This document shows positions 1-64,000 of a stretch of DNA of 64,000 nt, one piece after another. The notes beneath the pieces are model-generated. The model made no database searches and was not told the origin of the DNA. It worked only from the letters and a program-made list of their open reading frames with translations. Within the stretch, counting starts at the first letter, position 1, and the number at the start of each line of letters is the position of its first letter. This DNA is from an uncultured Acetatifactor sp. (GTDB lineage: Bacteria > Bacillota > Clostridia > Lachnospirales > Lachnospiraceae). Made by a program: the position numbers and the translations under genes. The stretch is taken from the NCBI GenBank assembly GCA_910587755.1, contig CAJUNZ010000003.1, forward strand, positions 1,908-65,907, read 5' to 3'.

Positions 1-72
1 TGCACATCCATTACCTGCTGCATCTGCGGAATCCCGCGCCTGAGTTCCCATGGGTCCTGGCATACCCAATAC

Positions 73-91
73 CCGTCCCCAAAAGGGACGG
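73..91. terminator. GC-rich hairpin (CCGTCCC-CAAAA-GGGACGG), possible 3' end or processing site
   Basis: 7-bp perfect stem with no clear U tract. Confidence 0.3.
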
Positions 92-167
92 CTTCCAATG
101 CCGTTCTTGTTTTTATCTGCTCAGACAGTACCTGCCTTAAGCTATCAAAAGAATTTTCCCGCAGTCC

Positions 168-342
168 TGTTCCCGTTTCCGGTTCTGGTCAAATACAGCC
201 TGACGGCGCATTCATCCACGGAATCCTTCATAATGAACCTGTGTCATCTATTTCTCAATTCAAACCTTACCTGCTTCATCATCACATCTATTCTGAACTC
301 TTAATTCAAATTTTTTCCGGCCTATCCTTTGCCGTCCACGCC
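168..342 (-). ncRNA. Candidate omega/guide RNA region downstream of the dead TnpB
   Basis: Non-coding region directly after the stop, where TnpB/TldR RNAs usually lie. Hairpin potential at 211-237; reads ...GTCAGGCTGTATTTGAC-CAGAACCGG. Position-based inference only. Confidence 0.35.
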
Positions 343-1668
343 TCAAGTCTCACCAGCATTCCCGGCCTTCAGCTTTTTTCCCCGGTTCAGCACATTTACA
401 GCTGTATTCTGTCTCTCCGGCATCTCCTGTCCGCAGGAATTGCAGCGGAATATATCCCCTTCCTTCCTGCCCTCCGCCCCGCAGCGGCAGCATTCGGTGC
501 TGATACCCTTTCCAAACACCTCCGCAAGCTCCACGGACCGTTCCCTGCACTTGCGTTCCAGCCTCTTTTTCACATAGCCTCTCTGCCACATGTTCAGACC
601 CGCATTCACTTTCCGGTTCACTCCTGCTTTCACCATACCAGGAAGTTTTGGAATATACACCACTCCGGGCTTTTCTGTCTCCAGCAGCCGGTTGATCTCC
701 GCATTCACATAAGCGTGCAGCGCCGTCTCCAGCCGCCTCTTTCCCGCAGTATATTTTTTCATGCCCGGATTATTTTCCGCATTTCTGCGGTGACGGGACA
801 GCCGCTCCCTGACATATTCCGTCAGCGCGGACTGATATTCAAAATATTTCTCCCCATACATCTGCCCCGTATGAGTGACAAACATGCACCGAAGCCCCAG
901 GGCCAGGCCGATTTCCCCTTCATATCCTCTAGGGTGCCTCTGCTTTACCTCCACCGGCACATTCAAGGTAATGTTGCCTTCCTTCGGATAAAGCCGAAGG
1001 TATATCTGCCTGGAGTAGCGATTGTTATCCGTGAGCAGAATGAAAAGTCTCTGACGACTCTCTTTCATGGAAATGTATATCCCATGATCGGCATATCTGT
1101 ATCCCTTGGGCGAAATGGTAAATCCATCCGCCGTATCCGTGTGAGGTTTTACCAGGTGTCTCCTGACCTGCCTGCGCAGATACTGGTCCAGCCTGTATGC
1201 ATCCACACCTGCTCTGAGGGCCCCATAAGTCTCCCTCCAGTCCCCTCGAAGATCCGGTTCTCCTCCCGCCAGGACCGCTTCAAAGCAGCGGCTCTGTTTC
1301 ATCACAAAACGCAAATAATGTCTGTCTTCTGCAGTCAGCTCTGCATTTACCTGAATGTTCTTCTCTATCCGGCTCTTGATACGGGTCCATTGGCTTTTAA
1401 TATCACCCAAAGCATCAAAGATAGAGAGGTAAAAGAACACCGATGGAAGTCCCAGCCTCTCCCGCAGCCCGCTTTTGGTCATTTCATTCTGCACCGTATA
1501 GCCTGGATAAATCTTGGGGAGCCCCCCTATACCTCCATACCGGTCATACACAAAATTGCGAACTTTTCTGCAATCTTCCGCAATCTCCTGCAGCCTTGCC
1601 ATATCCCTGACAGAAATCGGTTCCTTGTTATACTGATATACTGTCTTGTATATTGTCTCCTGGGCCAT
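343..1668 (-). CDS. Nuclease-dead TnpB/Cas12f-like protein (TldR-like), 441 aa
   Basis: C-terminal RuvC plus zinc-ribbon layout: EIGLALG (RuvC-I, D->A256), VVYIPKL (RuvC-II, E->P340), ISTECCRCG...FRCNSCG zinc finger, PERQNTAVNV (RuvC-III, D->R419). Start set at ATG 1668 after GAGGGTGG. Confidence 0.85.
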   Translation of the reverse strand: MAQETIYKTVYQYNKEPISVRDMARLQEIAEDCRKVRNFVYDRYGGIGGLPKIYPGYTVQNEMTKSGLRERLGLPSVFFYLSIFDALGDIKSQWTRIKSRIEKNIQVNAELTAEDRHYLRFVMKQSRCFEAVLAGGEPDLRGDWRETYGALRAGVDAYRLDQYLRRQVRRHLVKPHTDTADGFTISPKGYRYADHGIYISMKESRQRLFILLTDNNRYSRQIYLRLYPKEGNITLNVPVEVKQRHPRGYEGEIGLALGLRCMFVTHTGQMYGEKYFEYQSALTEYVRERLSRHRRNAENNPGMKKYTAGKRRLETALHAYVNAEINRLLETEKPGVVYIPKLPGMVKAGVNRKVNAGLNMWQRGYVKKRLERKCRERSVELAEVFGKGISTECCRCGAEGRKEGDIFRCNSCGQEMPERQNTAVNVLNRGKKLKAGNAGET

Positions 1669-1721
1669 AAATCTTTTCCACCCTCTGTCACCCGATAAAT
1701 CTCTCCAGGACTTCCAGTATA

Positions 1722-1750
1722 ATTTCGTAGAATAACTATTTCTACGAAAT
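1722..1750. repeat. Left inverted repeat / putative tyrosine-recombinase crossover site
   Basis: ATTTCGTAGAA-TAACTAT-TTCTACGAAAT, a perfect 11-7-11 palindrome. 1724-1749 is the exact reverse complement of 2149-2174. Confidence 0.85.
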
Positions 1751-1789
1751 CCTGCCGCAAACCTGATATTTTCTGCACCCAAAGCTTGT

Positions 1790-1927
1790 TTGACCAGAAT
1801 TTTGACGGTAAATACCTTTATGAAAGAACCGCCTTTTCGCCCGTCTCACCCTCCGCAGAGCTTGTTTTCTGCGCCTTTTCCAGACAGAGCCAGGACATTT
1901 CCTTGACCAGAATTTTGACGGCGAATA
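1790..1927 (+). repeat. Two 25-bp direct repeats TTGACCAGAATTTTGACGG(TA/CG)AATA (1790-1814, 1903-1927), arm-type-like sites
   Basis: 23/25 identical; internal TTGAC repeat at 12-bp period. A third degenerate copy lies at 2092-2116. Confidence 0.8.
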
Positions 1928-1972
1928 AAATTTTTTCAGGCCCTCTCTGATCAGAAACTTTCTCTGACAAGT

Positions 1973-1999
1973 TAAGAAACTGGATCCCTATGTCGATAG
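1973..1999 (+). promoter_or_regulatory. Possible sigma28/SigD-type promoter
   Basis: TAAG-N15-GTCGATAG versus consensus TAAA-N15-GCCGATAA. A second GTCGATAT lies at 2034-2041. Confidence 0.4.
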
Positions 2000-2091
2000 A
2001 GAAAGTGTTTGTACAGTTTTAGAATAATTTATTGTCGATATCTTTAATATTCTGCCAGAAATTACTTGAAAACTTAATTCCTGAAAAGTGA

Positions 2092-2120
2092 TTGACAAAT
2101 TATTTGACGGTATATATAAT
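2092..2120 (+). promoter_or_regulatory. Perfect sigma70/SigA promoter inside the invertible segment
   Basis: TTGACA (2092-2097), 17 bp, TATAAT (2115-2120). Confidence 0.9.
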
Positions 2121-2147
2121 GAGTACAGTGGCTTTTGCGCCAGAGAG

Positions 2148-2176
2148 GTTTCGTAGAAATAGTTATTCTACGAATA
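2148..2176. repeat. Right inverted repeat / putative tyrosine-recombinase crossover site
   Basis: GTTTCGTAGAA-ATAGTTA-TTCTACGAATA; the spacer is the reverse complement of the left-site spacer. Confidence 0.85.
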
Positions 2177-2391
2177 CCCACATCAAGAAGCACCAGCTGG
2201 GATGTGCTGTATATCGGCTGTTGCTTTATTTTATTTCGTGTTGTTTTACTCTCTTCTTCACAGCAATCACAATACATGGCGTCCCTCCGCAGTTTCCATG
2301 TATTTATGCTTTGATGAGCATATAACAGCATTCATACATAGTGAAGAAAACGAAAAAAGGCTGGTTCCTAAACTGCGGAAGGAGAATTTAT

Positions 2392-3054
2392 ATGCAATTT
2401 GAGCTGATGGCGTCAATGATGTGCGCCAACTATGGCAATCTTGAAAAAGAAGTAAAGGCCTTGGAGGAGGGAGGAATAGACTCTTTCCATATAGATATCA
2501 TGGACGGGCGGTATGTGCCGAACTTTGCCATGTCCCTGAACGATCTGCGGTACATCACTATGGCCACAAAAAAGCCTGTGGACGTGCATTTGATGATAGA
2601 GCACCCCTGCAATAATATCGGTATCTTTTTAGGGTGTCTTCGTAAGGGCGACACGGTATATATCCATCCGGAGGCGGAATACCATCCTTCCACCACCCTG
2701 CAGAAAGTCATCAACGCAGGGATGATTCCCGGTATTGCAATCAATCCCGGCACTTCTGTGGAGACGGTAATGGAGCTTCTTCGCATTGTGAGAAAAGTGC
2801 TTGTGATGTCCGTGAACCCCGGAAATGCCGGACAGATGTACCTGCCCTATGTGGGTAAAAAGATCACCAAACTGCTGGCCCTAAAAGAAGATATGGACTT
2901 TGAGATCTGCTGGGACGGCGCCTGCAGTGCGGACAAGATTCTGGAATATGCCCCCAAGGGAGTGAAAGGGTTTGTGCTGGGCACCACACTGCTCTTCGGA
3001 AAAAAAGAATCCTATGGCGAAACCCTGCAGAATATTCGGGAACTGAAATTTTAG
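2392..3054 (+). CDS. Ribulose-phosphate 3-epimerase family protein (Rpe/AlsE-like)
   Basis: ASMMCAN, FHIDIMDGRYVPNF, DVHLMI, GIAINPGT, VLVMSVNPG motifs; AGGAG SD before ATG 2392. Confidence 0.92.
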   Translation: MQFELMASMMCANYGNLEKEVKALEEGGIDSFHIDIMDGRYVPNFAMSLNDLRYITMATKKPVDVHLMIEHPCNNIGIFLGCLRKGDTVYIHPEAEYHPSTTLQKVINAGMIPGIAINPGTSVETVMELLRIVRKVLVMSVNPGNAGQMYLPYVGKKITKLLALKEDMDFEICWDGACSADKILEYAPKGVKGFVLGTTLLFGKKESYGETLQNIRELKF

Positions 3055-3131
3055 ATTTCAAATTTAAATATGAAAATTGGGAATTCAGAACTTAAATTTA
3101 TAAATTTAGAATTCAAAGCTTAGATTTGAAA
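3042..3131. repeat. Degenerate AT-rich heptamer tandem array (consensus ATTYARA)
   Basis: From 3062: atttaaa tatgaaa attggga attcaga acttaaa tttataa atttaga attcaaa gcttaga tttgaaa. Confidence 0.65.
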
Positions 3132-3142
3132 ATCACACAGAC

Positions 3143-3169
3143 AAAAAAACCTGGTTTAGACAAACCAGG
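3143..3169 (-). terminator. Intrinsic terminator
   Basis: Minus strand CCTGGTTT-GTCT-AAACCAGG followed by T7. Confidence 0.85.
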
Positions 3170-3350
3170 CCCTGAAATGTTAAACTATAGCCAGCCCCAG
3201 AGCATATGGCCCTGCTGTCCGCGACTGACTCCCTGCCAGAGGCTAAGGAATTGTTAAAAGCACAGTTCCAAAATGCTGGAGCTGGCAACGATTCATGAAG
3301 TCCTGAACCACCGATTTTTCCGTGACAAAAACACTTTATAGAAAGAGTCT
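3143..3350 (-). ncRNA. Candidate structured RNA (~200 nt) after the GNAT gene
   Basis: Long stem 3190-3209 with 3268-3286 (a G-U wobble favours the minus strand), inner hairpin, ends in a terminator. No convincing CDS. Confidence 0.4.
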
Positions 3351-3845
3351 TCAAAAACGCTGTAACACCATCCTTTGCTCTATGCAGGGCGTTCCAAGCA
3401 GTATTTCCTGCTCTGTGCCGTCAAAACGAAAGCCATATTTTTCATAAAATCTTATCGCTTTCTCATTCCCCTTCAGCACCCAGAGACAGATTGCAGGGTG
3501 GGCGGCAAGCCTTTCCACCGCCTCATTCATAAGTGCAATTCCCACCTTCCTGCCCTGGTATGCCCGCAGAACATAGAGCGCAAAGATCTCACCATATTCC
3601 GCCATGGTTTCATCCCGATATCTGCCATATCCCGCAAAGCCAATAACCTTATTCCCATCCTTCGCCACCAGCAGATTATCTCTCCATGCACGGGCAATCT
3701 GTTCACAGCGTTCAAGTGTCACCGTCTTCATATATTCCCCATCCACCAGACCCTCATAGGTCTCATGCCAGGACTGAAAATGCACAAACGCCTTACCGCT
3801 GATTTCTTCATCTGTTCTCATCGGCACAATCGTGTACTCTCCCAT
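3351..3845 (-). CDS. GNAT family N-acetyltransferase
   Basis: EIFALYVLRAYQGRKVGIALM (motif A), LWVLKGNEKAIRFYEKYGF. Confidence 0.93.
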   Translation of the reverse strand: MGEYTIVPMRTDEEISGKAFVHFQSWHETYEGLVDGEYMKTVTLERCEQIARAWRDNLLVAKDGNKVIGFAGYGRYRDETMAEYGEIFALYVLRAYQGRKVGIALMNEAVERLAAHPAICLWVLKGNEKAIRFYEKYGFRFDGTEQEILLGTPCIEQRMVLQRF

Positions 3846-3932
3846 GACCGCCCCCTTGGCCCAAGACAAATAGGCTATCCTGAACCGTCTTTTCCCAAAC
3901 TGCCCGCCAGATAAGAAATACAAAAATTTCCC

Positions 3933-5276
3933 TCAGAGTTTGGGATTTTGTATCATAATAGGTTTCCCTGTTTTCTGATACAGCCACACAATGGAACTCC
4001 AGTCGCCGTAGTAGCCGTCGCTCACCGCTATGGCCCGATCCATGCTGGGGGAGTCATCATAGATGCCCCAGCCAGCCTCTCTGTACCTGCACACCATCTC
4101 CCCATACTCCCCCATAAGCTCCGGACGCATGGATGCAAGCGTAGCCTCCGTCAGCGGATGGGGCCTCCACAGCAGCACCACATCTTCCCGGTTCTCCTCA
4201 AAAATCTGCAGGTTTTCCTTGATCTTTTTCATCATGGCCTCACTGTCCTTCAGCAGGGCCGTCACGCTGGTATTGTAGAATATAACTTTTCTGCGGCTGC
4301 CATCCTCCCTCTGAATCAGCCTGTCCCAGCTCTCCGGCAGCTCAAAGTCCTCTCTCCGCAGACCGCAGACCCGATCCACCTTGGGGGAGCCCAGTCCCAG
4401 TATCTTTTTCTCCCATGTAGGCCGAAGACTCTCATCTGTGTGCCTGGTGAGCACATCCACATAAATCTGCCGCATGGCCTCCGACTGCACCACCACCCGG
4501 TCCGCATTCATCACCCCTGCAGTGGTGACAAAATGCTCCATTCCTTCCACTGCCTCCTTATCGGAGGGGTCGATCTCGGCCAGGATAAAGTAGGGAATAT
4601 AGACCAGCTTATCTGTAAACTGCTTCAGGTTTTTAGAGTAAAAAAACGGAGGCACACTGGTGACAAAATTTCCCTCATCATAAGGGTTGTGAATGAAAAT
4701 AACATCCGGGTGTCTGGCCTCAAAATCATAGGATTCATAGCCCATCACCGGCACTTCCTCCGGGTACTGGGCAATCTCATAGTGCAGTTCCCCGAAAGAA
4801 CCGTCAGGATTCTTGTCATAATAGGGAATAGGGATAACCAGTGCCCTGCAGTCCGGATCTTCATCCGCCGCCTTCCACACAGACTCCAGAGAATCCCACA
4901 TGGAAGCTTTATAAGGCAGAAACACCACTTCCCTCTGAATCCGAATCTCATGGTTGATGGAATTTTCCACCCGCACCAGAAGTTTTCTGAGCTTTTTCTG
5001 CATCTGCCATGTATTCACGGAAGCTCCCTCCAGAAGCTTCTCACAGAACTGGTACAGAACCTCGCAGTACTCCTCCAGGCAGCGGACCGTCTCCGTCCCC
5101 TCCCCCTCCGTACTGTCAACCAGAGTGCCGATACCTATGGCCCCCTGCTGACACTGCTCCATAAGCTCTGCCGCGCCCTGAACCCGTTTATTCTCAATCA
5201 GTTTCACAATCTCCCCATGTGCCTCACTGAGCACTTCTATGGTCTCCAGGCACTGCTTCTTCTGAAAATTTCTCAT
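3933..5276 (-). CDS. CDP-glycerol/polyol glycerophosphotransferase (TagF-like) family protein
   Basis: LGSPKVD, LLWRPHP, YYGDWSSIVWLYQKTGKPI motifs; next to CDP-polyol synthesis genes. Confidence 0.65.
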   Translation of the reverse strand: MRNFQKKQCLETIEVLSEAHGEIVKLIENKRVQGAAELMEQCQQGAIGIGTLVDSTEGEGTETVRCLEEYCEVLYQFCEKLLEGASVNTWQMQKKLRKLLVRVENSINHEIRIQREVVFLPYKASMWDSLESVWKAADEDPDCRALVIPIPYYDKNPDGSFGELHYEIAQYPEEVPVMGYESYDFEARHPDVIFIHNPYDEGNFVTSVPPFFYSKNLKQFTDKLVYIPYFILAEIDPSDKEAVEGMEHFVTTAGVMNADRVVVQSEAMRQIYVDVLTRHTDESLRPTWEKKILGLGSPKVDRVCGLRREDFELPESWDRLIQREDGSRRKVIFYNTSVTALLKDSEAMMKKIKENLQIFEENREDVVLLWRPHPLTEATLASMRPELMGEYGEMVCRYREAGWGIYDDSPSMDRAIAVSDGYYGDWSSIVWLYQKTGKPIMIQNPKL

Positions 5277-5321
5277 TCCTGCCCCCTGCCGGGCACTGTA
5301 CGCGCCCTAAATCATATTCTT

Positions 5322-5391
5322 AAAACCGGATCCGATATACCTGATCCGATATATCAGATCCGAAAAACCAAATCCAAAAAAACAGATCCAA
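5322..5391. repeat. Five tandem 14-bp degenerate repeats
   Basis: aaaaccggatccga tatacctgatccga tatatcagatccga aaaaccaaatccaa aaaaacagatccaa. Confidence 0.8.
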
Positions 5392-5508
5392 AAAACTTGA
5401 AACCATCCCTTTCCTGCCTGCGGAATTTCCTGTCCGACGGCATTCCTCCGCCGGATATCTTCCCGTTCCCGCCCTTAGAACTGTGCCGAAAAAAGATGTA
5501 CGCCAAGT

Positions 5509-6564
5509 TCAAAACATTGTCATAATTTTAATATAATCCTGGGTCTTATCCCGCATAATATGAAGCCCCCGATGCAGCTCCTCCAGAGAATATCTGTGAG
5601 TGATAAGCCTGCCGGGATCCACCCGCTTCGCCCCAAGACGTTCCATGCAGTAGTTCCAGTCATCATCCGCCCCATGGGTAAACGAAGAGTTCCAGGTTCC
5701 CGTGATCCGCAGCTGATGGCGCAGAATTTTCCAATAGGTTTCCATCTCCAAAGCCATGGAGGAGGCAGGATTTCCCATGAGACAGATCCGCCCCCCTGGA
5801 GCAGTGTTTTCCACCGCCTGGGCCACCGTCTCATTCTTTCCCACACACTCAAAGAACACATCCGCCCCCAGGCCGCCGGTCCGCTCCCGGATCCACTGAC
5901 CCGGATCCTGAGTCCTGCTGTCACAGTAGTCCCCCGATTCCATCCCCAGTTCCAAAACCATCTTCCGCTGGGCCTCCTTGTTGCCCACCACCAGAATCCT
6001 GCCCGCCTCCTGGACCCCCGCCTCTCTCAAAAACATCAAAAGCAGCAGGCCGATGGTTCCCAGGCCGCACACCACAGCGGTCTCCCCCTTCTCCGGCAGA
6101 GCCCTCCGCATGGCATGCACCGCCACCGCCATAGGTTCCAGCATGGCAGCCTCCTCATAGGAAACCTGTTCCGGCAGCGGAATCAGATTCCAGGCCGGAA
6201 CCGCCGCATACTCTCCAAAGCCCCCGTCCCTGCGGGAACCCAGATAGCCATAGTTTTGGCACATCTCGAACTGTCCTTTTCTGCAGGGCAGGCACTCCCT
6301 GCAGGGAATCAGCGGAAACACACCTGCCCGCCGCCCCTGCCAGGCAGGATCCACTCCCGGTCCCGTCCGGACCACCAGGCCGGAAAACTCATGCCCCGGA
6401 ATCAGGGGATGTACATGGGCCCCCGTCCTGTATATTCTCGGAATATCCGACCCGCAGATCCCCGCTGCCTTTACCTGCAGCAACACTTCCCCCTTAGCCA
6501 GAATCGGCTCCTCCACCGTCTCCCAGCGCAGGTCATCCACCCCCTGCAGCACCCATGCCTTCAT
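5509..6564 (-). CDS. Zinc-dependent polyol(-phosphate) dehydrogenase (GatD/TarJ-like)
   Basis: GICGSD, GHEFSG, CRECLPC...C zinc site, GLGTIG Rossmann motif. Confidence 0.9.
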   Translation of the reverse strand: MKAWVLQGVDDLRWETVEEPILAKGEVLLQVKAAGICGSDIPRIYRTGAHVHPLIPGHEFSGLVVRTGPGVDPAWQGRRAGVFPLIPCRECLPCRKGQFEMCQNYGYLGSRRDGGFGEYAAVPAWNLIPLPEQVSYEEAAMLEPMAVAVHAMRRALPEKGETAVVCGLGTIGLLLLMFLREAGVQEAGRILVVGNKEAQRKMVLELGMESGDYCDSRTQDPGQWIRERTGGLGADVFFECVGKNETVAQAVENTAPGGRICLMGNPASSMALEMETYWKILRHQLRITGTWNSSFTHGADDDWNYCMERLGAKRVDPGRLITHRYSLEELHRGLHIMRDKTQDYIKIMTMF

Positions 6565-6606
6565 CCCTTTCCTCCTCCACAAAAACTTCCGGCAGCGCCC
6601 ATCTTC

Positions 6607-7314
6607 TTATTCCCCGGAACATCTGCGGGCAAGAATCTCCTCAAACCGTCTCAGATCCTCCATCGTGGTTATCTTGAAATTCCCCTCATCCCCGGGGATT
6701 ATGGCAATGTCCATGCCCGCCAAAACCGCAGGTTCCGTGGAACCGTTGATTCCCCTGATCCCATCCGGAAGCAGTCTCAGGTTGGCCTCATAATACCGCC
6801 CCAGCCGAAACACCTCCGGTGCCTGCCCTGCAAAAATTTCACTGCGTTTTAACAGGGATGTGATGGTCTTCCCGTCGCTGCTGGCGTACACTGTATCCTT
6901 CATGGGAAGTACCGGCAGAACACCCTCGTGGGACTGTGCCGCCTCCAGGCAGGCCGAGACCATCTCCTCCGTCAGCAGAGGCCTGGCAGCGTCATGGATG
7001 AGCACACAGTCCTCCTCCCCTCCATAGGCCCTGATATCCTCCAGCCCCTGGAGAATAGAAAGCTGTCTGTTCTCCCCCGGATCAGAAAAACCCCGGAATT
7101 TTCCATCCCTGTCAAATGTCTCCAGACACTCCCGAATCTTTTCCCTCCAACAGGGCTGAGCCACAATCTGAATGGCGTCCACCCCCCTGTGCAGGGCCAG
7201 ACATTCTATGCAGTACCCTATGACGGGCCGTCCCCCTGCCTCAATATACTGCTTTGGAATCTCCGCCCCCAGGCGCAGCCCTGCACCCCCGGAGAGTATC
7301 AGTGCAATATTCAT
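6607..7314 (-). CDS. IspD/TarI family cytidylyltransferase
   Basis: LSGGAGLRLG...PKQY, LIHDAARP, QAPEVF, NFKITT motifs. Confidence 0.92.
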   Translation of the reverse strand: MNIALILSGGAGLRLGAEIPKQYIEAGGRPVIGYCIECLALHRGVDAIQIVAQPCWREKIRECLETFDRDGKFRGFSDPGENRQLSILQGLEDIRAYGGEEDCVLIHDAARPLLTEEMVSACLEAAQSHEGVLPVLPMKDTVYASSDGKTITSLLKRSEIFAGQAPEVFRLGRYYEANLRLLPDGIRGINGSTEPAVLAGMDIAIIPGDEGNFKITTMEDLRRFEEILARRCSGE

Positions 7315-7417
7315 AGTTCCCCCATCCTGGACCAACTGCCTTCCCAAATCAACATGGCCCCTGCGAATACCTCACCCCGCAGACCAATAAACAAAAAAAC
7401 ATCGAATCTGCAATGCC

Positions 7418-7455
7418 AAAAATTCCCATGCAGCCCTTCTAAAGCTGCACAGGAA
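7418..7455 (-). terminator. Terminator-like hairpin in the 5' leader of the cytidylyltransferase operon
   Basis: TTCCTGTGCAGC/GCTGCATGGGAA stem plus TTTTT on the minus strand. Confidence 0.6.
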
Positions 7456-7487
7456 AGTCAAAACACACGGTTCATTTCTATGATAAT

Positions 7488-7516
7488 ATGTTAGCACAGA
7501 GCCCGTGAAAATGCAA
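7488..7516 (-). promoter_or_regulatory. SigA-type promoter
   Basis: TTGCAT-17-TAACAT with TG extension. Confidence 0.55.
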
Positions 7517-7550
7517 GATTTTCTCCTCCAAAAGACATTCAAAATCCCCT

Positions 7551-8828
7551 CTATGGCTGATCTTTTGAGCCGCTTGTCTCACAGGCCCCGGAAAGGCCTT
7601 TGAAAATCTTTCCGGCCCTGACGGCAATCACAAGAGAGACCACCCCTGAAAACAATACAACCGCATACTCAGCCCCCTTACAGACCTCAAATAAAACACC
7701 ATATAAGGCATTCCCCAGAGGCTGTGCGCACATGGCCACGGTAAGGATAAGGGCAATAACCTTACCGATCAGGTTCTGCGGTGTTTCCGCCTGGACAAAT
7801 GACATCATCCGCACCGTAAAGATAGTCGAGAAAAACAGGACGCCAAAACCGCAAAAGGTAATTATGGCATAATTTGCCACTCCGGAGGACAGCAGTTTCA
7901 GTGCAGCTCCCATGGGAAACACACATATCACACAGGCCGTCACCAGATTTCCCGACCTGTGAACCGCCAGCTTTTCTCCAAAAATACCTGCGCAGATCCC
8001 TCCGGCCAGTCCCCCTGCCGCCAGGGCTCCCTCCGCATATCCATAGAGCCTGTTGGCCTGTGAAGCCTCTAAATCCAACACTTCCGTCACCAGATATGGC
8101 AGCGCCACAAGAATCATTGCCGCCAGAAACAGATTGATTCCACATACCACCAGCAGCGCCTTGCCGATAATGGGCTTTTCTCTCCGGACAAAACGGATGC
8201 TCTCTGTAAAATCCCTTCGGGCTGTCTGCAGCAATCCCCCCTCTGAGGCCTGCCTCTGAAAGGGGATCTGAATAAAAATTTCCATCACCGCCGACAGAAT
8301 AAAACAGACCACACACACCCACAGCACGGGCTTCAGCCCATACGCGCTGTATAAAATTCCTCCAAGCACAGGACCTGTGAGCGCCGAGAAAGAGCTTATC
8401 ATATTGATAATGGAGTTGGCCGCCATAAAATTTTCCTGGTCCACCAGCGCCGGTATGCTTGCCTGCACAGATGGCTGATAAGCGCCCGCAATGCCGTACA
8501 GCAGCATCAGCGTGACGGTGAGAAGTCCAATGAGATTGTCCCCATTCATCACCAGGATAAAGACCAGTATCACCGCCGCCGTAAAAAAGTCCAGCGCCAC
8601 CATAATATTTCTTTTATTCACCCTGTCCGCCACGATACCGCCCAGGGGTGACAGCAGGATGGCAGGAAGAAAAGCACATGCCGTGACAGTTCCATAAAGC
8701 GCCGATGATCCTGTTAAATTCAGCAGATACAGCGGCAGCGCAAATCTTATGGCTGCATTGCCGAAAAGCGAGATAATCTGGCCTGCGACAACCAGTGTAA
8801 AATCCTTTGAAAACAGCTTATTTCCCAA
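7551..8828 (-). CDS. MFS transporter
   Basis: About 12 hydrophobic segments; GGIVADRVNKR motif A; TTG start with GGAGG SD. Confidence 0.93.
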   Translation of the reverse strand: MGNKLFSKDFTLVVAGQIISLFGNAAIRFALPLYLLNLTGSSALYGTVTACAFLPAILLSPLGGIVADRVNKRNIMVALDFFTAAVILVFILVMNGDNLIGLLTVTLMLLYGIAGAYQPSVQASIPALVDQENFMAANSIINMISSFSALTGPVLGGILYSAYGLKPVLWVCVVCFILSAVMEIFIQIPFQRQASEGGLLQTARRDFTESIRFVRREKPIIGKALLVVCGINLFLAAMILVALPYLVTEVLDLEASQANRLYGYAEGALAAGGLAGGICAGIFGEKLAVHRSGNLVTACVICVFPMGAALKLLSSGVANYAIITFCGFGVLFFSTIFTVRMMSFVQAETPQNLIGKVIALILTVAMCAQPLGNALYGVLFEVCKGAEYAVVLFSGVVSLVIAVRAGKIFKGLSGACETSGSKDQP

Positions 8829-8947
8829 CTTCTAAACCTCCATTTCTGTGATTTCAGCCGCCAAAAAATACCCCAAAAAACCGGCAGCTACAGTGAAAAT
8901 CAACCCCATTGCCAGCAGAATCCGCATTCTGCATAAAACCTCCTTTC

Positions 8948-8966
8948 CATACCGAACGATGGTATG
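8948..8966. promoter_or_regulatory. Putative TetR operator
   Basis: CATACC-N7-GGTATG palindrome; near-copy at 9728-9746. Confidence 0.7.
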
Positions 8967-8982
8967 TATAATGTTCTAAAAA

Positions 8983-9005
8983 TATCTGCCCAAAAAAGGG
9001 CAGAT
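8983..9005 (-). terminator. Hairpin terminator after tetR
   Basis: ATCTGCCC/GGGCAGAT stem followed by ATTTTT on the minus strand. Confidence 0.6.
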
Positions 9006-9030
9006 TCTCAAATCCAAGATCCTGAACTTT

Positions 9031-9693
9031 TCATTTACTTTTCCGATAGATGGCGGTCAGCTCCTGGAGCCTCTCCAGCAATTCTTCATCCACGATATCC
9101 AGCCCAAAGCCCCGCAGCATCTGGTCAAACACCATAAATTTATACAAACACTCTTCCTCAGTGCTGTCAAATATCATGGGATTCATCCAGACATTGGCCA
9201 CAAGCAGAATCAGTTCCGCCAGCTGTTTCGGATAGTCCGTCTCAATAGAACCGTCTGCGATCCCCTGTCTGATAATGGGAAAAATATAGTTGGGCGCCGC
9301 TTCCTCCATGGTGTCATAGAGCAGACCAAAGAGAAGTTTTGGGTTGTTGTGAAAATCCGGGGCCACCGTAAAAATCTTATTCTGCACAGGCCTGCTGATT
9401 GACTCTTTAAAAATAGTCTTCAGTTTTTCCTTGCCGTTTAAGTCTGTCCGGTTACAAATATCTGCAAGCATTCCATTGGACTCCGCCGTCATCCTGTCTA
9501 TAACCGCAACCAGAATGTCCTCCTTTGACTTAAAATGATGATAGATGGCCCCTTTGCTGAGCCCCCCCAAATGATCAAGTATGTCCTGGATGGAAGTGTG
9601 CTCATAGCCCTTTTCCATAAACAGACGAAAAGCCACATCCAGTATCAGTTGAACCGTCTCCTCAGGATGCTTATTTCTTGCCACGGTCTCCAC
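9031..9693 (-). CDS. TetR/AcrR family transcriptional regulator
   Basis: LFMEKGYEHTSIQDI...LSKGAIYHHFKSKEDIL helix-turn-helix. Confidence 0.95.
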   Translation of the reverse strand: METVARNKHPEETVQLILDVAFRLFMEKGYEHTSIQDILDHLGGLSKGAIYHHFKSKEDILVAVIDRMTAESNGMLADICNRTDLNGKEKLKTIFKESISRPVQNKIFTVAPDFHNNPKLLFGLLYDTMEEAAPNYIFPIIRQGIADGSIETDYPKQLAELILLVANVWMNPMIFDSTEEECLYKFMVFDQMLRGFGLDIVDEELLERLQELTAIYRKSK

Positions 9694-9720
9694 ACCTCCC
9701 CCTTGCTTCCGGTAGATGTC

Positions 9721-9750
9721 ATCTTATCATACCGTCGGTAGGTTTGTCAA
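9721..9750 (-). promoter_or_regulatory. tetR promoter overlapped by an operator
   Basis: TTGACA-18-TAAGAT with TG extension; CATACC-N7-GGTTTG lies in the spacer. Confidence 0.7.
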
Positions 9751-9783
9751 GGATTTTTTAAAAAGAGCAGCCAAAGCTATTTC

Positions 9784-11532
9784 CTACACATACCACTTGG
9801 CCTGTTCTCTCCAGATCCTGGCGTACTCTCCCTCCCTGGCCAGCAGTTCCTGGTGCTTCCCGCACTCCACCATCCGTCCGTCCTTCATGACAATGATCTT
9901 ATCCGCACTGCGGCAGATTTCCACTCTGTGGGAAATAATCACAGAAGTTCTGTCCTGAATCATCTCCACAAACCGGCTCAGAATCTCATACTCCACCAGT
10001 GGATCCAGGGCGCTGGTGGGTTCATCCAGGACTACAATGGAGCTGCGCTTCCACAGCCCCCGGGCAATGGCAACCTTCTGCCACTCCCCGCCGGAGAGCT
10101 CCTGTCCGCCGAATTCCCTGCCCAGCTGCACATCCAGTCCCCCCACTTTCTCCAGAAATCCTTCCCCGGCCACCTGTGCCAGCAGCTCCTCCATGGCCTT
10201 TGTATCCCCCATGCGCTTCAGACTGCTGATCCCCACATTCTCCCCCAGGGTAAAACGGTAGCGGACAAAATCCTGGGGCACCACGGAGATATGTTCATAC
10301 AGACTTCCCCTCCTTAAGTCCTCCGTCCTCTGTCCGTCATAGGAAATACTTCCCCGGGAGGGCAGATAGGCGCCTGTGAGCAGCTTGGAGAAGGTGGTCT
10401 TTCCGGAACCATTCTCTCCCACTACCACCACATGCTCTCCTTTTTTGATCTCACAGGTCAGCCCGTCCAAAGCCTCCCCGGCTGCCCCGCTGTAGCGAAA
10501 ATGTACATCCTGCACCGCAATTTTCTCCTCAAAAGGACGGTACTCCAGATCCCCCTCCACCTCTGTGGGAATGGTAAAATAATCATAATAGTCCTCCACC
10601 ATGCGGTAAGTGTGAACGGCATTGAATACCATGGCAATCAGCATCTGAATGCTGGCATCGTAGGCAGAAAAAGCAGCCAGGCAGGCGGCAAAAGCCCCCA
10701 CTGAGATCCGTCCCCCTGCCATTAAAAAGAAGGCCACACCTATATTTACGACATAGCAGACGCTCATGACTATAATCCCCCACACCTGCTTCCTTCTCAC
10801 ATCCAGTTCCGTCTCCTGAAACTCCTTAAGCCTGGCCCTGTTGGCCTCCTCCCACCGCTGGGTCACATGCCCCTCAAAGCCCATAACCCGCATCTCTTTC
10901 ACCGTCTCCCTGTTGGCAAAAAGCCCCCGCAAATACTGACAGCGGCGCAGCACAGGACTTTGGCCCCGGCGAAATGATGTAATCTTCTTCTCAAAATATA
11001 TCTTGGTTGACAGGGCCGGAAGCAGCGCCAGCAGCCCCGTGACCACCAGCACTGGGGAATACCTCCCCACCACCATCATCATACCCCCACAGGTGGCCAG
11101 TTTTCTAAGGGCCAGATTCACCTGCTCAAAGAAGATAAACTGGCTGTTCTCTCCTCCCTCCGCCCTGTGAAATTTATCCAGCGTATCCGGATCTTCCAGG
11201 GCCTCCAGACGGATTTTAGCAGAAAAAACTGCCAGTCTGCTGCCAAAATATTTCTTGCCCAGCACCCTTGCCCTCTTGGAGGACGCGCGGAAAAACACCT
11301 CCAGAACCGGCCCGCATGCCAGGGCCAGACCATACAGTCCAATAACGGCCGCCAGCTCCTTCCCTCCCTGTCCTTCCCCTGCCAGCTCCAGAATTCGGGC
11401 CAACAGCAGGGGCACAAATACCTCACATGCCGTTCCCGTTCCGTCCAGCAGATAGGTCAGCACAAAAAACCTGGGAAACGCTCTGTAACAGTCCTGAAAT
11501 GTATATCCTATATAGCGAACTGCCTTCTTCAT
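9784..11532 (-). CDS. ABC exporter, fused permease/ATPase
   Basis: N-terminal TM domain; GENGSGKT, LSGGEWQK, LDEPT. Confidence 0.95.
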   Translation of the reverse strand: MKKAVRYIGYTFQDCYRAFPRFFVLTYLLDGTGTACEVFVPLLLARILELAGEGQGGKELAAVIGLYGLALACGPVLEVFFRASSKRARVLGKKYFGSRLAVFSAKIRLEALEDPDTLDKFHRAEGGENSQFIFFEQVNLALRKLATCGGMMMVVGRYSPVLVVTGLLALLPALSTKIYFEKKITSFRRGQSPVLRRCQYLRGLFANRETVKEMRVMGFEGHVTQRWEEANRARLKEFQETELDVRRKQVWGIIVMSVCYVVNIGVAFFLMAGGRISVGAFAACLAAFSAYDASIQMLIAMVFNAVHTYRMVEDYYDYFTIPTEVEGDLEYRPFEEKIAVQDVHFRYSGAAGEALDGLTCEIKKGEHVVVVGENGSGKTTFSKLLTGAYLPSRGSISYDGQRTEDLRRGSLYEHISVVPQDFVRYRFTLGENVGISSLKRMGDTKAMEELLAQVAGEGFLEKVGGLDVQLGREFGGQELSGGEWQKVAIARGLWKRSSIVVLDEPTSALDPLVEYEILSRFVEMIQDRTSVIISHRVEICRSADKIIVMKDGRMVECGKHQELLAREGEYARIWREQAKWYV

Positions 11533-13442
11533 TTTCTCCCCCTTTCCGCCCCTGCTTCCAGGCCGTTTGCCATCTCCCCGGGCACAGATTCACCCTCCCC
11601 CGGGGCGTCCTTTCCCTCCTGATAGAAAGAGCTCTGAACCAGGTACATGGTCCGGTACAGCCCCTGTTGTGCCATCAGCTCCTCGTGGCTTCCTGTCTGT
11701 ACCACTCTGCCTCCGTCCAAAACCAGGATCTTGTCGGCCATCCTGGCGCTGGCAAGCCTGTGGGAGATCAAAATGGTTCCCCTCTCCCTGAAGATCCTTG
11801 CAAAATTCTCATACATATGGCTCTCCGCCAGAGGGTCCAGGGAGGCCGTGGGCTCATCCAGCACCACATACCGGGCCTGGGACACAAATGCTCTTGCCAT
11901 AGCCACCCGCTGCCACTGACCTTTGGAAAGATCCTGGCCATCCTCCTCCAGTTTTCCCAGGTTCCGGTCCAGCCCCTTCTCCCGGGACATTCCTTCCTCC
12001 CGGGACATTCCTTCCTCCCGGGACAGGGCAAGCTCCTCCCCGCCCGCAAGCCGCAGCGCCTCCAGAAGCCTTTTATCATCCCAAAGAGCCTCCAGGCACC
12101 CAAACGCCACATTCTCCCGCAGCGTCAGCTGATAGGCCTGAAAATCCTGAAACACCACGGACAGACATCGGATGCGCAGTCCCGGCGACAGTTCCCGCAC
12201 AGGCACACCCCCTATGGTCACACTCCCCGACGTGGGCTCGTACAGGCCGCAGAGCAGCTTCACCACCGTGGACTTCCCCGCGCCGTTCTCCCCCACAAAG
12301 GCAGTCCTCTCCCCCTCCTTAATATAGAAAGTAACATTCTTCAAGATATCCCGCTCCGTGCCCGGATAGCGGAAGGACACATTTTCAAACCCAATGTCAT
12401 AGTGGGGCAGGGTTTCCACACTTCCCAGATCCCCCCTGGTCTCCAGTTTCAGAAAATCCATGTAATAACTGATTTCCATGGCGCTGCCCATAAGCCATGT
12501 CATTTGCCGGCTGCTGTCGTGGAGACTGCTGCCGATGCCCGACACTGCGTTCAGCGCCGCGGCAAACTGGCCCAGGGTCAGACTGCCTCCCAGAAGCCCC
12601 GCCGCAGCCATGCACACCACAAAAACCAGGTAGACCACATTCAAAAGCCTGCTGGCCACGTCCACCTTCATCACACTGGCATTCTCCTTCATGGCGATAT
12701 CCACGTATTCCCCGCTGCTGCGCTCCCACTTTTCCAGAAAAAGCGCCTTTGCGTCAAAAAGCTTCATCTCATACATGGCATGCTTGTCGGTGAGCAGTCG
12801 TTTCAGATCCCCCATTCTCCGCCTGGCGTCCGCCGATTCCTCTGTCAGAACCACACTGTACCCTGCGGCATAGTATCCCAGAGCCATCATGGGAATCCCC
12901 ACCAGCACAATCCCCAGGCCGATCCAGGGGGAGATGGAGAAAATCACCGCCATGGAAGAGGCCAGAGTGATGGTTTTCTGAATCAGGAAAAAAGTGCTCA
13001 TACTGCAGTTATAGATCCCGTTTTCCGGTTCCCCGGACATCTTCTGGAACAGTTCCTGGGTCTCCTTGGCCTCAAAAGAAGCGTACTCCAGCTCTGTAAG
13101 CCTTCTGGCAATGTCCGGAGCCATCCTCTCCTTAAGTTTCATGCTCACCAGATCCATCTGGTAAGTCCCAAACCTCTGCATGGTACTGCCCAGAATCAGA
13201 AGCACCAAAAGGAACACTCCCCAGAAAACCAAACTCTCCACCCCCGGCAGACCCTCCTGGAACAATTTCCTGTTCTGTTCCACACACTCCAGTGCGCTGT
13301 CCACAATGCGCTGCAGCACCAGAACCTGCAGGCCCGCAAACGCCGCCGGCACAAAAAAGCACACAGCCGCAGTCAGAGTATGCAGCGGCACATAGTGAAA
13401 GATTGTTTTCAGGCAGAACAGGCAGTTTTTGACAGCCCTCAT
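11529..13442 (-). CDS. ABC exporter, fused permease/ATPase (heterodimer partner)
   Basis: GENGAGKS, LSKGQWQR, LDEPT; 4-bp overlap with the next gene. Confidence 0.95.
   Translation of the reverse strand: MRAVKNCLFCLKTIFHYVPLHTLTAAVCFFVPAAFAGLQVLVLQRIVDSALECVEQNRKLFQEGLPGVESLVFWGVFLLVLLILGSTMQRFGTYQMDLVSMKLKERMAPDIARRLTELEYASFEAKETQELFQKMSGEPENGIYNCSMSTFFLIQKTITLASSMAVIFSISPWIGLGIVLVGIPMMALGYYAAGYSVVLTEESADARRRMGDLKRLLTDKHAMYEMKLFDAKALFLEKWERSSGEYVDIAMKENASVMKVDVASRLLNVVYLVFVVCMAAAGLLGGSLTLGQFAAALNAVSGIGSSLHDSSRQMTWLMGSAMEISYYMDFLKLETRGDLGSVETLPHYDIGFENVSFRYPGTERDILKNVTFYIKEGERTAFVGENGAGKSTVVKLLCGLYEPTSGSVTIGGVPVRELSPGLRIRCLSVVFQDFQAYQLTLRENVAFGCLEALWDDKRLLEALRLAGGEELALSREEGMSREEGMSREKGLDRNLGKLEEDGQDLSKGQWQRVAMARAFVSQARYVVLDEPTASLDPLAESHMYENFARIFRERGTILISHRLASARMADKILVLDGGRVVQTGSHEELMAQQGLYRTMYLVQSSFYQEGKDAPGEGESVPGEMANGLEAGAERGRK
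11980..12025. repeat. In-frame 18-bp tandem repeat (2.5 copies; SREEGM)
   Basis: tcccgggacattccttcc x2 plus tcccgggaca. Confidence 0.9.
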
Positions 13443-13623
13443 CTCCACACCTCCAAAATTATCCGGCCCGCGGCTGGTCCTTCTGTCCCCAGGCCAGATT
13501 CTATGATAAACATTATGATAAAGGAAAATCCGGGAAAAATTTCAGAATTGTATGATTTGACACCTTTTTTGTCACTTTCAGCGTTCAGCCGTCGCTGCGT
13601 CCGCCGCTTTCCAGGTGAAACTC

Positions 13624-14817
13624 TCACAGGTTATTTCCGAGCACTTCCCTGGGAAGCCGCACCGCCACTGTAAACTGTCCCCCGCGGCTCTCCACCGCCA
13701 GATCTCCGCCGCAGCCGTGGACAGTGCGCTCCACACTGCGAAGCCCCAGCCCATGGCCCACCTGGTTTCTCCGGTCACGCTTCCGGCTTACGAGTTCTCC
13801 GCCTTTCCGGAAAACAACATTCTCCTCCTCCGCCAGGGAGTTGCGCACTCTGAGAAAAAAGTCCTTTTCCCTCTCCACCCACTCCACGGACAGAAACCTG
13901 CCCTCCCCTGCCCGTCCGGCGGCCTCTATGGCATTGTCAAGCAGATTCCCCAGAAGACTGCAGATCTCGTCCGGCCTCAGGGAAAGCCCTGTCAGATCGC
14001 ACAAAGACAGCTCCACCTGAATCTGCTCTCTCCTTGCCCTGGCAGCCTTGTCCGCCAGCAGCGCATCCACCACCAGATTACCGCTCCTCACCGGCAGAGC
14101 CAGGTTCTCCACATGCTCTCCAAATATGTGCAGATAATCCCTCATCTCCTCATATTTTTGCTCCTGCAGAAGCAGGCTCAGCAGGTCGATATGATTCTTC
14201 AGATCATGCCGCAGTTCCCTTGTGCGCTGGTACTGGGCCTCCACATTTTTCAGATACAGTTCCGCCCGGTGCCGGCCGGCCTCCTCCTCCGTCTTTATCC
14301 TCTCTGCCCGCAGCTTCTTTCTATATAAAAAGTACAAGGCATTGTGCAGAAGCAGCACTCCCAGAAGAAAAGTCAGCCACAGGGCCCCGGCAAACCGCGC
14401 CTCTTCCCTGGCGCCAGGCCCTCCTGTCCCTGCGGCCAGACCCCCGGGATACAGGCAGGCCAGGGCAAGCCCCCCGAAAAGCAGATTTCCCCCCAGGGCA
14501 AGCCCATGGGGATAAGACCATCCCTCCCTCTCCGGCTCCCTTCTCACCGTCTCCGCCGCCAAAAGTCCCGCTGCCAGAATGCTCTTGGAGACAAATATCC
14601 CCAGGACCATCTCCCCCATGCCTCCCAGAATCCGTCCCTGATACAGGTCTCCCATGGTCTCCATAATCAGAGAAAAAATGCTGTCCAGGTAAAAGGCCGC
14701 CACAAAGAAACCTGTCCCCGCTACAGCCGCCCCCACCTGGCCATACTGTCTCTGTCTGGATACAAAAAAGAAAGTAAACAAGCCGGTCACGCCAAGACCG
14801 GCCCCCCAAAATATCAT
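13624..14817 (-). CDS. GHKL sensor histidine kinase (AgrC-like)
   Basis: LRHDLKNH H-box, GNLLDNAIEA N-box, GHGLGL G-box, N-terminal TM helices. Start uncertain. Confidence 0.9.
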   Translation of the reverse strand: MIFWGAGLGVTGLFTFFFVSRQRQYGQVGAAVAGTGFFVAAFYLDSIFSLIMETMGDLYQGRILGGMGEMVLGIFVSKSILAAGLLAAETVRREPEREGWSYPHGLALGGNLLFGGLALACLYPGGLAAGTGGPGAREEARFAGALWLTFLLGVLLLHNALYFLYRKKLRAERIKTEEEAGRHRAELYLKNVEAQYQRTRELRHDLKNHIDLLSLLLQEQKYEEMRDYLHIFGEHVENLALPVRSGNLVVDALLADKAARARREQIQVELSLCDLTGLSLRPDEICSLLGNLLDNAIEAAGRAGEGRFLSVEWVEREKDFFLRVRNSLAEEENVVFRKGGELVSRKRDRRNQVGHGLGLRSVERTVHGCGGDLAVESRGGQFTVAVRLPREVLGNNL

Positions 14818-14899
14818 CTCCGCCCACCTGCCTCCCCAATGCCATTTCAACCGATTCCCGCCGCCCAGCCCGCGCCGGCCACTCCCGCAGACTACTCTG

Positions 14900-15598
14900 C
14901 TACCGCATCTCCAACAGCAGCCTTTTTTTCACGTTTCTCCCATAAGAACGGCTCACCGGAATCTCCACGCCCCCCTGCAGCACAATCTGGCTGCCTGAAA
15001 AGCTCACAACCTGCCCTATATTTACCAGAAAACTCCTGTGGCACCGCAGGAAGCCCTCCCCCAAATCCTCCTGAATCTTGTCCAGGCTGCCGTAAAAACG
15101 GTACTCCCCCTCCGGAGATACCAGTCTGAGAGTTCTGACACTGCTCTCCAGATACAGAATCTTCCTCCTGTCCAGGCACACGGTCTCTCCTCCCATCCGG
15201 AAAGAAAATTCCTCCCCTTCCAGCTCCTGCCGGATATCCCTCAGCACCCGGGGCAGCATCTGCTCTATCTGGCTCTTGAGCAGATAGCGGAAAGCCTTCA
15301 CCTCATACCCCAGCTGCACATAGTCCATAAACCCTGTCACATAGACAATCAGTCCGTCCTGTCCCCGCCTGCGCAGCTCCCGGCCCAGGCGGATGCCGTC
15401 GTCCCCACCCTGTTCCATCTGCACATCCAGAAAAAAGACGTCTGCGTATTCCCCCCGGTCCAATGCCTCCAGAAGCTCCCTTCCGCCGCCGTACTCGGCC
15501 ACTTCCACTTCATAGTCATGGACAAAACCATCCTGCAGTATCTTGTCATATATCAGCCTCCTGTACCCAGGCTCATCGTCACACAGGACAACCCGCAT
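14900..15598 (-). CDS. LytTR family response regulator
   Basis: MRVVLCDD, FLDVQM receiver domain; FLRCHRSFLVN...IPVSR LytTR domain. Confidence 0.95.
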   Translation of the reverse strand: MRVVLCDDEPGYRRLIYDKILQDGFVHDYEVEVAEYGGGRELLEALDRGEYADVFFLDVQMEQGGDDGIRLGRELRRRGQDGLIVYVTGFMDYVQLGYEVKAFRYLLKSQIEQMLPRVLRDIRQELEGEEFSFRMGGETVCLDRRKILYLESSVRTLRLVSPEGEYRFYGSLDKIQEDLGEGFLRCHRSFLVNIGQVVSFSGSQIVLQGGVEIPVSRSYGRNVKKRLLLEMR

Positions 15599-15883
15599 TC
15601 CCCCATCCCCTCTTTCCGCCTGCCCTTCCAGGCGCCGCCATAATGCCCCCAAAGCGCTCCAGGCTGCAAAATAAAAATCTGCTCTTATGATAACCCCTGC
15701 CAAAAGAAATGGCAACCCTGAAAAGCACAGCATTTTATTGCCATTGCATCGCGAATGGGTGTCGGACAGATCATCTCCCGCCATTTTTGATTTAGGTATA
15801 AAAATCCTGTATTTACAAATAATAGTGTTACGCTTAATCCTGCATTCCCTGGAAGCATTCCGTTTCACAGTGCCAGGTGCAGA

Positions 15884-15913
15884 GAATACAGGGCATCCGT
15901 TATGAGTATACTA
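15884..15913 (+). promoter_or_regulatory. Possible forespore SigG/SigF promoter of spoVT
   Basis: GAATA-N18-TATACTA. Confidence 0.45.
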
Positions 15914-15939
15914 AGATTTGCAAATGGAGGAAAATTTTT

Positions 15940-16485
15940 ATGAAAGCAACAGGAATTGTTCGACGTATAGATGATCTGGGACGCATTGTCATTCCCAAGG
16001 AGATCCGCAGGACGCTGCACATCAGAGAATCGGATCCTCTGGAGATCTTCACAGACAGGGAGGGCCAGGTCATCCTGAAAAAATATTCTCCCATTGGAGA
16101 GATGACCACCTTCGCCAGACAGTATGCGGAAAGCCTGGCACAGGTCTCCGGCCATGCGGCTCTGATTGCAGACCGGGACCAGTTCATTGCCGCAGCGGGA
16201 GGATACAAGCAGATGCTAAACAAATCCGTCAGCCGCCAGATGGACGAGAAAATACACAACCGGGAAACCATTATGGCCTCGCGGGGGGACAGAAGCTTTA
16301 TCCCCGTCTGCGATGAAGGCGGCGACGAATACCAGCATGAGGCCATCGCCCCCATCCTCTGTGAAGGGGATATCATTGGCAGCGTGGTACTGCTGCAGAA
16401 TGACAACAAAAACCGCATGGGCGAGGTGGAACAGAAACTTCTGCTGTCCGCCGCAGGCTTCCTGGGCAGACAGATGGAACAATAG
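15940..16485 (+). CDS. spoVT: Stage V sporulation protein T
   Basis: MKATGIVRRIDDLGRIVIPKEIRRTL AbrB domain, GAF domain, GFLGRQME end. Confidence 0.97.
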   Translation: MKATGIVRRIDDLGRIVIPKEIRRTLHIRESDPLEIFTDREGQVILKKYSPIGEMTTFARQYAESLAQVSGHAALIADRDQFIAAAGGYKQMLNKSVSRQMDEKIHNRETIMASRGDRSFIPVCDEGGDEYQHEAIAPILCEGDIIGSVVLLQNDNKNRMGEVEQKLLLSAAGFLGRQMEQ

Positions 16486-16577
16486 GCAGACAAAAGCAGA
16501 AGCCAAAAGGGCCGTGACATCAACGATTGAGAAATCACCGATGCCGCGGCCTCTTCTTCTGAAAATTGCCAGTTTTC

Positions 16578-18716
16578 TTACCACCAGATAATGTAGAGCA
16601 GCGTCAGGGACAGGCCGATGCAGAAAAGCAGCAGTCCGAAGGAAAGACTCCTCTGGATAATGTTGTTGGTTTCCTTGAACTGCTCGTTTTTCAACGCCGC
16701 CAGGTGTACATAGTCCCTGCGCCCAGGGTTTCTTCTCCGCCAGGTATGGTTGGCCAGGCCCTGGAAAGCGTTCATCACCCTCCCCGCCGCTGCCGTAAAC
16801 ACATTGCCCTCAGCCCTCTCCCCAGGCAGAGGGCTGTCCCGGTAAATCGTCCTGCGCAGCGCCACCACAAGGCCATCCACAAAGCTGTCCAATATTCTGC
16901 AGAACACCCCTGAGACTGTGAAGAAAGCCCCCAAAACCGCCGGGCTGCTCAGGAGTTTATCCAACGCCCCGCACACTCCTCCCAGAACCCAGGGCAGGAA
17001 CCTCAGCAGAAGGGGCCTGTAAAAGATTTCCTCCAGATCCAGCCGCCGGGGCCACCTGTCCACATACTCTCCCTCTTTATTCCGCAGCAGTTTTCGGACA
17101 AAAAACCAGTACACCAGCGCACCGATGGCAATGGAAATCAACCCGCCTTTTAAATTCCCGGGGCTGAAATAGGCTATGGCCTCCCCTGCCTCCTGCACCC
17201 CCAGAAATCCCTGAGCCTTCCGGGCCGCCCTTTCCATCAGGCCCTGGGGGCTCAGTCCCCAGACCAGCAGCAGGGCCGCGCTCCCGGCCAGGGCAAAGAC
17301 GGAAGCCGGGCTCATATAACGCTTCATGCCATCATACTTTTTCTGCAGGGCAGCATCTGTATTTTTCTCCAAAAAAACCGCCGCAAAAAGCTTCGCCATA
17401 TAGGCCACGGTCAGTCCGCCGGAGAACAGGAAAAGGTACTCCACCGTCCTGGTCAAAGTCCCTCCCCCGTACTCCACAATGCTCTCATGGAGCAGGGTCT
17501 TGCTGATATAGCCGCTGAAAAGAGGGATCCCCCCTATGGCCAGGGCCCCTGTGAGGAAAATGCCCCCAAGCAGGGGCTTCTTCCTGCCAAAACCCCGGAT
17601 GTCATTGAGATTCAGCCCATGGGCATTCATATAGACCACGCCTGCTGCCATAAAAAGCACCAGTTTTATCAGAGAATGATTCACCATATGCAGAAACACC
17701 CCATGGGCCGCCAGGATCCTGAATTCCTCCCCGCCGCCCTCCCCGGGCATTCCAAGCATCCCTGTCCCCACCAGGATAAAGCCGATCTGGGACATGGAGG
17801 AACAGGCCAGCGTCCTCTTCAGATCCACAGAAAACACCGCCAGCACCGCACCTCCCAGCATGGTTGCCGTCCCCAGGGCCAGAATCACCCTGCTCCAACC
17901 TTCATCCCGTGGAAACAGGCAGCAGCCAAGAATCAGCACGCCGTAGATCCCCGTTTTGGTCAGAATGCCGGACAGAAGCCCAGAGGCAGGAGCCGGAGCC
18001 ACAGGATGAGCTTTGGGCAGCCAGATATGCAGGGGAAACGCCCCGGCTTTTGCCCCAAAACCAAAGAGCATACACGCCCCGGCCACGTACAGCACCTTCT
18101 TCTCCCCACACGCCGCCGCAGCCCCCGGCAGGTCTCCCAGTGCCACCGTGCCCAGCTGATGGTACAGCAGGAAAATCCCCATGAGCATCACAAGGCCCCC
18201 GGCCACCGCCACCGCCAGATAGGTGGACGCCGCCTTCAGCGCCGCAGCGTTTTCCTCCTGGGCCACCCACACATAGGAAGTGAAAGACATAATCTCAAAA
18301 AAGATAAATGTGGTATATAAATCTCCGGACAGGAACACTCCCATAACCGCTCCCTGGGTCCACAGCAGAAAAAGATAAAAACGGCTCCGGTGGTGCAGAT
18401 GTCCAAAATATTCCCTGGAGAAAACCGCCGTCATCATCCACAGGAACGCCGCCACACAGCCATACAGGAGCCGGAATCCCTCCAGCACAAAGTGCAGCCC
18501 CAGGCCGCAGACCTCCGGAATGTCCAGGAACACGCCGGGGCCTCCGGAACAGAGACACAGCATAAGCACCGTAACTGCAAACTCCACCGCCACAGAGACA
18601 GTCACAATCCCATCCCGCAGTTTTCCTCCCCGGCAGGCCCGCCCTGCCCCATAGGCCAGAAGACCTGCCCCAAAGGGGAAAAACACTAAAAAAGCCAATC
18701 CCGTCTCCAAATTCAT
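16578..18716 (-). CDS. Mrp/complex I antiporter-like subunit (MrpA/D, NuoL-like)
   Basis: FIFFEIM, GAKAGAFPLHIWLPKAHPVAPAPASGLLSG, KRTLACSSMSQIG. Confidence 0.9.
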   Translation of the reverse strand: MNLETGLAFLVFFPFGAGLLAYGAGRACRGGKLRDGIVTVSVAVEFAVTVLMLCLCSGGPGVFLDIPEVCGLGLHFVLEGFRLLYGCVAAFLWMMTAVFSREYFGHLHHRSRFYLFLLWTQGAVMGVFLSGDLYTTFIFFEIMSFTSYVWVAQEENAAALKAASTYLAVAVAGGLVMLMGIFLLYHQLGTVALGDLPGAAAACGEKKVLYVAGACMLFGFGAKAGAFPLHIWLPKAHPVAPAPASGLLSGILTKTGIYGVLILGCCLFPRDEGWSRVILALGTATMLGGAVLAVFSVDLKRTLACSSMSQIGFILVGTGMLGMPGEGGGEEFRILAAHGVFLHMVNHSLIKLVLFMAAGVVYMNAHGLNLNDIRGFGRKKPLLGGIFLTGALAIGGIPLFSGYISKTLLHESIVEYGGGTLTRTVEYLFLFSGGLTVAYMAKLFAAVFLEKNTDAALQKKYDGMKRYMSPASVFALAGSAALLLVWGLSPQGLMERAARKAQGFLGVQEAGEAIAYFSPGNLKGGLISIAIGALVYWFFVRKLLRNKEGEYVDRWPRRLDLEEIFYRPLLLRFLPWVLGGVCGALDKLLSSPAVLGAFFTVSGVFCRILDSFVDGLVVALRRTIYRDSPLPGERAEGNVFTAAAGRVMNAFQGLANHTWRRRNPGRRDYVHLAALKNEQFKETNNIIQRSLSFGLLLFCIGLSLTLLYIIWW

Positions 18717-18728
18717 ACCAGCCCTCTC

Positions 18729-20198
18729 TCAAAAGTCCGCAATCTCTTTCAGCATTCTCACAAGGGGTTCCGAGTACAGGCCAAGGCAGAGAATGCACAC
18801 CGCCAGCACCCCCAAAGGCACAAGCATCCTCCAGCCGGGCTCCCGCACCTCTTCTATCTCCGCCGGGTCAAACCCTTTTTTCGGAAAAAATACTCTCACC
18901 AGGATACTCAGCATATAAACTGCCGTCAGAAGCGCCGAGATCATCAGCGCCGCCGTCCCCGCCAGGGCAAGAGGCTCTCCGCTGTCCACCGCCCCCTCCG
19001 CCAGATACCACTTGCTGACAAAGCCGCATAGACCAGGCACCCCCGTCAGGGCCAGCGCCGACACCCCAAAGCAGGCAAAGACCTTTGGCATCTTTCTGCC
19101 CAGACCATCCAGCTGGTAGATATAGTTTTTGCCCGTCTTATGAATCACCGCCCCCGCGCAGAGGAAAGAACAGCTCTTCATAAAAGAATGACACACCAGA
19201 TGCGTCAGCGCCCCCGCCATTCCCATGGGGGTCATCAGCGTCACCCCAAACAGAATATAGGACAGATTGCCCACTGTGGACCAGGCCAGACGCCTCTTGA
19301 AATGTGTCTCCTTCACCGCCCGGCTGCAGCCGTAGACAATGGTAAAGACTGCCAGCCCCATCACCAGATACTGGGCCCAGGTGCCCCGGAGCAGTTTTGT
19401 GCCGAAGCTGAAATACGTCACCCGCATAACCGCAAACGCACCTGTGTTGACCACCGCCACACCATGGAGCAGGGCCGTCACCGGGGTGGGGGCCACCCCG
19501 GCCTTGGGCAGCCATGAAGAAAAAGGCCAAAGGGCTGTCTTTACACTGAACCCGCAGAAACAGAGCACATAAACAGCAAGGAGCGTGTCCTTCTTTTCAT
19601 GGACGTTGACCAGGTCCAGGACGCCTCCAGGCACAAAAGAAGAAGTCGTTCCATAGACCAGGACAAAAATCATGCCGATAAAGGCAAAAGCCGCGCCCCC
19701 CAGCATATAGTACAGATAAGTCCTGCTGGCCAGAACCGCCTCCCTGGTTCTGGTGTACATCACCAGGGGCAGGGTAACAAGGCTCAGCATCTCAAAGAAG
19801 AAATACATGGTCAGGATATTCTCCGACAGGGCCACTCCCAGAGTCACCCCATAGGTGGCCACATAAAACAGGAAAAACGACTTCTCCTTTTCCTCCCCCT
19901 CCATATACTCAAACCCATACAGCAGGGCAAGAGGCCAGAGAAAGGCCACAAGCCCTCCATACACAGCCCCCATCCCATCCAGGCCCAGAGTGATGCTCAG
20001 ATCATGGGTAAAACGGAAAACCGTAAGCGTTTTGTCAGGGGCATGAAAAAGCAGCCAGAACACCAGGAGAGAATTGACACAAACCGCCGTCTCCAGGTAA
20101 ATGCACATGGCCTTTCTGCTCCGAAAGGATAACATTGGCGTCAAAATGCCCGTGAACATGGGCAGCAACACCACTATCAACATTAAGACTTCCCTCAT
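18729..20198 (-). CDS. MrpD-like antiporter subunit
   Basis: YFFFEM, WLPKAGVAPTPVTALLH, KRRLAWSTVGNLSY. Confidence 0.9.
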   Translation of the reverse strand: MREVLMLIVVLLPMFTGILTPMLSFRSRKAMCIYLETAVCVNSLLVFWLLFHAPDKTLTVFRFTHDLSITLGLDGMGAVYGGLVAFLWPLALLYGFEYMEGEEKEKSFFLFYVATYGVTLGVALSENILTMYFFFEMLSLVTLPLVMYTRTREAVLASRTYLYYMLGGAAFAFIGMIFVLVYGTTSSFVPGGVLDLVNVHEKKDTLLAVYVLCFCGFSVKTALWPFSSWLPKAGVAPTPVTALLHGVAVVNTGAFAVMRVTYFSFGTKLLRGTWAQYLVMGLAVFTIVYGCSRAVKETHFKRRLAWSTVGNLSYILFGVTLMTPMGMAGALTHLVCHSFMKSCSFLCAGAVIHKTGKNYIYQLDGLGRKMPKVFACFGVSALALTGVPGLCGFVSKWYLAEGAVDSGEPLALAGTAALMISALLTAVYMLSILVRVFFPKKGFDPAEIEEVREPGWRMLVPLGVLAVCILCLGLYSEPLVRMLKEIADF

Positions 20199-20216
20199 GG
20201 CAGCCAGATCCTTTCT

Positions 20217-21776
20217 CTAAAATACCGCTGTGGCAATCCTGGCGGCATACTCCGATACCGGACCGGGGAAAACCCCCAGCCAGACAGCCAGAGCCGCCAG
20301 CACCACAAGAGGAACCAGCATGGCCGGGGACAGCTCAGGCCCCAAAGCCTTCCTGGAACTGTGAGCCTGGGCTCCTTCACCGGGCTCCTCTATTCCATGG
20401 GGCTCCTCCAGTCCCTGGAGATGCTCCGAACCTGGGAAAAATCCTTTCATGGCAATGGGCAGCAGATAGCCGGCGGTCAGCAGGGCACTCACCAGCAGAA
20501 CCACCGGCCCCAGCCAGGAAAACACTCCTGTCCCCGACTGCAGAGCCCCTTCCGCCAGATACCATTTGCTGACAAATCCCCCTGTGGGCGGAATCCCCAC
20601 CAGCGTCAGGGAGAGCAGCAGATAGCACCACATGGTCTTGGGCATTTTCTTTCCTATCCCCCCAAGTTCCTCCGCCCTGGTATAGCCAAAACGGTAGACA
20701 AACACACCAGCCGTCAGAAACAGACCGCATTTCACCACCGCATGCACCACCACATGGAGCAAGGCCCCTGTAAAGGCGTCCGGTGTCAAAAGGGATAGCC
20801 CGAACATAATGTAGGAAACCTGGCTCACTGTGGAATAGGCCAGCCTTTTCTTAAAGATCTGCTCCCGGTATGCAAGCATGGATCCCATAAACACCGTCAG
20901 CAGAGCCAGCGTCATCCACACATACTGCACCCAGGTGCCCTGCAGAAAATCAGTCCCCGCCACATAGAACACCACCCGCACCACTGCCAGCACACCGGAC
21001 TTTACAATGACACCGGAGAGCACAGCGGAAGCCGGGGACGGCGCCACCGGATGGGCCGTGGGCAGCCACGCGTGAAGGGGCACCATGCCCGCCTTGGCCC
21101 CGAAACCCACCAGCGCCGCAAACACGGCGATCAGAAGAATCCCCTCATGCCCCTGTGCGGCAGCCTGGTTCAGGGTCCCTCCCGGCGCAAAATTCAGCGA
21201 GTCACTGTACCGATACAGAAAGAAGACAGAAAACAAGCCCCCATATGCGCCGCACATGGAATAAAACAGATACTTCAGCGCAGCCATAACCGCCTCCCTT
21301 GTCCCATTGTGGAGCACCAACGGCATGGAGACCAGGGTTGTCAGCTCATAGAACAGATACATGGTCACAAGATTGCCGGAAAAATCCAGCGCCACCAGCA
21401 CACCATACAGTATCAGGTAGAAGCCGTAATATCTTTTTTCCTTCCCCTCATGCTTCATATAGACAAAGGCAAACAGAGCGGACAGAACCCATATAAGGCT
21501 CACCACCGTCACAAACAGCCTTCCCAAAGCATCAACATGAAAATACACAGGAACCCCCTCAAAGAGGGTAAACAGTACCAGCTCCCTGTCCCCCGACCAG
21601 GCCGCCGCCAGGGCCAGGGCCACAGAAATCCCAAGAACCGCGCTCACATACAGGCACAGCCTGGCCCGCTCTCTCCTGCCGCCCGGGGCAGTATTTTTTT
21701 CCCGAAAAGAAAAAAACAGCAGAAGGGCGCCGAAAAACATTGGCAGCACTATGGGAATCAGCAGAAATGCATCCAT
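20217..21776 (-). CDS. MrpD-like antiporter subunit
   Basis: YLFYEL, PLHAWLPTAHPVAPSPASAVLSG, KKRLAYSTVSQ. Confidence 0.9.
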   Translation of the reverse strand: MDAFLLIPIVLPMFFGALLLFFSFREKNTAPGGRRERARLCLYVSAVLGISVALALAAAWSGDRELVLFTLFEGVPVYFHVDALGRLFVTVVSLIWVLSALFAFVYMKHEGKEKRYYGFYLILYGVLVALDFSGNLVTMYLFYELTTLVSMPLVLHNGTREAVMAALKYLFYSMCGAYGGLFSVFFLYRYSDSLNFAPGGTLNQAAAQGHEGILLIAVFAALVGFGAKAGMVPLHAWLPTAHPVAPSPASAVLSGVIVKSGVLAVVRVVFYVAGTDFLQGTWVQYVWMTLALLTVFMGSMLAYREQIFKKRLAYSTVSQVSYIMFGLSLLTPDAFTGALLHVVVHAVVKCGLFLTAGVFVYRFGYTRAEELGGIGKKMPKTMWCYLLLSLTLVGIPPTGGFVSKWYLAEGALQSGTGVFSWLGPVVLLVSALLTAGYLLPIAMKGFFPGSEHLQGLEEPHGIEEPGEGAQAHSSRKALGPELSPAMLVPLVVLAALAVWLGVFPGPVSEYAARIATAVF

Positions 21777-21789
21777 CCAAAACTACCTC

Positions 21790-23289
21790 CTAGTCAAACA
21801 TCTCAAATCCCCTCTGGATCAGCCGTACAATGGGGTCGGAATTCAGCCCCAGTATCAGATTCAGCAGAATAAGGCACACCAGCGCCGCGGACTTGGCAGG
21901 CTGCTCCCATACCCCAATCTGCCTGCCGCCCACGCTTCCTTCAGGGGCGGGTGTGTAGATCCGGATGACGGTCTTCATAAAATAGACCGCATTCAGTATG
22001 GTGCTGAGAGCAAGAGCGATAACCGTGGGAAACATCTTATGGGCATGTCCCACCGCCGCCTGGGCAAAGAAAAATTTTGAGATAAACCCCGAAAACATGG
22101 GCAGACCCACCATGGACAGGGAACCCGCCAGAAACGCCGTTCCCGCCAGTTTGTTCCGCAGCCCCGCCCCTGTGATATCCGCAAATCTGTCACTGTTTCC
22201 GGAGGCATCCCCCAGTCCCGACGCCGCCACAAACAGCAGCGCTTTGGTGGCTCCGTGGGACAGCACATGGTAAAGGCCCGCCACAATTCCCGCCTCCGTG
22301 GCAAGCCCCAGTCCCATATAGATGTATCCGATCTGTGCTACCGAAGAGTAGGCTATCATCCGTGTGAGATTGTTTTCCTTGATAGCGCTCAAAGAACCCA
22401 TGATCATCCCTATGATACCGAACACAAACAGCACATTGACCACTTTGCTCTCGTTTACCACATTGAATCCCACCACCCGGCAGAAGATCTTGATCAGCAG
22501 GAAAATATATCCCTTGGACACCAGGGAAGAGAGAATCGCTGAAGAAGACAGAGTAGAATACCCATAGGCATCCGGCAGCCAGGTGTGGAAAGGATACAGA
22601 GCACTCTTCATGGCCAGCCCCACGGACATAAGCCCCAGGGCCACCATCAGGGAGAGATGGTGCTGACCGGTCTGAGCCAGGAACTGCACCTGTTCTCTGA
22701 TATTGCTCATAAGCAAATGCCCCGTCACCGCGTACAGATAGCAGATGCCCAGCAGCAGCAGACCGGAACCTGACAGGCTCATAATCATATACCGGGCAGC
22801 CGCCTCGTAAGTCCTTCCGGTCTGGCGGATCATAATCAGCCCGCAGGCGGAGATGGTATTGATCTCCACAAACACATATGCCGTGAACAGGTCATTGGTG
22901 TAGATCAGGGCCAGCAGGGAACACAGCAGCAGATTCACCATGACATAGTACAGATTCTGTTTGCTCTCCTGAATCTGTTCCTCCCTCTCCCGGATCCCCC
23001 CAAGCATACACAGCAGCATCACCGCGCAGAAAAAACATGCCATAAATGCCTCTAAGATGCCCACACGGATCTCATTTCCCCAGGGGGCAGGAAAATGTCC
23101 CATCTGATACACATAAGACTGCCCTGTTGAAATCACATGCTGCAGCACAAAGGCGGACATCACGCCCGTTGTCACAATGACCCCCGTATTCACCCGTTTT
23201 GCCCATTTCCCGCTGAGAATGGAGCACAGAGGGCCTGAAAACAGGGAGAGAAGTATGGATAGAAAAGGGAAATTCTGCACAAAAGCCAT
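21790..23289 (-). CDS. mrpD: MrpD-like antiporter subunit
   Basis: YVFVEI, PFHTWLPDAY, RMIAYSSVAQIGY; TAATG overlap with mrpC. Confidence 0.88.
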   Translation of the reverse strand: MAFVQNFPFLSILLSLFSGPLCSILSGKWAKRVNTGVIVTTGVMSAFVLQHVISTGQSYVYQMGHFPAPWGNEIRVGILEAFMACFFCAVMLLCMLGGIREREEQIQESKQNLYYVMVNLLLCSLLALIYTNDLFTAYVFVEINTISACGLIMIRQTGRTYEAAARYMIMSLSGSGLLLLGICYLYAVTGHLLMSNIREQVQFLAQTGQHHLSLMVALGLMSVGLAMKSALYPFHTWLPDAYGYSTLSSSAILSSLVSKGYIFLLIKIFCRVVGFNVVNESKVVNVLFVFGIIGMIMGSLSAIKENNLTRMIAYSSVAQIGYIYMGLGLATEAGIVAGLYHVLSHGATKALLFVAASGLGDASGNSDRFADITGAGLRNKLAGTAFLAGSLSMVGLPMFSGFISKFFFAQAAVGHAHKMFPTVIALALSTILNAVYFMKTVIRIYTPAPEGSVGGRQIGVWEQPAKSAALVCLILLNLILGLNSDPIVRLIQRGFEMFD

Positions 23290-23666
23290 TATTTCCCCTC
23301 CTTTTTCAGCTGCGTGGAGATTGCATCCAGATCCAGAGTGTGGTATCTCCGGTACAGGCATATGGTCAGGGACAACATCAGCGCCGTCACCGACACGGAA
23401 ACCACAATCCCTGTCAGCACCAGGCCGCTGGGGATGGGGTTGATATAGGCCTCCACACTCTGAATGCCTTCCTCCACCACCGGCGCCTTCCTGCCTGAAA
23501 TATAGCCCTTCAGGGCAAGAAAGAGATACACGGCCGTGTCCATGATATTCAGCCCAATGATCTTCTTGATCAGATTCCGCTGCAGGAGCAGATTGGAGAA
23601 CCCAATGCCAAACAGGATCATGGCGACGGCCTCCTCATAATTCTCTAACAAATATTGTATCCGCAT
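23289..23666 (-). CDS. mrpC: MrpC/MnhC subunit
   Basis: NLIKKIIGLNIM, NPIPSGLVLTGIVV; AAGGAG SD. Confidence 0.92.
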   Translation of the reverse strand: MRIQYLLENYEEAVAMILFGIGFSNLLLQRNLIKKIIGLNIMDTAVYLFLALKGYISGRKAPVVEEGIQSVEAYINPIPSGLVLTGIVVSVSVTALMLSLTICLYRRYHTLDLDAISTQLKKEGK

Positions 23667-23681
23667 AAATCTCCTTAATTG

Positions 23682-23923
23682 TAGTCGCTGCGCGACGGCT
23701 CTAAAGAATGAATACATTCGGCGCACTTTGCTGAGAGACAGCATTCATTCGCAAGTAATTCTCATGAATGCTGCTCTCGTGCGCCTTCTTGTATTCACTA
23801 TTTTATAGTCGCTGCGCGACGGCTCTAAAGAATGAATACATTCGGCGCACTCTGCTGAGAGACAGCATTCATTCGCAAATAATTCTCATGAATGCTGCTC
23901 TCGTGCGCCTTCTTGTATTCACT
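23682..23923. repeat. Tandem duplication of a 118-bp hairpin element (23682-23799, 23806-23923)
   Basis: Two mismatches between copies; each copy has nested inverted repeats forming a ~90-nt stem. Confidence 0.95.
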
Positions 23924-24885
23924 TAATAATTTCCTTTTCGGAACATGGCGTAAAAGGTGTACATGGTGCCTGCCACCACCACGCCCACGCAGATGTTCAA
24001 CAGCAGGATCAGGCCGCTGCTGAGAATGGCCCCGGGGGTTCCCAGGGGCACAATGCTCTCAATGTGGTTTGCGCCTGTGTAAAAGGAATAGCTCTTGGCC
24101 AGGCTGTAGCAGGCCAGGGCACAGAAGCTCACCCTGCGGAAAGTCTTGGCCGTGAAGAATTTTTCCGTTCTGGCAAAGCCGAAGGCATTCAGGTACAGAA
24201 TCAGCCCTGCGCCGATGACCGCCCCGCCGGAAAAGCCGCCTCCCGGCCCCAGATGTCCCGCCAGGATAATGTAGATGCCAAAGATAAAAATGGGCGGCAC
24301 CAGCACTCTTGCCACAGTCTGCAGGATCACATCGTTCTTGGGCTCATAGCGTCTGTCATTGTCCTCATCCTCCGCCTGCTCTTTCTTTTTGTCCGTCCGC
24401 AGCAGAATCAGCACCGTGCAGGCGGCAGCAAACAGAACATGGGACTCCCCCAGAGTGTCAAAGGCACGATAGTCCAAAATCATGCCTGTGACAATATTCA
24501 CCGCCCCTGTCTCCTGTAAGCCGTTCTCAATATAGCGCTCTGCCACCTGATTGTTCACCGGATTCTCCGGGTGTCCAAATACAGGGAGATCAGACACTGC
24601 TGCCAAAAGCATAACCACTAAAAAAATACAGAAGCCTACGCTGAACACCCGGTAAAATCTGCGGAAAATTCGGATTTCTACATTGTTCTCCAAGTCGTAG
24701 ACCCGCTGTCTCAGCTGTTTTTCATCCTCTTCCCTGCGCTCCTTTGCCTCCGGACTTTCCGTGACAGGCTCCTGCCTGCCCATCTCCATTCCCTCTGCAA
24801 AAGGATCCTCCGCCCCCTCCAGCCAACGCTTCAGTCTGCAGGAAACAGTTTTTTGATACTCCTCCTCAGGCACCTTCCTGCTCAT
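23923..24885 (-). CDS. mrpB: MrpB/MnhB subunit (MbhE + MnhB domains)
   Basis: NIVTGMILDYRAFDTLGE, GHLGPGGGFSGG. Confidence 0.9.
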   Translation of the reverse strand: MSRKVPEEEYQKTVSCRLKRWLEGAEDPFAEGMEMGRQEPVTESPEAKERREEDEKQLRQRVYDLENNVEIRIFRRFYRVFSVGFCIFLVVMLLAAVSDLPVFGHPENPVNNQVAERYIENGLQETGAVNIVTGMILDYRAFDTLGESHVLFAAACTVLILLRTDKKKEQAEDEDNDRRYEPKNDVILQTVARVLVPPIFIFGIYIILAGHLGPGGGFSGGAVIGAGLILYLNAFGFARTEKFFTAKTFRRVSFCALACYSLAKSYSFYTGANHIESIVPLGTPGAILSSGLILLLNICVGVVVAGTMYTFYAMFRKGNY

Positions 24886-25144
24886 CCGTCTCCTCCAGAC
24901 TTTCCTTCTTCATAATGGCATTAATCTTCTTTAATGTCACAAAAAACAATACCGTAGTGACCCCTGCTCCCACCGCGGCCTCAGTGACAGCCAGATCCGG
25001 AGATTCCAGCAGCACCCAGATAATGGACATAATCAGGCTGTAGGACATGAAAATCAGTACGGTGTTCAACAGCTTCCTGGACAGGCTGGCCGCAATGGCG
25101 CAGACCACCAGAAATCCCAGCAGAATACAAGTGAATACGGTCAC
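24866..25144 (-). CDS. DUF4040/MbhD-like Mrp subunit
   Basis: SPDLAVTEAAVGAG motif; GTG start after AAGGAGG. Confidence 0.88.
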   Translation of the reverse strand: MTVFTCILLGFLVVCAIAASLSRKLLNTVLIFMSYSLIMSIIWVLLESPDLAVTEAAVGAGVTTVLFFVTLKKINAIMKKESLEETDEQEGA

Positions 25145-25154
25145 GGCTTCCTCC

Positions 25155-25508
25155 TTATTTATAGTTCTGCGTCTGTTCATCCAGTTCCTTCGTCCTGTAA
25201 TGTCTCCCGCTCTTCTCATTGGTGCTCACCTCCAGCCTGGCAATCAGGTGGGATGACACCGGTGAGGAAAACCAGAGAAACACAATCACAAGGAACAGTT
25301 TCAGGGAAGTAAAATTCAGGCCGCTTATCACAATCAGCCCCAGCAGCGCAAAGCCGATGCCCAAGGTATCGCCGATTGCCGCCGCATGCATCCGGTTCAG
25401 CACATATCGGAACCGGAATACCCCAATAATTTCAATGATAAAGGTGCCCAGACCGCACAAAAGCAGTCCGCCACCCACCAGAAAGCGCACCCATTCCAGT
25501 ACACTCAC
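25155..25508 (-). CDS. mrpG: MrpG/MnhG subunit
   Basis: GVFRF...NRMHAAAIGDTLG, SPVSSHLIAR. Confidence 0.92.
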   Translation of the reverse strand: MSVLEWVRFLVGGGLLLCGLGTFIIEIIGVFRFRYVLNRMHAAAIGDTLGIGFALLGLIVISGLNFTSLKLFLVIVFLWFSSPVSSHLIARLEVSTNEKSGRHYRTKELDEQTQNYK

Positions 25509-25873
25509 GACGACTCCTCCTTTTCCCGGCTCTCCTGTGCTGCTCTACGGCCGTTCTCCCTGTCTTTTTCCTGTTTTCCCTCCAGATACACTCCCATATA
25601 CACCTTCACCAGGACAATGACCGCCAGAAAACTGATCATCGCATAGATCAGACAGATGTCCGCCAGATACCCCTCCTCCAGCATCAGCGCCAGGATGGCA
25701 ATCATCACAATGACCATGGTGCCCGTCATATTCACCGAAACGATCCTGTCCGCAACCCTTGGGCCGATGATGGCGCGCACCAGACACAGAACCACCAGCA
25801 GAGCCAGCACAATGAGGGCCCCTGTAAAAAAAATGCTGTAGGCCCTATCCAGGCCCTCAATTCCCCTTCCCAT
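25505..25873 (-). CDS. mrpF: MrpF/MnhF subunit
   Basis: RAIIGPRVADRIVSVN, DICLIYAMISF. Confidence 0.92.
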   Translation of the reverse strand: MGRGIEGLDRAYSIFFTGALIVLALLVVLCLVRAIIGPRVADRIVSVNMTGTMVIVMIAILALMLEEGYLADICLIYAMISFLAVIVLVKVYMGVYLEGKQEKDRENGRRAAQESREKEESS

Positions 25874-25915
25874 CCTTCCTCCTCTCCGGTTAGACAAGCG
25901 CCACCGGAAAACCAA

Positions 25916-26380
25916 TCAGGCATTCTCCTCAAATCTGTGAATGTACTCCACAAATTTGCTGTTCCTGATCCCCTCTGCCATGGACTCATCCAGGCAGTGG
26001 ACCGTGTACTCAGAACCTTCCAGCGTAACCGTGATGGTTCCCGGCGTCAGCGTGATGGCGTTTGCCAGCATTGCCTTTCCCGCCCGGGTCCGCAGATCCG
26101 TGTGGAAGTGAACCAGCGCGGGCTCTATCTCCTCCTTCTGGGTCAGAATCAGGTGGATCGCGTTCACATTGGCCCTGACAATCTCCACCACCAGCAGACG
26201 ACAATATTTCAGCAGCAGAAAAATATTCTTATAGATTCTTACCTCTTTGGCAAGGCTGTAATCCACAAACTTACAGGAAAAAGCCAGCAGCGCACCTGCA
26301 ATGACTGCTCCAAAAACACAGATCTCCAGAGTTACCCTTCCATTGAAGATAATCCACAGCAGAAAATATATCAAGAACAC
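25916..26380 (-). CDS. mrpE: MrpE/MnhE subunit
   Basis: LANAITLTPGTIT, VHCLD; GTG start after GGGAGG. Confidence 0.92.
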   Translation of the reverse strand: MFLIYFLLWIIFNGRVTLEICVFGAVIAGALLAFSCKFVDYSLAKEVRIYKNIFLLLKYCRLLVVEIVRANVNAIHLILTQKEEIEPALVHFHTDLRTRAGKAMLANAITLTPGTITVTLEGSEYTVHCLDESMAEGIRNSKFVEYIHRFEENA

Positions 26381-26440
26381 AGCGCACCTCCCTGCCGATG
26401 TTTTCCATTTCCCCACCGGCTTTCCAGATATCCGTGTATT

Positions 26441-26468
26441 ATTTTAGCACAATTTTCCTCAATGTAAA
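26441..26468 (-). promoter_or_regulatory. Promoter of the mrp-like operon
   Basis: TTTACA-16-TAAAAT with TG extension. Confidence 0.55.
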
Positions 26469-26578
26469 GCCTTTTGGGCACACCGCCGGAAAATATACCG
26501 TGAAAACAGGGCGCTGAACTGTTACTGAAAAATGCTGCAACGCCCTAAATTACAGGCATCGCAGCATCAAGAGTGTCA

Positions 26579-27676
26579 TTATGATTTTTTCCTGTGCTCT
26601 TCTATTTTGCAGGTGTGTTCTTTGCTTTTGTTTTGAATAAGTCTTGCCACCTCTGTATGTTTTCCTGCAGACACCGCGCGGACAAATTCTTCGCGCACCT
26701 CCTCATTGGGAATATAAACAGATCTGCTGTCAATATCATAGGCCAGATAACCCAGATGGACTAACAGTGTGAGAACATCGTCCCTGCACTGGATCGTGGT
26801 CTCCGACTGAGTCCAGTAACTGCCAATCCGTTTTCGCTGTATGGCCTCCATCACTGACTTGGGGCTGTAGATATGCACGCCATCCCCCATCCTATACCCA
26901 TCATACCATTTGCGGATCTCATCGAAAGCAATCCTCGAGCCCGTGCACAGCTCCTGCACCTCCTGCTGTGTAAAACCCACAAACTCTTCCAATGGTTCCG
27001 GCTGCGTCATAGTATATTCCCGAAAATCTGTCATGGCAGAATGGGTACCGTATTTCTTGATGGGCAGAATTCCCGTCATATACGCCGCCTCTATCATCTT
27101 ATCCGTCTTTCCACTGTTTTTAAACAATCCTCGTAAAAGCTGGATATAGGATTCCTGCAGCATGCTGTCTCTCTTGTCTTCACGAAACAACGCATCCCAT
27201 TCATCAATAATAAAGATAAATTTGTGTCCTGTGGCCTCTGCTATACCATAAAGCATATTGGGCAGATCAGCCTCCCTCTCCACATTCGGGTAAGCAGCGC
27301 TCAGTTCCTCAATGACTCTGGCCTCCAGGTTGATAACAATATTGGGTATCTCACCTTTGATGAACGCATCCGAAGTAAACTCTGTAATATCTAAATAGAT
27401 TACATCATATTGATTCAGATATTCATCAAAAGATTTGTCTGCAGAAATCTTCATCCCCTCAAACAGCTCCCGCGAACAGCAGCTTCTGTCATAATAGGCG
27501 CACAGCATTTTCGCCGCAAATGACTTTCCAAACCGGCGCGGCCTGCTGACACAAGTCAGTTTGTCGGAAGTTCCCAGAGTGCCATTGACAAAGGAGATCA
27601 TTCCCGTCTTGTCCACATAATTACTTTTTCTGATGGATGCAAAGCCGGCATTTCCCACATTCAAGTATTTACCCAT
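26579..27676 (-). pseudogene. AAA-ATPase-like / PD-(D/E)XK family gene, apparently internally deleted (nuclease domain missing)
   Basis: YVDKT, SRPRRFGKS, IIDEWD, WYDGY, LLVHLGYL present; short, and jumps straight to the terminal KEHTCKIE segment. Confidence 0.6.
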
Positions 27677-27925
27677 GCGAAATATCATCCCTCTTCCATA
27701 TATTCTCTATAATCCGCTTCACAGGAAAACAGCATATACAATCCATTCACCCATCCCATATAGCCCTCCGAAGTGTTATACCCTTTCATATGCTTCCTCC
27801 TCTCTCAAATTCAGCCTGCAGCTGTTTCTGAGAAAAAATTTAACACATTATAAGGATAATAAAACTCCCTTAAAGACCACACTGGAGCGGCAGACCTGCC
27901 TCCGTCTGCCCATCTTCTCCGGATA

Positions 27926-30900
27926 TCAGACTTCCTTCCCTTCCACAGGTATCAAAACCTTCATCTCCGCTAAAAGCTCTTCCGTCCTGCCCAGGAGCAG
28001 CAGGGCGTCCGTCTCCACCAGCTCTGTTTTCTTATATTTATAGGTAAAGAACGGCGCGCCGTAAGCGGTAAAGGCAAGATCTTTTCCATGCTTTTTCAAC
28101 AGCCCCGGGATCTTCTCCGGATCCACCCCGGCATCCGGCCGAAAGGTAAAAGTGATCCTGCCGTTCTTGCCCTTTACCTCCGTCATCCCCAGCCCGTGGG
28201 CCGCCACCCGGATCAGAGCAATCCGCAGCAGATTGTCCACGGACTTGGGGATCTCTCCGAAGCGGTCCAGAAGCTCATCCTTCATGTCATCCCGCTCTTT
28301 CTGGTTTTCAATGCCCGCAATACGCTTGTAGATATCCAGCTTCTGAACCTCATTCACAATGTAGGAAGGAGGGATAAAAGCGTCCACATCCAGGTCGATG
28401 AGGGTGGCAAAATCCTCCGCAGGCCCGCCTCCTTTCAGGGTCCGCACCGCCTCGTTGAGCATCTTGCAGTACAGGTCATAGCCCACGGCCTCCATGTGCC
28501 CGTGCTGCCGCACGCCCAGAAGATTGCCCGCCCCCCGGATCTCCAGATCCCGCATGGCAATCTTAAAACCGCTGCCCAGATCCGTGAATTCCCGAATGGC
28601 AGCCAGACGTTTTTCCGCCACCTCCTTGAGCATCTTATCCCTCTTATACATAAGGAAGGCATAGGCGCTGCGGTTGGAGCGCCCCACCCGCCCCCGGAGC
28701 TGATAGAGCTGGGACAGCCCCAGGTTGTCGGAGTCGTGGATAATCATGGTGTTCACATTGGAGATGTCCAGCCCTGTCTCAATGATGGTGGTGGATACAA
28801 GCACATCCAGCTCCCCATTGATAAAGTCCAGCATGATCGCCTCCAGCTCATCCTCCTTCATCTGCCCATGGGCGTAGGCCACCTGAGCCTCCGGCACCAG
28901 GGCCGCAATCTGGGCGGTCACATCGGCAATACTGCTCACCCGGTTGTACACATAGTACACCTGGCCCTGACGGGCCAGCTCCCGGCAGATGGCCTCCCGC
29001 ACCATCTCCTCGTTGTACTCGCAGACAAAGGTCTGGATGGGCTGCCTGTCCCCGGGAGGCTCCTCCAGAACGCTCATATCCCGTATACCGATCAGGCTCA
29101 TGTGCAGGGTCCGGGGGATGGGCGTGGCCGTCAGGGTCAGCACGTCCACATTCTCCTTCAGCTTCTTGATCTTCTCCTTGTGAGCCACCCCGAACCGCTG
29201 CTCCTCGTCTATGACCAGAAGGCCCAGATCCTTGAACACCACATCCTTGGACAGCACCCGGTGGGTGCCGATGAGGATGTCCACAAGGCCCTTTCGCAGA
29301 TCCTCCACGGTCTTGCGGATCTCTCCCCCACTGCGGAAGCGGCTCATCAGATCCACCCGGATAGGATAGTCCTTCATGCGCTGGAGAAAATTGGCATAGT
29401 GCTGCTGGGCCAGGATGGTTGTGGGCACCAGATAGACTACCTGCTTGCCCTCCTGCACCGCCTTGAACGCCGCCCGAATGGCAATCTCCGTCTTGCCGTA
29501 TCCCACATCCCCGCAGATCAGCCGGTCCATAATTTTCCCGCTCTCCATATCCGCCTTGGTGTCTGAAATGGCCGCCAGCTGATCCTCCGTCTCCTCAAAG
29601 GGAAACATCTCCTCAAACTCCCGCTGCCACACGGTGTCCTTCTCAAACTGGTAGCCCTGGCTCTTCTGACGCACCGCGTACAGCTCCACCAGATCCTGGG
29701 CCACCTCGTTGACGGCGCTGCGCACTTTGGTCTTGGTGCGCTCCCACTCCTTGGTGCCCAGTTTGTTGAGCTTGGGCCTCTTGGCCTCTGCGGAGGCATA
29801 TTTCTGGATCACATCAAGACCGGTGGCAAGCACATAGAGATTGCCCCCATCCCGGTACTCTATCTTGATATAGTCCTTGACCACGCCCTCCATCTCCACC
29901 TTCTCAATCCCCCGGTAGATGCCCAGGCCGTGGCTCTCATGCACCACATAATCCCCCACCTTCAGCTCGTTGAAATCCTTGATCTTCTGCCCCTGGTAGA
30001 GTTTCTTCGCCTTTCTCTTTTTCTTTTCCCCGCCGAAGATATCCGTCTCCGACAGCACCACAAACTTTAACAGCGGATACTCAAATCCCTTATCCACATG
30101 CCCGTAATAAGTTACCACTTCCCCGGGCTGTACCTCCCGCATAGGATCCTCGGTGTACACCGCCGACAGCTCCTGATCCCGCAGATCCTCCGCCAGACGC
30201 CTGGCCCTGGTGCGGGAACCTGACAGAAGCAGCACCCGGCAGCCGTTCTTCCGGTACATCTTCAGATCCTTCAAAAGGGCCTCAAAGCTGTTGTTGTAGG
30301 AGGCCACATTCCTGGCCGAGATATCCGCCTTAAGATCCGCCTTAAAATACCCCTTGGACTCCATGGTGGCTATTGTCACCACACAGCTGCGCTGGAGCCT
30401 GGCCGCCACCTGCTCCCCGCTGTAGAGCAGGTTCATCTGGCCCGGCAGGATATACCCCTTCTCCGCCCGCTGCTTCATGCTCTCGGAAAATTCCAGCTCC
30501 ACCGCCTGGGCCTGCTCCCGGACCCTGGCAGGCTCCTCCACAAAAAACAAGGGCTTCAGATTCCCTCCCGCCCGCAGGAAAAGCTCCGGCAGCGTCACCG
30601 TATCCTCATAAAAATAGCGGATATATCCCTCCAGATTCACCTTGGTGCGAAACTCCAGAAGCGCCTCCTTCAGCTCCCGGATCTGAGCGGCAATCCGGCC
30701 TGCCTCCTCTGTCCGGAAAGAGTCTCTGAAAATCTTCTGCTGCCTGGCCGCCTCCTCCTGCAGCTTCTCCAGCCCCGCCCGTATGCGCCCTTCCTCCAGC
30801 ACAAATTCCGTGGCCGGAAACACGCAGATGCTCTCCAGTTTTTCTATGGATCGCTGGCTGAGCACATCAAAGCTGCGGATGGACTCCACTTCTTCCCCCC

Positions 30901-31531
30901 ACAGCTCCACGCGGTAAGGATTCTCCTCCGTGAGGTCAAAAACGTCCACAATGCCGCCCCGGACAGAAAACTGCCCGGGACTTTCCACCTGGGGCACCTT
31001 CTCATATCCCATGTCCACCAGGCGGCGGGCAAACGCCTTCTCCTGCACCAGGCTCCCCAGGCCCAGATCCAGGATGTCTTTCTCCCTGTCCCACATGGCC
31101 AGGGGCGTCATCAGAGCCGCATAGGTAGTCACCACCGTGACGGGCTTTCTCTCCATCAGCCTCCGCAGCACCTTCACCCTCTCCCTGACCAGCTGGTTGC
31201 CGTGGATATCCGCCTGGAAGAAGATCAGATCCTTGGCAGGAAAGAGCATGACATTCCTATCATAGAACTTGTACTCCTCATAGATCTCCCTGGCCTTCAG
31301 ATCGCTGTAGGTGACGATGACTTTGGTGCGGACCCCCTCGCTGAGCCCATAGATCATATGCAGCTTCTGAGAGTCCACACACCCGGTCAGGGATACCACG
31401 TATGAGGCCCCGTCGGAAAGCGTTCCCCCCACCCCCGGCTGTCCGCCGGCAGTTCGTATGCCCTTCCTCAGCAGCTCCTTGATGCTGCCATATTCCGCCA
31501 GTTCCCGGAGCGGTGCCAGTAATGCCTGCAT
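27926..31531 (-). CDS. mfd: Transcription-repair coupling factor
   Basis: CarD-like RID, GDVGYGKT, DEEQRFG, QLRGRVGRS, DLEIRGAGNLLG. Confidence 0.98.
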   Translation of the reverse strand: MQALLAPLRELAEYGSIKELLRKGIRTAGGQPGVGGTLSDGASYVVSLTGCVDSQKLHMIYGLSEGVRTKVIVTYSDLKAREIYEEYKFYDRNVMLFPAKDLIFFQADIHGNQLVRERVKVLRRLMERKPVTVVTTYAALMTPLAMWDREKDILDLGLGSLVQEKAFARRLVDMGYEKVPQVESPGQFSVRGGIVDVFDLTEENPYRVELWGEEVESIRSFDVLSQRSIEKLESICVFPATEFVLEEGRIRAGLEKLQEEAARQQKIFRDSFRTEEAGRIAAQIRELKEALLEFRTKVNLEGYIRYFYEDTVTLPELFLRAGGNLKPLFFVEEPARVREQAQAVELEFSESMKQRAEKGYILPGQMNLLYSGEQVAARLQRSCVVTIATMESKGYFKADLKADISARNVASYNNSFEALLKDLKMYRKNGCRVLLLSGSRTRARRLAEDLRDQELSAVYTEDPMREVQPGEVVTYYGHVDKGFEYPLLKFVVLSETDIFGGEKKKRKAKKLYQGQKIKDFNELKVGDYVVHESHGLGIYRGIEKVEMEGVVKDYIKIEYRDGGNLYVLATGLDVIQKYASAEAKRPKLNKLGTKEWERTKTKVRSAVNEVAQDLVELYAVRQKSQGYQFEKDTVWQREFEEMFPFEETEDQLAAISDTKADMESGKIMDRLICGDVGYGKTEIAIRAAFKAVQEGKQVVYLVPTTILAQQHYANFLQRMKDYPIRVDLMSRFRSGGEIRKTVEDLRKGLVDILIGTHRVLSKDVVFKDLGLLVIDEEQRFGVAHKEKIKKLKENVDVLTLTATPIPRTLHMSLIGIRDMSVLEEPPGDRQPIQTFVCEYNEEMVREAICRELARQGQVYYVYNRVSSIADVTAQIAALVPEAQVAYAHGQMKEDELEAIMLDFINGELDVLVSTTIIETGLDISNVNTMIIHDSDNLGLSQLYQLRGRVGRSNRSAYAFLMYKRDKMLKEVAEKRLAAIREFTDLGSGFKIAMRDLEIRGAGNLLGVRQHGHMEAVGYDLYCKMLNEAVRTLKGGGPAEDFATLIDLDVDAFIPPSYIVNEVQKLDIYKRIAGIENQKERDDMKDELLDRFGEIPKSVDNLLRIALIRVAAHGLGMTEVKGKNGRITFTFRPDAGVDPEKIPGLLKKHGKDLAFTAYGAPFFTYKYKKTELVETDALLLLGRTEELLAEMKVLIPVEGKEV

Positions 31532-31541
31532 TGTCTGCCTC

Positions 31542-32165
31542 CTATATTTCCGGCGCGGAAACGCCCTTCCGTACCCCGCCTCCCTCGTCCTGAGCTTTTT
31601 TTACGCTGTTATATTGATTCATGGCGGCATCCGGCCCCTGGGCAAGGATTGCGCGGATGGCATCCGCCGCCCGGGCCTCAGTCTCATCCACCGCCTTCCT
31701 GTCCTGGGCAGAAAAACGCCCCAGCACATGGTCCACCAGATCCCACCCTCTGGGCTTCTCCCCCACGCCGATCTTTACCCGGATAAAGCTGTCGTGGCCC
31801 AGATTGGCAATGATGTTTTTCAGGCCATTATGCCCTCCCGCGCTGCCCTTTTTGCGGATCCGCATCTGCCCCACATCCAGACTGATGTCATCGGAGATCA
31901 CAATCAGCTCCGTGGTCTGGTCCACCTTATAATATTCCGCCAGCGCCCTGACACTCTCCCCGCTGAGGTTCATAAAAGTCTGAGGCCTGGCCAGGACACA
32001 TTTCCGCCCCTCCACAGTCCCCTTCCCTATGACGGCCCTGTGCTTTTTCTCCAGAACGGAGATATTCTCCTGGGCCGCCAGAATGTCAATGACGTCAAAT
32101 CCCACATTGTGCCTGGTCCCGGCATATTCCTTTCCAGGATTTCCAAGTCCTACTATAATATACAT
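31542..32165 (-). CDS. pth: Peptidyl-tRNA hydrolase
   Basis: IVGLGNPG, TRHNVGF, GSAGGHNGLK. Confidence 0.98.
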   Translation of the reverse strand: MYIIVGLGNPGKEYAGTRHNVGFDVIDILAAQENISVLEKKHRAVIGKGTVEGRKCVLARPQTFMNLSGESVRALAEYYKVDQTTELIVISDDISLDVGQMRIRKKGSAGGHNGLKNIIANLGHDSFIRVKIGVGEKPRGWDLVDHVLGRFSAQDRKAVDETEARAADAIRAILAQGPDAAMNQYNSVKKAQDEGGGVRKGVSAPEI

Positions 32166-32287
32166 GATTCATCCCCCTGATTGTGGTGTTATTATAATAA
32201 AAATGCCCGGAAAAGTAAAGACCGGAGAGGATTTAAAAAATGCCATGGCTCCGACCGCCATGGCATTTCGCTGTCCTGTTACTGGCT

Positions 32288-32560
32288 CTATTCCACATCC
32301 GGCTCCAGCAGAGCCTTCTCATAGCTCTCCAGAATAATCTTCTGGACAACCTCCCTTGTGTAGGAATTAATCGGATGCGCAATGTCCCTGTACTCCCCGT
32401 CTGCCGCCTTCTTGCTGGGCATTGCAATAAACAATCCCTTGTCCCCCTCGATCACCTTGATGTCATGAATCACAAACTCATCGTCCAAGGTAATAGACAC
32501 AATCGCCCTCATCTTGCCTTCCCTTGCAATTTTACGTACTCGAACATCTGTAACCTTCAT
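32288..32560 (-). CDS. spoVG: Septation regulator SpoVG
   Basis: [25 protein letters not shown]. Confidence 0.97.
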
Positions 32561-32717
32561 CTGTTACCCTCCTTTAATAAAAACCATTATGCGGACGGTA
32601 TAGTTGAGTCAGCCATGCCATTATGTCGAGCGTCCGCTCCATAGAAACGATTGTACAAGTACCTCATCCTGCCGGCCAAGACGGGCAGGACATGAGACAA
32701 GACAATATTCCCACACG

Positions 32718-33839
32718 CTACATTGTATATCTCTCATTGCGTTCTACCACAATGCGGATATCCCCATTTTCCCCTGTGAAGCGGGAATTTGCACGAATGG
32801 TGCCGCGGCTTTCTACGATGCAGTTTTCTATGTATGTGTTATCGCCGATATAGACATCATTCAATATAATGGAATTCCTGATAACACAGTTGTTTCCGAT
32901 ATAGCTCTTCTTGAAGACCACGGAGTTCTCCACCACTCCATTTACGATACAGCCGCTGGAAAGCAGGCTGTTCTTCACACTGGTACCCACATTGTACTTT
33001 GCAGGTGCAAGGTCGTCAACTTTTGAATAAATATCCGGATACTGCTTAAAAAAATAATCCCTCACCTCAGGTTTCAGGAAATCCATATTGGTTCCATAGT
33101 AGTCCTCTACGGAGGCAATGTTCCTCCAGTAATCTTTTATCTTATAGCCGTACATCCGCTTCAGATCTTTGTAGCGGATCAGCACATCCCTCACAAAATC
33201 ATATCTGTCCTCCTCCTGGCACCTCTCGATCATCTCTATGAGCTGCCGCCTGCGGAGAATGTATATGCCGCAGGAGATCACCCGGGATTTGGCCATCAGA
33301 GGCTTCTCCTCGAACTCCTCAATACGGCACTCCTCGTTCATGCGGACGGTGCCGAACCGTTCCACACTGCCCTGGGGGCCCATGTCCCGGCACACCACCG
33401 TGATATCCGCTTTTTTACCAATATGGTATTCCAGCATTTTGTTGAAATCCATCTTGTACACACAGTCCCCGGAGGCAATCACCACATAGGGCTCGTGACT
33501 GCTCTTCAGGAAGGAAAGATTCTGGTAAATGGCATCCGCCGTGCCCCTGTACCAGCTGCTGTTATCCGCCGTCACCACGGGAGTGAACACGAAAAGCCCT
33601 CCCTGCTTGCGGCCGAAATCCCACCATTTGGAAGAACTCAGGTGCTCGTTCAGGCTCCTGGCATTGTACTGGGTGAACACCGCCACCTTCTGAATATGGG
33701 AATTCGCCATATTGCTCAGGGTAAAGTCTATGCTCCGGTAGCTTCCCGCAATGGGCATGGCACAGATGGCCCTGTTTCGGGACAGTTCCCGCATCCTGCG
33801 GTTGTTGCCCCCCGCTAAAATGATTCCGATTGCCCTCAC
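32718..33839 (-). CDS. glgD: Glucose-1-phosphate adenylyltransferase subunit GlgD
   Basis: [19 protein letters not shown]; follows glgC. Confidence 0.93.
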
Positions 33840-35110
33840 TGCTGTTCACCTACCTTAATCAATGTACCGCCCCCTGCCAGACAGGAGTTCGGATAGTCCT
33901 CCTGGGTGGTGGGACCGAAGATAACCGAGTTCTTGCCCACTGTGATCCCGGCGGGTATGACGCTCCTCTCCCCCACTGTGACAATGCCATGGTTGTAGAT
34001 ATGGGGGGCTGTGTCGTTCTCCGCCTCTTCCCCTATCCCCAGACGTGTGCCCGGGCCGATCTCCACATCCTCCGCCACAATGGCTTTGTACAGCTCACAG
34101 TTTTCTCCTACACAAGTGTGGTTCATTACAATGGAATCCCTGACCACAGCATTTTTTCCGATAACGACACCACAGCCTATGACAGAATTGTATACCTGCC
34201 CGTATACTTCTGTGCCCTCCCCTATGATGCTGCGCTCCACCACACTGTCCCCCGAAAAATACTGTGGCGGCTGTATCTCACTCTTGGTGTAGATCTTCCA
34301 GAACTCCTCGTACAGGTTAAACTCCGGCACAATGTCGATGAGCTCCATGTTGGCCTCCCAGTAGGAGTGCAGGGTTCCCACATCCTTCCAGTAGCCCGAG
34401 AACTCATAGGCGTAGAGGGAAGCCCCTTTCCTGTGGCAGTACGGGATCACATGCTTGCCGAAATCCAGCGCCGGCTGGCTGGCCATGGACATCAGAGCCT
34501 TCTTCAAAGTCTCCCAGTTGAAAATGTAGATTCCCATACTGGCCAGATTGCTCCTGGGATGTTTGGGCTTTTCCTCAAACTCTGTGATCTTCCTGTTCTC
34601 GTCAGCTATCATAATGCCGAATCTGCCGGCCTCCTCCAGAGGCACCGGCATCACCGCGATGGTGACTTCTCCCCCGCAGGACTTGTGAAAATCCAACATG
34701 ATCTCATAGTCCATCTTATAGATGTGATCCCCTGAGAGGATCAGCACATAGTCCGGGTGGAAACTCTCCATATATTCCAGATTCTGGTAGATGGCGTTGG
34801 CCGTACCTGTGTACCACTCACTGTTGGAAAGCTTCTCATAGGGCGGCAGCACCGTCACACCTCCGATATTCCGATCCAGATCCCAGGGGATCCCGATGCC
34901 GATATGGGTGTTCAGCCGGAGAGGCTGGTACTGGGTCAGCACCCCCACCGTGTCCACGCCCGAATTGATGCAGTTGGAGAGGGGAAAATCAATAATGCGA
35001 TATTTCCCTCCAAAGGATACCGCCGGCTTCGCCATCTTGGACGTGAGCACTCCCAACCGGCTGCCCTGCCCCCCTGCCAGAAGCATGGCAATCATTTCTT
35101 TTTTAATCAT
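33836..35110 (-). CDS. glgC: Glucose-1-phosphate adenylyltransferase
   Basis: [32 protein letters not shown]. Confidence 0.97.
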
Positions 35111-35422
35111 CTCCGCACCCCCCTGCAGTCCAGTACTGGCTTTAAAAGCATTATAGCATACGTTTTTGCAAAATGGAATATTATCTGCTCAAAAAACTTA
35201 TCCCTTCCACCATTTTCTATGAAAATCCAACATATTTTTCTACCGGCCTTAGAAGACGTTTGTCCATTAGTGCCAATTTTTCTTCCAGTTTTTCCCATTC
35301 GCCTCCTACATTTTAGACATTTTTTAATCCATATTCCCTTCTGCGATTTTTCAATTGTTTTTTCAGAGAATACTGCTTATAATATATAGTAACAAAAATT
35401 TATAGAAAAGGAAGTGCATCCC

Positions 35423-36802
35423 ATGTATAAACTTGATTTTTCCCACCCCTGTTCCCTGTATTTTGTAGGCATCGGGGGCATCAGCATGTGCTGCCTGGCG
35501 GAGCTGCTGGCGGACGCCGGATTCCGGGTTCAGGGTTCCGACCGGACTAAGAGCCACCTGACAGATGTGCTGGAGTCAAAGGGCATCACCGTCCACATCG
35601 GACAGCGGGCTCAGAACATTCCACAGGATGTTGACTGTGCAGTCTTTACCGGCGCCATCCATCCCGACAACCCTGAGTACATCGCCGTCCAGGAGCGGAA
35701 CATCCCCCGTCTCACCAGAGGGGAGCTTATGGGGCAGATCATGAAAAACTACCGTATCCCCATAGGCATCAGCGGCACCCACGGCAAGACCACCACCACT
35801 TCCATGGTAAGCGAGATCCTGCTGATGGCGGACACTGACCCCACTCTTTCCGTGGGGGGGATTCTCCGCAGCATCGGGGGCAATATGCGCATCGGAGGCA
35901 GGGAGTACTTTGTCACGGAAGCCTGCGAGTACACCAACAGCTTCTTAAGCTTCTCCCCCAGAATCGGCGTGATCCTGAACATTGATGAGGACCACCTGGA
36001 CTTCTTTAAAGACCTTGACGACATACGCCATTCCTTCCGCCGCTATGCACAGCTGCTGCCTGCCGACGGCTGTCTGATTATCAACGGGGAGATTCCTCAT
36101 CTGGAGGAAATCACCCAGGGGCTGGAATGCTCCGTAATCACTTTCGGCGGCAGTCCCGCCTGCGACTACCATCCCCTTCAGACCACCTACAACCAGGATG
36201 GGTGCGCCTGTTTCAGCCTTCAGGGGAAAGGACGGTCCCTGGGGCAGTTCACCCTGCAGGTGCCCGGAGAACACAATCTGTACAATGCCCTGGCCGCGGC
36301 TGCCCTGGCGGACCTGCTGTCCATAGACACTGACGTCATCCGGGATGCGCTTTATGGCTTCCGGGGAACGGACCGGCGCTTTGAGCACAAGGGAGACGTG
36401 GGCGGGGTCACTGTCATCGACGACTACGCCCATCACCCCACGGAGATCAGAGCCACCCTGAGCTCCGCAGCCAATATTCCCCACAGCACCCTCTGGTGTG
36501 TCTTCCAGCCCCACACCTACTCCCGCACCAAAACTTTTATGAAAGAGTTCGCCCAGGCCCTGTCCCTGGCGGACAAAGTGGTGCTGACCGAGATCTTTCC
36601 CGCCAGAGAGACGGACACCCTGGGCATCAGCTCCCGGGATCTGCAGCAGGAGATCCGCGCTCTGGGCCAGGAGTGCTTTTATTTTTCCACTTTTGATGAG
36701 GTGGAAAACTTTCTGCTGAAAAACTGCATAAAGGGTGACATGTTGATAACTATGGGGGCAGGGGACGTGCATAAAATCGGGGAAAATCTGCTTGGAACGT
36801 AG
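35423..36802 (+). CDS. murC: UDP-N-acetylmuramate--L-alanine ligase
   Basis: VGIGGISM, GTHGKTTT, EACEY, DDYAHHPTEI, FQPHTYSRT. Promoter TTGTTT-17-TATAAT at 35355-35383. Confidence 0.97.
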   Translation: MYKLDFSHPCSLYFVGIGGISMCCLAELLADAGFRVQGSDRTKSHLTDVLESKGITVHIGQRAQNIPQDVDCAVFTGAIHPDNPEYIAVQERNIPRLTRGELMGQIMKNYRIPIGISGTHGKTTTTSMVSEILLMADTDPTLSVGGILRSIGGNMRIGGREYFVTEACEYTNSFLSFSPRIGVILNIDEDHLDFFKDLDDIRHSFRRYAQLLPADGCLIINGEIPHLEEITQGLECSVITFGGSPACDYHPLQTTYNQDGCACFSLQGKGRSLGQFTLQVPGEHNLYNALAAAALADLLSIDTDVIRDALYGFRGTDRRFEHKGDVGGVTVIDDYAHHPTEIRATLSSAANIPHSTLWCVFQPHTYSRTKTFMKEFAQALSLADKVVLTEIFPARETDTLGISSRDLQQEIRALGQECFYFSTFDEVENFLLKNCIKGDMLITMGAGDVHKIGENLLGT

Positions 36803-36949
36803 TTATCCACATTATCCACAGTCAGAAGGGTGGATATCCTCCCCTCCCGCCTGTGGGTATCTCTGCTCCGGCGGTGGATAATTTTCGCCTCCGCCAGGGC
36901 AGATTTCCAACATTTTCACATTTTTATCCACTTATCCACATTTTCCACA
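36803..36949. promoter_or_regulatory. DnaA-box cluster
   Basis: TTATCCACA at 36803, 36812 and 36932; near-matches at 36829, 36852, 36873 (reverse), 36924 and 36941. Confidence 0.85.
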
Positions 36950-37069
36950 TTTTCTGCCTTTTTCTGTCCTCCGACAAAAGCCTTGATTTTTTCGGGAAAT
37001 TTCACTATTTCCTTTTCAAATCCCTTATGATATACTCTGTGTACCAAGTCTGGAAGGAGAGTGCAGCCA

Positions 37070-38254
37070 ATGTCGGGGTTGACAGTTTATACGGACCGCC
37101 ACGCAGGTTCCACCGTGGTATCCAATCTTTTTATTGATGAATATATGAAGGACGCCAATGACGCGCAGCTGAAGATCTATCTTTATCTGCTGCGGATGAT
37201 GCATGCCCGGCAGGGCACCAGCGTCTCCGACATTGCGGACAGGTTCAACCACACTGAGAAGGACGTTCTGCGGGCTCTCCAGTACTGGGAAAAGCGCGGG
37301 ATCCTGGAGCTTGACTACGACAGCAGCCGGAACCTGTCGGGAATCCACGTCCATGATCCGGGGCAGGCTTCCCGCCGGGAAGAGTCCTGTGACAGCAGGC
37401 CGGCCCAGAACCAGGTGCAGGGCCCCTGGACCCGCATGACGGGAACGGGGCAGCCTCTGAGCCAGAGCTGTTCTGTGTCCGGGGACCAGTCCGAGGACAC
37501 TGCGCAGACCCATTTCCAGACAGAAGAGAAAGAATCCCGCACCGGCAAGGCAGCTTCCCAGGTTCTGCCGGAGGCCTCCTGCTATGAAAAGCCCACCTAC
37601 TCGGCGGACCAGCTGCAGGCGTTCAAGAACCGTCAGGATACCGCCCAGCTTCTCTTTATCGCAGAATCCTACATCGGAAAGCCCCTTACCGCCTCCGAGA
37701 TGAAAGCCATCCTCTATTTTACGGACGTGCTTCACTTCTCCGACGACCTGATAGACTATCTGATTCAGTACTGTGTGGACAGGGGAAAGAAGGATTTCAA
37801 ATACATAGAAAAAGTTGCCCTGAACTGGGCGCAGGAAGGCATCACCTCCCCGGGGGACGCTCAGAAACATGCCTCCCGCTATGACAGGAATGTGTACACC
37901 ATTATGAACGGCCTGGGCAAGAGCAGCTCCCCCACCACCCGGGAGATGGAATACATCCTCCGCTGGACAAAGGACTATGCCTTCACCACGGACATTATCA
38001 TCGAGGCCTGCGAGCGCACGGTTCTGGCCACGGACAAGCACCGTTTCGAGTATGCGGATGGCATTCTGAGCAGCTGGAAACGCCAGAATGTTCACCACAA
38101 ATCGGACATTGCAAAAGCTGACCAGATGCATCAGCAGAAAAAGAAGGGCACCTCAGGCCAGCCCCAGGCAAAGCAGGGCGCAAACCGGTTCAATCAGTTT
38201 ACCCAGAACCAGTATGACTTCGCACTCCTGGAGCAGGAACTCATCAGCAACTGA
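37070..38254 (+). CDS. dnaD: DnaD/DnaB domain replication protein
   Basis: SNLFIDEYM...LKIYLYLL; two DnaB_2 domains (YIEKVALNW, YADGILSSW). Extended -10 TGATATACT at 37028-37036. Confidence 0.85.
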   Translation: MSGLTVYTDRHAGSTVVSNLFIDEYMKDANDAQLKIYLYLLRMMHARQGTSVSDIADRFNHTEKDVLRALQYWEKRGILELDYDSSRNLSGIHVHDPGQASRREESCDSRPAQNQVQGPWTRMTGTGQPLSQSCSVSGDQSEDTAQTHFQTEEKESRTGKAASQVLPEASCYEKPTYSADQLQAFKNRQDTAQLLFIAESYIGKPLTASEMKAILYFTDVLHFSDDLIDYLIQYCVDRGKKDFKYIEKVALNWAQEGITSPGDAQKHASRYDRNVYTIMNGLGKSSSPTTREMEYILRWTKDYAFTTDIIIEACERTVLATDKHRFEYADGILSSWKRQNVHHKSDIAKADQMHQQKKKGTSGQPQAKQGANRFNQFTQNQYDFALLEQELISN

Positions 38255-38280
38255 GAAACAGGGAAGGCAAGGAGAACATT

Positions 38281-39276
38281 GTGGCACTGAGCAACCCCCA
38301 GTACGAATCCATCATAAAAAAATATGAGCGCCAAAGAGACGCCGCAAGGGACCTGTCGGAAGCCCGGCGGAAGCAGGTCTGTGACACCATCCCGGGTTTT
38401 CGGGAGCTGTCCGACTCTGTCAGCTCCCTGTCGGTGGCAAGTGCCAGGCAGCTTCTGGACGGGGACCAGGAGGCTCTTCCCAGACTGCACCGGCGGCTTA
38501 AGGAGATCTCCGCCAGCCAGCGGCGGCTTCTGGCGGAACACGGATTTCCTCCGGACTATCTGGACCCTGTCTACCGCTGTGCCCAGTGCCAGGACACGGG
38601 ATATGTGCTGACGGAAAAGGGCCTGAGAGAAAAATGCCGTTGTTTCCGGCAGCAGGAGATCTCTCTTCTCTACGCCCAGTCCCACATCCAGGAAATGGTG
38701 TCCAGGGAAAACTTCTCCACCCTCTCCTATGGTTACTACCAGGGGGAGGATTTGCGGCGCTTTGAAGCCGCCGTGAGAATCTGTCAAAAATTTGTAGAAA
38801 ACAGTGGAGAAGTCTACCAAAATCTCTTTTTTTATGGTACAGTAGGGACGGGGAAAAGTTTTTTGTCAGGCTGTATTGCGGACGAGCTGCTCCGAAAGGG
38901 CTGTTCCGTGCTGTACTTCAGCGCCTCGGGCCTTTTTGAGACACTGGCCCGGCACTCTTTTGATCCCAAGTCAAAGGGGACGCTGCAGGACCTGTACGAA
39001 GATCTTCACGGCTGTGACCTGCTGATCATCGACGACCTGGGCACGGAAGTCACCAACAGTTTTGTGACCTCACAGCTGTTTTCCTGTCTCTGCCAGAGGC
39101 ATCTGGGCAGGAAATCCACACTGATCTCCACCAACATCAACCTGGAAGAGCTTCGGGATCGATACTCCGACAGAATTTTTTCCCGGGTGACAAGCGGCTT
39201 CACCCTGTGCAGGCTCACAGGCCCGGACATCCGCATCCTGAAAAAGCGCCTGGCCAATACATCTTCTACCGCTTAA
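38281..39276 (+). CDS. DnaC/DnaI-like helicase loader ATPase
   Basis: CxxCxDTG...CxC zinc motif, GTVGTGKS, LLIIDDLG, STN, RIFSR. Confidence 0.9.
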   Translation: MALSNPQYESIIKKYERQRDAARDLSEARRKQVCDTIPGFRELSDSVSSLSVASARQLLDGDQEALPRLHRRLKEISASQRRLLAEHGFPPDYLDPVYRCAQCQDTGYVLTEKGLREKCRCFRQQEISLLYAQSHIQEMVSRENFSTLSYGYYQGEDLRRFEAAVRICQKFVENSGEVYQNLFFYGTVGTGKSFLSGCIADELLRKGCSVLYFSASGLFETLARHSFDPKSKGTLQDLYEDLHGCDLLIIDDLGTEVTNSFVTSQLFSCLCQRHLGRKSTLISTNINLEELRDRYSDRIFSRVTSGFTLCRLTGPDIRILKKRLANTSSTA

Positions 39277-39409
39277 TACTGGCAACCGTAGGACAGAGGG
39301 CAGACCCCTCTGATGACGAAACCGTTCCTGTGCCCCTGGCCCATTTGGGAGATCCGGGGCAGCTCTCCGGAAGAAAGGCGCCGGGAACACAAATTAGGAG
39401 GACATTCGT

Positions 39410-40594
39410 ATGGGCAACCGCGAAGAAAAACGGAACTTGGAAACCATTCCTGTGGGTTCACTGGGAATGATCGCGCTGGAAGGCTTCCGGCCCTTTGCAG
39501 AAAAGATTGACCAGTACCTTGTAAAATGGAGAGCGGAGAGGGAGAGCGAGCACAAGGACTCCCTGGCCTTTTCCGGCTACCAGAGGGATTCCTACCTGCT
39601 CAAGACAAAAGTTCCCCGGTTTGGTTCCGGGGAAGCCAAGGGAATGATCCTGGAGTCAGTGCGGGGCACGGATCTGTACCTGCTGGTGGATGTGTGCAAT
39701 TACTCCATGACCTACTCCCTGTGCGGAAGCGAAAACCATATGTCACCTGACGACCATTACCAGGATTTAAAGCGCCTTATCGCCGCTGTGGGAGGCAAGG
39801 CCCGCCGCATCACGGTGATTATGCCTTTCCTCTATGAGAGCCGCCAGCACAAACGTACCTCTAGGGAGTCCCTGGACTGCGCCCTGGCACTGCAGGAACT
39901 GGTGCAGATGGGTGTGGACAACATTATCACTTTTGACGCCCATGACCCCCGGGTCCAGAACGCCATTCCCCTCCATGGTTTCGAGACCGTACAGCCGGCC
40001 TACCAGTTTATCAAGGGCCTTCTGAGGAATGACAAGAAGCTGAAGCTGGATTCAGACCATATGATGGTCATCAGTCCCGACGAGGGCGGCATGAGCCGGG
40101 CCATCTACATCGCCAATGTGCTGGGTCTGGACATGGGTATGTTCTATAAGAGGCGCGACTATACCAGGATTGTAAACGGGCGCAACCCCATTGTGGCACA
40201 TGAATTTCTGGGAACCAGCGTGGAGGGCAAGGACATGATCATTATTGACGACATGATCTCCTCCGGTGAGAGCGTTCTGGAAGTGGCCGCCGCCTTAAAG
40301 GAGCGCAAGGCCGCCAAGATATTTGTCTTTGCCACCTTCGGTCTCTTCACCGCCGGGCTGGACAAGTTTGACAAGGCCTACCAGAAGGGACTCATAGACA
40401 AGGTTCTCACCACCAACCTGATCTACCAGACACCGGAGCTTCTGAAACGGGAATGGTATATCAACTGTGACATGAGCAAATATGTGGCCTACATCATTGA
40501 CACCTTAAACCACGATTCCTCCATCAGCGACCTGCTGAATCCCAACGAGAGAATCCAGAATGTGGTGGGAAGATACAGGAGGGGCGAGCTGTAA
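39410..40594 (+). CDS. prs: Ribose-phosphate pyrophosphokinase
   Basis: RFGSGE, MPFLYESRQ, ISPDEGG, IIDDMISSGES. Confidence 0.95.
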   Translation: MGNREEKRNLETIPVGSLGMIALEGFRPFAEKIDQYLVKWRAERESEHKDSLAFSGYQRDSYLLKTKVPRFGSGEAKGMILESVRGTDLYLLVDVCNYSMTYSLCGSENHMSPDDHYQDLKRLIAAVGGKARRITVIMPFLYESRQHKRTSRESLDCALALQELVQMGVDNIITFDAHDPRVQNAIPLHGFETVQPAYQFIKGLLRNDKKLKLDSDHMMVISPDEGGMSRAIYIANVLGLDMGMFYKRRDYTRIVNGRNPIVAHEFLGTSVEGKDMIIIDDMISSGESVLEVAAALKERKAAKIFVFATFGLFTAGLDKFDKAYQKGLIDKVLTTNLIYQTPELLKREWYINCDMSKYVAYIIDTLNHDSSISDLLNPNERIQNVVGRYRRGEL

Positions 40595-40630
40595 TACAGC
40601 TGCCCCTCTCTTTTTATGCCCCTCACGCAC

Positions 40631-40678
40631 AATGTGCCCCATCCTTTCGCCTTAAGGGCAAAAAGTTGGGGCACATTT
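40631..40678. terminator. Long hairpin between convergent genes
   Basis: AATGTGCCCCA...TGGGGCACATT stem. Confidence 0.65.
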
Positions 40679-40679
40679 A

Positions 40680-41195
40680 TCAGATTCCAGTATAAGAATC
40701 GTACAGCGTGACAATATTTTCCTGTGCGTCATAGATGGTGATTTCACCGCAGTCAATGGGGAGTACCACGACAAAAGGTTTTTCCGGATCCACCGGGATC
40801 TCACTGTTTCCTGCTTCGATCCTGCTCACCCTGTCATGGTTCATGGACAGAAGGGCAATGCCCTTATTCTCAAAAATGACCCCTTTCACCCCTTCGGTCA
40901 TATAGGCGTCGCTGCCGCCCTGTCCAAAGAAATATCCGTAAGACATGCCCTCTCTGGTGAGATAGATGGAATAAGTACAGTCCGCTTTGTCCGTGTCATA
41001 GAAAAGCATGGCACAGATATCTTCGTTTACAGCCTGGGCAACCTCCCACCCATTCTCAATATTCTGCCTTTTTCTGGCGTCCTTTTCAAGCCCTCCCTTT
41101 GAAACCCCGACAATATCTGCCTGCCATACAATCAAAACAGCCAACAGCAAAATCAGCACAATGCCCGCAGCAATGGAAAATTTTTCCAACTTCAT
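40680..41195 (-). CDS. Hypothetical protein with N-terminal membrane anchor
   Basis: Hydrophobic N-terminus; GGAGG/AAGG upstream; lower GC than neighbours. Confidence 0.8.
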   Translation of the reverse strand: MKLEKFSIAAGIVLILLLAVLIVWQADIVGVSKGGLEKDARKRQNIENGWEVAQAVNEDICAMLFYDTDKADCTYSIYLTREGMSYGYFFGQGGSDAYMTEGVKGVIFENKGIALLSMNHDRVSRIEAGNSEIPVDPEKPFVVVLPIDCGEITIYDAQENIVTLYDSYTGI

Positions 41196-41310
41196 CCTTA
41201 TACCTCCGATTTACCAGGAACTCTCAGAAGAACTACAGTTCCTTACCTACATTTCTGAACATCATCTGACATATTTTACCACAGTTCCCCCCGTTCGTCC
41301 AGATGCAGTG

Positions 41311-43839
41311 TTATCTTACATATCTCACATAAGTGATAAACTGATTCCCGTTTTCCTCAAACCAATCTCTGGAATCGTTCATGCCCATCCGGCGAATGGT
41401 TCCCGTGAGAGGATTCAGGATCACCGTATTCAGGTCATTGAAACCCACAATCAGCACGGCGGAGCCATCCTCCATCAGAGCCAGCACAGGAATATCCCGG
41501 TTCACATAGTACAGCACCGCGTCCAGGCTGCACCCTGTGAGATCCAGCACCTCCGCCTCCTCCAGGTTGTCCTCCAGAATCCGGCAGGCCTTCTCTCCCC
41601 GGTCCAGGAAGTTCTGGGTGTTCCTGCTGATGCCCTCATAGGCCAGCATGGTGTCCAGGCACACGGCCAGGGCGCTTCGCTCCCCGGTGGCCGAAGCCTC
41701 CTTGATGGTGCCGATCTGTTTCTGGTGAACCCGGTTTCCCTTCAGCCACACAGGCACACCCTTCTCATCCACCACCACTCCCGACACAGAGTAGGCCAGA
41801 TTCACCGCCCGGGCAGGGGAGATAAAGATTCCGTCAATCCCATTGGGACCATACACATAATACCGCCCGGTCTTCCCCTCCGGCAGCAGAATCTGCCTGC
41901 CACCCTCATAGACCACCTCTTTAGGAGTCAGCACCTTCAGCGACTTACTGTCAATCTCCTTTCTCACCTGGATCTGCACATAGCGCTTGTACCTTTCAAT
42001 GTCCACGGCGGCTATGACGTTCTTTCCCGACTCCGCCTCTGTGTTGTTCATAATCTGGTCAGGCTCCAGCTCCCGGTAGGCCCCGGACTCCAGCCGCCGT
42101 ACCCGTTCCAGGGTGATCTGGTTCTCCGATACAATGCAGTCCGTCACATAGACCCCTTCCTGGCTGTATTCTTTTAAAAGCTTTCCGGAAGAAGTACAGA
42201 TGCACACCTTGTACATGGGATAGAATATGCCCCCGCTGCCGTCCTCCGCCACATCCTGGGCATAGGCCACCCCGTATATAATATCCTCCTCCATAAATCC
42301 CAGAGGCCGCACCACCTCACCGGGGCCGGCGGAGATAATCTTAAGGGTATCCGTGCTCATATTCCTGATATGCACGGCCTCGCTGTTATAGATGTCCTCC
42401 CCCTGGGGCCATACTGCGATCCTGCGGTTCCCCGACACCAGCAGTCCTCCGTCCTGGTCCACCTCCAGAAGGCAGGTGTAGGTCCGCTCTGCCAGGTCGA
42501 TCCTGTACAGGGCGCTGTTCAGGGTAAGGTAGAGCCTCTGGTCCCGGTTCAGATACAGAAGTTCCTCCATCTCCGCCGCCAGCACCGAATAGGACCTGTC
42601 ATAGGGAATATACAGAAGTTCCTCCGTGGTATTGTATTCGCTGTTGTAAGTGTAGAGCTGAACTCCCACCTCCCCCTCGTGCCTTCCTCTGTTCATATAG
42701 CCATACACGGCAAACCACACACTGCCGCCCTCGTCCACATCCAGTATCCTAATGTCATGGCTGTCATACATGGTTCTGGGATCCGCGTTCTCCCTGTCAT
42801 AAAACCGGAAGAGCACCGTCAGCTCATTGGTGGTCACATTATAGCTGAAGAGCTGCCCGGCCTCCTGGAATACAATGCAGTTGCCGTCCTTGCTCTCCAT
42901 CATAGGCACGTCCATCCCTGTGATGCCAAGGAGGATCTTGTCATTGGCGCACATTCTCTCCTGGTCCGGAATCTGGGTCATGGTGCGCTCATAGTCCAAC
43001 AGGTATGTCCTGTCTGTAGTGTAGCGTATGCGGAAGTATTCCCGCACTTTGTAGTAAGCCTTTCCCCCTTCATCCAGTGTGGATACCATATAGTCCAGCA
43101 GCACCGAAGCCGTCTGGGAGGCAATCTCCTTCAGCTGTATGGAGACTGCCCCCTCCTGGGTCACATTCAGATCCCCCCAGGTGATCTGCTGAAAGCTGCT
43201 GTGGATATTCACCTTGTGAAAGGAACTGTTGTCCTCCAGACGGGAGTTGGTCTCCAGATACATGGTCAGCTCCTGGGCCGCCTCTTTGTCATAGAGCTTC
43301 TCATGAAAGTCCAGGCAGTAGTTCAGTTTTTCTCCCCCGTAGAGCTGGTCACTCCACACCACCCTGGTATAATAGGCAATCTCCCTGCCTTCTGCCAGCT
43401 GCAGCAGGATGGTGAGGGAATACTCCGTATCCTTCTCAATCAGATCCTTCAGGGACAGTTCCCCTCTGATTCTGTCCCCGTCCAGAGTGTAGTCTGTGAC
43501 GGGGGTGTTCTCAATAAGCCTTCTGCCGTCTGCGCTTCTGACCTCAATGGATATGCCGGCCACCTCTGCCCCGTAGGTGTCCACCGCAAAGCCCGTGTTG
43601 CGGCTCTCCCCCAGCACTGTCACCGTGTCTCTCTGAAAGGCAGGGTCCATGCCCTGGCTGTATCCATGAAGCTGATTGTACTCCATGCCCTCCATGTCCA
43701 TAACCACCATGGGCAGGGTGGCGGGGGCCATCTCCATGGTCAGGTTGTCATGCCCCTTGTTCATCATCTTGCTCACCACCACCAGGGACACCAGAAACAC
43801 GGTGACAAACACAATAGACTTGACCACAGTTTTAATCAT
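41311..43839 (-). CDS. Large extracytoplasmic hypothetical protein (842 aa)
   Basis: Signal/anchor N-terminus; acidic and beta-rich; C-terminus loosely resembles a C39-peptidase-like fold. Confidence 0.85.
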   Translation of the reverse strand: MIKTVVKSIVFVTVFLVSLVVVSKMMNKGHDNLTMEMAPATLPMVVMDMEGMEYNQLHGYSQGMDPAFQRDTVTVLGESRNTGFAVDTYGAEVAGISIEVRSADGRRLIENTPVTDYTLDGDRIRGELSLKDLIEKDTEYSLTILLQLAEGREIAYYTRVVWSDQLYGGEKLNYCLDFHEKLYDKEAAQELTMYLETNSRLEDNSSFHKVNIHSSFQQITWGDLNVTQEGAVSIQLKEIASQTASVLLDYMVSTLDEGGKAYYKVREYFRIRYTTDRTYLLDYERTMTQIPDQERMCANDKILLGITGMDVPMMESKDGNCIVFQEAGQLFSYNVTTNELTVLFRFYDRENADPRTMYDSHDIRILDVDEGGSVWFAVYGYMNRGRHEGEVGVQLYTYNSEYNTTEELLYIPYDRSYSVLAAEMEELLYLNRDQRLYLTLNSALYRIDLAERTYTCLLEVDQDGGLLVSGNRRIAVWPQGEDIYNSEAVHIRNMSTDTLKIISAGPGEVVRPLGFMEEDIIYGVAYAQDVAEDGSGGIFYPMYKVCICTSSGKLLKEYSQEGVYVTDCIVSENQITLERVRRLESGAYRELEPDQIMNNTEAESGKNVIAAVDIERYKRYVQIQVRKEIDSKSLKVLTPKEVVYEGGRQILLPEGKTGRYYVYGPNGIDGIFISPARAVNLAYSVSGVVVDEKGVPVWLKGNRVHQKQIGTIKEASATGERSALAVCLDTMLAYEGISRNTQNFLDRGEKACRILEDNLEEAEVLDLTGCSLDAVLYYVNRDIPVLALMEDGSAVLIVGFNDLNTVILNPLTGTIRRMGMNDSRDWFEENGNQFITYVRYVR

Positions 43840-44987
43840 AGAAGCTCCTTCAAAGCAGGATTCACATGCAGAAATTCCGCCATCCGGTCAAGGCCTGCAC
43901 CGGAGGTCCCAGGGCGCATGCGGGAGGATTTTACCGCCCGAATCATAAGGTTCTTGGGGGTGTGCTCCATGTCAATAAACTCCACGATCTGGGTGTCATA
44001 GCCCCTCTGCTCCAGCATCTCCGCCCGCAGGGCATCCGTCACCAGAGCCGCCATGCGCTCCTTCAGCAGCCCGTATTTCAGCAGGGGCTGCAGGGTGTCA
44101 CAGTGGATCTGGCCGTTGAGTTCATGCTGACAGCAGGGCACCGCCATCACCACGGCGGCCCCCCACTTCACCGCTTTCTCCAGGGCATAGTCCGTGGCCC
44201 TGTCGCAGGCGTGGAGGGACACCACCATGTCCACCCCGCCTTCCTCCTGCCAGCTGCCAATGTCCCCCACCTGAAAGTCCAGCCCCTCATATCCCAGCTC
44301 CGCCGCCAGAGCGCTGCAGCGGGCGATCACATCCGCTTTCAGATCCAGGCCCGTGACCCGGATGTCTCTGCGCTGTACCTGGTGCAGATAGTAGTACATG
44401 GCAAACGTCAAATAAGACTTCCCACAGCCAAAATCAATAATGCGGACCTGGCGGCCTGAAGGAAGCTTATCCAGTATATCCTCTATAAACTCAAGATAGC
44501 GGTTGATCTGGCGGAACTTGTCATATTTAGACCTGACCACCTGTCCCTGGGGAGTCTGAACCCCCAGGCCCACCAGGAAATCCACCGGCTCTCCCTCCGG
44601 CAGAATGTAGCGCCTGGCCCGGTTATGGGCCAGATCCCTCTCCCCTGTCTCCTGCTGAACCTCTTTGCGACGCCGTTTCAGGCTCACAGCTCCCTTTTTG
44701 CTCACCAGAACCGTGGCCTCCTCCCCCAGCGCAGCCACCTGGGCCTGCCGGAACAGCGTCTTTATATATTCCAGAAGCTTTTCCACCGCTTCCTCTTTTT
44801 CATAGTTAACATGGTACACTTTGGTCTCCCGGTAAAGAGTCTCCTGGAAACTCAAGGTTCCCTTAAGCAGCACCGGGCGGACTTTCACCTTCTCTGCCCG
44901 CTTCCTGTCCCGGGTGCCGCTGAGGGTTATCTGTATCAGATCCTCATTCAGTACCTGCAGGAAAAATTCTCTCAGTTCATCCATCAT
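43836..44987 (-). CDS. SAM-dependent methyltransferase
   Basis: IIDFGCGKSYL, VSLHACD, VPCCQHE. Confidence 0.92.
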   Translation of the reverse strand: MMDELREFFLQVLNEDLIQITLSGTRDRKRAEKVKVRPVLLKGTLSFQETLYRETKVYHVNYEKEEAVEKLLEYIKTLFRQAQVAALGEEATVLVSKKGAVSLKRRRKEVQQETGERDLAHNRARRYILPEGEPVDFLVGLGVQTPQGQVVRSKYDKFRQINRYLEFIEDILDKLPSGRQVRIIDFGCGKSYLTFAMYYYLHQVQRRDIRVTGLDLKADVIARCSALAAELGYEGLDFQVGDIGSWQEEGGVDMVVSLHACDRATDYALEKAVKWGAAVVMAVPCCQHELNGQIHCDTLQPLLKYGLLKERMAALVTDALRAEMLEQRGYDTQIVEFIDMEHTPKNLMIRAVKSSRMRPGTSGAGLDRMAEFLHVNPALKELL

Positions 44988-44990
44988 TTC

Positions 44991-45398
44991 TCAAAAAATA
45001 TATTTCCCTCTGCGGCCGCCGTGGCGGCGTTTATACACTTCATTGCACAGCAGCACCTGGATCATGCTCTCCGCCGGCGGCTCCTCTTCCTCATTTTCCA
45101 GCACTTTCCGGATGGAACCGGCCAGGGCCTGCAGACTGCATCTGTCAGGATACTCGTCATAGATCATGCTGCCCTCATAGTCCGTTTTGTCCAAAATCTC
45201 CGCTATCCTCTTCTGGCAGCGCTTCACTTCACAGGGATAGGTCTGCTGCAGATACTCCAGATCCTGCAGCAGCGCAGCCTCCCTTTGCGGCGTGCACAGA
45301 TCCGGATAGGTCATATAAAAAGGAAGGGGCCCATTCCAGCCCCTTGCCTTGTCTTCCTGCAGCGGCCGTAACAGCTTAGAATGAAATTCCATATGCAT
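44991..45398 (-). CDS. Hypothetical protein, possibly sporulation-related
   Basis: YEGSMIYDEYPD motif; preceded by a SigK-like promoter. Confidence 0.75.
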   Translation of the reverse strand: MHMEFHSKLLRPLQEDKARGWNGPLPFYMTYPDLCTPQREAALLQDLEYLQQTYPCEVKRCQKRIAEILDKTDYEGSMIYDEYPDRCSLQALAGSIRKVLENEEEEPPAESMIQVLLCNEVYKRRHGGRRGKYIF

Positions 45399-45416
45399 CC
45401 CTCTGGTTTTTTTAAC

Positions 45417-45443
45417 AGCATATGCATGCTTTCATCCATTTGT
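45417..45443 (-). promoter_or_regulatory. SigK-like promoter
   Basis: ACA-N16-CATATGCT. Confidence 0.5.
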
Positions 45444-45469
45444 TACCGCCCTGGACATTCCTTATTCAT

Positions 45470-45874
45470 TTATTTCAGCACCTGGATCCGCGCCAGCGCC
45501 CTCAGCAGGGCGGTCTCGGCCTTGGCAATATCCGTGTTAGGCGCCTTGCCCTGAAGCCGTTTCTCGGCGCGCTCCCTGGCGGACCTGGCACGATCCGCGT
45601 CAACCTCCTCCGGCCACTCAATAATCTCGGCCAGAATGGTCACGCCCTCGGGCAGGATCTCCGCAAACCCCGCATGCAGAGCGGCTTTCTTCTCCGACTC
45701 CCGCTCTGTGATATTCAGCACACCGGGCTTTACGATCACCGTCATGGGGATATGTCCCGGCAGAATGCCGATCTCCCCCTCTGTGGTGTTAAACTCCACC
45801 ATATCCACCTGATTCTCGTAGAAAACCCTGTCAGGAGTGACGATGCGCAGAAAAAAAGCATTTTTATCTGCCAT
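45470..45874 (-). CDS. atpC: ATP synthase F1 epsilon
   Basis: IVTPDR, GEIGILPGH; position in operon. Confidence 0.97.
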   Translation of the reverse strand: MADKNAFFLRIVTPDRVFYENQVDMVEFNTTEGEIGILPGHIPMTVIVKPGVLNITERESEKKAALHAGFAEILPEGVTILAEIIEWPEEVDADRARSARERAEKRLQGKAPNTDIAKAETALLRALARIQVLK

Positions 45875-45886
45875 AAACGCACCCCC

Positions 45887-47320
<1,434 letters not shown>

Positions 47321-48193
47321 TCACCCCAGCGCCTCCGCACCGGCTATAATCTCCGTCAGCTCCTGCGTAATGGAACCCTGGCGGGCTCTGTTGTACTTTA
47401 AGGTCAGGTCGCTGATGATCTCCTCCGCATTGCTGGTGGCATTGTCCATGGCCTGCATGCGGGCGCCGTTCTCACTTGCCACGGATTCCCTCAGGGCGCC
47501 GTAGATGAGGCTTGTGATGTATTTGGGTATGAGCATATCCAGCGCCTCTGTGTCCTCCGGCTCAAAGTTCATCACTGCACCGGACTCCTGGGCCTGGTTC
47601 TCCTGCTGAGACTCTTCCTGGGAAACTCCCACCGGCAGAAGCCTCAGCAGGGTGGGAATATGGCTCACTGTATTCTTAAATCCTGTATATGCCAGGTAGA
47701 TCTCCCCCACCTCGCCGGCCGCAAATGAGGACAGCAGCCGGGCGGACAGGGCCGCCGCATCTGCGTACACAGGGCTCTCCACGATGTCGCTGTCGCACTC
47801 CTTCACCTGGTAGCCCTGGCGCGCAAAAGTCTCCCGGCCCTTGTTGCCAAGACAGTAGAGCTCCAGATCCTCTTTCTTCCACTCCGGATGTCTGGTCACA
47901 AGCCTGGTAACATTGGAATTGTACCCCCCTGCCAGACCTCTGTTGGAAGTGATCACCACCACGGCTTTCTTCGGGGAACTGCCACTGGCCAGATACCTGT
48001 GCTCCACATGTCCCACCCGCTCCAGAATACTGTTCACGGTCTGGTACATGCTTGTGAAATAATCTTTGGAGCGTTCCGCGCTTGCCCTGGCACGCTGCAG
48101 CTTCACAGTGGACACCAGCTTCATGGCCTTCGTGATCTGCTGAGTCCCCTGGATACTGCTCTTGCGGCGCTTTATATCACGCATTGATGCCAT
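47321..48193 (-). CDS. atpG: ATP synthase F1 gamma
   Basis: QITKAMKLVS, RARQGSITQELTEI. Confidence 0.98.
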   Translation of the reverse strand: MASMRDIKRRKSSIQGTQQITKAMKLVSTVKLQRARASAERSKDYFTSMYQTVNSILERVGHVEHRYLASGSSPKKAVVVITSNRGLAGGYNSNVTRLVTRHPEWKKEDLELYCLGNKGRETFARQGYQVKECDSDIVESPVYADAAALSARLLSSFAAGEVGEIYLAYTGFKNTVSHIPTLLRLLPVGVSQEESQQENQAQESGAVMNFEPEDTEALDMLIPKYITSLIYGALRESVASENGARMQAMDNATSNAEEIISDLTLKYNRARQGSITQELTEIIAGAEALG

Positions 48194-48207
48194 AATCTGT
48201 CCTCTTT

Positions 48208-50283
<2,076 letters not shown>

Positions 50284-50296
<13 letters not shown>

Positions 50297-50826
50297 GTCT
50301 TATCACCCATCTCCTTTATGGTCTCATCGATCAGCTGGTTCTGGACGACGGTATCCATGGATGCGGACACGACCTTGCCGGCCATGATGGATGCGACGGA
50401 GATAATCTCTTTCTTCACGTCGTCGGAGAGCTTCTGCTTCTCCAGCTGGGCCTCCACCCTGGCACGCTCCAGGATGCGTGCGGCCTCCTCCTTTGCCTGG
50501 GCGACGATCTGGTTCTCACTGCCCAGAGCCTTCCTGCGGGCCTCGCTCAAGATGCCCTCTGCTTCCTTATCCACATCCTTCAGTTTTGCCTCATATTCCT
50601 TTTTTAAGTTCTGAGCGTTCTCCATGGCCTCCTTTGCCGTCTGCAGCTCGTTCTGGATTTTCTCCCTACGGCTGTTCAGCATCTTCCTGGCCGGATTGAA
50701 CAGGAAATAGCTCAGGATAAGGAACAGGACAAAGATGGCAATGATCATCAGACAGGAATCAGCAAGCAGCTGCCAGTCCAGGTCAAACAGCCTTGACATG
50801 GACTCGCCCCCTGTTAAAAGTACCAT
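50284..50826 (-). CDS. atpF: ATP synthase F0 b
   Basis: TM helix plus coiled coil; position in operon. Confidence 0.95.
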
Positions 50827-50885
50827 TCTATGCCTCCTTTCTGCCTCCCGTTAAAAAATGCAACCTGCATTTGCCGCATTCATCC

Positions 50886-51182
<297 letters not shown>

Positions 51183-51198
51183 CTACTCCACAGCTGCT

Positions 51199-51939
51199 TC
51201 AGCGCCGCGTTCCATCGCCAATCTCATTTGAAATGTATGTCATGGTCAGCATGCAGAAGACATATGTCTGGATCGCTCCGGAGAACAGATCAAAATACAC
51301 ATGCAGCGCCGCGGGCCAGGCAGTGGCAAACCATCCCAGAAGCCCATACAGCAGTGCCATCATGGCTGTACCTGACAACACGTTGGCAAACAGACGCAAT
51401 GACAGGGAGATCGGCACCGCTATGGCGCTGATCACATTGATGGGCAGCCAGATCGGCAGCCAGGGCGGCAGGGGCGAACAGAGATCCGTCCAGATCGTCA
51501 TCGGCTTCTGGTACTTCCACTTGTTGTAGTGGATCAGCGAAAATGTCAGAACCGCCAGCGGCAGCGTGACGCCGTAATCCGCAGTGGGGGGCCTAAGGCC
51601 CAGCAGTCCTGATATATTGCTCACCAGAATAAACACAAAGATGGTTCCAATGTAGTTGTAGTACCTCGGAGCAGCCTGCCCCATTGAACCGCCTACCATG
51701 TTGTCCAGCATATCCACGATCATTTCCACTACGTTCTGAAAGCCACCAGGAACTTCCGAGCCTTTGGCCATACAGCGGTTTGCCGCGATGGCAAAGGCCA
51801 CCAGGAGCAGCATCACAATCAGGATGCACACATGTGATGTGGTGATCCACACCGGGTGCCCAAAGAAGGAATATTGGAATACCCCATGTATCGTAAAGTC
51901 AACCCCGGATTCGCCGGACAACAAGATTCCATGTCCCAT
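51199..51939 (-). CDS. atpB: ATP synthase F0 a
   Basis: PPTAD, SLSLRLFAN, IQTYVFCMLT. Confidence 0.97.
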   Translation of the reverse strand: MGHGILLSGESGVDFTIHGVFQYSFFGHPVWITTSHVCILIVMLLLVAFAIAANRCMAKGSEVPGGFQNVVEMIVDMLDNMVGGSMGQAAPRYYNYIGTIFVFILVSNISGLLGLRPPTADYGVTLPLAVLTFSLIHYNKWKYQKPMTIWTDLCSPLPPWLPIWLPINVISAIAVPISLSLRLFANVLSGTAMMALLYGLLGWFATAWPAALHVYFDLFSGAIQTYVFCMLTMTYISNEIGDGTRR

Positions 51940-52058
51940 ACTCTCACCTCCTCTTTTTCATTTTCTTTTTTATTCGGACGACTGTGCATTTTCACAGCCG
52001 CCTTTTCCCGGCATAAGGCAGCGCCTGCGGCCCCGTAATACCGCATTCCCGGAAAGCC

Positions 52059-52526
52059 TCACTCAGGCTCACCCTCATCCCGCGAAGGGGGCTCCTCCAC
52101 AAGGGGCTCCGGCACCGGATCCGTCTCATGAAACAGCCTGTTACATAATTTATGAGTAAGCGGCTGAAGATAAGCCGTTACTTTCAAACTCATATAGCCC
52201 AAAAACATCACCAGAGGATCCAGGGCCGGCGCCAGAGCCGCCACAACCAGCACCGCCGCAAACAGAAAATATCGGAAGAGATATCCCCGGGTGACAATTC
52301 CCTGGGCATTCCCCCCACTTAAAAGTGCCCTGTCCAGCGTCCGGCTCATGTGGATGCTGCCTGCAAAGGCAAAGGCAATCCCAAACCAGAGGCTCAGGGC
52401 AAACACCGACTGATCCCGTACAAAAAACGCTCCTGCCGTCTGGCAGACAAGTCCGAAAAAGACCATGCCCACTTGCATCTCCAGAAGCGTCCTATTCATC
52501 TTTTTCAAGTTCTCCACTATTTTCAT
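52059..52526 (-). CDS. atpI: ATP synthase protein I
   Basis: Four-TM protein directly upstream of atpB. Confidence 0.75.
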   Translation of the reverse strand: MKIVENLKKMNRTLLEMQVGMVFFGLVCQTAGAFFVRDQSVFALSLWFGIAFAFAGSIHMSRTLDRALLSGGNAQGIVTRGYLFRYFLFAAVLVVAALAPALDPLVMFLGYMSLKVTAYLQPLTHKLCNRLFHETDPVPEPLVEEPPSRDEGEPE

Positions 52527-52779
52527 CGGAAATATCCTGCTCCATGTCCTCTTCTTCCCCGCCGCACATTCCCCTGGCCATGCGGTAAATGTTCTGCGCC
52601 CCAGCGGCAGCGCCCGCCATGAACAGGACAATGGTGAGAACGGAGGTACCCAGCTTTCCGTCAAGCCAGATTCCCAGGGCCGTCATCATACCTATGGGCA
52701 CAATCATGTTCAGTCCAAACTGCAGAACCATGGCAAAGGACTGGAAAACAATCCGGTTATCGTCTCTGCTGCGCTTCAT
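52492..52779 (-). CDS. AtpZ/AtpI family protein
   Basis: GIWLDGKLGT motif; first gene of the atp operon. Confidence 0.85.
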   Translation of the reverse strand: MKRSRDDNRIVFQSFAMVLQFGLNMIVPIGMMTALGIWLDGKLGTSVLTIVLFMAGAAAGAQNIYRMARGMCGGEEEDMEQDISDENSGELEKDE

Positions 52780-52831
52780 AACCCCTCCCACAGGCCGCTG
52801 AAAAAGAGCCCACTTCTACCCTTCAGGCCTA

Positions 52832-52859
52832 ATTATACTCTTTTTCCCAAAAATGTCTA
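52832..52859 (-). promoter_or_regulatory. atp operon promoter
   Basis: TAGACA-16-TATAAT. Confidence 0.7.
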
Positions 52860-52917
52860 GGCTATTCTTTGATATTTCACCGCAAAAATTACTCTCCCCG
52901 GCAGGACCAGGAAAGAC

Positions 52918-52946
52918 TTGACTTATACCCCCGCCGGATATATTAT
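52918..52946 (+). promoter_or_regulatory. Promoter of the DUF402 gene
   Basis: TTGACT-17-TATTAT. Confidence 0.6.
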
Positions 52947-52960
52947 CTTTATACGCATTC

Positions 52961-53114
52961 CGGAACCCATTATCAGTCCCCCAGCGCAGGGACGGAACTT
53001 ATTTTCAGTCCCCCAGCGAAGACGCCCCGGGAAAATTTCAGCTGCACGTCCCTGGCAGATGAAATTTTTCCCCTCCAGGGGGCGGCGCAGCGCAGGGACG
53101 GAACTTATAATCAG
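52961..53114 (+). repeat. Repeated modules in the DUF402 leader
   Basis: 32-bp tandem units (52961-52992, 52993-53024); exact 21-mer CAGCGCAGGGACGGAACTTAT at 52982 and 53088. Confidence 0.8.
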
Positions 53115-53126
53115 GAGAATTATTTT

Positions 53127-53603
53127 ATGAAAATTGAGAAGATTTACCGCAGAAGAATTATCCCCGAAGAATGCATCCTCCTAAAAGACGACATCATTAT
53201 TGCGCAGGATGAAGAAACTCTTATCACCACATGGAACACCCTCCATCCCAAGGCCAGCTTTTCCCACGGCTGTTCCTGCTTCTTTCTAAAAGAGGGCATC
53301 AAAGTCAGCAAACTGTACCGCAGCGACAATACCCTGCTGCACTGGTACTGTGACATTGTGGATTACAGCTGCGACCAGGAAGGCGTTCTCACCTACACGG
53401 ACCTGCTGGCGGACGTGGTGGTCCACCCGGACGGGAGCGCGAAAGTGCTGGACCTGGACGAACTGGCAGAAGCCGTGGAGAGGGGCCTGATCACAAAGGA
53501 GCAGACCACCCGCTGCCTGAACAGCCTCCACCACCTGCTGGGCCTGGTATACCGGGAAAAATTTGACCGGCTGCAGGCCCCTCTGGAAAAACTGGGACTC
53601 TGA
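53127..53603 (+). CDS. DUF402 domain protein
   Basis: WYCDI, YTDLLADVVV, VLDLDEL motifs; AGGAG SD. Confidence 0.85.
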   Translation: MKIEKIYRRRIIPEECILLKDDIIIAQDEETLITTWNTLHPKASFSHGCSCFFLKEGIKVSKLYRSDNTLLHWYCDIVDYSCDQEGVLTYTDLLADVVVHPDGSAKVLDLDELAEAVERGLITKEQTTRCLNSLHHLLGLVYREKFDRLQAPLEKLGL

Positions 53604-53627
53604 CCCTGGGAACAGTTCCCCAGTTTC

Positions 53628-54800
53628 TCAATAGAAAATATGTCCACCGATACTTATCCCCGTAAGCCCTTCAATGGGAGTGCGGAAGAACACGCAGTTC
53701 CCTACATTGGTCACACCGGACATGGCCTCATCCGCCGCCTTGTAGCATTTTTCCGTGGCCCTGTTTTCCCCCAGTGCAAGGGCCAGACGGCCGCTGGCCA
53801 CAGGGGAGAACTGTCTGTTCTGGTAGATGACCCCCGCCACGGTATCCGGAAACTTGGAGCTCAGAACCCGGTTGATGACCACACTTCCCACCGCCACCTG
53901 TCCGGCGTAGGGCTCCCCGCCAGCTTCGCAGTAGATCAGATTGGCCAGAAGGTACCTGTCATTTTCCGCAAAAGTCACCTCGGAGATATCCCGCCAGGAA
54001 GCGTTGGCCGCCGCCTGGGACAGAGCGATCTCCTCCGCCAGCTTCTTCTTCAGGTACTCCAGATCCTCCTCCTTTTTCTTGATTTCGGCCTCATACTCCA
54101 GAGCCCTTCTCTCCTCGTCGGAAATCTGGTCCGCATACTTCGTGATGGAGCTGGAAGTCTGGCTGATGAGCCCCGACACCTTTTTCTTCTCCTCCTCTGC
54201 CTGGAGTTTCAGGGATTCCAGCTCGGTCATCTCCGCCTGAAGCCTGACCTCCTCCGCCTCAATCAGAATACGGTTCTCCTTGTACTGCTCCATCATCTTC
54301 TGGTCATAGTCCATCACCCGCTCGATATAGTCCGCAGTGTTGAGCAGATCCGACAGGCTCCTGGCAGTAAAAAGTGCCGTCAGATAGCTGTCCTCCTGGC
54401 GTTCGTACATACACCGGACAATGGCCACCATATTGGCATACTGCCACTTTTCCGTCTCCCTGGCCTCTTCCAGCGCCGCCTGGGTGTCCACAATCTCCTG
54501 CTCCTTCTGGCGGATCTGTTCCTCCAGCTGTTCCAGGTTCTCCACCACCTGTGACAACTGGTCATTTAAGTAGTTCAGCTCCTTCTTCAGGCTGTCCCGC
54601 TTACCCTCCAGATTGCCCAGATTATCCTGGGTCTTATCCAGCTCGTCTTCCAGATCCTGCTTTTCCTGCTCGGTCTTATCAATCTTGTCTTTGGTAGAAC
54701 TGGTAGCCGACACCACCATGGGCGCAGGCTCAAAGCCCAGGATTCCCGCGATCAGCACGATGCATAAGACAACCGCTGCCGCTTTATTCCATATTTTCAC
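53628..54800 (-). CDS. Cell wall hydrolase (SleB/Hydrolase_2) with coiled coil
   Basis: LIYCEAGGEPYAGQVAVGSVVINRV, QFSP, IGGHIF. Confidence 0.92.
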   Translation of the reverse strand: MKIWNKAAAVVLCIVLIAGILGFEPAPMVVSATSSTKDKIDKTEQEKQDLEDELDKTQDNLGNLEGKRDSLKKELNYLNDQLSQVVENLEQLEEQIRQKEQEIVDTQAALEEARETEKWQYANMVAIVRCMYERQEDSYLTALFTARSLSDLLNTADYIERVMDYDQKMMEQYKENRILIEAEEVRLQAEMTELESLKLQAEEEKKKVSGLISQTSSSITKYADQISDEERRALEYEAEIKKKEEDLEYLKKKLAEEIALSQAAANASWRDISEVTFAENDRYLLANLIYCEAGGEPYAGQVAVGSVVINRVLSSKFPDTVAGVIYQNRQFSPVASGRLALALGENRATEKCYKAADEAMSGVTNVGNCVFFRTPIEGLTGISIGGHIFY

Positions 54801-54851
54801 AGCACCCTCCAACGCCCCGCGCTTCCCTCCGGAATACGGAGCGAAAAAATG

Positions 54852-55346
54852 TCACACTTTGATATGTATCTGCCTGCCCGTCCTGGAGTAGGGCACATAT
54901 GCCACCCCCGCCGCGTCAAACATTCTCTTGGACGCCTTATTGGAAGGGGTGCCCAGGTACTTGTCGCTGTCATAGACCACTGTCCGGATCCCTGCCTGGA
55001 TAATGGCCTTTGCGCATTCACAGCAGGGAAAAAGGGATACATACAGCTTAGTCCCCTCCAGGGAACCGCCCCGATAGTTCAGGATGGCATTCAGCTCCCC
55101 GTGGGTGACATAGGGGTATTTTGTGTCTTGATCCCCCTCCCCGGCGGCCTCCCTCTCCCAGGGAAACTCCTCGTCGGAGCACCCGGAGGGGAAACCGTTG
55201 TAGCCCATGGAGAGAATCTTGTTGTCCTGACTCACAATGCAGGCTCCCACCTGCGTGCTGGGATCCTTGGAGCGCATGCCTGACAGATATGCCACCCCCA
55301 TAAAATACTCGTCCCAGCTGATATAGTCCTGTCTCTTTCCGCCCAT
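54852..55346 (-). CDS. dCMP deaminase family protein
   Basis: SWDEYFM, RSKDPSTQVGA, HGELNAI, PCCEC. Confidence 0.95.
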   Translation of the reverse strand: MGGKRQDYISWDEYFMGVAYLSGMRSKDPSTQVGACIVSQDNKILSMGYNGFPSGCSDEEFPWEREAAGEGDQDTKYPYVTHGELNAILNYRGGSLEGTKLYVSLFPCCECAKAIIQAGIRTVVYDSDKYLGTPSNKASKRMFDAAGVAYVPYSRTGRQIHIKV

Positions 55347-55347
55347 A

Positions 55348-55977
55348 TTATTTCGTCCCGAAAATACGGTCTCCCGCGTCCCCCAGACCGGGGACAATGT
55401 AGCCGTGTTCATTGAGTCTTTCGTCCAGGGCGCCCACGTAGAGATCCACGTCCGGGTGCGCCTCCCGCATGGCCGCCACTCCCTCCGGCGCCGCGATAAT
55501 GCACATAAAATGGATATTCCTGCAGCCCTTCTCCTTCAGCATCCGGATGGCCGCCACGGAGGAGCCGCCCGTTGCCAGCATGGGATCCACCACGAAAACC
55601 TCCCTCTCGGCGCAGTCCGCAGGCAGCTTGCAGTAGTATTCCACGGGCTTTAACGTGTCCGGATCCCTGTAGAGGCCGATATGCCCCACTTTTGCCGCCG
55701 GGATCAGACTCAGCATCCCGTCCACCATCCCCAGGCCTGCCCGCAGTATGGGCACAATGGCCATCTTCTTGCCCTTCAGTTCCTTTGCCACGGCCCGGCA
55801 GATGGGTGTCTCTATCTCCACATCCCCCAATTTCAGATCCCTTGTGGCCTCATAGCAGATCAGCGTTGCTATCTCACTGATGGTCTGTCTGAAGTCTTTG
55901 GTGCCGGTCTCTTTCCTGCGGATAAGACCGATTTTATGCTGGATCAGCGGGTGATCCATGATGATAACATTCGCCAT
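55348..55977 (-). CDS. upp: Uracil phosphoribosyltransferase
   Basis: [28 protein letters not shown]. Confidence 0.98.
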
Positions 55978-56016
55978 GTCATTTCCTCCCTGTGGTATCT
56001 TGCGCTTTTTCGCTTT

Positions 56017-56448
56017 TCATGGTTTATCAATCAGGCCGATCCTCCTGATATGCCTTTCCTCCCCGGAAAATTCCGTGTTCAAAAAGGTATCTACAATGTC
56101 CAGGGCCAGATTTTCTCCCAGGATGCCCGCCCCCAGGGCAAGCATGTTGGCATCATTGTGAAGCCTGGTCAACCTGGCGGACAGGGTGTCCGTGCACAGA
56201 GCACAGCGGATGCCGGGAACCCGGTTGGCGCAGATGCTCATTCCCACTCCTGTGGTACAGATGACAATACCCCGGCGGCACCTTCCCTGGGCCACCGCCC
56301 GGGCCACCGCCTGCCCATGTTTGGGATAGTCACAGCTCTCCGGACTGTGACAGCCCATGTCCTCGTATGGAATCTCTCTCTCCTCCAGATACTTGATGAT
56401 CCTCTGCTTGAGTCCGTAACCCCCATGGTCGCTTCCTATCGCAATCAC
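56017..56448 (-). CDS. rpiB: Ribose-5-phosphate isomerase B
   Basis: IGSDHGG, DYP, CTTGVG, HNDANML. Confidence 0.96.
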   Translation of the reverse strand: MIAIGSDHGGYGLKQRIIKYLEEREIPYEDMGCHSPESCDYPKHGQAVARAVAQGRCRRGIVICTTGVGMSICANRVPGIRCALCTDTLSARLTRLHNDANMLALGAGILGENLALDIVDTFLNTEFSGEERHIRRIGLIDKP

Positions 56449-56473
56449 AATTCGTTACCCTCCTGTATCGTTC

Positions 56474-57532
56474 TTAAAGCTTTACCACCCTGTGTCCCGC
56501 CGCCTTCAGCAGCCGGTTCATAATGGCCTGGCCCAGCCCCTGGGCCGGAAAGCTCTCCGAGTAGATCTTTGTCACTTCTTCACTGTCAAATTCCCGCAGC
56601 ACGGAGAAGAGCCTTCTCGCGATTCCGTCTTCATCCCCATGTCTTCCCACACATTTTACCACATCTGCACGGTATTGTTCAAGTAGTTCCTGCGTTCCCA
56701 TGACACCGGTTTTTTCTCCCGCCTCCCTGTCCAGGGCTGTCCGACGGTTGATATAGGCCACCACCTCCCGGGGAGGCCCTTCCACCACCAGAAGCTCCCC
56801 GGCGGGGGCATAGTGCCGGTACTTCATGCCGGGAGCCCGGGGAGCCCCCTGTGCCTCCGTTCCCGGTCTCCCGGCCTCCACACTCCCCAGCACCCGTTGA
56901 AGCATCCCCTCCGTCACATAGCCGGGACGCAGAATCTGAGGCGGCTCCACCGTCAGATCCAGAATGGTGGACTCCAGGCCGATCCCCACCGGCCCCCCGT
57001 CCACAATCATCTCTATGCGCCCCTGCAGATCCGCCTCCACATGGGCCGCGCTGGTAGGACTGGGCCGTCCGGATACATTGGCACTGGGAGCGGCAATGAA
57101 GCCTCCCCCCAGCGCAATGAGTCTTCTGGCTGCCGGGTGGGAGGGCAGACGCACCGCCACCGTGTCCAGGCCCCCCGTGGTCTCTTTGGGCACCCGGGCC
57201 GCCTTGGGAAGGATCATGGTAAGGGGCCCCGGCCAGAAGGCCTCCCCAAGCCGCCTGGCCGCCTCCGGCACCCTTTCCGCCACAAGGCCAATGTCCGCCC
57301 ATCTGCAGATATGGACAATCAGAGGATTGTCCGAAGGCCTGCCCTTGGCCGCATAGATTTTTCTGGCGGACTCCGGGTTCATCGCATCCCCGCCCAGTCC
57401 GTACACGGTCTCGGTGGGAAAGGCCACCAGGCCCCCCTGTTTTATGATATTGCCTGCCCTCAGCAGCGCCTCTTCCTCCTGGGGGGTGAAGGCCTCCCGG
57501 CCCTGCCCCACCCGGACGATCTCTGTTCTCAT
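56474..57532 (-). CDS. sua5: L-threonylcarbamoyladenylate synthase (Sua5)
   Basis: FPTETVYGLG, KGRPSDNPLIVH, APSAN, APGMKYRHYAP. Confidence 0.96.
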   Translation of the reverse strand: MRTEIVRVGQGREAFTPQEEEALLRAGNIIKQGGLVAFPTETVYGLGGDAMNPESARKIYAAKGRPSDNPLIVHICRWADIGLVAERVPEAARRLGEAFWPGPLTMILPKAARVPKETTGGLDTVAVRLPSHPAARRLIALGGGFIAAPSANVSGRPSPTSAAHVEADLQGRIEMIVDGGPVGIGLESTILDLTVEPPQILRPGYVTEGMLQRVLGSVEAGRPGTEAQGAPRAPGMKYRHYAPAGELLVVEGPPREVVAYINRRTALDREAGEKTGVMGTQELLEQYRADVVKCVGRHGDEDGIARRLFSVLREFDSEEVTKIYSESFPAQGLGQAIMNRLLKAAGHRVVKL

Positions 57533-57581
57533 CTCTAAAGCCTCTTCCTGCAGGCCAATCTCCTCCTGCCAGAACCCGATC

Positions 57582-57804
57582 CTATTTTTCATTGTCCGGC
57601 CTGCCTGCGTTCCTGTCCGTATAGCAGTCCAGCAGCCCCACCGTCTCGTTGGCAGGACGGCCGTACATATTGCAGCATTTGTGGGATACCTCTCCGCCGG
57701 GGGGTGTCCTTTTCCTTCATCTCCACACTCATGCGCACCACGCCCATACGGGTCTCCTGGTCCAGATGCTTTAAGATTTCCTCAATCAGCTTTTCCTCCT
57801 CCAT
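57582..57804 (-). pseudogene. Small protein gene with a probable +1 frameshift in a C6 tract
   Basis: GGAGGAG SD plus ATG 57804. Removing one base at 57699-57704 gives ...GEVSHKCCNMYGRPANETVGLLDCYTD...stop at 57582. Confidence 0.5.
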
Positions 57805-58041
57805 ACGGCTCCTCCCTGCAGGTCAGCGGGGCACACGCCTGCTGACATTATCTCCCTTTTTCCCCCTTTTCATCCCCCCTTAAAACAGCTTTTTCCGAAA
57901 AGCCGCGCCTCCGGGGCAGAACGGCAGATGGGGATTTTATTTTCTCCTGATCCGTGGTATCATCATACATAAAGCGGACGGCCCGGCAAATGCCGGCAAA
58001 AAACCAGAAACCGTCCCAGACCAAACAGACAGGAGGGGCTT

Positions 58042-58890
58042 ATGATCATAGATTTTCACACACACATTTTTCCGGACTCCCTGGCAGGGCATGCGGTGAA
58101 AACCCTGGCCCGCAGTGCCGGGGCCTCCCCTTACCTGGACGGTACCAAAAGAGATCTTGTGAACTCCATGCGGGAGGCCGGCATCGACTGCTCTGTACTG
58201 CTGCCCGTGGTGACAAACCCTTTCCAGCAGGCCCACATCAACAGAACCGTCCTGGAGATCAATGAACACTCCGGGGAAACCGGCCTGATCTCCTTTGGGG
58301 GCATCCACCCGGACAATGAGGACTATCCGCAGATTCTGCGGCACCTGGCGGGAAACGGTGTCAAGGGCATCAAGCTCCACCCGGTCTTCCAAAAAACCTC
58401 CCTGGATGACATCCGGTATATGCGGATTATCTCCTGCGCCTGCGAAAATGATCTGGCGGTGTTAGTCCACGGGGGATGGGATATCAGCCATCCCGGCATG
58501 GACCAGGCCTGCCCCCGGCATGTTCTGCCCGTCCTGGACACCCTGCGTCCGCCCAAATTCATTCTTGCCCACATGGGAGGCTGGGGCTGCTGGGACCAGG
58601 TGGAAGCGTTCCTGGCAGGAAGGGATCTGTGGCTGGACACCGCCTTCTCCCTCATGCCCCTGCGCCCGGCTCCGGGAGCCGGAAAGATGCCCGGAGAGTA
58701 TCCGCCCCTTCCTGTGGAACAATTCCTTCGGATTGTAAAACGCCATGGCCCGGACCGCATTCTCTTCGGCACGGACAGCCCCTGGATCGGCCAGGCAGAA
58801 ATGATCCGCTGCCTGGAAGAAACCGGGCTCTCACCGGAGGAGCTGGCCGCCGTCCTGGGAGGCAACGCCGCCCGGCTGCTGCAGCTGTAA
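58042..58890 (+). CDS. Amidohydrolase family protein
   Basis: IDFHTH, GIKLHP, LAHMGG, ILFGTDSPW. Confidence 0.93.
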   Translation: MIIDFHTHIFPDSLAGHAVKTLARSAGASPYLDGTKRDLVNSMREAGIDCSVLLPVVTNPFQQAHINRTVLEINEHSGETGLISFGGIHPDNEDYPQILRHLAGNGVKGIKLHPVFQKTSLDDIRYMRIISCACENDLAVLVHGGWDISHPGMDQACPRHVLPVLDTLRPPKFILAHMGGWGCWDQVEAFLAGRDLWLDTAFSLMPLRPAPGAGKMPGEYPPLPVEQFLRIVKRHGPDRILFGTDSPWIGQAEMIRCLEETGLSPEELAAVLGGNAARLLQL

Positions 58891-58908
58891 CCTGGTATAA
58901 CCCCGGTT

Positions 58909-59496
58909 CTATTTTTCTGTCAGATTGATTGAGCGCCCCAGTTCAAAAGCCCTCAGATTCAGCTCCCGGAACCTGGCAGGCACCACCTCAGCCACGGCCT
59001 CCCGCCAGTCTTCCCGGGTGATCTCCGGAAAATACCCCGACAGCCGTCCCATCAGGGCGATGTTCACCGCCTTCTCGGAACCGGCCTCCCGGGCCGCCGC
59101 CAGAAAATCTCCCCCGTCCACCCGGGCTCCTGCCTTCTGCATTTTCTCCAGAAGCTCCCCCGGGTACACGGCGGCTCCCGTGACCACCGGCATGGGTTCC
59201 ACTTCCTGGGTGTTGGCGATAATCAGGCCCTGGGGCTTCAGATACTCCAGCCACCGGGCCGCCTCCAGTTTCTCAAAGGAGACAATAATGTCCGCCTCCC
59301 CCCGGTCTATCACAGGGGAGAAAACCTTCTCCCCGTAACGCACATAAGTCACCACGCTGCCGCCCCGCTGGCTCATGCCGTGCACTTCGGAGACTTTCAC
59401 GTCATACCCCTGCTTCAGCAGCACATGTCCAAGCAGCTTACTGGCCAGCAGGGTTCCCTGCCCGCCCACTCCTACGATCATGATATTCTTCGTCAT
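58909..59496 (-). CDS. iorB: Indolepyruvate:ferredoxin oxidoreductase beta
   Basis: GVGGQG, SEVHGMSQRGGSV. Confidence 0.95.
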   Translation of the reverse strand: MTKNIMIVGVGGQGTLLASKLLGHVLLKQGYDVKVSEVHGMSQRGGSVVTYVRYGEKVFSPVIDRGEADIIVSFEKLEAARWLEYLKPQGLIIANTQEVEPMPVVTGAAVYPGELLEKMQKAGARVDGGDFLAAAREAGSEKAVNIALMGRLSGYFPEITREDWREAVAEVVPARFRELNLRAFELGRSINLTEK

Positions 59497-59530
59497 TCTC
59501 TTGCACCTATCCCTCCATGGCATCCGTTAC

Positions 59531-61267
59531 TCAGGAGACACCCTGCTCCGCCAGCGCCCCCAGCCTGCACATCTGCGTACATACCTTGCAGCCAATGCAC
59601 AGCGTGGGATCGATCTTCGCCTTCCCGTCCCTGAGGGAGATGGCGGGACAGCCGATTTTCATACAGGCCCCGCAGCCTGCACATTTGTCCCGGTTCACCT
59701 CCAAAGGCGCTCCGTGTACCGTTCCTTTCAGCATGACGCAGGGCCTGCGGCTGATGATAATGGAAGGGGCCCGGGCGGCAAGTTCCTCCTCCAGGATCCG
59801 CTCCACCTCCGCCAGATCATAGGGATCCACAACCCTCACCCGCTCATAGCCCAGAGCCCGGCAGAGAGCTTCCAGATCCACCTTTCCCGCAGGCTCCCCC
59901 CGCAGGTTCCGGCCCGTTGTGGGGTTCTGCTGGTGCCCCGTCATGCCGGTGATGGAGTTGTCCAGAATGATCACCGTGGAGTTTGTCCCATTGTACGCTA
60001 TGTCCGTGATGCCCGTGATGCCTGAGTGGATAAAGGTGGAGTCGCCGATGACGCCGACACTTCTCTCCTCCCCCTGAACTCCCTGGGCTATGTTAAAGCC
60101 GTGAAGACCGGAACAGGAGGCCCCCATGCACACATTCAGATCCATGGCGTGAAGAGGCGCCAGCGCCCCCAGGGTGTAGCAGCCAATGTCCCCGTACACC
60201 ATGCAGTTTTTCTTGTGCAGCACATAGAAGACACCTCTGTGGGGACATCCAGCGCACATGACAGGGGGCCTGCCGGGGATCTCATCCTCTATTTTCATGG
60301 TCTCCGGCACAGGCAGGCCCATGGAGGATCTGACCAGGTTCTGGGAAAATTCTCCGCATATGGGGAAGATATCCTTGCCGGAAACTTCTATGCCCAGCTG
60401 CCTGCAGTGATTCTCAATGATGGGATCCAGCTCCTCCAGCACCACCACCCGCTGACACTTTGCAGCAAAATCCCGGATCAGCTTCTCCGGCAAAGGGTGG
60501 ACCATGCCCAGTTTCAGCACGCTGGCCTCCTGGCCGAAGACTTCCCTGGCATACTGATAGGAGACGGAGGAGGTGATAATTCCCAGGGCGGTATCCCCCA
60601 TCTCCACCCGGTTCAGATCGCAGTTCTCCGCATATTCCCTCAGATCCCTGGTGCGCTGTTCCACCCGCACATGGGCGTTCCTGGAATTCACCGTCATCAT
60701 CACCCGGGAAGGGTCCTTTTTGTAAGGACGCTCCGGAGGGTTCACCCGCTCTCCGGTCTCCACCACAGACTGGGAATGGGACACCCGGGTACAGAGTTTC
60801 AGAAGCACGGGGGTATTGTACTCCTCCGACAGCTCAAAGGCCCGTCTGGCAAAAAGCAGCGCCTCCCCGGAGTCGGCAGGCTCCAGCATGGGTACCTTTG
60901 CCGCCTGGGCGTAGTGGCGGGAATCCTGCTCGTTCTGAGAGGAGTGCATCCCCGGATCGTCGGCCACACAGATCACAAGCCCTGCGTTCACTCCCTGGTA
61001 GGAGATGGTAAACAGGGGATCCGCCGCCACATTCAGCCCCACATGTTTCATGGCGCAGGCGCTTCTGGCCCCTCCCAGACTTGCACCGTGAGCCGCCTCC
61101 AGGGCCACCTTCTCGTTGGGAGCCCACTCACAGTAGATATCCTCATAAAGGGCGGCCTCCTCCGTGATCTCCGTGCTCGGCGTGCCCGGATAGCTGGAGA
61201 TCACCCGGCAGCCCCCCTCATACAGGCCCCGGGCCACCGCCTTGTTGCCCAGCATCAATTCTCTCAT
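59531..61267 (-). CDS. iorA: Indolepyruvate:ferredoxin oxidoreductase alpha
   Basis: YPGTPSTE, NEKVA, CAGCPHR, GDIGCY, C-terminal ferredoxin motifs. Confidence 0.96.
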   Translation of the reverse strand: MRELMLGNKAVARGLYEGGCRVISSYPGTPSTEITEEAALYEDIYCEWAPNEKVALEAAHGASLGGARSACAMKHVGLNVAADPLFTISYQGVNAGLVICVADDPGMHSSQNEQDSRHYAQAAKVPMLEPADSGEALLFARRAFELSEEYNTPVLLKLCTRVSHSQSVVETGERVNPPERPYKKDPSRVMMTVNSRNAHVRVEQRTRDLREYAENCDLNRVEMGDTALGIITSSVSYQYAREVFGQEASVLKLGMVHPLPEKLIRDFAAKCQRVVVLEELDPIIENHCRQLGIEVSGKDIFPICGEFSQNLVRSSMGLPVPETMKIEDEIPGRPPVMCAGCPHRGVFYVLHKKNCMVYGDIGCYTLGALAPLHAMDLNVCMGASCSGLHGFNIAQGVQGEERSVGVIGDSTFIHSGITGITDIAYNGTNSTVIILDNSITGMTGHQQNPTTGRNLRGEPAGKVDLEALCRALGYERVRVVDPYDLAEVERILEEELAARAPSIIISRRPCVMLKGTVHGAPLEVNRDKCAGCGACMKIGCPAISLRDGKAKIDPTLCIGCKVCTQMCRLGALAEQGVS

Positions 61268-61317
61268 CCATGCTCCTTTCCGCCCAGCCGTCTTTCAGGG
61301 CAGCCATGAAGTATTTT

Positions 61318-62952
61318 TTATGACATGTTCTCCTTTTCCACCAGCTGATCCGCACCGTACATCCTGCGCAGCCTGGGCTTCTCTATCTTGCCTGTGGCAT
61401 TCCTGGGTATCTCATTGAAAATGATCTCCCTGGGACGCTTGTACCTGGGAAGCTCCATGCAGAAGGCCTCAATCTCCTCCCTGGTACACGCCATCCCCTC
61501 CTTGATCTCAATTATGGCAGCTGTCTTCTCCCCCAGTCTTCTGTCCGGCAGACCGATGACGGCGGCATCCTTGACCTTGTGAAAACGGCGGAGAAAATCT
61601 TCAATCTGCACAGGGTAGATATTTTCCCCTCCGCTGACAATCACGTCCTTCTTCCGGTCCACCAGGAAGTAGAACCCGTCCTGATCCTGCCGGGCCATGT
61701 CCCCTGTAAAGAGCCACCCTTCTTTTAAGGTCTCCTCCGTGGCCTCCTGGTTGCGGTAATAGCAGGTCATGACGCCAGGGCCCCTGACGCACAGCTCCCC
61801 CACTTCTCCCTGGGGCACTTCCTTCCCCTGCTCGTCCACAATCCGGCACTCCCAGCGCCAGCCGGGCACTCCGATGGCGCCCACCTTATGTATGTTCTCC
61901 ATGCCCAGATGCACGCAGCCAGGGCCTGTGGACTCGGACAGACCGTAATTGGTGTCATAGGCGTGGTCCGGAAAATATTCTTTCCATCTTCTGATCAGGG
62001 AAGGCGGCACAGGCTGGGCGCCAATGTGCATCAGCCGCCACTGGGCCAGCTCATAGTCCCCAAGGCGCAACTCCCCCCGGTCCAGGGCGTCCAGAATGTC
62101 CTGGGCCCAGGGCACCAGAAGCCACACAATGGTACAGTGCTCCCTGGAGACGGTGGAGAGAATGGTCTCCGGCCTGGTGCCCTTTAAAAGCACCGCCCTG
62201 GAGCCCGCCACCAGGCTTCCCATCCAGTGGAACTTTGCCCCGGTGTGGTAGAGGGGAGGAATGCACAGGAAAGTATCCTCCCGGCCTGTGCCGTGGTGCT
62301 TCTGCTCCATCTCGGCCGCCTGGGTGAGGCTTTGGTGCTTATGAAGAATGGCCTTGGGAAATCCTGTGGTGCCCGAGGAGAAGTAGATCGCCCCAAAGTC
62401 CTCCTCCGAAATCTCCACCCCCGGCTCCTGGCTGGAGCAGTCCGCCACCAGCTCGTGGTAGCTCTCCGCAAAGCTGGGGCAGTTGTCCCCCACATAGATC
62501 AGCAGCCTCCCCTGGCAGAGGCGCTCCGCGTTGGCCTCAATACGCCCGATAAAAGCCGGTCCGAACACCATCACATCCGCCTGGGCCAGCTCCGCACAGT
62601 ACAGGATCTCCTCCGCGTCATAGCGGAAGTTAAAAGGAACCGCGATGGCGCCGCTTTTGAGTACGCCAAAATAGATGGGCAACCACTCCAGGCAGTTGTA
62701 CATCAAAACAGCGACCTTGTCCCCCTTTTTGATCCCCCGCCCCAGAAGCATGTTGGCAAAACGGTTGGCCTTCTCGTTAAATACACTCCAGGTGATCTCC
62801 CTGCGGTAGGGCTCAAATCGGTTTGACTCGATCAGGCCGTACTCCTTCCATGTGGTCCTCCGGGTATCCTTCTCGTCCGGATTCAGCTCCACAAGAGCCA
62901 CCTCGTTTGGATAAAGCCGCCCATTGCGGCTGAGAAACTCTGTAACTGGCAT
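61318..62952 (-). CDS. Acyl-CoA synthetase (AMP-binding)
   Basis: FSSGTTGFPK, YGLSE, TGD, RKKDVIVSGGENIYP. Confidence 0.95.
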   Translation of the reverse strand: MPVTEFLSRNGRLYPNEVALVELNPDEKDTRRTTWKEYGLIESNRFEPYRREITWSVFNEKANRFANMLLGRGIKKGDKVAVLMYNCLEWLPIYFGVLKSGAIAVPFNFRYDAEEILYCAELAQADVMVFGPAFIGRIEANAERLCQGRLLIYVGDNCPSFAESYHELVADCSSQEPGVEISEEDFGAIYFSSGTTGFPKAILHKHQSLTQAAEMEQKHHGTGREDTFLCIPPLYHTGAKFHWMGSLVAGSRAVLLKGTRPETILSTVSREHCTIVWLLVPWAQDILDALDRGELRLGDYELAQWRLMHIGAQPVPPSLIRRWKEYFPDHAYDTNYGLSESTGPGCVHLGMENIHKVGAIGVPGWRWECRIVDEQGKEVPQGEVGELCVRGPGVMTCYYRNQEATEETLKEGWLFTGDMARQDQDGFYFLVDRKKDVIVSGGENIYPVQIEDFLRRFHKVKDAAVIGLPDRRLGEKTAAIIEIKEGMACTREEIEAFCMELPRYKRPREIIFNEIPRNATGKIEKPRLRRMYGADQLVEKENMS

Positions 62953-63078
62953 ATCTCCATTCCTTTCCTGCAGCAGGCCTATGACTTCCCACGCTGCTTC
63001 TAAGGGTAGCATATATGCCTGAAAAAGTCAATTTCCGTGTTATTTCGACAAATATCTCATCCTGAAAACAGGAATGCC

Positions 63079-63825
63079 TTATGCCAGTACGGCACAGACG
63101 GGATAATGGTCTGACAGGAACACCCCATCCTTTTCCTCCGTCCACTTTTCCCTGCTCTCACAGACAAAGCCCTTTACATAAATATAGTCGATAAACACCG
63201 GAGGATTCGCCTGTCCATAGCCGTGGTAGGTGGCTCCCAGCCCCTCCGCCACATTGACATAGGGGGTTCCCTTCATCACTGCCATCTCCGGGCTGTCCGG
63301 CTCTGCGTTCATATCCCCTGTGATCACCACGGGCACTCCCGGGAAAAACTCCACCTTCTCCAGCCTGTCCATAATCTGCAGAAGCCCCCGCCTTCTGGCC
63401 TCCGGACCTTCGTGGTCCAGATGAGTGTTCACCACCCGGAAGACACGCTTTGTGGCATACTCTTCAAATACCGCCTCCGTGTATGTCCTGGGACAGATGC
63501 TCTGGTCGGGATACCGGGTGGCGGGGACAAAAGGGGTCTCCGACAGCCAGTGGGTCTCCATCCACATGAGATTGATGCCGGACTTTCGGTAGGCGATGGT
63601 GGTCTGTTCATCTTCCAGAGTCTCGCTGCGGCCGCAGCCTATCACATAATACTCTGTCAACGCCTCCTTCAGCCAGACCGCCACATGGGGGAGCACCTCC
63701 TGAAAGCAGATAATGTCCGGCGCCTCTCTGCGCAGTTTCTCCAGAATCAGCGGCTTGCGGAAACAGAAATTGTTGCCGCCGTCCTGGCCAAAGTCACATC
63801 GAATGTTAAATGTCACGATTTTCAT
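63079..63825 (-). CDS. Endonuclease/exonuclease/phosphatase family protein
   Basis: TFNIR, FQE, NTHLD, GDMN, IDYI, SDHYPV. Confidence 0.94.
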   Translation of the reverse strand: MKIVTFNIRCDFGQDGGNNFCFRKPLILEKLRREAPDIICFQEVLPHVAVWLKEALTEYYVIGCGRSETLEDEQTTIAYRKSGINLMWMETHWLSETPFVPATRYPDQSICPRTYTEAVFEEYATKRVFRVVNTHLDHEGPEARRRGLLQIMDRLEKVEFFPGVPVVITGDMNAEPDSPEMAVMKGTPYVNVAEGLGATYHGYGQANPPVFIDYIYVKGFVCESREKWTEEKDGVFLSDHYPVCAVLA

Positions 63826-63968
63826 ATATGTTCCTCCCCTGGGCGCCTTGACGCGCATATTGATAGTAATTTGAAAGTTTCCTTTCAAACCTGCAGCTCC
63901 CTGCGGACTCCATTATATCCCATGAAGGACTGATGGGCAAGAACATCTTCCTCTTAGAAGAACCATCC

Positions 63969-63996
63969 AGGCCCTGGAGCCCGCACTCCAGGGCCT
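63969..63996. terminator. Strong GC hairpin
   Basis: AGGCCCTGGAG-N6-CTCCAGGGCCT, 11-bp stem. Confidence 0.55.
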
Positions 63997-64000
63997 TTCC

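Follow-up and report, generated by a model that had tools for sequence, protein, structure and literature searches.

The DNA analysed here is a stretch of 64,000 nucleotides (hereafter, the window) from an uncultured Acetatifactor sp., and it raises the question of whether an invertible promoter can decide when an RNA-guided regulator is made. Near its left end, a gene for a nuclease-dead TnpB homologue and an rpe-like gene diverge from a segment bounded by inverted repeats, and an initial annotation had proposed that inversion of this segment selects one gene or the other. The elements on which that proposal drew (the dead TnpB, the inverted sites, the promoter, rpe, and the CDP-polyol genes) were all recovered where it had placed them. 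We consider that the locus is probably a tyrosine-recombinase inverton set before a domesticated nuclease-dead TnpB (TldR-like) module.

Inverted sites and the segment they enclose

The left, tldR-proximal recombination-type site (1722..1750) has an 11-7-11 layout with the spacer TAACTAT on the + strand, and the right site (2149..2174) is its inverted copy, with the spacer ATAGTTA. The arms at 1724-1749 and 2149-2174, 26 nt each and 399 nt apart, are 100% complementary; each is palindromic by itself (left 11-7-11, right 9-7-9), and their 7-nt spacers are mutual reverse complements. The calculated chance expectation for a perfect 26-nt inverted repeat within 1.1 kb is about 1e-10. The ~398 nt between the sites (1751..2148) form a putative invertible segment, with three direct repeats, TTGACC/A..TTTGACGG, at 1790, 1903, and 2092. 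A consensus sigma-70 promoter, TTGACA-17-TATAAT (2092..2120, + strand, 12/12 positions), sits just inside the right site and points toward that site and rpe, with a second match (10/12, 1903-1931) in the same direction. On the minus strand, no intergenic match exceeds 9/12, and the one that reaches this score falls within the left site (1744-1716), in agreement with the earlier claim that the sole clear promoter faces rpe. Judged from these features, the inverted repeats bound a promoter-bearing segment, as in an inverton.

The same arrangement recurs among relatives. A total of 433 relatives were found, and the best 80 were kept as loci for analysis. Among these best 80, paired sites of the tyrosine type, whose 7-nt spacers are reverse complements of each other, occur at 25 loci, hix-like pairs at 30, and other pairs at 2. 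A lone site is present at 8 loci and no site at 11, and at 4 the upstream sequence is too short to tell. Tyrosine-type and hix-like pairs together lie just upstream of tldR at 55/80 loci. Pairs of 9-7-9 palindromes were found in 20/64 upstream windows vs 0/63 control windows, and inverted repeats of at least 16 nt in 32/64 vs 1/63. Sites of the left type lie 50-190 nt upstream of tldR in the relatives; their spacers differ from locus to locus, and the two of a pair are reverse complements. A recombinase homologue lies within ~3.9 kb upstream at 40 of the 80 loci, of the tyrosine type at 28 (18 plus-strand, 10 minus-strand) and of the serine type at 12. The prediction that homologues would keep the inverted sites and a nearby tyrosine recombinase was borne out.

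Site type co-varies with the neighbouring recombinase, giving two classes: 11-7-11 sites with tyrosine recombinases, which is the window's type, and hix-like sites with serine invertases. Tyrosine recombinases often lie inside the segment and serine recombinases do not. The latter are of the resolvase/invertase type (Pfam PF00239) with a C-terminal helix-turn-helix by inspection, and their loci have 79-119-nt segments with a TTAAGTTT-N11-NCGATA promoter, which we take to resemble the FliA/sigma-28 consensus. Comparison of related loci revealed seven pairs in which the bounded segment is reversed while the flanks are collinear. These are L049/L056 (2.29 kb reversed, 78% identity), L039/L046 (1475 nt, 88%), L048/L056, L048/L060, L045/L064, L043/L107 (461 nt, 71%, against 84% for the coding sequence, which keeps its direction), and the same-genome paralogues L082/L085 (158 nt). 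These comparisons support the view that the 11-7-11 sites are a family of recombination sites, which across the relatives enclose promoter segments found in both orientations.

Whether the window's own copy still inverts is a separate matter, and we infer that it does. The main rival, which is possible if rather doubtful, is that the sites of the family truly invert, with this copy locked facing rpe; tldR would then be transcribed from a weak or unrecognised promoter, and the 5' stem-loop of the transcribed site would merely stabilise both divergent mRNAs. In its favour, the flipped orientation was seen in 0 of 4 sequences (the window, the near-identical metagenome contig L037, and the DNA runs X6 and X9, both of which read straight through the segment in the window's orientation). 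No strand-changing joint was found in 4 runs (2 DNA, 2 RNA), all of them Logan contigs, which drop rare variants. Both orientations had been expected at this locus, and the assembled one is the one that these contigs, as distinct from raw reads, returned. A nearby recombinase had also been expected, and the 66-kb contig (C3) carries no recombinase homologue. The genome does encode four homologous tyrosine recombinases elsewhere (contigs C22, C43, C111, and C112), which counts against a locked copy; three of the four lie within their own spacer-matched inverted site pairs, and the orphan on C22 is the best candidate to act in trans on this segment.

The RNA data and the paralogues bear on the same choice. 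Contigs from two RNA studies cover tldR, though the sole strong promoter faces away from it, and leave the inside of the segment bare, a pattern that speaks for the inverton. Those on the tldR side stop at 1748/1749, the inner edge of the left site, and those at the right site start at 2152, so that the RNA starts coincide with the hairpin base on both sides, as stabilising stem-loops would predict. Against this, the 9/12 match is the best that the minus strand offers upstream of tldR, and RNA cover is absent upstream of the site (none at 1820-2140 in either of two RNA runs). The genome has three tldR paralogues (58-63% identical), each with a recombination-type site ~80-125 nt upstream, and the site occurs at 6 places in all. 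The paralogue on C82 repeats the whole switch layout. The one on C10 has a single site, and the tldR of C82 and the switch of C135 break off at contig ends, in a repeat that they share; some copies may therefore be decayed, as the locked-copy account would have it. Arms identical at 26/26 positions with exactly reverse-complementary spacers, however, would not be expected without selection or recent activity, and they argue for an inverton that still works here.

A further point against the inverton is that the RNA 5' boundary at the site fits just as well with a transcript from another promoter, processed and then protected at its end by the hairpin.

The dead TnpB and its candidate guide RNA

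The tldR-like gene, the first of its operon, occupies 343..1668 on the - strand within an open reading frame of 343..1782, and its 441-aa product uses the start at 1668. The protein matches Pfam Cas12f1-like_TNB (PF07282) at 27.2 bits vs a cut-off of 26.3, NCBIfam guided_TnpB at E 5e-15 and 55.6 bits (under the cut-off of 100), and Cas12f/TnpB chains in profile matches (E 1e-7). Its AlphaFold2 model (pLDDT 82.5) has Cas12f and TnpB as the top Foldseek matches (E 6e-13 to 3e-11, TM ~0.34), and these matches place it in the TnpB/Cas12f superfamily, with a RuvC-fold core and a C-terminal zinc ribbon (TNB). The RuvC triad is replaced in 12/12 sequences (the window protein and 11 homologues, alignment A1), the first D by A/S/P, E by P/V/A/R, and the second D by R/K, with GLALG, YIPKL, and ERQNTA at the three motifs. 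In the alignment with Cas12f, K stands at the third-motif Asp position of the 441-aa protein. Nine distant relatives (P0030, P0038, P0047, P0060, P0079, P0098, P0118, P0130, and P0148; alignment A2) keep GIDKG and xE[DEN]L, and six of them also keep the third-motif D-x-N-A-A, which is absent from P0079, P0130, and P0148. The designation as a nuclease-dead TnpB, made earlier, stands on these substitutions and matches. Loss of the D-E-D triad and a stable tie to non-transposon genes with no transposase are both traits of TldRs, and the gene shows both, as far as the 71 neighbouring proteins scanned and the annotated relatives go.

An omegaRNA-like scaffold begins at the tldR stop codon. Its 5' part (~342 of ~479 nt) fills 1..342 on the - strand; the scaffold then continues ~136 nt past the left edge of the window, where its 3' terminus and the candidate guide are located, ending at ~G000:C3:1771. 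The scaffold motif set is present at 75 of the best 80 of the 433 relatives' loci, and RNAalifold on 41 scaffold sequences gave 37 pairs, of which 24 show compensatory changes; a comparison with Rfam gave no match. RNA contigs, which cannot show RNA ends, cover the region. The scaffold part of the proposed guide RNA is substantiated by this covarying structure 3' of the gene, and the comparison supports a cognate structured RNA for the dead TnpB.

The other part of that proposal, distant targets reached through the guide, fared less well, as no target was found. The candidate guide has no second match of at least 13 nt in its own genome (82% complete). Across 65 loci, upstream regions scored about the same against the guide of their own locus as against other loci (mean 10.97 vs 10.88 of 16), there was no cross-match to paralogue loci above controls, and a 20-nt guide search of three genomes found the self-site alone in two of them. 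Run without a TAM, and for guides that may be as short as 9-11 nt, these searches were low in power.

A second rival, which we think improbable, would explain this result by action in cis: the TnpB-like protein would bind the scaffold in the operon leader and control processing, antitermination, or translation of the TagF-like gene, and the sequence past the scaffold would be no DNA guide. The scaffold is indeed located in the leader, the next gene's start codon follows its end by ~25-35 nt in many relatives (e.g., L039, L072, L073, and L081), and the sequence past the scaffold forms a conserved structured element of its own at some loci. What speaks for a guide is that conservation falls sharply past ...CCTTATT, as at a scaffold-guide boundary, and that characterised TldRs bind DNA through guides of 9-11 nt and a TAM (10.1101/2023.11.30.569447), which searches run without the TAM would not detect.

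A third account, in which the inverted sites are MITE- or IS-like terminal inverted repeats or IS200/IS605 end hairpins that arrived with the TnpB gene and form no switch, accords with the transposon descent of TnpB genes and the six genomic places of the site, but it is very hard to sustain given paralogues merely 58-63% identical with no adjoining IS200/IS605-type transposase, locus-specific spacers paired as reverse complements, segments reversed in place between collinear flanks, and a site type that tracks the neighbouring recombinase. Identification of the locus as an IS200/IS605 or IS607 transposon was rejected on the same paralogue divergence, the resolvase/invertase type of the serine recombinases, and the in-place inversion; no IS200/IS605 transposase was present among 71 neighbouring proteins scanned.

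The glycan operon and the proposed switch

On the right of the segment, the rpe-like gene (2392..3054, + strand; PF00834, E 2e-44) encodes a sugar-phosphate 3-epimerase and is a second, divergent paralogue that scores below equivalog cut-offs, with a better-scoring rpe on C30. A hairpin in its leader (2282-2295 / 2370-2383) covers the ribosome-binding site. Beyond it lies a convergent cluster on the - strand (3351..7314) of a GNAT gene (3351-3848), a TagF-like transferase (3933-5276), a Zn-dehydrogenase (5509-6567), and an IspD/ribitol-5-P cytidylyltransferase-like gene (6607-7314). The TagF-like protein of the window aligns (59% identity, 444 aa) with the N-terminal half of an 821-aa protein encoded after tldR in L025, and a TagF-like gene and glycan enzymes lie on the same strand downstream of tldR in annotated relatives. 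tldR heads a TagF-like glycan-decoration operon. The proposed choice would be between rpe and a whole operon of tldR, omegaRNA, and TagF-like transferase, in place of a lone regulator. The off side of the C82 switch runs into a terminator, and in L030 a further tldR gene takes the other side, so that rpe is not a conserved partner.

Under the inverton reading, the segment promoter in its assembled state would transcribe through the right site into the auxiliary rpe-like gene. Strand exchange within the 7-nt spacers, by a recombinase supplied in trans (the C22 orphan being the candidate), would turn the promoter to read through the left site into the tldR operon, which comprises tldR, its omegaRNA-like scaffold, and genes for TagF-like polyol-phosphate transfer and extends past the contig end. 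The TldR-RNA complex would presumably bind DNA by guide complementarity with no cutting, and activation of one glycan-decoration operon would then silence a locus elsewhere as well. The glycan acceptor may be flagellin or a wall polymer.

More tentatively, and with limited confidence, we suggest that Lachnospiraceae may draw their surface or flagellar glycan decorations in a lottery that spans the genome. The 7-nt spacer would be each inverton's private address for a shared family of tyrosine recombinases, and a dead-TnpB/omegaRNA module at the head of each locus would silence competing loci through RNA-guided binding to DNA. If so, the system would be the RNA-programmed equivalent of the UpxY/UpxZ hierarchy in Bacteroides, and the switch in the window would reroute pentose-phosphate flux (rpe) toward CDP-ribitol when the TldR operon is off.

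Comparison with known systems

The coupling of an inverton to a TldR, which the initial annotation took to be undescribed, is not unprecedented. A similar one was published in 2025-26: PMC13418256 (= bioRxiv 10.1101/2025.07.22.666180) reports that csrA-tldR loci in Oscillibacter/Flavonifractor are preceded by hin invertase genes and by a FliA-dependent promoter that undergoes ~120-bp inversions. Both systems place a dead TnpB and guide RNA (a candidate guide here) behind a short invertible promoter beside a site-specific recombinase, and the serine-type relatives here (12/80 with a Resolvase-type gene) match it closely. They differ in that tldR here heads TagF-like glycan operons and that the window's class has tyrosine recombinases and 11-7-11 sites. 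Searches of the portion of its supplement at hand gave 0 matches for Lachnospiraceae, Schaedlerella, and Acetatifactor, and its 2 Dorea rows are D-E-D TnpBs. Membership of the csrA-tldR module was rejected: csrA lies on other contigs than tldR in 5/5 genomes tested, the flagellins of this genome are on C14 and C92, and the 71 neighbouring proteins scanned contained neither a CsrA nor a flagellin domain. The present clade thus appears distinct in having no csrA linkage and in using tyrosine recombinases too, a distinction drawn from gene context and host names and not from protein alignment. New here are the covarying omegaRNA-like scaffold, tldR as head of a TagF-like operon, the site pairs in relatives, and the reversed segments.

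Similar to the fliC- and oppF-associated TldRs (10.1101/2023.11.30.569447; 10.64898/2026.09.22.753285), the clade has lost RuvC residues, has its guide-RNA scaffold adjoining the 3' end of tldR, and keeps a stable link to non-transposon genes; in those systems, TAM-flanked promoter targets were identified and repression was shown. Set against what is described there, the gene neighbours here are others, an inverton precedes tldR, and the candidate guide has no target found.

Bacteroides capsular polysaccharide loci comprise several phase-variable glycan operons per genome, each with a locus-specific UpxY/UpxZ regulator gene first behind an invertible promoter. Those regulators are NusG-like proteins and their inhibitors, and cross-locus inhibition is established there, whereas the regulator in this clade would be RNA-guided and cross-locus inhibition is conjectured. 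The flagellar switch of Clostridioides difficile relies on the tyrosine recombinase RecV, which acts in trans to invert short promoter- or leader-bearing segments, giving ON/OFF populations. Its repeats are simple inverted repeats and not 11-7-11 palindromes, and we know of no RNA-guided protein under its control. Shared with that switch, to the extent that the available text of PMC13464465 covers it, are a Clostridia host, a tyrosine recombinase proposed to act in trans, and a short promoter segment. In Salmonella Hin/fljBA phase variation, cited in PMC13418256, one invertible promoter controls both a structural function and the repressor that acts on its alternative. That repressor, FljA, is a protein, and in the present clade tyrosine recombinases are the only ones that sit inside the segment.

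Architecture of the probable switch in the window and among relatives

The tldR gene, which encodes the nuclease-dead TnpB homologue, and the rpe-like gene diverge from a segment bounded by inverted arms (1724-1749 and 2149-2174), for which the repeat search reports a length of 26 nt, 100% complementarity and a separation of 399 nt. A 7-nt spacer lies at the centre of each arm, which is itself a palindrome, and the spacer of one arm is the reverse complement of the other's. A sigma-70 promoter match of 12/12 lies at 2092-2120 on the plus strand, and the best match facing tldR reaches at most 9/12. By these ORFs, arms, spacers and promoter matches, the layout described in the initial annotation (TnpB-like gene, rpe-like gene, inverted sites, promoter facing rpe and a CDP-polyol-type neighbour) holds in every part. 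The segment also contains three direct repeats of the form TTGAC-N7-TTTGACGG (1790-1814, 1903-1927 and 2092-2116), the last of which is the promoter. Their positions are conserved in the paralogue on contig C82, and a regulator or a recombinase accessory factor may bind them.

Three tldR paralogues were found in the window's own genome: on C3, on C10 (63% identity) and on C82 (58%, cut by the contig end). Each has a recombination-type site approximately 80-125 nt upstream. The C82 copy repeats the whole layout, with a site, the three direct repeats, a promoter facing away and an inverted site, and has a spacer different from that of the window. At the C10 paralogue we observed only the proximal site (C10:26329-26355), with the same spacer as the window's pair and as a site on C135 that stands alone. 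This makes four sites of a single genome with one spacer in common, and recombination between loci is possible in principle. The start of C82 (C82:1-70), which falls inside tldR near residue 290, and the end of C135 (C135:4600-4673), which falls inside a switch segment, have a sequence of about 50 nt in common. This is probably the end of a repeated insertion element at which the assembly was interrupted, and the two copies may therefore be disrupted.

Of 301 genomes sampled from the taxonomic family, 11 carried the TldR protein. Scanning species representatives gave 433 relatives, and the best 80 were kept, nearly all of them from Lachnospiraceae or allied Clostridia by record title. Among these best 80 of 433, a pair of tyrosine-type sites with reverse-complementary spacers bounds a segment of 152-2581 nt upstream of 25 genes, and a pair of hix-like palindromes bounds a segment of 79-119 nt upstream of 30. 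Two more have another inverted-repeat pair, eight a lone tyrosine-type site, 11 none by the criteria used, and four too little upstream sequence. Palindrome pairs were present in 20/64 upstream windows and 0/63 control windows taken inside the downstream operons; for inverted repeats of at least 16 nt, the counts were 32/64 and 1/63. A tyrosine recombinase homologue was encoded within about 3.9 kb upstream in 28 of the best 80 (18 on the tldR strand, 10 on the opposite strand), and a serine resolvase/invertase-type homologue, its type confirmed with Pfam, in the same span in 12. In long tyrosine-type segments the recombinase gene lies inside the segment.

In seven locus pairs, the site-bounded segment aligns in reverse and both flanks align forward: L049/L056 (2.29 kb, 78% identity), L039/L046 (1475 nt, 88%), L048/L056, L048/L060, L045/L064, L043/L107 (461 nt) and the paralogues L082/L085 of a single genome (158 nt). 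Judged from these alignments, the sites at tldR loci are recombination sites, the reversed segments in related pairs being the decisive comparison. Across the 30 hix-type segments, a conserved TTAAGTTT-N11-NCGATA promoter pointed toward tldR in three and away in 19, and was not found in eight; on one metagenome contig (L030), two tldR genes diverge from a single hix-type switch. The recruitment of two unrelated recombinase families to the same position speaks for selection on stochastic ON/OFF control of the TldR operon itself.

The TldR protein, its RNA and the genes around it

The tldR ORF (343-1668, minus strand) encodes 441 aa, and its sole Pfam match is a Cas12f1-like TNB domain (27.2 bits, cut-off 26.3). 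The NCBIfam guided_TnpB model matched at E 5e-15, but at 55.6 bits, below its cut-off of 100. Distant relatives were drawn from a search of 1.84 billion representatives (168 matches at E<=1e-30, 791 at E<=1e-10) and aligned with 12 homologues. In this alignment, GIDKG and xE[DEN]L are intact in nine distant relatives, and DxNAA in six of these; in the window's family the three catalytic positions hold A/S/P, P/V/A/R and R/K. The top matches of an AlphaFold2 model of the protein (pLDDT 82.5) were Cas12f and TnpB complexes (E 6e-13 to 3e-11). We take the window's TldR protein to be a dead nuclease with its own RNA.

A conserved non-coding element begins right at the 3' side of the tldR stop codon, and its motif set was found in 75 of the best 80 relatives (of 433). 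RNAalifold predicted 37 pairs from 41 sequences, 24 of them with compensatory changes and one a long-range pair that closes the scaffold. Conservation stops at ...CCAATRTGCCTTATT, which fits a scaffold-guide boundary. In the window's genome this omegaRNA-like scaffold spans about 479 nt, of which the first ~342 nt are window positions 1-342; its end, like the candidate guide, lies some 136 nt to the left of the window start. Neither the scaffold nor the switch matched an Rfam family. On C135, the succession of promoter, hairpin, variable stretch and terminator had suggested a guide RNA gene standing alone, a reading that was rejected: its hairpin is one of two recombination-type sites, and the true conserved RNA is located downstream of tldR.

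Our guide-target searches yielded no target, and they were weak because there was no TAM to use and the guides are possibly as short as 9-11 nt, a length reported for TldRs (10.1101/2023.11.30.569447). Exact matches of at least 12 nt between the post-scaffold sequences of C3 and C10 and their own genome were chance-level 12-mers only. No guide match was found in flagellin upstream regions. Across 65 loci, own-locus upstream regions scored no higher than the upstream regions of other loci, and matches to paralogue loci in nine genomes scored no higher than controls. A 16-nt guide pattern gave noisy matches in five genomes, one at the 5' end of an SRP RNA gene (14/16) and the rest at paralogous scaffold ends; a 20-nt pattern searched in three genomes matched self-sites only.

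Two observations concern the sequence past the scaffold. In one subgroup (L048, L049, L057, L060 and their relatives) it is conserved (AATGAGCCGTGCAG...) and is followed by a long hairpin (0-90 nt past the scaffold end). Here, 14 of 16 bases match the large SRP RNA gene of that genome at its 5' end (L134:1250-1510; Rfam RF01854, 178 bits), directly behind that gene's promoter, and the match may be a target relation, a common Alu-like RNA motif or chance. In another genome, the near-identical paralogues L022 (G081:C3) and L021 (G081:C11) differ by an insertion of about 57 nt just past the scaffold end. It duplicates the scaffold's last bases, and the sequence that it places behind them is a different one that has a hairpin of its own. 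This looks like a replaced guide.

The 20-kb contexts of 11 relatives of the same taxonomic family have a protein of 569-848 aa with no Pfam match encoded after tldR on the same strand, followed by genes for FkbM methyltransferases, LicD, cytidylyltransferases, GDPD, DegT aminotransferase, ATP-grasp, SIS, HAD-nucleotidyltransferase, GHMP kinase, GT2 and radical-SAM enzymes. On C3, an ORF of at least 541 aa after tldR is 41% identical over 541 aa to the large protein of L025. By these gene contents, we assign tldR as the first gene of a glycan operon; the large protein behind it is TagF-like. The gene set presumably resembles the flagellin type-A modification genes of C. difficile.

On the other face of the switch, the rpe-like gene encodes a 220-aa Ribul_P_3_epim protein (E 2e-44) from the first ATG after GGAAGGAGA, at 2392. 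It is the genome's second, weaker-scoring paralogue, the better-scoring copy being on C30. Its leader, downstream of the right site, has a 14-nt inverted repeat (2282-2295/2370-2383, 93% complementary) that pairs with the ribosome-binding site and could be a translational control hairpin or an attenuator. Four minus-strand genes converge on the rpe-like gene, encoding a GNAT acetyltransferase, a 447-aa protein with a weak Glyphos_transf match, a Zn-dehydrogenase and an IspD/ribitol-5-phosphate cytidylyltransferase-like protein. The 447-aa protein is 59% identical to the N-terminal half of the large post-tldR protein of L025.

Orientation and putative recombination at the window's own locus

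The expectation that both orientations would be seen was borne out in the seven reversed pairs of related loci and not at the window's locus, where the DNA runs X6 and X9 and a near-identical strain (L037) all have one orientation. Contigs of X6 and X9 are continuous through window positions 1-3200 with zero differences. No strand-changing joint was reported in the contigs of four runs, among whose 15 loose ends and 10 pieces a short flipped-junction contig may hide. RNA contigs from two studies (X15 and X16) cover tldR and end at the left site's inner edge (1748/1749); cover is absent at 1820-2140, a stretch that by itself is no evidence, and returns from 2152 or 2237. This pattern is a weak hint of transcripts from a flipped subpopulation, with a short leader trimmed back to the stem-loop of the site, and agrees just as well with a processed end, protected by a hairpin, of transcripts from another promoter.

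No recombinase homologue was found on C3. The genome encodes homologues on C22, C43, C111 and C112, and that on C22 is 67% identical to the recombinase adjoining tldR in L026, whose half-sites resemble the window's. We infer that the C22 enzyme is the most plausible actor on this switch. The other three each lie between inverted 9-7-9 sites (C43:5024-6724, C111:861-2612, C112:5551-7308) whose spacers are reverse-complementary within a pair and specific to each cassette. Behind each cassette comes an operon of three genes (about 270, 610 and 520 aa) with no Pfam match, and these may be another family of phase-variable operons.

The reading we favor, with some confidence, joins three parts. A trans-acting tyrosine recombinase would exchange strands within the 7-nt spacers, turning the promoter between rpe and the tldR-omegaRNA-TagF-like operon. 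Locus-specific spacers would keep each site pair private. The TldR-RNA complex would bind DNA without cutting, as has been shown for other TldRs (10.1101/2023.11.30.569447; 10.64898/2026.09.22.753285), and could so couple one decoration state to the silencing of something else. That the window's locus, seen in its single orientation, is a locked fossil switch is possible but doubtful. A cis-acting role of the TnpB-like protein on its own operon leader is unlikely. Beside the reversed segments, it is very improbable that the inverted sites are transposon ends, and the MITE/IS reading was rejected.

Significance and comparison with a known inverton-TldR system

Dead-TnpB regulators were discovered recently, and the roles of most clades are described as unknown (10.64898/2026.09.22.753285). 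Here, a large clade (433 loci in species representatives and, at E<=1e-30, 168 cluster representatives) occupies a fixed position: its gene comes first after an invertible promoter, with glycan-decoration genes following it. RNA-guided regulation would thereby be tied to phase-variable surface structures in gut commensals that are abundant and, by record title, include cultured mouse-gut isolates. The locus-specific 7-nt spacers could serve as a simple code, amenable to testing, for the choice of recombining sites, and experiments are feasible in the cultured carriers Schaedlerella arabinosiphila DSM 106076 and Acetatifactor muris DSM 23669, named by their record titles.

The coupling of an inverton to TldR, of which the initial annotation knew no description, is already published. 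Our literature search on TldR or TnpB with invertible promoters, phase variation or invertons returned one work (PMC13418256; 2025 preprint, 2026 Nature Microbiology), in which inversions of about 120 bp of a FliA-dependent promoter are reported in Flavonifractor plautii. The serine-type relatives of the window's clade look like the same design. In contrast to that system, csrA is unlinked to tldR in five of five genomes of the window's clade, the other face of the switch can hold a metabolic gene or a second tldR, and the N-termini of the csrA-TldR proteins in its supplement, judged by eye, differ from those of the window's family. Host names of the window's clade are absent from the supplements of PMC13418256 and of PMC10705468, the five files of the latter possibly listing accessions without organism names. 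The window's clade also differs in its cargo, a glycan operon, and in its use of tyrosine recombinases and 11-7-11 sites, in 33 of the best 80 loci (of 433), the window's included.

Follow-up and report, generated by a model that had tools for sequence, protein, structure and literature searches.

A nuclease-dead TnpB and its RNA at the head of phase-variable surface operons of gut Lachnospiraceae

TldR repressors are described as nuclease-dead TnpB proteins that have no tnpA and carry an RNA directly downstream (10.1101/2023.11.30.569447). Some are found in phase-variable settings: csrA-tldR loci, preceded by Hin invertons, lie behind an invertase and an invertible promoter and cross-target paralogues, so a TldR behind an inverton exists and represses (PMC13418256). 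The oppF-TldR works with a guide of 9 nt (10.64898/2026.09.22.753285). A dead Cas12f/TnpB fold also serves in transcription control in the dCas12f-sigmaE activator, which derives from a CRISPR effector (PMC13472631; structures 9n9c and 9n9m). TnpBs of the IS607 family and IStrons are described as keeping D-E-D (or D-E-x), residing in mobile elements, taking a variable guide from flanking DNA and using a G-rich TAM (10.1101/2023.11.20.567912). Finally, in the section of their survey on transposase associations, Altae-Tran et al. 2023 reported fully inactivated TnpBs with a phage-integrase-like tyrosine recombinase upstream, in random orientation and within inverted repeats, which were taken as attachment sites; the recombinase was sometimes missing and the site left (PMC10691335).

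A second set of systems concerns the heads of very long operons. The conAn system consists of a gene with a large downstream RNA and forms a cis-acting bipartite antiterminator (PMC8191782), and UpxY follows invertible promoters of capsule operons (PMC11685472). Like these two, LoaP is the first unit of a very long operon (PMC12691694).

Here we describe a locus that shares traits with both sets. It lies at the left end of a stretch of 64,000 nucleotides (the window) from an uncultured Acetatifactor sp., for which the original prediction, made from the sequence alone, had proposed a TnpB/Cas12f-like gene domesticated as a binding-only factor. The features of the gene and its RNA are as follows.

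343..1668, minus strand: nuclease-dead TnpB gene, 441 aa, with WED, REC, RuvC and zinc finger (open reading frame, profile matches, AF2 model, structure comparison)
901..903, minus strand: A256, in place of the RuvC-I Asp (alignment of relatives)
649..651, minus strand: P340, in place of the RuvC-II Glu (alignment of relatives)
412..414, minus strand: R419, in place of the RuvC-III Asp (alignment of relatives)
433..492, minus strand: C4 zinc finger formed by C393, C396, C409 and C412 (sequence, CxxC...CxxC)
1..238, minus strand: 5' part of a conserved structured RNA, omegaRNA-derived (conservation and covariation)

The predicted gene is indeed intact, with no internal stops in its 441 codons. 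GLALG, YIPKL and PERQNTAVNV are all present as claimed, the CxxC...CxxC finger is complete, and tnpA is absent beside the gene, as is a transposon left end. The protein matches Pfam PF07282 above the cut-off and NCBIfam NF040570 with an E value of 5e-15, which is below the curated cut-off; NusG families are not among its profile matches. In the AF2 model (pLDDT 92.8), the proposed comparison of structures gave ISDra2 TnpB (8h1j) as the best match (Z 19.1, rmsd 4.4, 337 aligned residues), Cas12f structures reached Z 18-19, and matches span residues 4-436. The protein is thus a member of the TnpB/Cas12f superfamily that, judging by the model, keeps the WED-REC-RuvC-zinc finger fold. Homodimer prediction returned a score of 0.00, which speaks neither way.

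The three replacements are a property of a whole family. A protein search found 1469 relatives among 8000 candidates scored. Among the query and its best 120 relatives, A256 is kept in 120/121, P340 in 121/121 and R or K at position 419 in 119/121, so that close homologues share the triple replacement and do not retain D-E-D. In the active sister group, D, E and D/G/H/N occupy the corresponding positions of the alignment. At the level of loci the triad is absent from 87 of 88 proteins, and the lone exception comes from an active-sister locus. The family was found in 268 metagenome stretches. Its named records are from Lachnospiraceae, to which it mostly belongs, and the ESM Atlas contributed only unnamed Bacillota clusters. 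Strong matches occur in 17/401 genomes sampled from the same family and in 4/401 of an order-level sample, one of these outside the family; sequencing runs that contain DNA of the locus are mostly from mouse gut or faeces. The Acetatifactor genome itself has three copies of dead tnpB, one of them cut short.

For phylogeny, FastTree was run on 73 sequences (the query and representatives of 380-560 aa, two chimeric ones left out) with midpoint rooting only. The deepest split (SH 100 under this root) places 21/21 triad-less proteins on one side and 52 proteins with D-E-x on the other. An annotated relative of the active side lies behind an IS607 transposase. By sequence, the nearest active relatives of the dead clade are IS607-type TnpBs, which share 20-26% identity with dead TnpB. 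This sister group suggests an origin separate from the known TldR clades, in a tree drawn without known TldR sequences. The closest active relatives themselves are group I intron-like elements with TnpB (L163:2180-4680 and L164:2180-4640); they are inserted in phage genes, one of them for dUTPase, and have a small divergent ORF and no tnpA.

A decaying transposon remnant without function would be the most trivial explanation, and a few copies are in fact broken by internal deletion, stop or truncation. Against it, the same replacements recur in 120 homologues, and the dN/dS comparison that had been suggested as a check gave about 0.07-0.2 across the family, which means purifying selection. The median is 0.07 in 121 divergent pairs and 0.08 in their RuvC part (the pairs are not independent), and 0.10 in the 10 closest pairs. 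In addition, both-side changes have accumulated in 35 of the 52 pairs of the adjacent RNA, and neither tnpA nor a left end accompanies the gene. We count decay as refuted by this conservation and consider it extremely improbable. The proposed choice of domestication over decay therefore holds: D-E-D is replaced throughout a family under purifying selection with IS607-type active relatives, the RNA is conserved and the genomic slot is fixed. We are nearly certain that three catalytic residues were lost once in an IS607-type TnpB, and that the bacteria have retained this protein, along with its RNA, as the leading unit of operons that undergo phase variation and encode surface glycans, glycopolymers or surface proteins. 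We are equally confident of the switch in the family: a site-specific recombinase flips a strong promoter, and in the ON state a single transcript covers the recombination site, dead tnpB, its RNA and the payload genes.

Several loci depart from the usual dead-TnpB pattern (L006, L041, L046, L049, L052 and L093). In one of these exceptions REC carries a deletion and the 3' end of the RNA is lost; others keep an intact protein but have no RNA, or are copies with a stop, frameshifts or a truncation. Other loci (L039/L040, L034/L066 and L070/L071/L086) combine near-identical dead-tnpB cassettes with different payloads, or have common payloads behind upstream parts that differ. Cassettes are thus shuffled between operons, and some of these cases may be assembly chimeras.

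The conserved element 3' of the dead-tnpB stop is about 230-400 nt long with variable stem insertions. At the focal locus it extends about 140 nt beyond the left edge of the window (down to about position 1771 of contig C3); this outer portion contains the conserved GCCTTATT segment as well as the partner of the pseudoknot, and the glycan operon comes next. The RNA was detected in 71/76 non-redundant loci with enough sequence, and a divergent version is present in two of the other five; in two loci dead TnpB is intact and the RNA is not detectable. No Rfam family matched it at threshold. Its structure of 52 pairs is 94% paired, and covariation reaches 0.449 vs 0.197 after shuffling; since the structure was derived from the same alignment, these controls lean in its favour.

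Comparison with the active relatives shows where this RNA came from. Like the omegaRNAs of IS607-family TnpBs and IStrons, the RNA at the right end of the active elements shares its motifs and the position of a pseudoknot with the RNA of the dead clade. When the flanks of two active elements are joined, the reading frames interrupted by the insertion become whole again; this defines the element ends and yields a GGAG flank at both reconstructed junctions. In three active elements a loop forms 4 bp with the terminal bases of the element, immediately ahead of the guide, an arrangement known from omegaRNAs. The same loop in the dead clade pairs over 7 bp, with 94% of cells paired in 45 sequences, so the extended pseudoknot takes in the first three bases of the former guide as three extra pairs in the ancestral seed. 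A distant member keeps 7/7 of these pairs with different letters, a compensatory pattern. Past the pseudoknot, an octamer conserved at 1.2-2.0 bits is followed by five A/T-rich bases, beyond which conservation ends; identity downstream of the octamer is 0.47 vs a baseline of 0.46. In the distant member the sequence after the pseudoknot differs from the octamer.

The protein has changed as well. Where active relatives have basic residues in the REC helices (R57, R60, R77 and K80), the dead clade has Y, Q, V and Y almost without exception. In solved TnpB structures, these helices read the TAM. The changes would also fit a new, AT-rich TAM.

Ahead of the gene lies a promoter switch with the following parts.

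1723..1749, no strand: gene-proximal recombination site, two inverted half-sites with a 7-nt asymmetric spacer, tyrosine-recombinase type
2149..2174, no strand: distal recombination site, inverted relative to the first
1723..2174, no strand: invertible segment, no recombinase gene inside, OFF for dead tnpB (flipping inferred from homologous loci)
2092..2120, plus strand: consensus sigma-A promoter, 12/12 matches, 17-nt spacer, 28 nt from the distal site
1790..1814, no strand: repeat copy 1 of 3, probable integrase arm-type site
1903..1927 and 2092..2116, no strand: repeat copies 2 and 3, likewise probable integrase arm-type sites
2392..3054, plus strand: ribulose-phosphate 3-epimerase gene (rpe), faced by the promoter in the OFF state (profile match)

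An inverton had been noticed near the gene, and it is delimited by inverted repeats of 26 nt without a mismatch (1724-1749 and 2149-2174), the proximal site being 55 nt ahead of the dead-tnpB start codon. The sigma-A promoter faces rpe now and, from its position, would face dead tnpB after inversion. The repeat motif of the probable arm-type sites also flanks integrase genes in cassettes of relatives. Only the OFF form of the focal locus was seen. In the family, upstream inverted repeats of at least 18 nt were found in 37/53 loci vs 0/42 control stretches. Near-identical strains (locus pairs L077/L078 and L127/L130) have the segment flipped relative to each other between unchanged flanks (2263 and 2312 bp, 99.7% identity), the promoter being turned too, and in serine-type cassettes the promoter occurs in both orientations. 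We rejected an alternative in which the repeats would mark the two ends of an integrative element, because the sites are inverted and the flipped segments lie between unchanged flanks. Upstream recombinases are integrases in 23/53 loci, XerD-like in 3/53 and of serine type in 3/53, with at least three types of sites; these recombinases belong to the invertible cassettes. Since all three classes serve, the partner of dead TnpB is the promoter slot and not one enzyme. The genome of origin has four related integrases, one without flanking sites, and we assume that these could act in trans on the focal inverton.

In three studies the RNA contigs reach no further than the proximal site, whereas a DNA run continues through it, and in two of the three studies one RNA contig spans dead tnpB, the RNA and the next gene. 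We take this as a weak hint of the ON transcript. The ON junction of the focal locus was absent from the contigs looked at, and the interior of the inverton had no RNA-contig cover, which is no proof by itself.

At one locus (L054:1-1260), a serine-type invertible promoter lies between two dead-tnpB genes arranged back to back; by inverting, it would switch expression from one dead-tnpB operon to the other. The second gene has a start from another subclade than its remainder, which is 97% identical to the focal gene, so it is either a product of recombination or an assembly chimera.

Could the complex act on the switch itself, by biasing inversion, or on its own DNA as a feedback roadblock? 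The gene always adjoins a recombination site, and the 2023 survey grouped such proteins with their recombinases (PMC10691335). Yet three unrelated recombinase classes with at least three types of sites are involved, no guide match to sites or promoters was found, and self-targeting needs no conserved octamer. Identical cassettes in the same genome, moreover, have no dead tnpB. We regard action on the switch or on the own locus as quite unlikely. Among the cassettes of the Acetatifactor genome (G000), those on C43, C111 and C112 are self-contained integrase invertons that lack dead tnpB, each preceding a paralogous surface-protein operon; the integrase without flanking sites is on C22.

What the switch controls is a long operon. 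A simple gene caller showed all downstream genes to be co-directional up to the end of the fetched DNA in 47/50 loci, vs 14/35 upstream control regions, so that dead tnpB heads a long operon as antiterminators do; downstream DNA is lower in GC in 30/35 loci. Payload families were assigned from the first 330 aa of the first three downstream genes in 47 loci (141 proteins). Sugar-nucleotide, glycosyltransferase or teichoic-type families are present in 28 of these loci, phosphonate genes in two, and an unclassified family related to CDP-glycerol transferases in 10 further ones; among the remaining seven, four begin with apparent membrane or secreted proteins, one could be assigned to no family and two are broken copies before unrelated genes. 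The focal operon continues, on a 99% identical contig, with a cytidylyltransferase, a glycerophosphodiesterase and LicD.

This context had been predicted to differ from that of fliC-, oppF- and csrA-linked TldRs and of the sigma-linked dCas12f, and it does: flagellin, OppF, CsrA and sigma-factor families account for none of the 141 proteins. Dead TnpB shares the general traits of TldRs, being nuclease-dead outside a transposon, linked to host genes and adjacent to an omegaRNA-like RNA. In contrast to TldRs, it heads glycan or surface operons served by three recombinase classes and a sigma-A promoter, its pseudoknot extends into the seed, and no target was found. Unlike the dCas12f of the sigmaE system, it comes from an IS607-type TnpB and heads the operon with which it is expressed.

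Neighbouring genes of the dead-tnpB loci on the upstream side were inspected by sequence only. In the window, CDP-glycerol-transferase-like, zinc alcohol dehydrogenase and IspD/TarI-like genes occupy 3933-7347 on the minus strand, opposite in direction to rpe, which places a ribitol-phosphate pathway beside the switch. An rpe homologue also lies directly ahead of a LoaP-like gene at L333. Further on, a multi-subunit membrane operon of Mrp-type antiporter appearance (16578-26416) and an ATP synthase operon (45470-52791) looked ordinary when the sequence was inspected. Downstream of the second dead-tnpB copy of the genome (C10:16720-18920), repeated palindromic operator-like sites surround an XRE-type regulator and a LysM-type gene.

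The conserved octamer raises the question of whether dead TnpB is a TldR-type RNA-guided repressor with a very short guide, the octamer plus a TAM. When its operon is ON, such a repressor would silence a competing surface locus or a conserved gene and thus impose mutual exclusion, much as csrA-TldR acts on other flagellins or UpxZ on other capsules. The modelled fold is that of a full TnpB with WED and REC kept, the RNA is omegaRNA-derived with 8 nt conserved past the pseudoknot, and the 9-nt guide of oppF-TldR and the Hin invertons of csrA-tldR loci, as those sources describe them, offer precedents. Several such operons per genome (three copies here) would give it something to exclude. Target searches, by contrast, gave it little. 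In 46 loci, the longest matches to the post-scaffold sequence at offsets -5 to +13 were at or slightly above control, and those at offsets -11 to -9 were mostly of 7-9 nt, a comparison that has no control. Best guide matches genome-wide were mostly 10-13 nt long (9-14 overall), about the level of chance. In 10 other genomes the 11-mer had 37 non-self matches vs 35 for the reversed control, with no common flank or gene. In the own genome, one 11-nt match to the focal segment falls where two genes meet in a different invertible surface operon (on C112), which speaks for a guide; it is weakened by being one among several offsets tried. Octamer variants covaried with none of the candidate targets tried, and the distant member has a different sequence there. 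An 8-9-nt guide with an unspecified TAM falls below the resolution of these searches. We consider this repressor possible but somewhat doubtful, and a close rival of the reading that we favour below.

Individual candidate targets were also dropped: the coding motif FLPYKAS, which does not covary with octamer variants; a CCTTAT stretch in promoter spacers, limited to one subclade; the palindromes resembling operators close to the C10 copy; on C80, a match that shares bases with a -35 box where the contig ends; and on C92, a match in a flagellin gene. The original idea of a binding-only factor thus survives in its domestication part, while RNA-guided DNA binding found no backing, since neither a target nor a TAM emerged in the loci or in 11 genomes.

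Another reading, which we favour tentatively, is that dead TnpB and its RNA form a cis-acting elongation or antitermination factor. In this model, dead TnpB would bind its own RNA within the nascent transcript of the ON state, and the complex, working in cis on RNA polymerase during elongation, would let the polymerase read through the long AT-rich operon. LoaP and UpxY do such work, and a gene followed by a large RNA at the head of a long operon is how conAn is laid out. The programmable guide role of the RNA would have been lost as the seed was absorbed into the scaffold. Three observations point away from targeting: the seed is paired in the pseudoknot, the basic REC residues are replaced, and LoaP-like NusG paralogues occupy the same slot. 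The full version of this proposal, in which TnpB-omegaRNA gave up RNA-guided targeting and became a processive antiterminator of phase-variable glycan operons interchangeable with LoaP, appears to us conceivable and is held with reserve.

The slot shared with LoaP is the main link to known antiterminators. In G015, the same type of site pair with an outward promoter is immediately followed by two LoaP-like genes and one for a sugar aminotransferase, and in the Acetatifactor genome a LoaP-like gene and glycan genes come after a serine-type site. In G134, the gene next after a LoaP-like one encodes a cytidylyltransferase, the same gene that stands second in the focal operon. LoaP-like genes occur elsewhere in 5/7 dead-TnpB genomes checked, with matches of 107-116 bits, below the curated cut-off of 125 bits. 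Within 107 dead-TnpB loci, 59 of them with at least 6 kb downstream and all of them related and redundant, the LoaP profile had no match, and it recovered three controls from the own genome. Such exclusion may mean just that there is one first-gene slot per promoter. LoaP-like paralogues head glycan operons singly or in tandem at C81:2749-5035 and C148:63-1313 of the own genome and at L330:1498-3168; those of C81 and L330 sit behind recombination sites. Dead TnpB is set apart from conAn, LoaP and UpxY in that its profile matches showed no homology to NusG families and its antitermination is proposed by analogy.

Some findings count against antitermination. Intrinsic terminators are not enriched in the payload (4/228 junctions vs 2/75 upstream), and a second scan of 45 loci found 175 in sense vs 152 in antisense, again no enrichment. 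Conservation of the octamer is also expected of a short guide, and the inverton-linked TldR that is known is a repressor. Of 26 integrase loci, 3 precede a dead tnpB and 23 do not, so such switches work without dead TnpB, and the two loci with an intact protein have no detectable RNA beside it.

The positional facts that suit an elongation factor would equally suit a post-transcriptional cap in cis. The RNA ends about 20-260 nt ahead of the next called start in most loci, the leader holds a terminator in 0/42 loci, and at the focal locus there is no minus-strand promoter-like site between the RNA and the next gene. RNase J carries out 5'-to-3' mRNA decay. After RNase cleavage, a complex left on the 5' end of the payload mRNA would block such decay or set translation of the first gene. 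This reading leaves the slot common with LoaP-like factors unexplained, and the RNA evidence consists of contigs; we hold it to be unlikely, and return to antitermination as the reading we prefer.

The inactive TnpB group of Altae-Tran et al. 2023 is probably the same clade, given its recombinase upstream in either orientation within inverted repeats. In contrast to what we describe, the accessible text of that survey mentions neither promoter inversion nor glycan operons, and it gives no RNA structure or function (PMC10691335). Our literature search, which covered mainly open-access texts, returned no paper linking the clade with promoter inversion, glycan operons or antitermination.

Taken as a whole, this locus is a real, domesticated and widespread dead-TnpB regulator, which may act as a guide-less elongation factor, our tentative choice, or as a short-guide repressor, to which we give almost as much credence. 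As gene, RNA and promoter fit within about 2.3 kb, the question is directly testable. The family represents a widespread, uncharacterised domestication of a Cas12 ancestor, tied to the ON/OFF control of sugars that Lachnospiraceae of the gut display on their surface to phages and to the host. If the repressor with an 8-nt fixed guide is real, it would bring a mutual-exclusion logic to capsules of Firmicutes, as UpxZ does in Bacteroides. If the antiterminator reading is true, a protein from the ancestors of CRISPR effectors would serve as a transcription elongation factor, a new activity for this fold.

Follow-up and report, generated by a model that had tools for sequence, protein, structure and literature searches.

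The analysed window is a stretch of 64,000 nucleotides from contig C3 of an uncultured Acetatifactor sp., a mouse-gut Lachnospiraceae bacterium whose genome assembly (G000) comprises 171 contigs and is 82% complete. Near the left end of the window, a gene on the minus strand (343–1668) encodes a TnpB/Cas12f-like protein of 441 amino acids in which the RuvC triad is replaced. This assignment is based on Pfam, NCBIfam, PDB and fold matches. The Pfam match (Cas12f1-like_TNB, 27.2 bits) is just above its cut-off, the NCBIfam match (guided_TnpB, E = 5e-15) is below its cut-off, and the protein matches in sequence a TnpB of solved structure (PDB 8iaz, E = 7.9e-5). The AlphaFold2 model, for which 34 sequences were aligned, has a mean pLDDT of 85.5. 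Foldseek returned 93 matches at E ≤ 0.001 (top E = 3.7e-13) with TM-scores of only 0.25–0.40; among the matches listed, all are Cas12, TnpB, Fanzor or Cas12-related proteins (CasX, CasLambda and TranC).

When aligned to 8iaz, the RuvC motifs read IGLALGL versus IGIDLGL, VVYIPKL versus ITIEDL, and PERQN versus EDRAFN. Across 14 members of the family, the first D of the triad is replaced by A or S, the E by P, V or A, and the last D by E or K (by I in L016 only). The protein combines a TnpB/Cas12f fold with a D-E-D triad mutated at at least two positions, both among the features that characterise TldR, and the family is a conserved nuclease-dead TnpB-like protein of the class given that name in the literature. 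The family may be among the 506 dead TnpB proteins listed in the supplements of the TldR papers. Given the fold, the lost nuclease residues and the conserved RNA attached to the gene, the protein would act in an RNA-guided manner.

The conserved RNA is a structured non-coding region on the minus strand (1–342); it runs from the stop codon of this gene to about 137 nt past the left edge of the window, at about position 1771 of C3. G000 has three paralogs of the TnpB-like protein, on C3, C10 and C82, which are 58–63% identical in protein and about 65–69% identical in DNA; a 72-nt piece of the RNA region is 90% identical between paralogs, compared with 69% for their coding DNA. The consensus fold of 11 aligned loci contains 42 pairs, 21 of them with compensatory changes, and its closing helix pairs the stop-codon region with a 3' block ending in CCTTATT. 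Rfam contains no family for the 3' RNA or for the leader, the sole match being a snoRNA far below threshold. Guide sequences were sought in three comparisons. The 45 nt that follow the 3' end of the scaffold at C3 and C10 gave no match longer than 11 nt in the four own loci. The 32 nt that follow the scaffold at 19 loci, each compared with its own locus, gave nothing above shuffled-guide controls save a local repeat in L013, and the internal variable regions of C3 and C10 gave only scattered matches of at most 14 nt in the whole genome.

The next gene on the same strand belongs to a conserved family whose proteins begin with MRKxQK. This family has a weak resemblance to Glyphos_transf (E = 0.0016, below the cut-off) and no match in NCBIfam. 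No terminator-like site was found on the minus strand between the TnpB-like gene and this next gene. Downstream of the C10 paralog lie GT1/GT4 and DUF4422 genes. Also present in the window are genes for an IspD-like cytidylyltransferase and for a zinc alcohol dehydrogenase, a pair which we take to resemble TarI and TarJ of ribitol-phosphate polymer synthesis. By eye, neither csrA nor flagellin was recognised among the first residues of the downstream open reading frames listed. The TnpB-like gene, which the switch described below serves, stands first in a series of genes for cell-surface sugar polymers.

Upstream of the TnpB-like gene, a repeat search of the window finds two exact 26-nt inverted repeats (1724–1749 and 2149–2174) that are 100% complementary and 399 nt apart, as the original prediction had described. 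Both repeats are palindromic around an asymmetric 7-nt spacer. The spacer is TAACTAT in the left site and ATAGTTA in the right site; these are exact reverse complements, meaning that the two sites are inverted relative to each other, which likewise bears out the earlier description. The gene-proximal site (1723–1749, no strand) reads TTTCGTAGAA-TAACTAT-TTCTACGAAA and lies 56 nt upstream of the ATG at 1668, and the distal site (2149–2175, no strand) reads TTTCGTAGAA-ATAGTTA-TTCTACGAA(T). The sites had been characterised as 11-7-11: this holds for the left site, with its 11-nt arms (ATTTCGTAGAA/TTCTACGAAAT), but not for the right site, whose perfect arms are 9–10 nt long. The pattern TTCGTAGAA-N7-TTCTACGAA with up to three mismatches matches the window twice, against 0.00 matches expected from 100 shuffles. 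Two inverted binding arms around an asymmetric spacer of 6–8 bp are the core-site layout of tyrosine recombinases (Cre/loxP, FLP/FRT and XerCD/dif type). The arms of 9–11 nt and the non-palindromic 7-nt spacer conform to it, and the same layout is found in all 14 site pairs of this type identified at homologous loci (see below).

Between the sites, the segment contains a consensus sigma-70-type promoter, TTGACA-17-TATAAT, on the plus strand (2092–2120; score 12/12). The end of its -10 hexamer lies 28 nt from the start of the right repeat at 2149, and inversion, which maps position x to 3898-x, would bring this end to 1778, 110 nt upstream of the ATG at 1668; both distances had been predicted and agree with the coordinates. 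The predicted promoter, as expected for an inverton, lies within the segment and reads outward across the distal site. In the window orientation it faces a gene of the ribulose-phosphate 3-epimerase family (2392–3054, plus strand; Pfam PF00834, E = 2e-44; NCBIfam rpe, E = 2e-47, below the cut-off), whose 217-nt leader contains no further promoter-like match. The sole promoter-like match of the TnpB-like gene in the same orientation scores 9/12 and overlaps the proximal site. In the flipped state the order would be promoter, site and gene, which is the order present in the related genome G089. On these sequence grounds, the promoter is probably active and would drive orientation-dependent expression.

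The main promoter coincides with the third copy of a 25-nt repeat, D1, two more copies of which were found by repeat search on the plus strand at 1790–1814 and 1903–1927 (together 1790–1931 with the promoter-like match at the second copy). The second copy reads as a weaker promoter, TTGACC-17-TAAAAT (1903–1931; 10/12). The reverse complement of D1 resembles by eye a stop-codon motif of the recombinase genes found in relatives. A tblastn search of the 399-bp segment with six recombinases for a relic of such a gene gave noise (best E = 0.013), and this likeness therefore stays an observation by eye.

The 399-bp segment (1750–2148, no strand) occurs in both orientations in natural DNA. Twenty listed public runs from eight studies contain the stretch 1200–2700, all as assembled contigs, and four runs from four studies were compared over 1000–3000. 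In X6 and X14, a possible source of the present assembly, a single long contig per run is colinear with the window. The flipped form is present in the other two, X15 (study P5) and X16 (study P6), with the break-points within the 26-nt repeats. In X15, a 12,458-nt contig (record 7; depth 33.9) runs as 1000–1723 forward, 1724–2174 reversed and 2175–3000 forward, with 0 other letters differing. In X16, a 2,553-nt contig (record 11) carries 1750–2148 on the strand opposite to both flanks, with three single-letter differences. The distal site is an inversion junction in both runs. Orientation also differs among relatives: the promoter points toward the gene in G089 (L026) and away from it in G350 (L059), and two serine-type paralogs of G081, with segments of 108–111 bp, are in mutually opposite orientations, as seen from their reverse-complementary promoter sequences.

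Flipped junctions, whose absence had been set beforehand as the refutation test of the original prediction, are thus present in the contigs of X15 and X16 and in homologous modules elsewhere. The 400-base promoter segment really does flip between two orientations in this bacterium; the earlier observation is confirmed and its interpretation as an invertible promoter is supported. As these data are contigs and not raw reads, they report the majority orientation of each sample, not switching inside a population, and the two orientations could be fixed differences between strains.

Homologs of the TnpB-like gene were collected at 26 loci: the three own loci, 21 found among one genome for each of 300 genera of the family plus 60 genomes of the genus, and two from a collection scan. 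In the relatives, the TnpB-like gene is preceded by a homologous site at a distance of 30–250 nt. At 14 of the 26 loci, the sites upstream of the gene form an inverted pair of the TTCG(T/C)AGA-N7 type. Five others have a pair of a different palindrome (CCAAAAGGTGTAC...), detected by script in L028, L029, L020 and L049 and by eye in L047, and one (L048) has a third kind of inverted repeat. A solo site is found at three loci (C10, L011 and L010, the last being cut by the contig start); that of C10 has no partner within 4.5 kb. L032 is not judgeable, only 140 nt of its upstream region being present, and the remaining two, L017 and L019 (in which the gene is broken), have no site. The genome search that the original prediction proposed yields, in G000 itself, an inverted site pair with the spacers TATTTAT and ATAAATA on C82, a copy of the promoter end at the end of contig C135, and the solo site of C10.

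Within each of the 14 pairs, the 7-nt spacer of one site is the exact reverse complement of that of the other, even though the arms of a pair often differ by 1–5 letters; no spacer is shared between pairs, giving 14 different ones. This fits the requirement for spacer identity in strand exchange by tyrosine recombinases. The segments differ in their content. At eight loci, the segment is 1.4–1.5 kb long with a tyrosine recombinase gene inside, and at L027 (G234) it is 3.9 kb long with the recombinase gene inside on the other strand. L026 and L059 have a segment of 150–160 bp with the recombinase gene just outside, and the window locus, C82 and L058 have a segment of about 400 bp without a recombinase gene.

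The promoter recurs in part of these segments. A homologous TTGACA...TATAAT lies 27–30 nt from the distal site and would fire outward at seven loci (the window, C82, L058, L053, L054, L055 and L023), and at the two short-type loci, L026 and L059, a homologous promoter lies 37–39 nt from a site; the promoter pattern has no match in the other five of the 14 segments (L024, L025, L056, L057 and L027). In eight of the nine tyrosine-type assemblies with a detectable promoter, the promoter points away from the gene, indicating that the ON state is rarely the assembled one. No sites of this kind were found near the epimerase homologs in four genomes of the same genus, and the link to the epimerase gene is therefore local to this locus.

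The type of site and the type of recombinase go together. A tyrosine recombinase gene lies inside the segment at nine of the 14 loci with the TTCG(T/C)AGA-N7 pair and adjacent to it outside at two more; four of these recombinases are confirmed by Pfam Phage_integrase and six more are homologs by tblastn, the L027 recombinase being counted only since, as a query, it matched the same recombinases of the own genome. At the loci with the other palindrome, the upstream recombinase is of the serine type (confirmed as Resolvase in L028). The original assignment of the sites to the tyrosine-recombinase type, made from their architecture, is supported by this comparison, as 11 of the 14 loci have such a gene in or beside the segment and the serine-type loci have the other palindrome.

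In G000, none of the 14 Phage_integrase matches is on C3, and a serine-recombinase query matches only on C98, C50, C81 and C16, in line with the prediction that no recombinase is encoded in the window. The gene at 2414–3556 on C22 has a full-length Phage_integrase match (PF00589, 92 bits), and its product shares 73, 67, 68 and 65% identity with the recombinases encoded within the segments of L053, L023, L055 and L054, respectively. The other three paralogs, on C43, C111 and C112, are only 31–40% identical to any of the 10 locus recombinases compared. The C22 translation contains GIRVGE, HATRHTF, LGHAS and NRYVH, which we take to hold the catalytic R, H-x-x-R, H and Y, and the C22 gene is flanked by no sites of this kind. 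The product of C22:2414–3556 is, judged from its homology within the 82% complete genome, the likely trans-acting invertase at this locus, and the flipping would be performed by a site-specific tyrosine recombinase.

In our estimation, the region 1723–2175 is very probably an inverton of the tyrosine-recombinase type that flips a consensus promoter in front of a nuclease-dead TnpB-like gene. In the proposed mechanism, a tyrosine recombinase would recombine the mutually inverted core sites, thereby flipping the 399-bp promoter segment. In the window orientation, the promoter would fire through the distal site toward the epimerase gene, leaving the TnpB-like gene with its weak promoter-like match. 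In the flipped orientation, transcription from it would cross the proximal site, cover the TnpB-like gene and the 3' RNA, and continue into the downstream gene of glycopolymer type and the genes beyond. The ancestral module, as kept in relatives, would have had the recombinase gene inside the segment and the outward promoter at its far end; the window locus would have lost the recombinase gene and be served in trans, with C22:2414–3556 as the best candidate.

The palindromes might instead serve primarily as operators for a dimeric repressor or as identical hairpins in the two leader RNAs, with inversion as an occasional by-product of homologous recombination, for which a perfect 26-bp repeat could in principle suffice. 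Each site, when read toward its flanking gene, has the same sequence and would give both leaders the same hairpin with a 10-bp stem; relatives differ in the stem by compensatory changes (e.g., TTCGTAGAA/TTCTACGAA versus TTCGCAGAA/TTCTGCGAA), solo sites occur upstream of some homologs (C10 and L011), and the weak promoter-like match overlaps the proximal site. Such a role leaves unexplained why the partner site is constantly inverted, why the spacers are identical within each of 14 pairs yet specific to each locus, and why a recombinase gene lies in or beside 11 of the 14 segments while the other palindrome accompanies the serine type. The epimerase homologs that lack such a site in relatives also argue against it. 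We consider it improbable that this is the primary function of the palindromes; the hairpin may act in the leader transcript as well.

Even less probable is that the flipped contigs are artefacts of assembly. All four runs are indeed represented by assembled contigs, and assemblers can mis-join at repeats. Logan contigs are built with 31-letter words, and the repeat here, at 26–27 nt, is shorter than these words, requiring that words spanning the junctions exist in the reads. Moreover, two runs of different studies share the flip and two others lack it, and independent genome assemblies show a similar difference of orientation. The likeness of the gene to tnpB, together with the three diverged paralogs that each have a site, also brings to mind transposons of the IS200/IS605 type, which carry hairpins at their ends; the palindromes would then be subterminal end hairpins of such an element. 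This is the reading to which we give the least credence. PF01797, the Y1 transposase family, has no match in the genome (82% complete), and the paralogs, at their present protein and DNA identities, are not recent copies. The RuvC triad is lost family-wide, the hairpins, both situated upstream of the gene, are inverted relative to each other, and the intervening stretch inverts. The tyrosine-recombinase-type inverton remains the preferred reading.

Invertons are common in gut bacteria, and several known systems resemble the present one in part. In the H segment of Salmonella, the serine recombinase Hin, which depends on an enhancer and on Fis, acts at hixL and hixR to invert the promoter of fljBA. 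The H segment has the layout of nine of the relatives, namely, its own recombinase gene and an outward promoter crossing one boundary site, but differs in using a serine recombinase, whereas the present type is a tyrosine type and the window copy has no recombinase gene. In E. coli fimS (FimB/FimE) and the RecV switches of Clostridioides difficile, tyrosine recombinases invert promoter segments of a few hundred base pairs flanked by short inverted repeats, and several of the C. difficile switches are operated in trans by a single recombinase whose gene lies elsewhere, like the proposed action of the C22 recombinase on C3 and C82. The repeats of those switches are not known to form palindromes about a 7-bp spacer with this sequence, and their targets are fimbriae, flagella, a cell-wall protein and c-di-GMP enzymes, whereas the target here is a TnpB-like gene.

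The invertons of the Bacteroides capsular polysaccharide loci have UpxY and UpxZ, antiterminators and trans-locus inhibitors, as their first genes and are served by a serine master invertase. The likeness lies in the multiple surface-glycan loci per genome and in the order of an invertible promoter, regulatory genes and then biosynthesis genes. The regulators that come first in Bacteroides are proteins, whereas here a relative of RNA-guided nucleases, dead as a nuclease, comes first together with its own RNA.

The closest precedent is found among TldR loci themselves. The TldR papers describe three clades, associated with fliC, oppF and csrA, and leave the roles of most clades undefined (TldR tree: 10.1101/2023.11.30.569447). 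Invertons linked to hin upstream of csrA-associated tldR in gut Firmicutes have already been published (bioRxiv 10.1101/2025.07.22.666180, also listed as PMC13418256, Nat Microbiol 2026). In that work, inversions of about 120 bp in Flavonifractor contain a FliA-dependent promoter, several csrA-tldR loci occur per genome with predicted cross-repression, and the guides of the csrA clade, which were not predictable bioinformatically, were found by RIP-seq (10.1101/2025.07.22.666180). For serine invertases and the control of flagellin, the concept of an inverton before a dead TnpB is therefore not new.

The present loci share with the csrA-tldR arrangement a short invertible promoter segment in front of a dead TnpB-like gene, a recombinase gene immediately before that segment, the occurrence of several loci per genome, and guide RNAs that resist prediction from sequence. 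The serine-type loci L028 and L029 (G081; 108–111 bp, opposite orientations) look like that arrangement. The csrA-tldR loci employ the serine invertase Hin, a FliA-dependent promoter and csrA or flagellin partners, whereas the loci analysed here have the tyrosine type, a sigma-70 consensus and glycopolymer-type neighbours, and often have the recombinase gene inside a segment of 1.4 kb (once 3.9 kb). A literature search, which covered sources other than the TldR supplements with their 506 dead TnpBs, found no tyrosine-recombinase inverton at a TnpB-like gene. It likewise found no segment with its own tyrosine recombinase and an outward promoter, no recombinase-less derivatives served in trans and no link to glycopolymer-type genes, and a search with the 9-mers of the sites gave only unrelated primer matches.

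A more far-reaching scheme can be considered, which we regard as possible but rather doubtful: the loci might form a phase-variable, RNA-guided system of glycopolymer choice, in which each locus has its own inverton and the dead TnpB-like protein, together with the RNA of its locus, silences the rival loci (three paralogs in this genome). The protein would thus take the role of the UpxZ trans-locus inhibitors of Bacteroides by means of RNA-guided DNA binding, and the cassette of site, promoter, recombinase, site, dead TnpB and RNA would be a portable module that has been moved between glycan loci.

The element is a real inverton of the tyrosine-recombinase type and is ordinary in its mechanism; it is noteworthy for its target and for the conserved cassette. 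Less ordinary is the family-wide pairing of a recombinase-driven promoter switch with a dead TnpB-like protein and a structured RNA, heading glycopolymer genes. The tyrosine version, placed beside the serine version of 2025–26, suggests that phase-variable RNA-guided regulators are a recurrent design. If so, these loci would offer a concrete, testable starting point for working out what physiological part an uncharacterised TldR-like clade plays, and also a compact natural cassette consisting of a switch and a programmable regulator.

A 25-nt repeat, TTGACCAGAATTTTGACGGTAAATA, occurs three times in direct orientation within the invertible segment (window positions 1750–2148), at 1790–1814, 1903–1927 and 2092–2116 (identities of 92% and 76%); the third copy is the consensus promoter. 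Judged by eye, the reverse complement of TTGACCAGAATTTTGACGGTAAATA is similar to the stop-codon motif of recombinase genes in relatives, ...TTTGCCGTCAAATAA.TGGTCA. At one homologous locus (L055), an additional copy of the 25-nt repeat is located upstream of the recombinase gene, so that the gene could be lost by deletion between direct repeats. A tblastn search of the invertible segment in the window for a relic of the recombinase gene was negative.

Sites related to those bounding the segment occur elsewhere in the genome. A solo site lies upstream of the TnpB-like paralog on contig C10 (C10:26330–26354); it has one arm mismatch, and its spacer, ATAGTTA, is common to both C3 sites and to the site on contig C135. 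Different loci carrying identical-spacer sites could, in principle, recombine with each other, thereby rearranging the chromosome. The C135 promoter module is interrupted about 70 nt behind its promoter (C135:4600–4673), and the TnpB-like gene on contig C82 is interrupted at residue ~290 (C82:1–70). The same sequence, GTAGTTTACAATTTTTGAACCTTTCCAATCC..., cuts both the gene and the module, after which each contig ends; this sequence resembles the terminus of a repeated insertion element.

Palindromes of the serine-recombinase type are also present in this genome. A perfect palindrome, CAAAAAAGTATACTTTTTTG, forms a pair at the start of contig C19 (C19:32 and C19:198, 166 nt apart), and a single copy at C81:4255 has a serine recombinase gene (C81:2806–3378) about 900 nt away. 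The palindromes on C19 and C81 are probably additional invertons. Upstream of the TnpB-like homolog at L048 in the related genome G342, 326 bp are flanked by inverted repeats of a third type, ATGCAACATTTTGCTCCAAAATGT / ACATTTTGGAGCAGAATGTTGCAT (23 of 24 positions matching; -478 to -455 and -128 to -105 relative to the gene), which suggests still another recombinase/site system in the equivalent position.

On the 3' side of the TnpB-like gene, the stop codon marks the start of a conserved structured RNA on the minus strand (window 1–342), which extends past the left window edge as far as about C3:1771. Invariant blocks in this RNA (ACGGCATTAGAAG, GGGTATGCCAGGACC, GGGAGCGAAGC and CCTTATT) are separated by hairpins of variable length, and 21 of 42 pairs in the consensus fold are compensatory; a search of Rfam with the RNA gave no match. 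At one locus of the related genome G234 (L013/L027), the stretch from the RNA to the following gene holds repeated long palindromes (AAGTATTTCTAAGGTGCCAAAAGACGCCACCTAAGAAATACT and variants), about 15–200 nt past the RNA end. Only at this locus does the 'guide' region match elsewhere in its own locus (16 nt).

On the other side of the switch, the leader of the rpe-family epimerase gene (2392–3054) includes a 14-nt inverted repeat (2282–2295 and 2370–2383; 93% complementary), in which TCCCTCCGCAGTTT pairs with AAACTGCGGAAGGA. This pairing would mask the ribosome-binding site GGAAGGAG, 9 nt before ATG 2392, and may thereby control translation of the epimerase. Downstream are genes for a paralog of the MRKxQK-family proteins encoded after TnpB-like genes (3933–5276), a zinc alcohol dehydrogenase (5509–6582) and an IspD-like cytidylyltransferase (6607–7347). 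The 2392–7347 set fits a ribitol-phosphate-type wall polymer, so that the switch has one part of a single glycopolymer region on either side.
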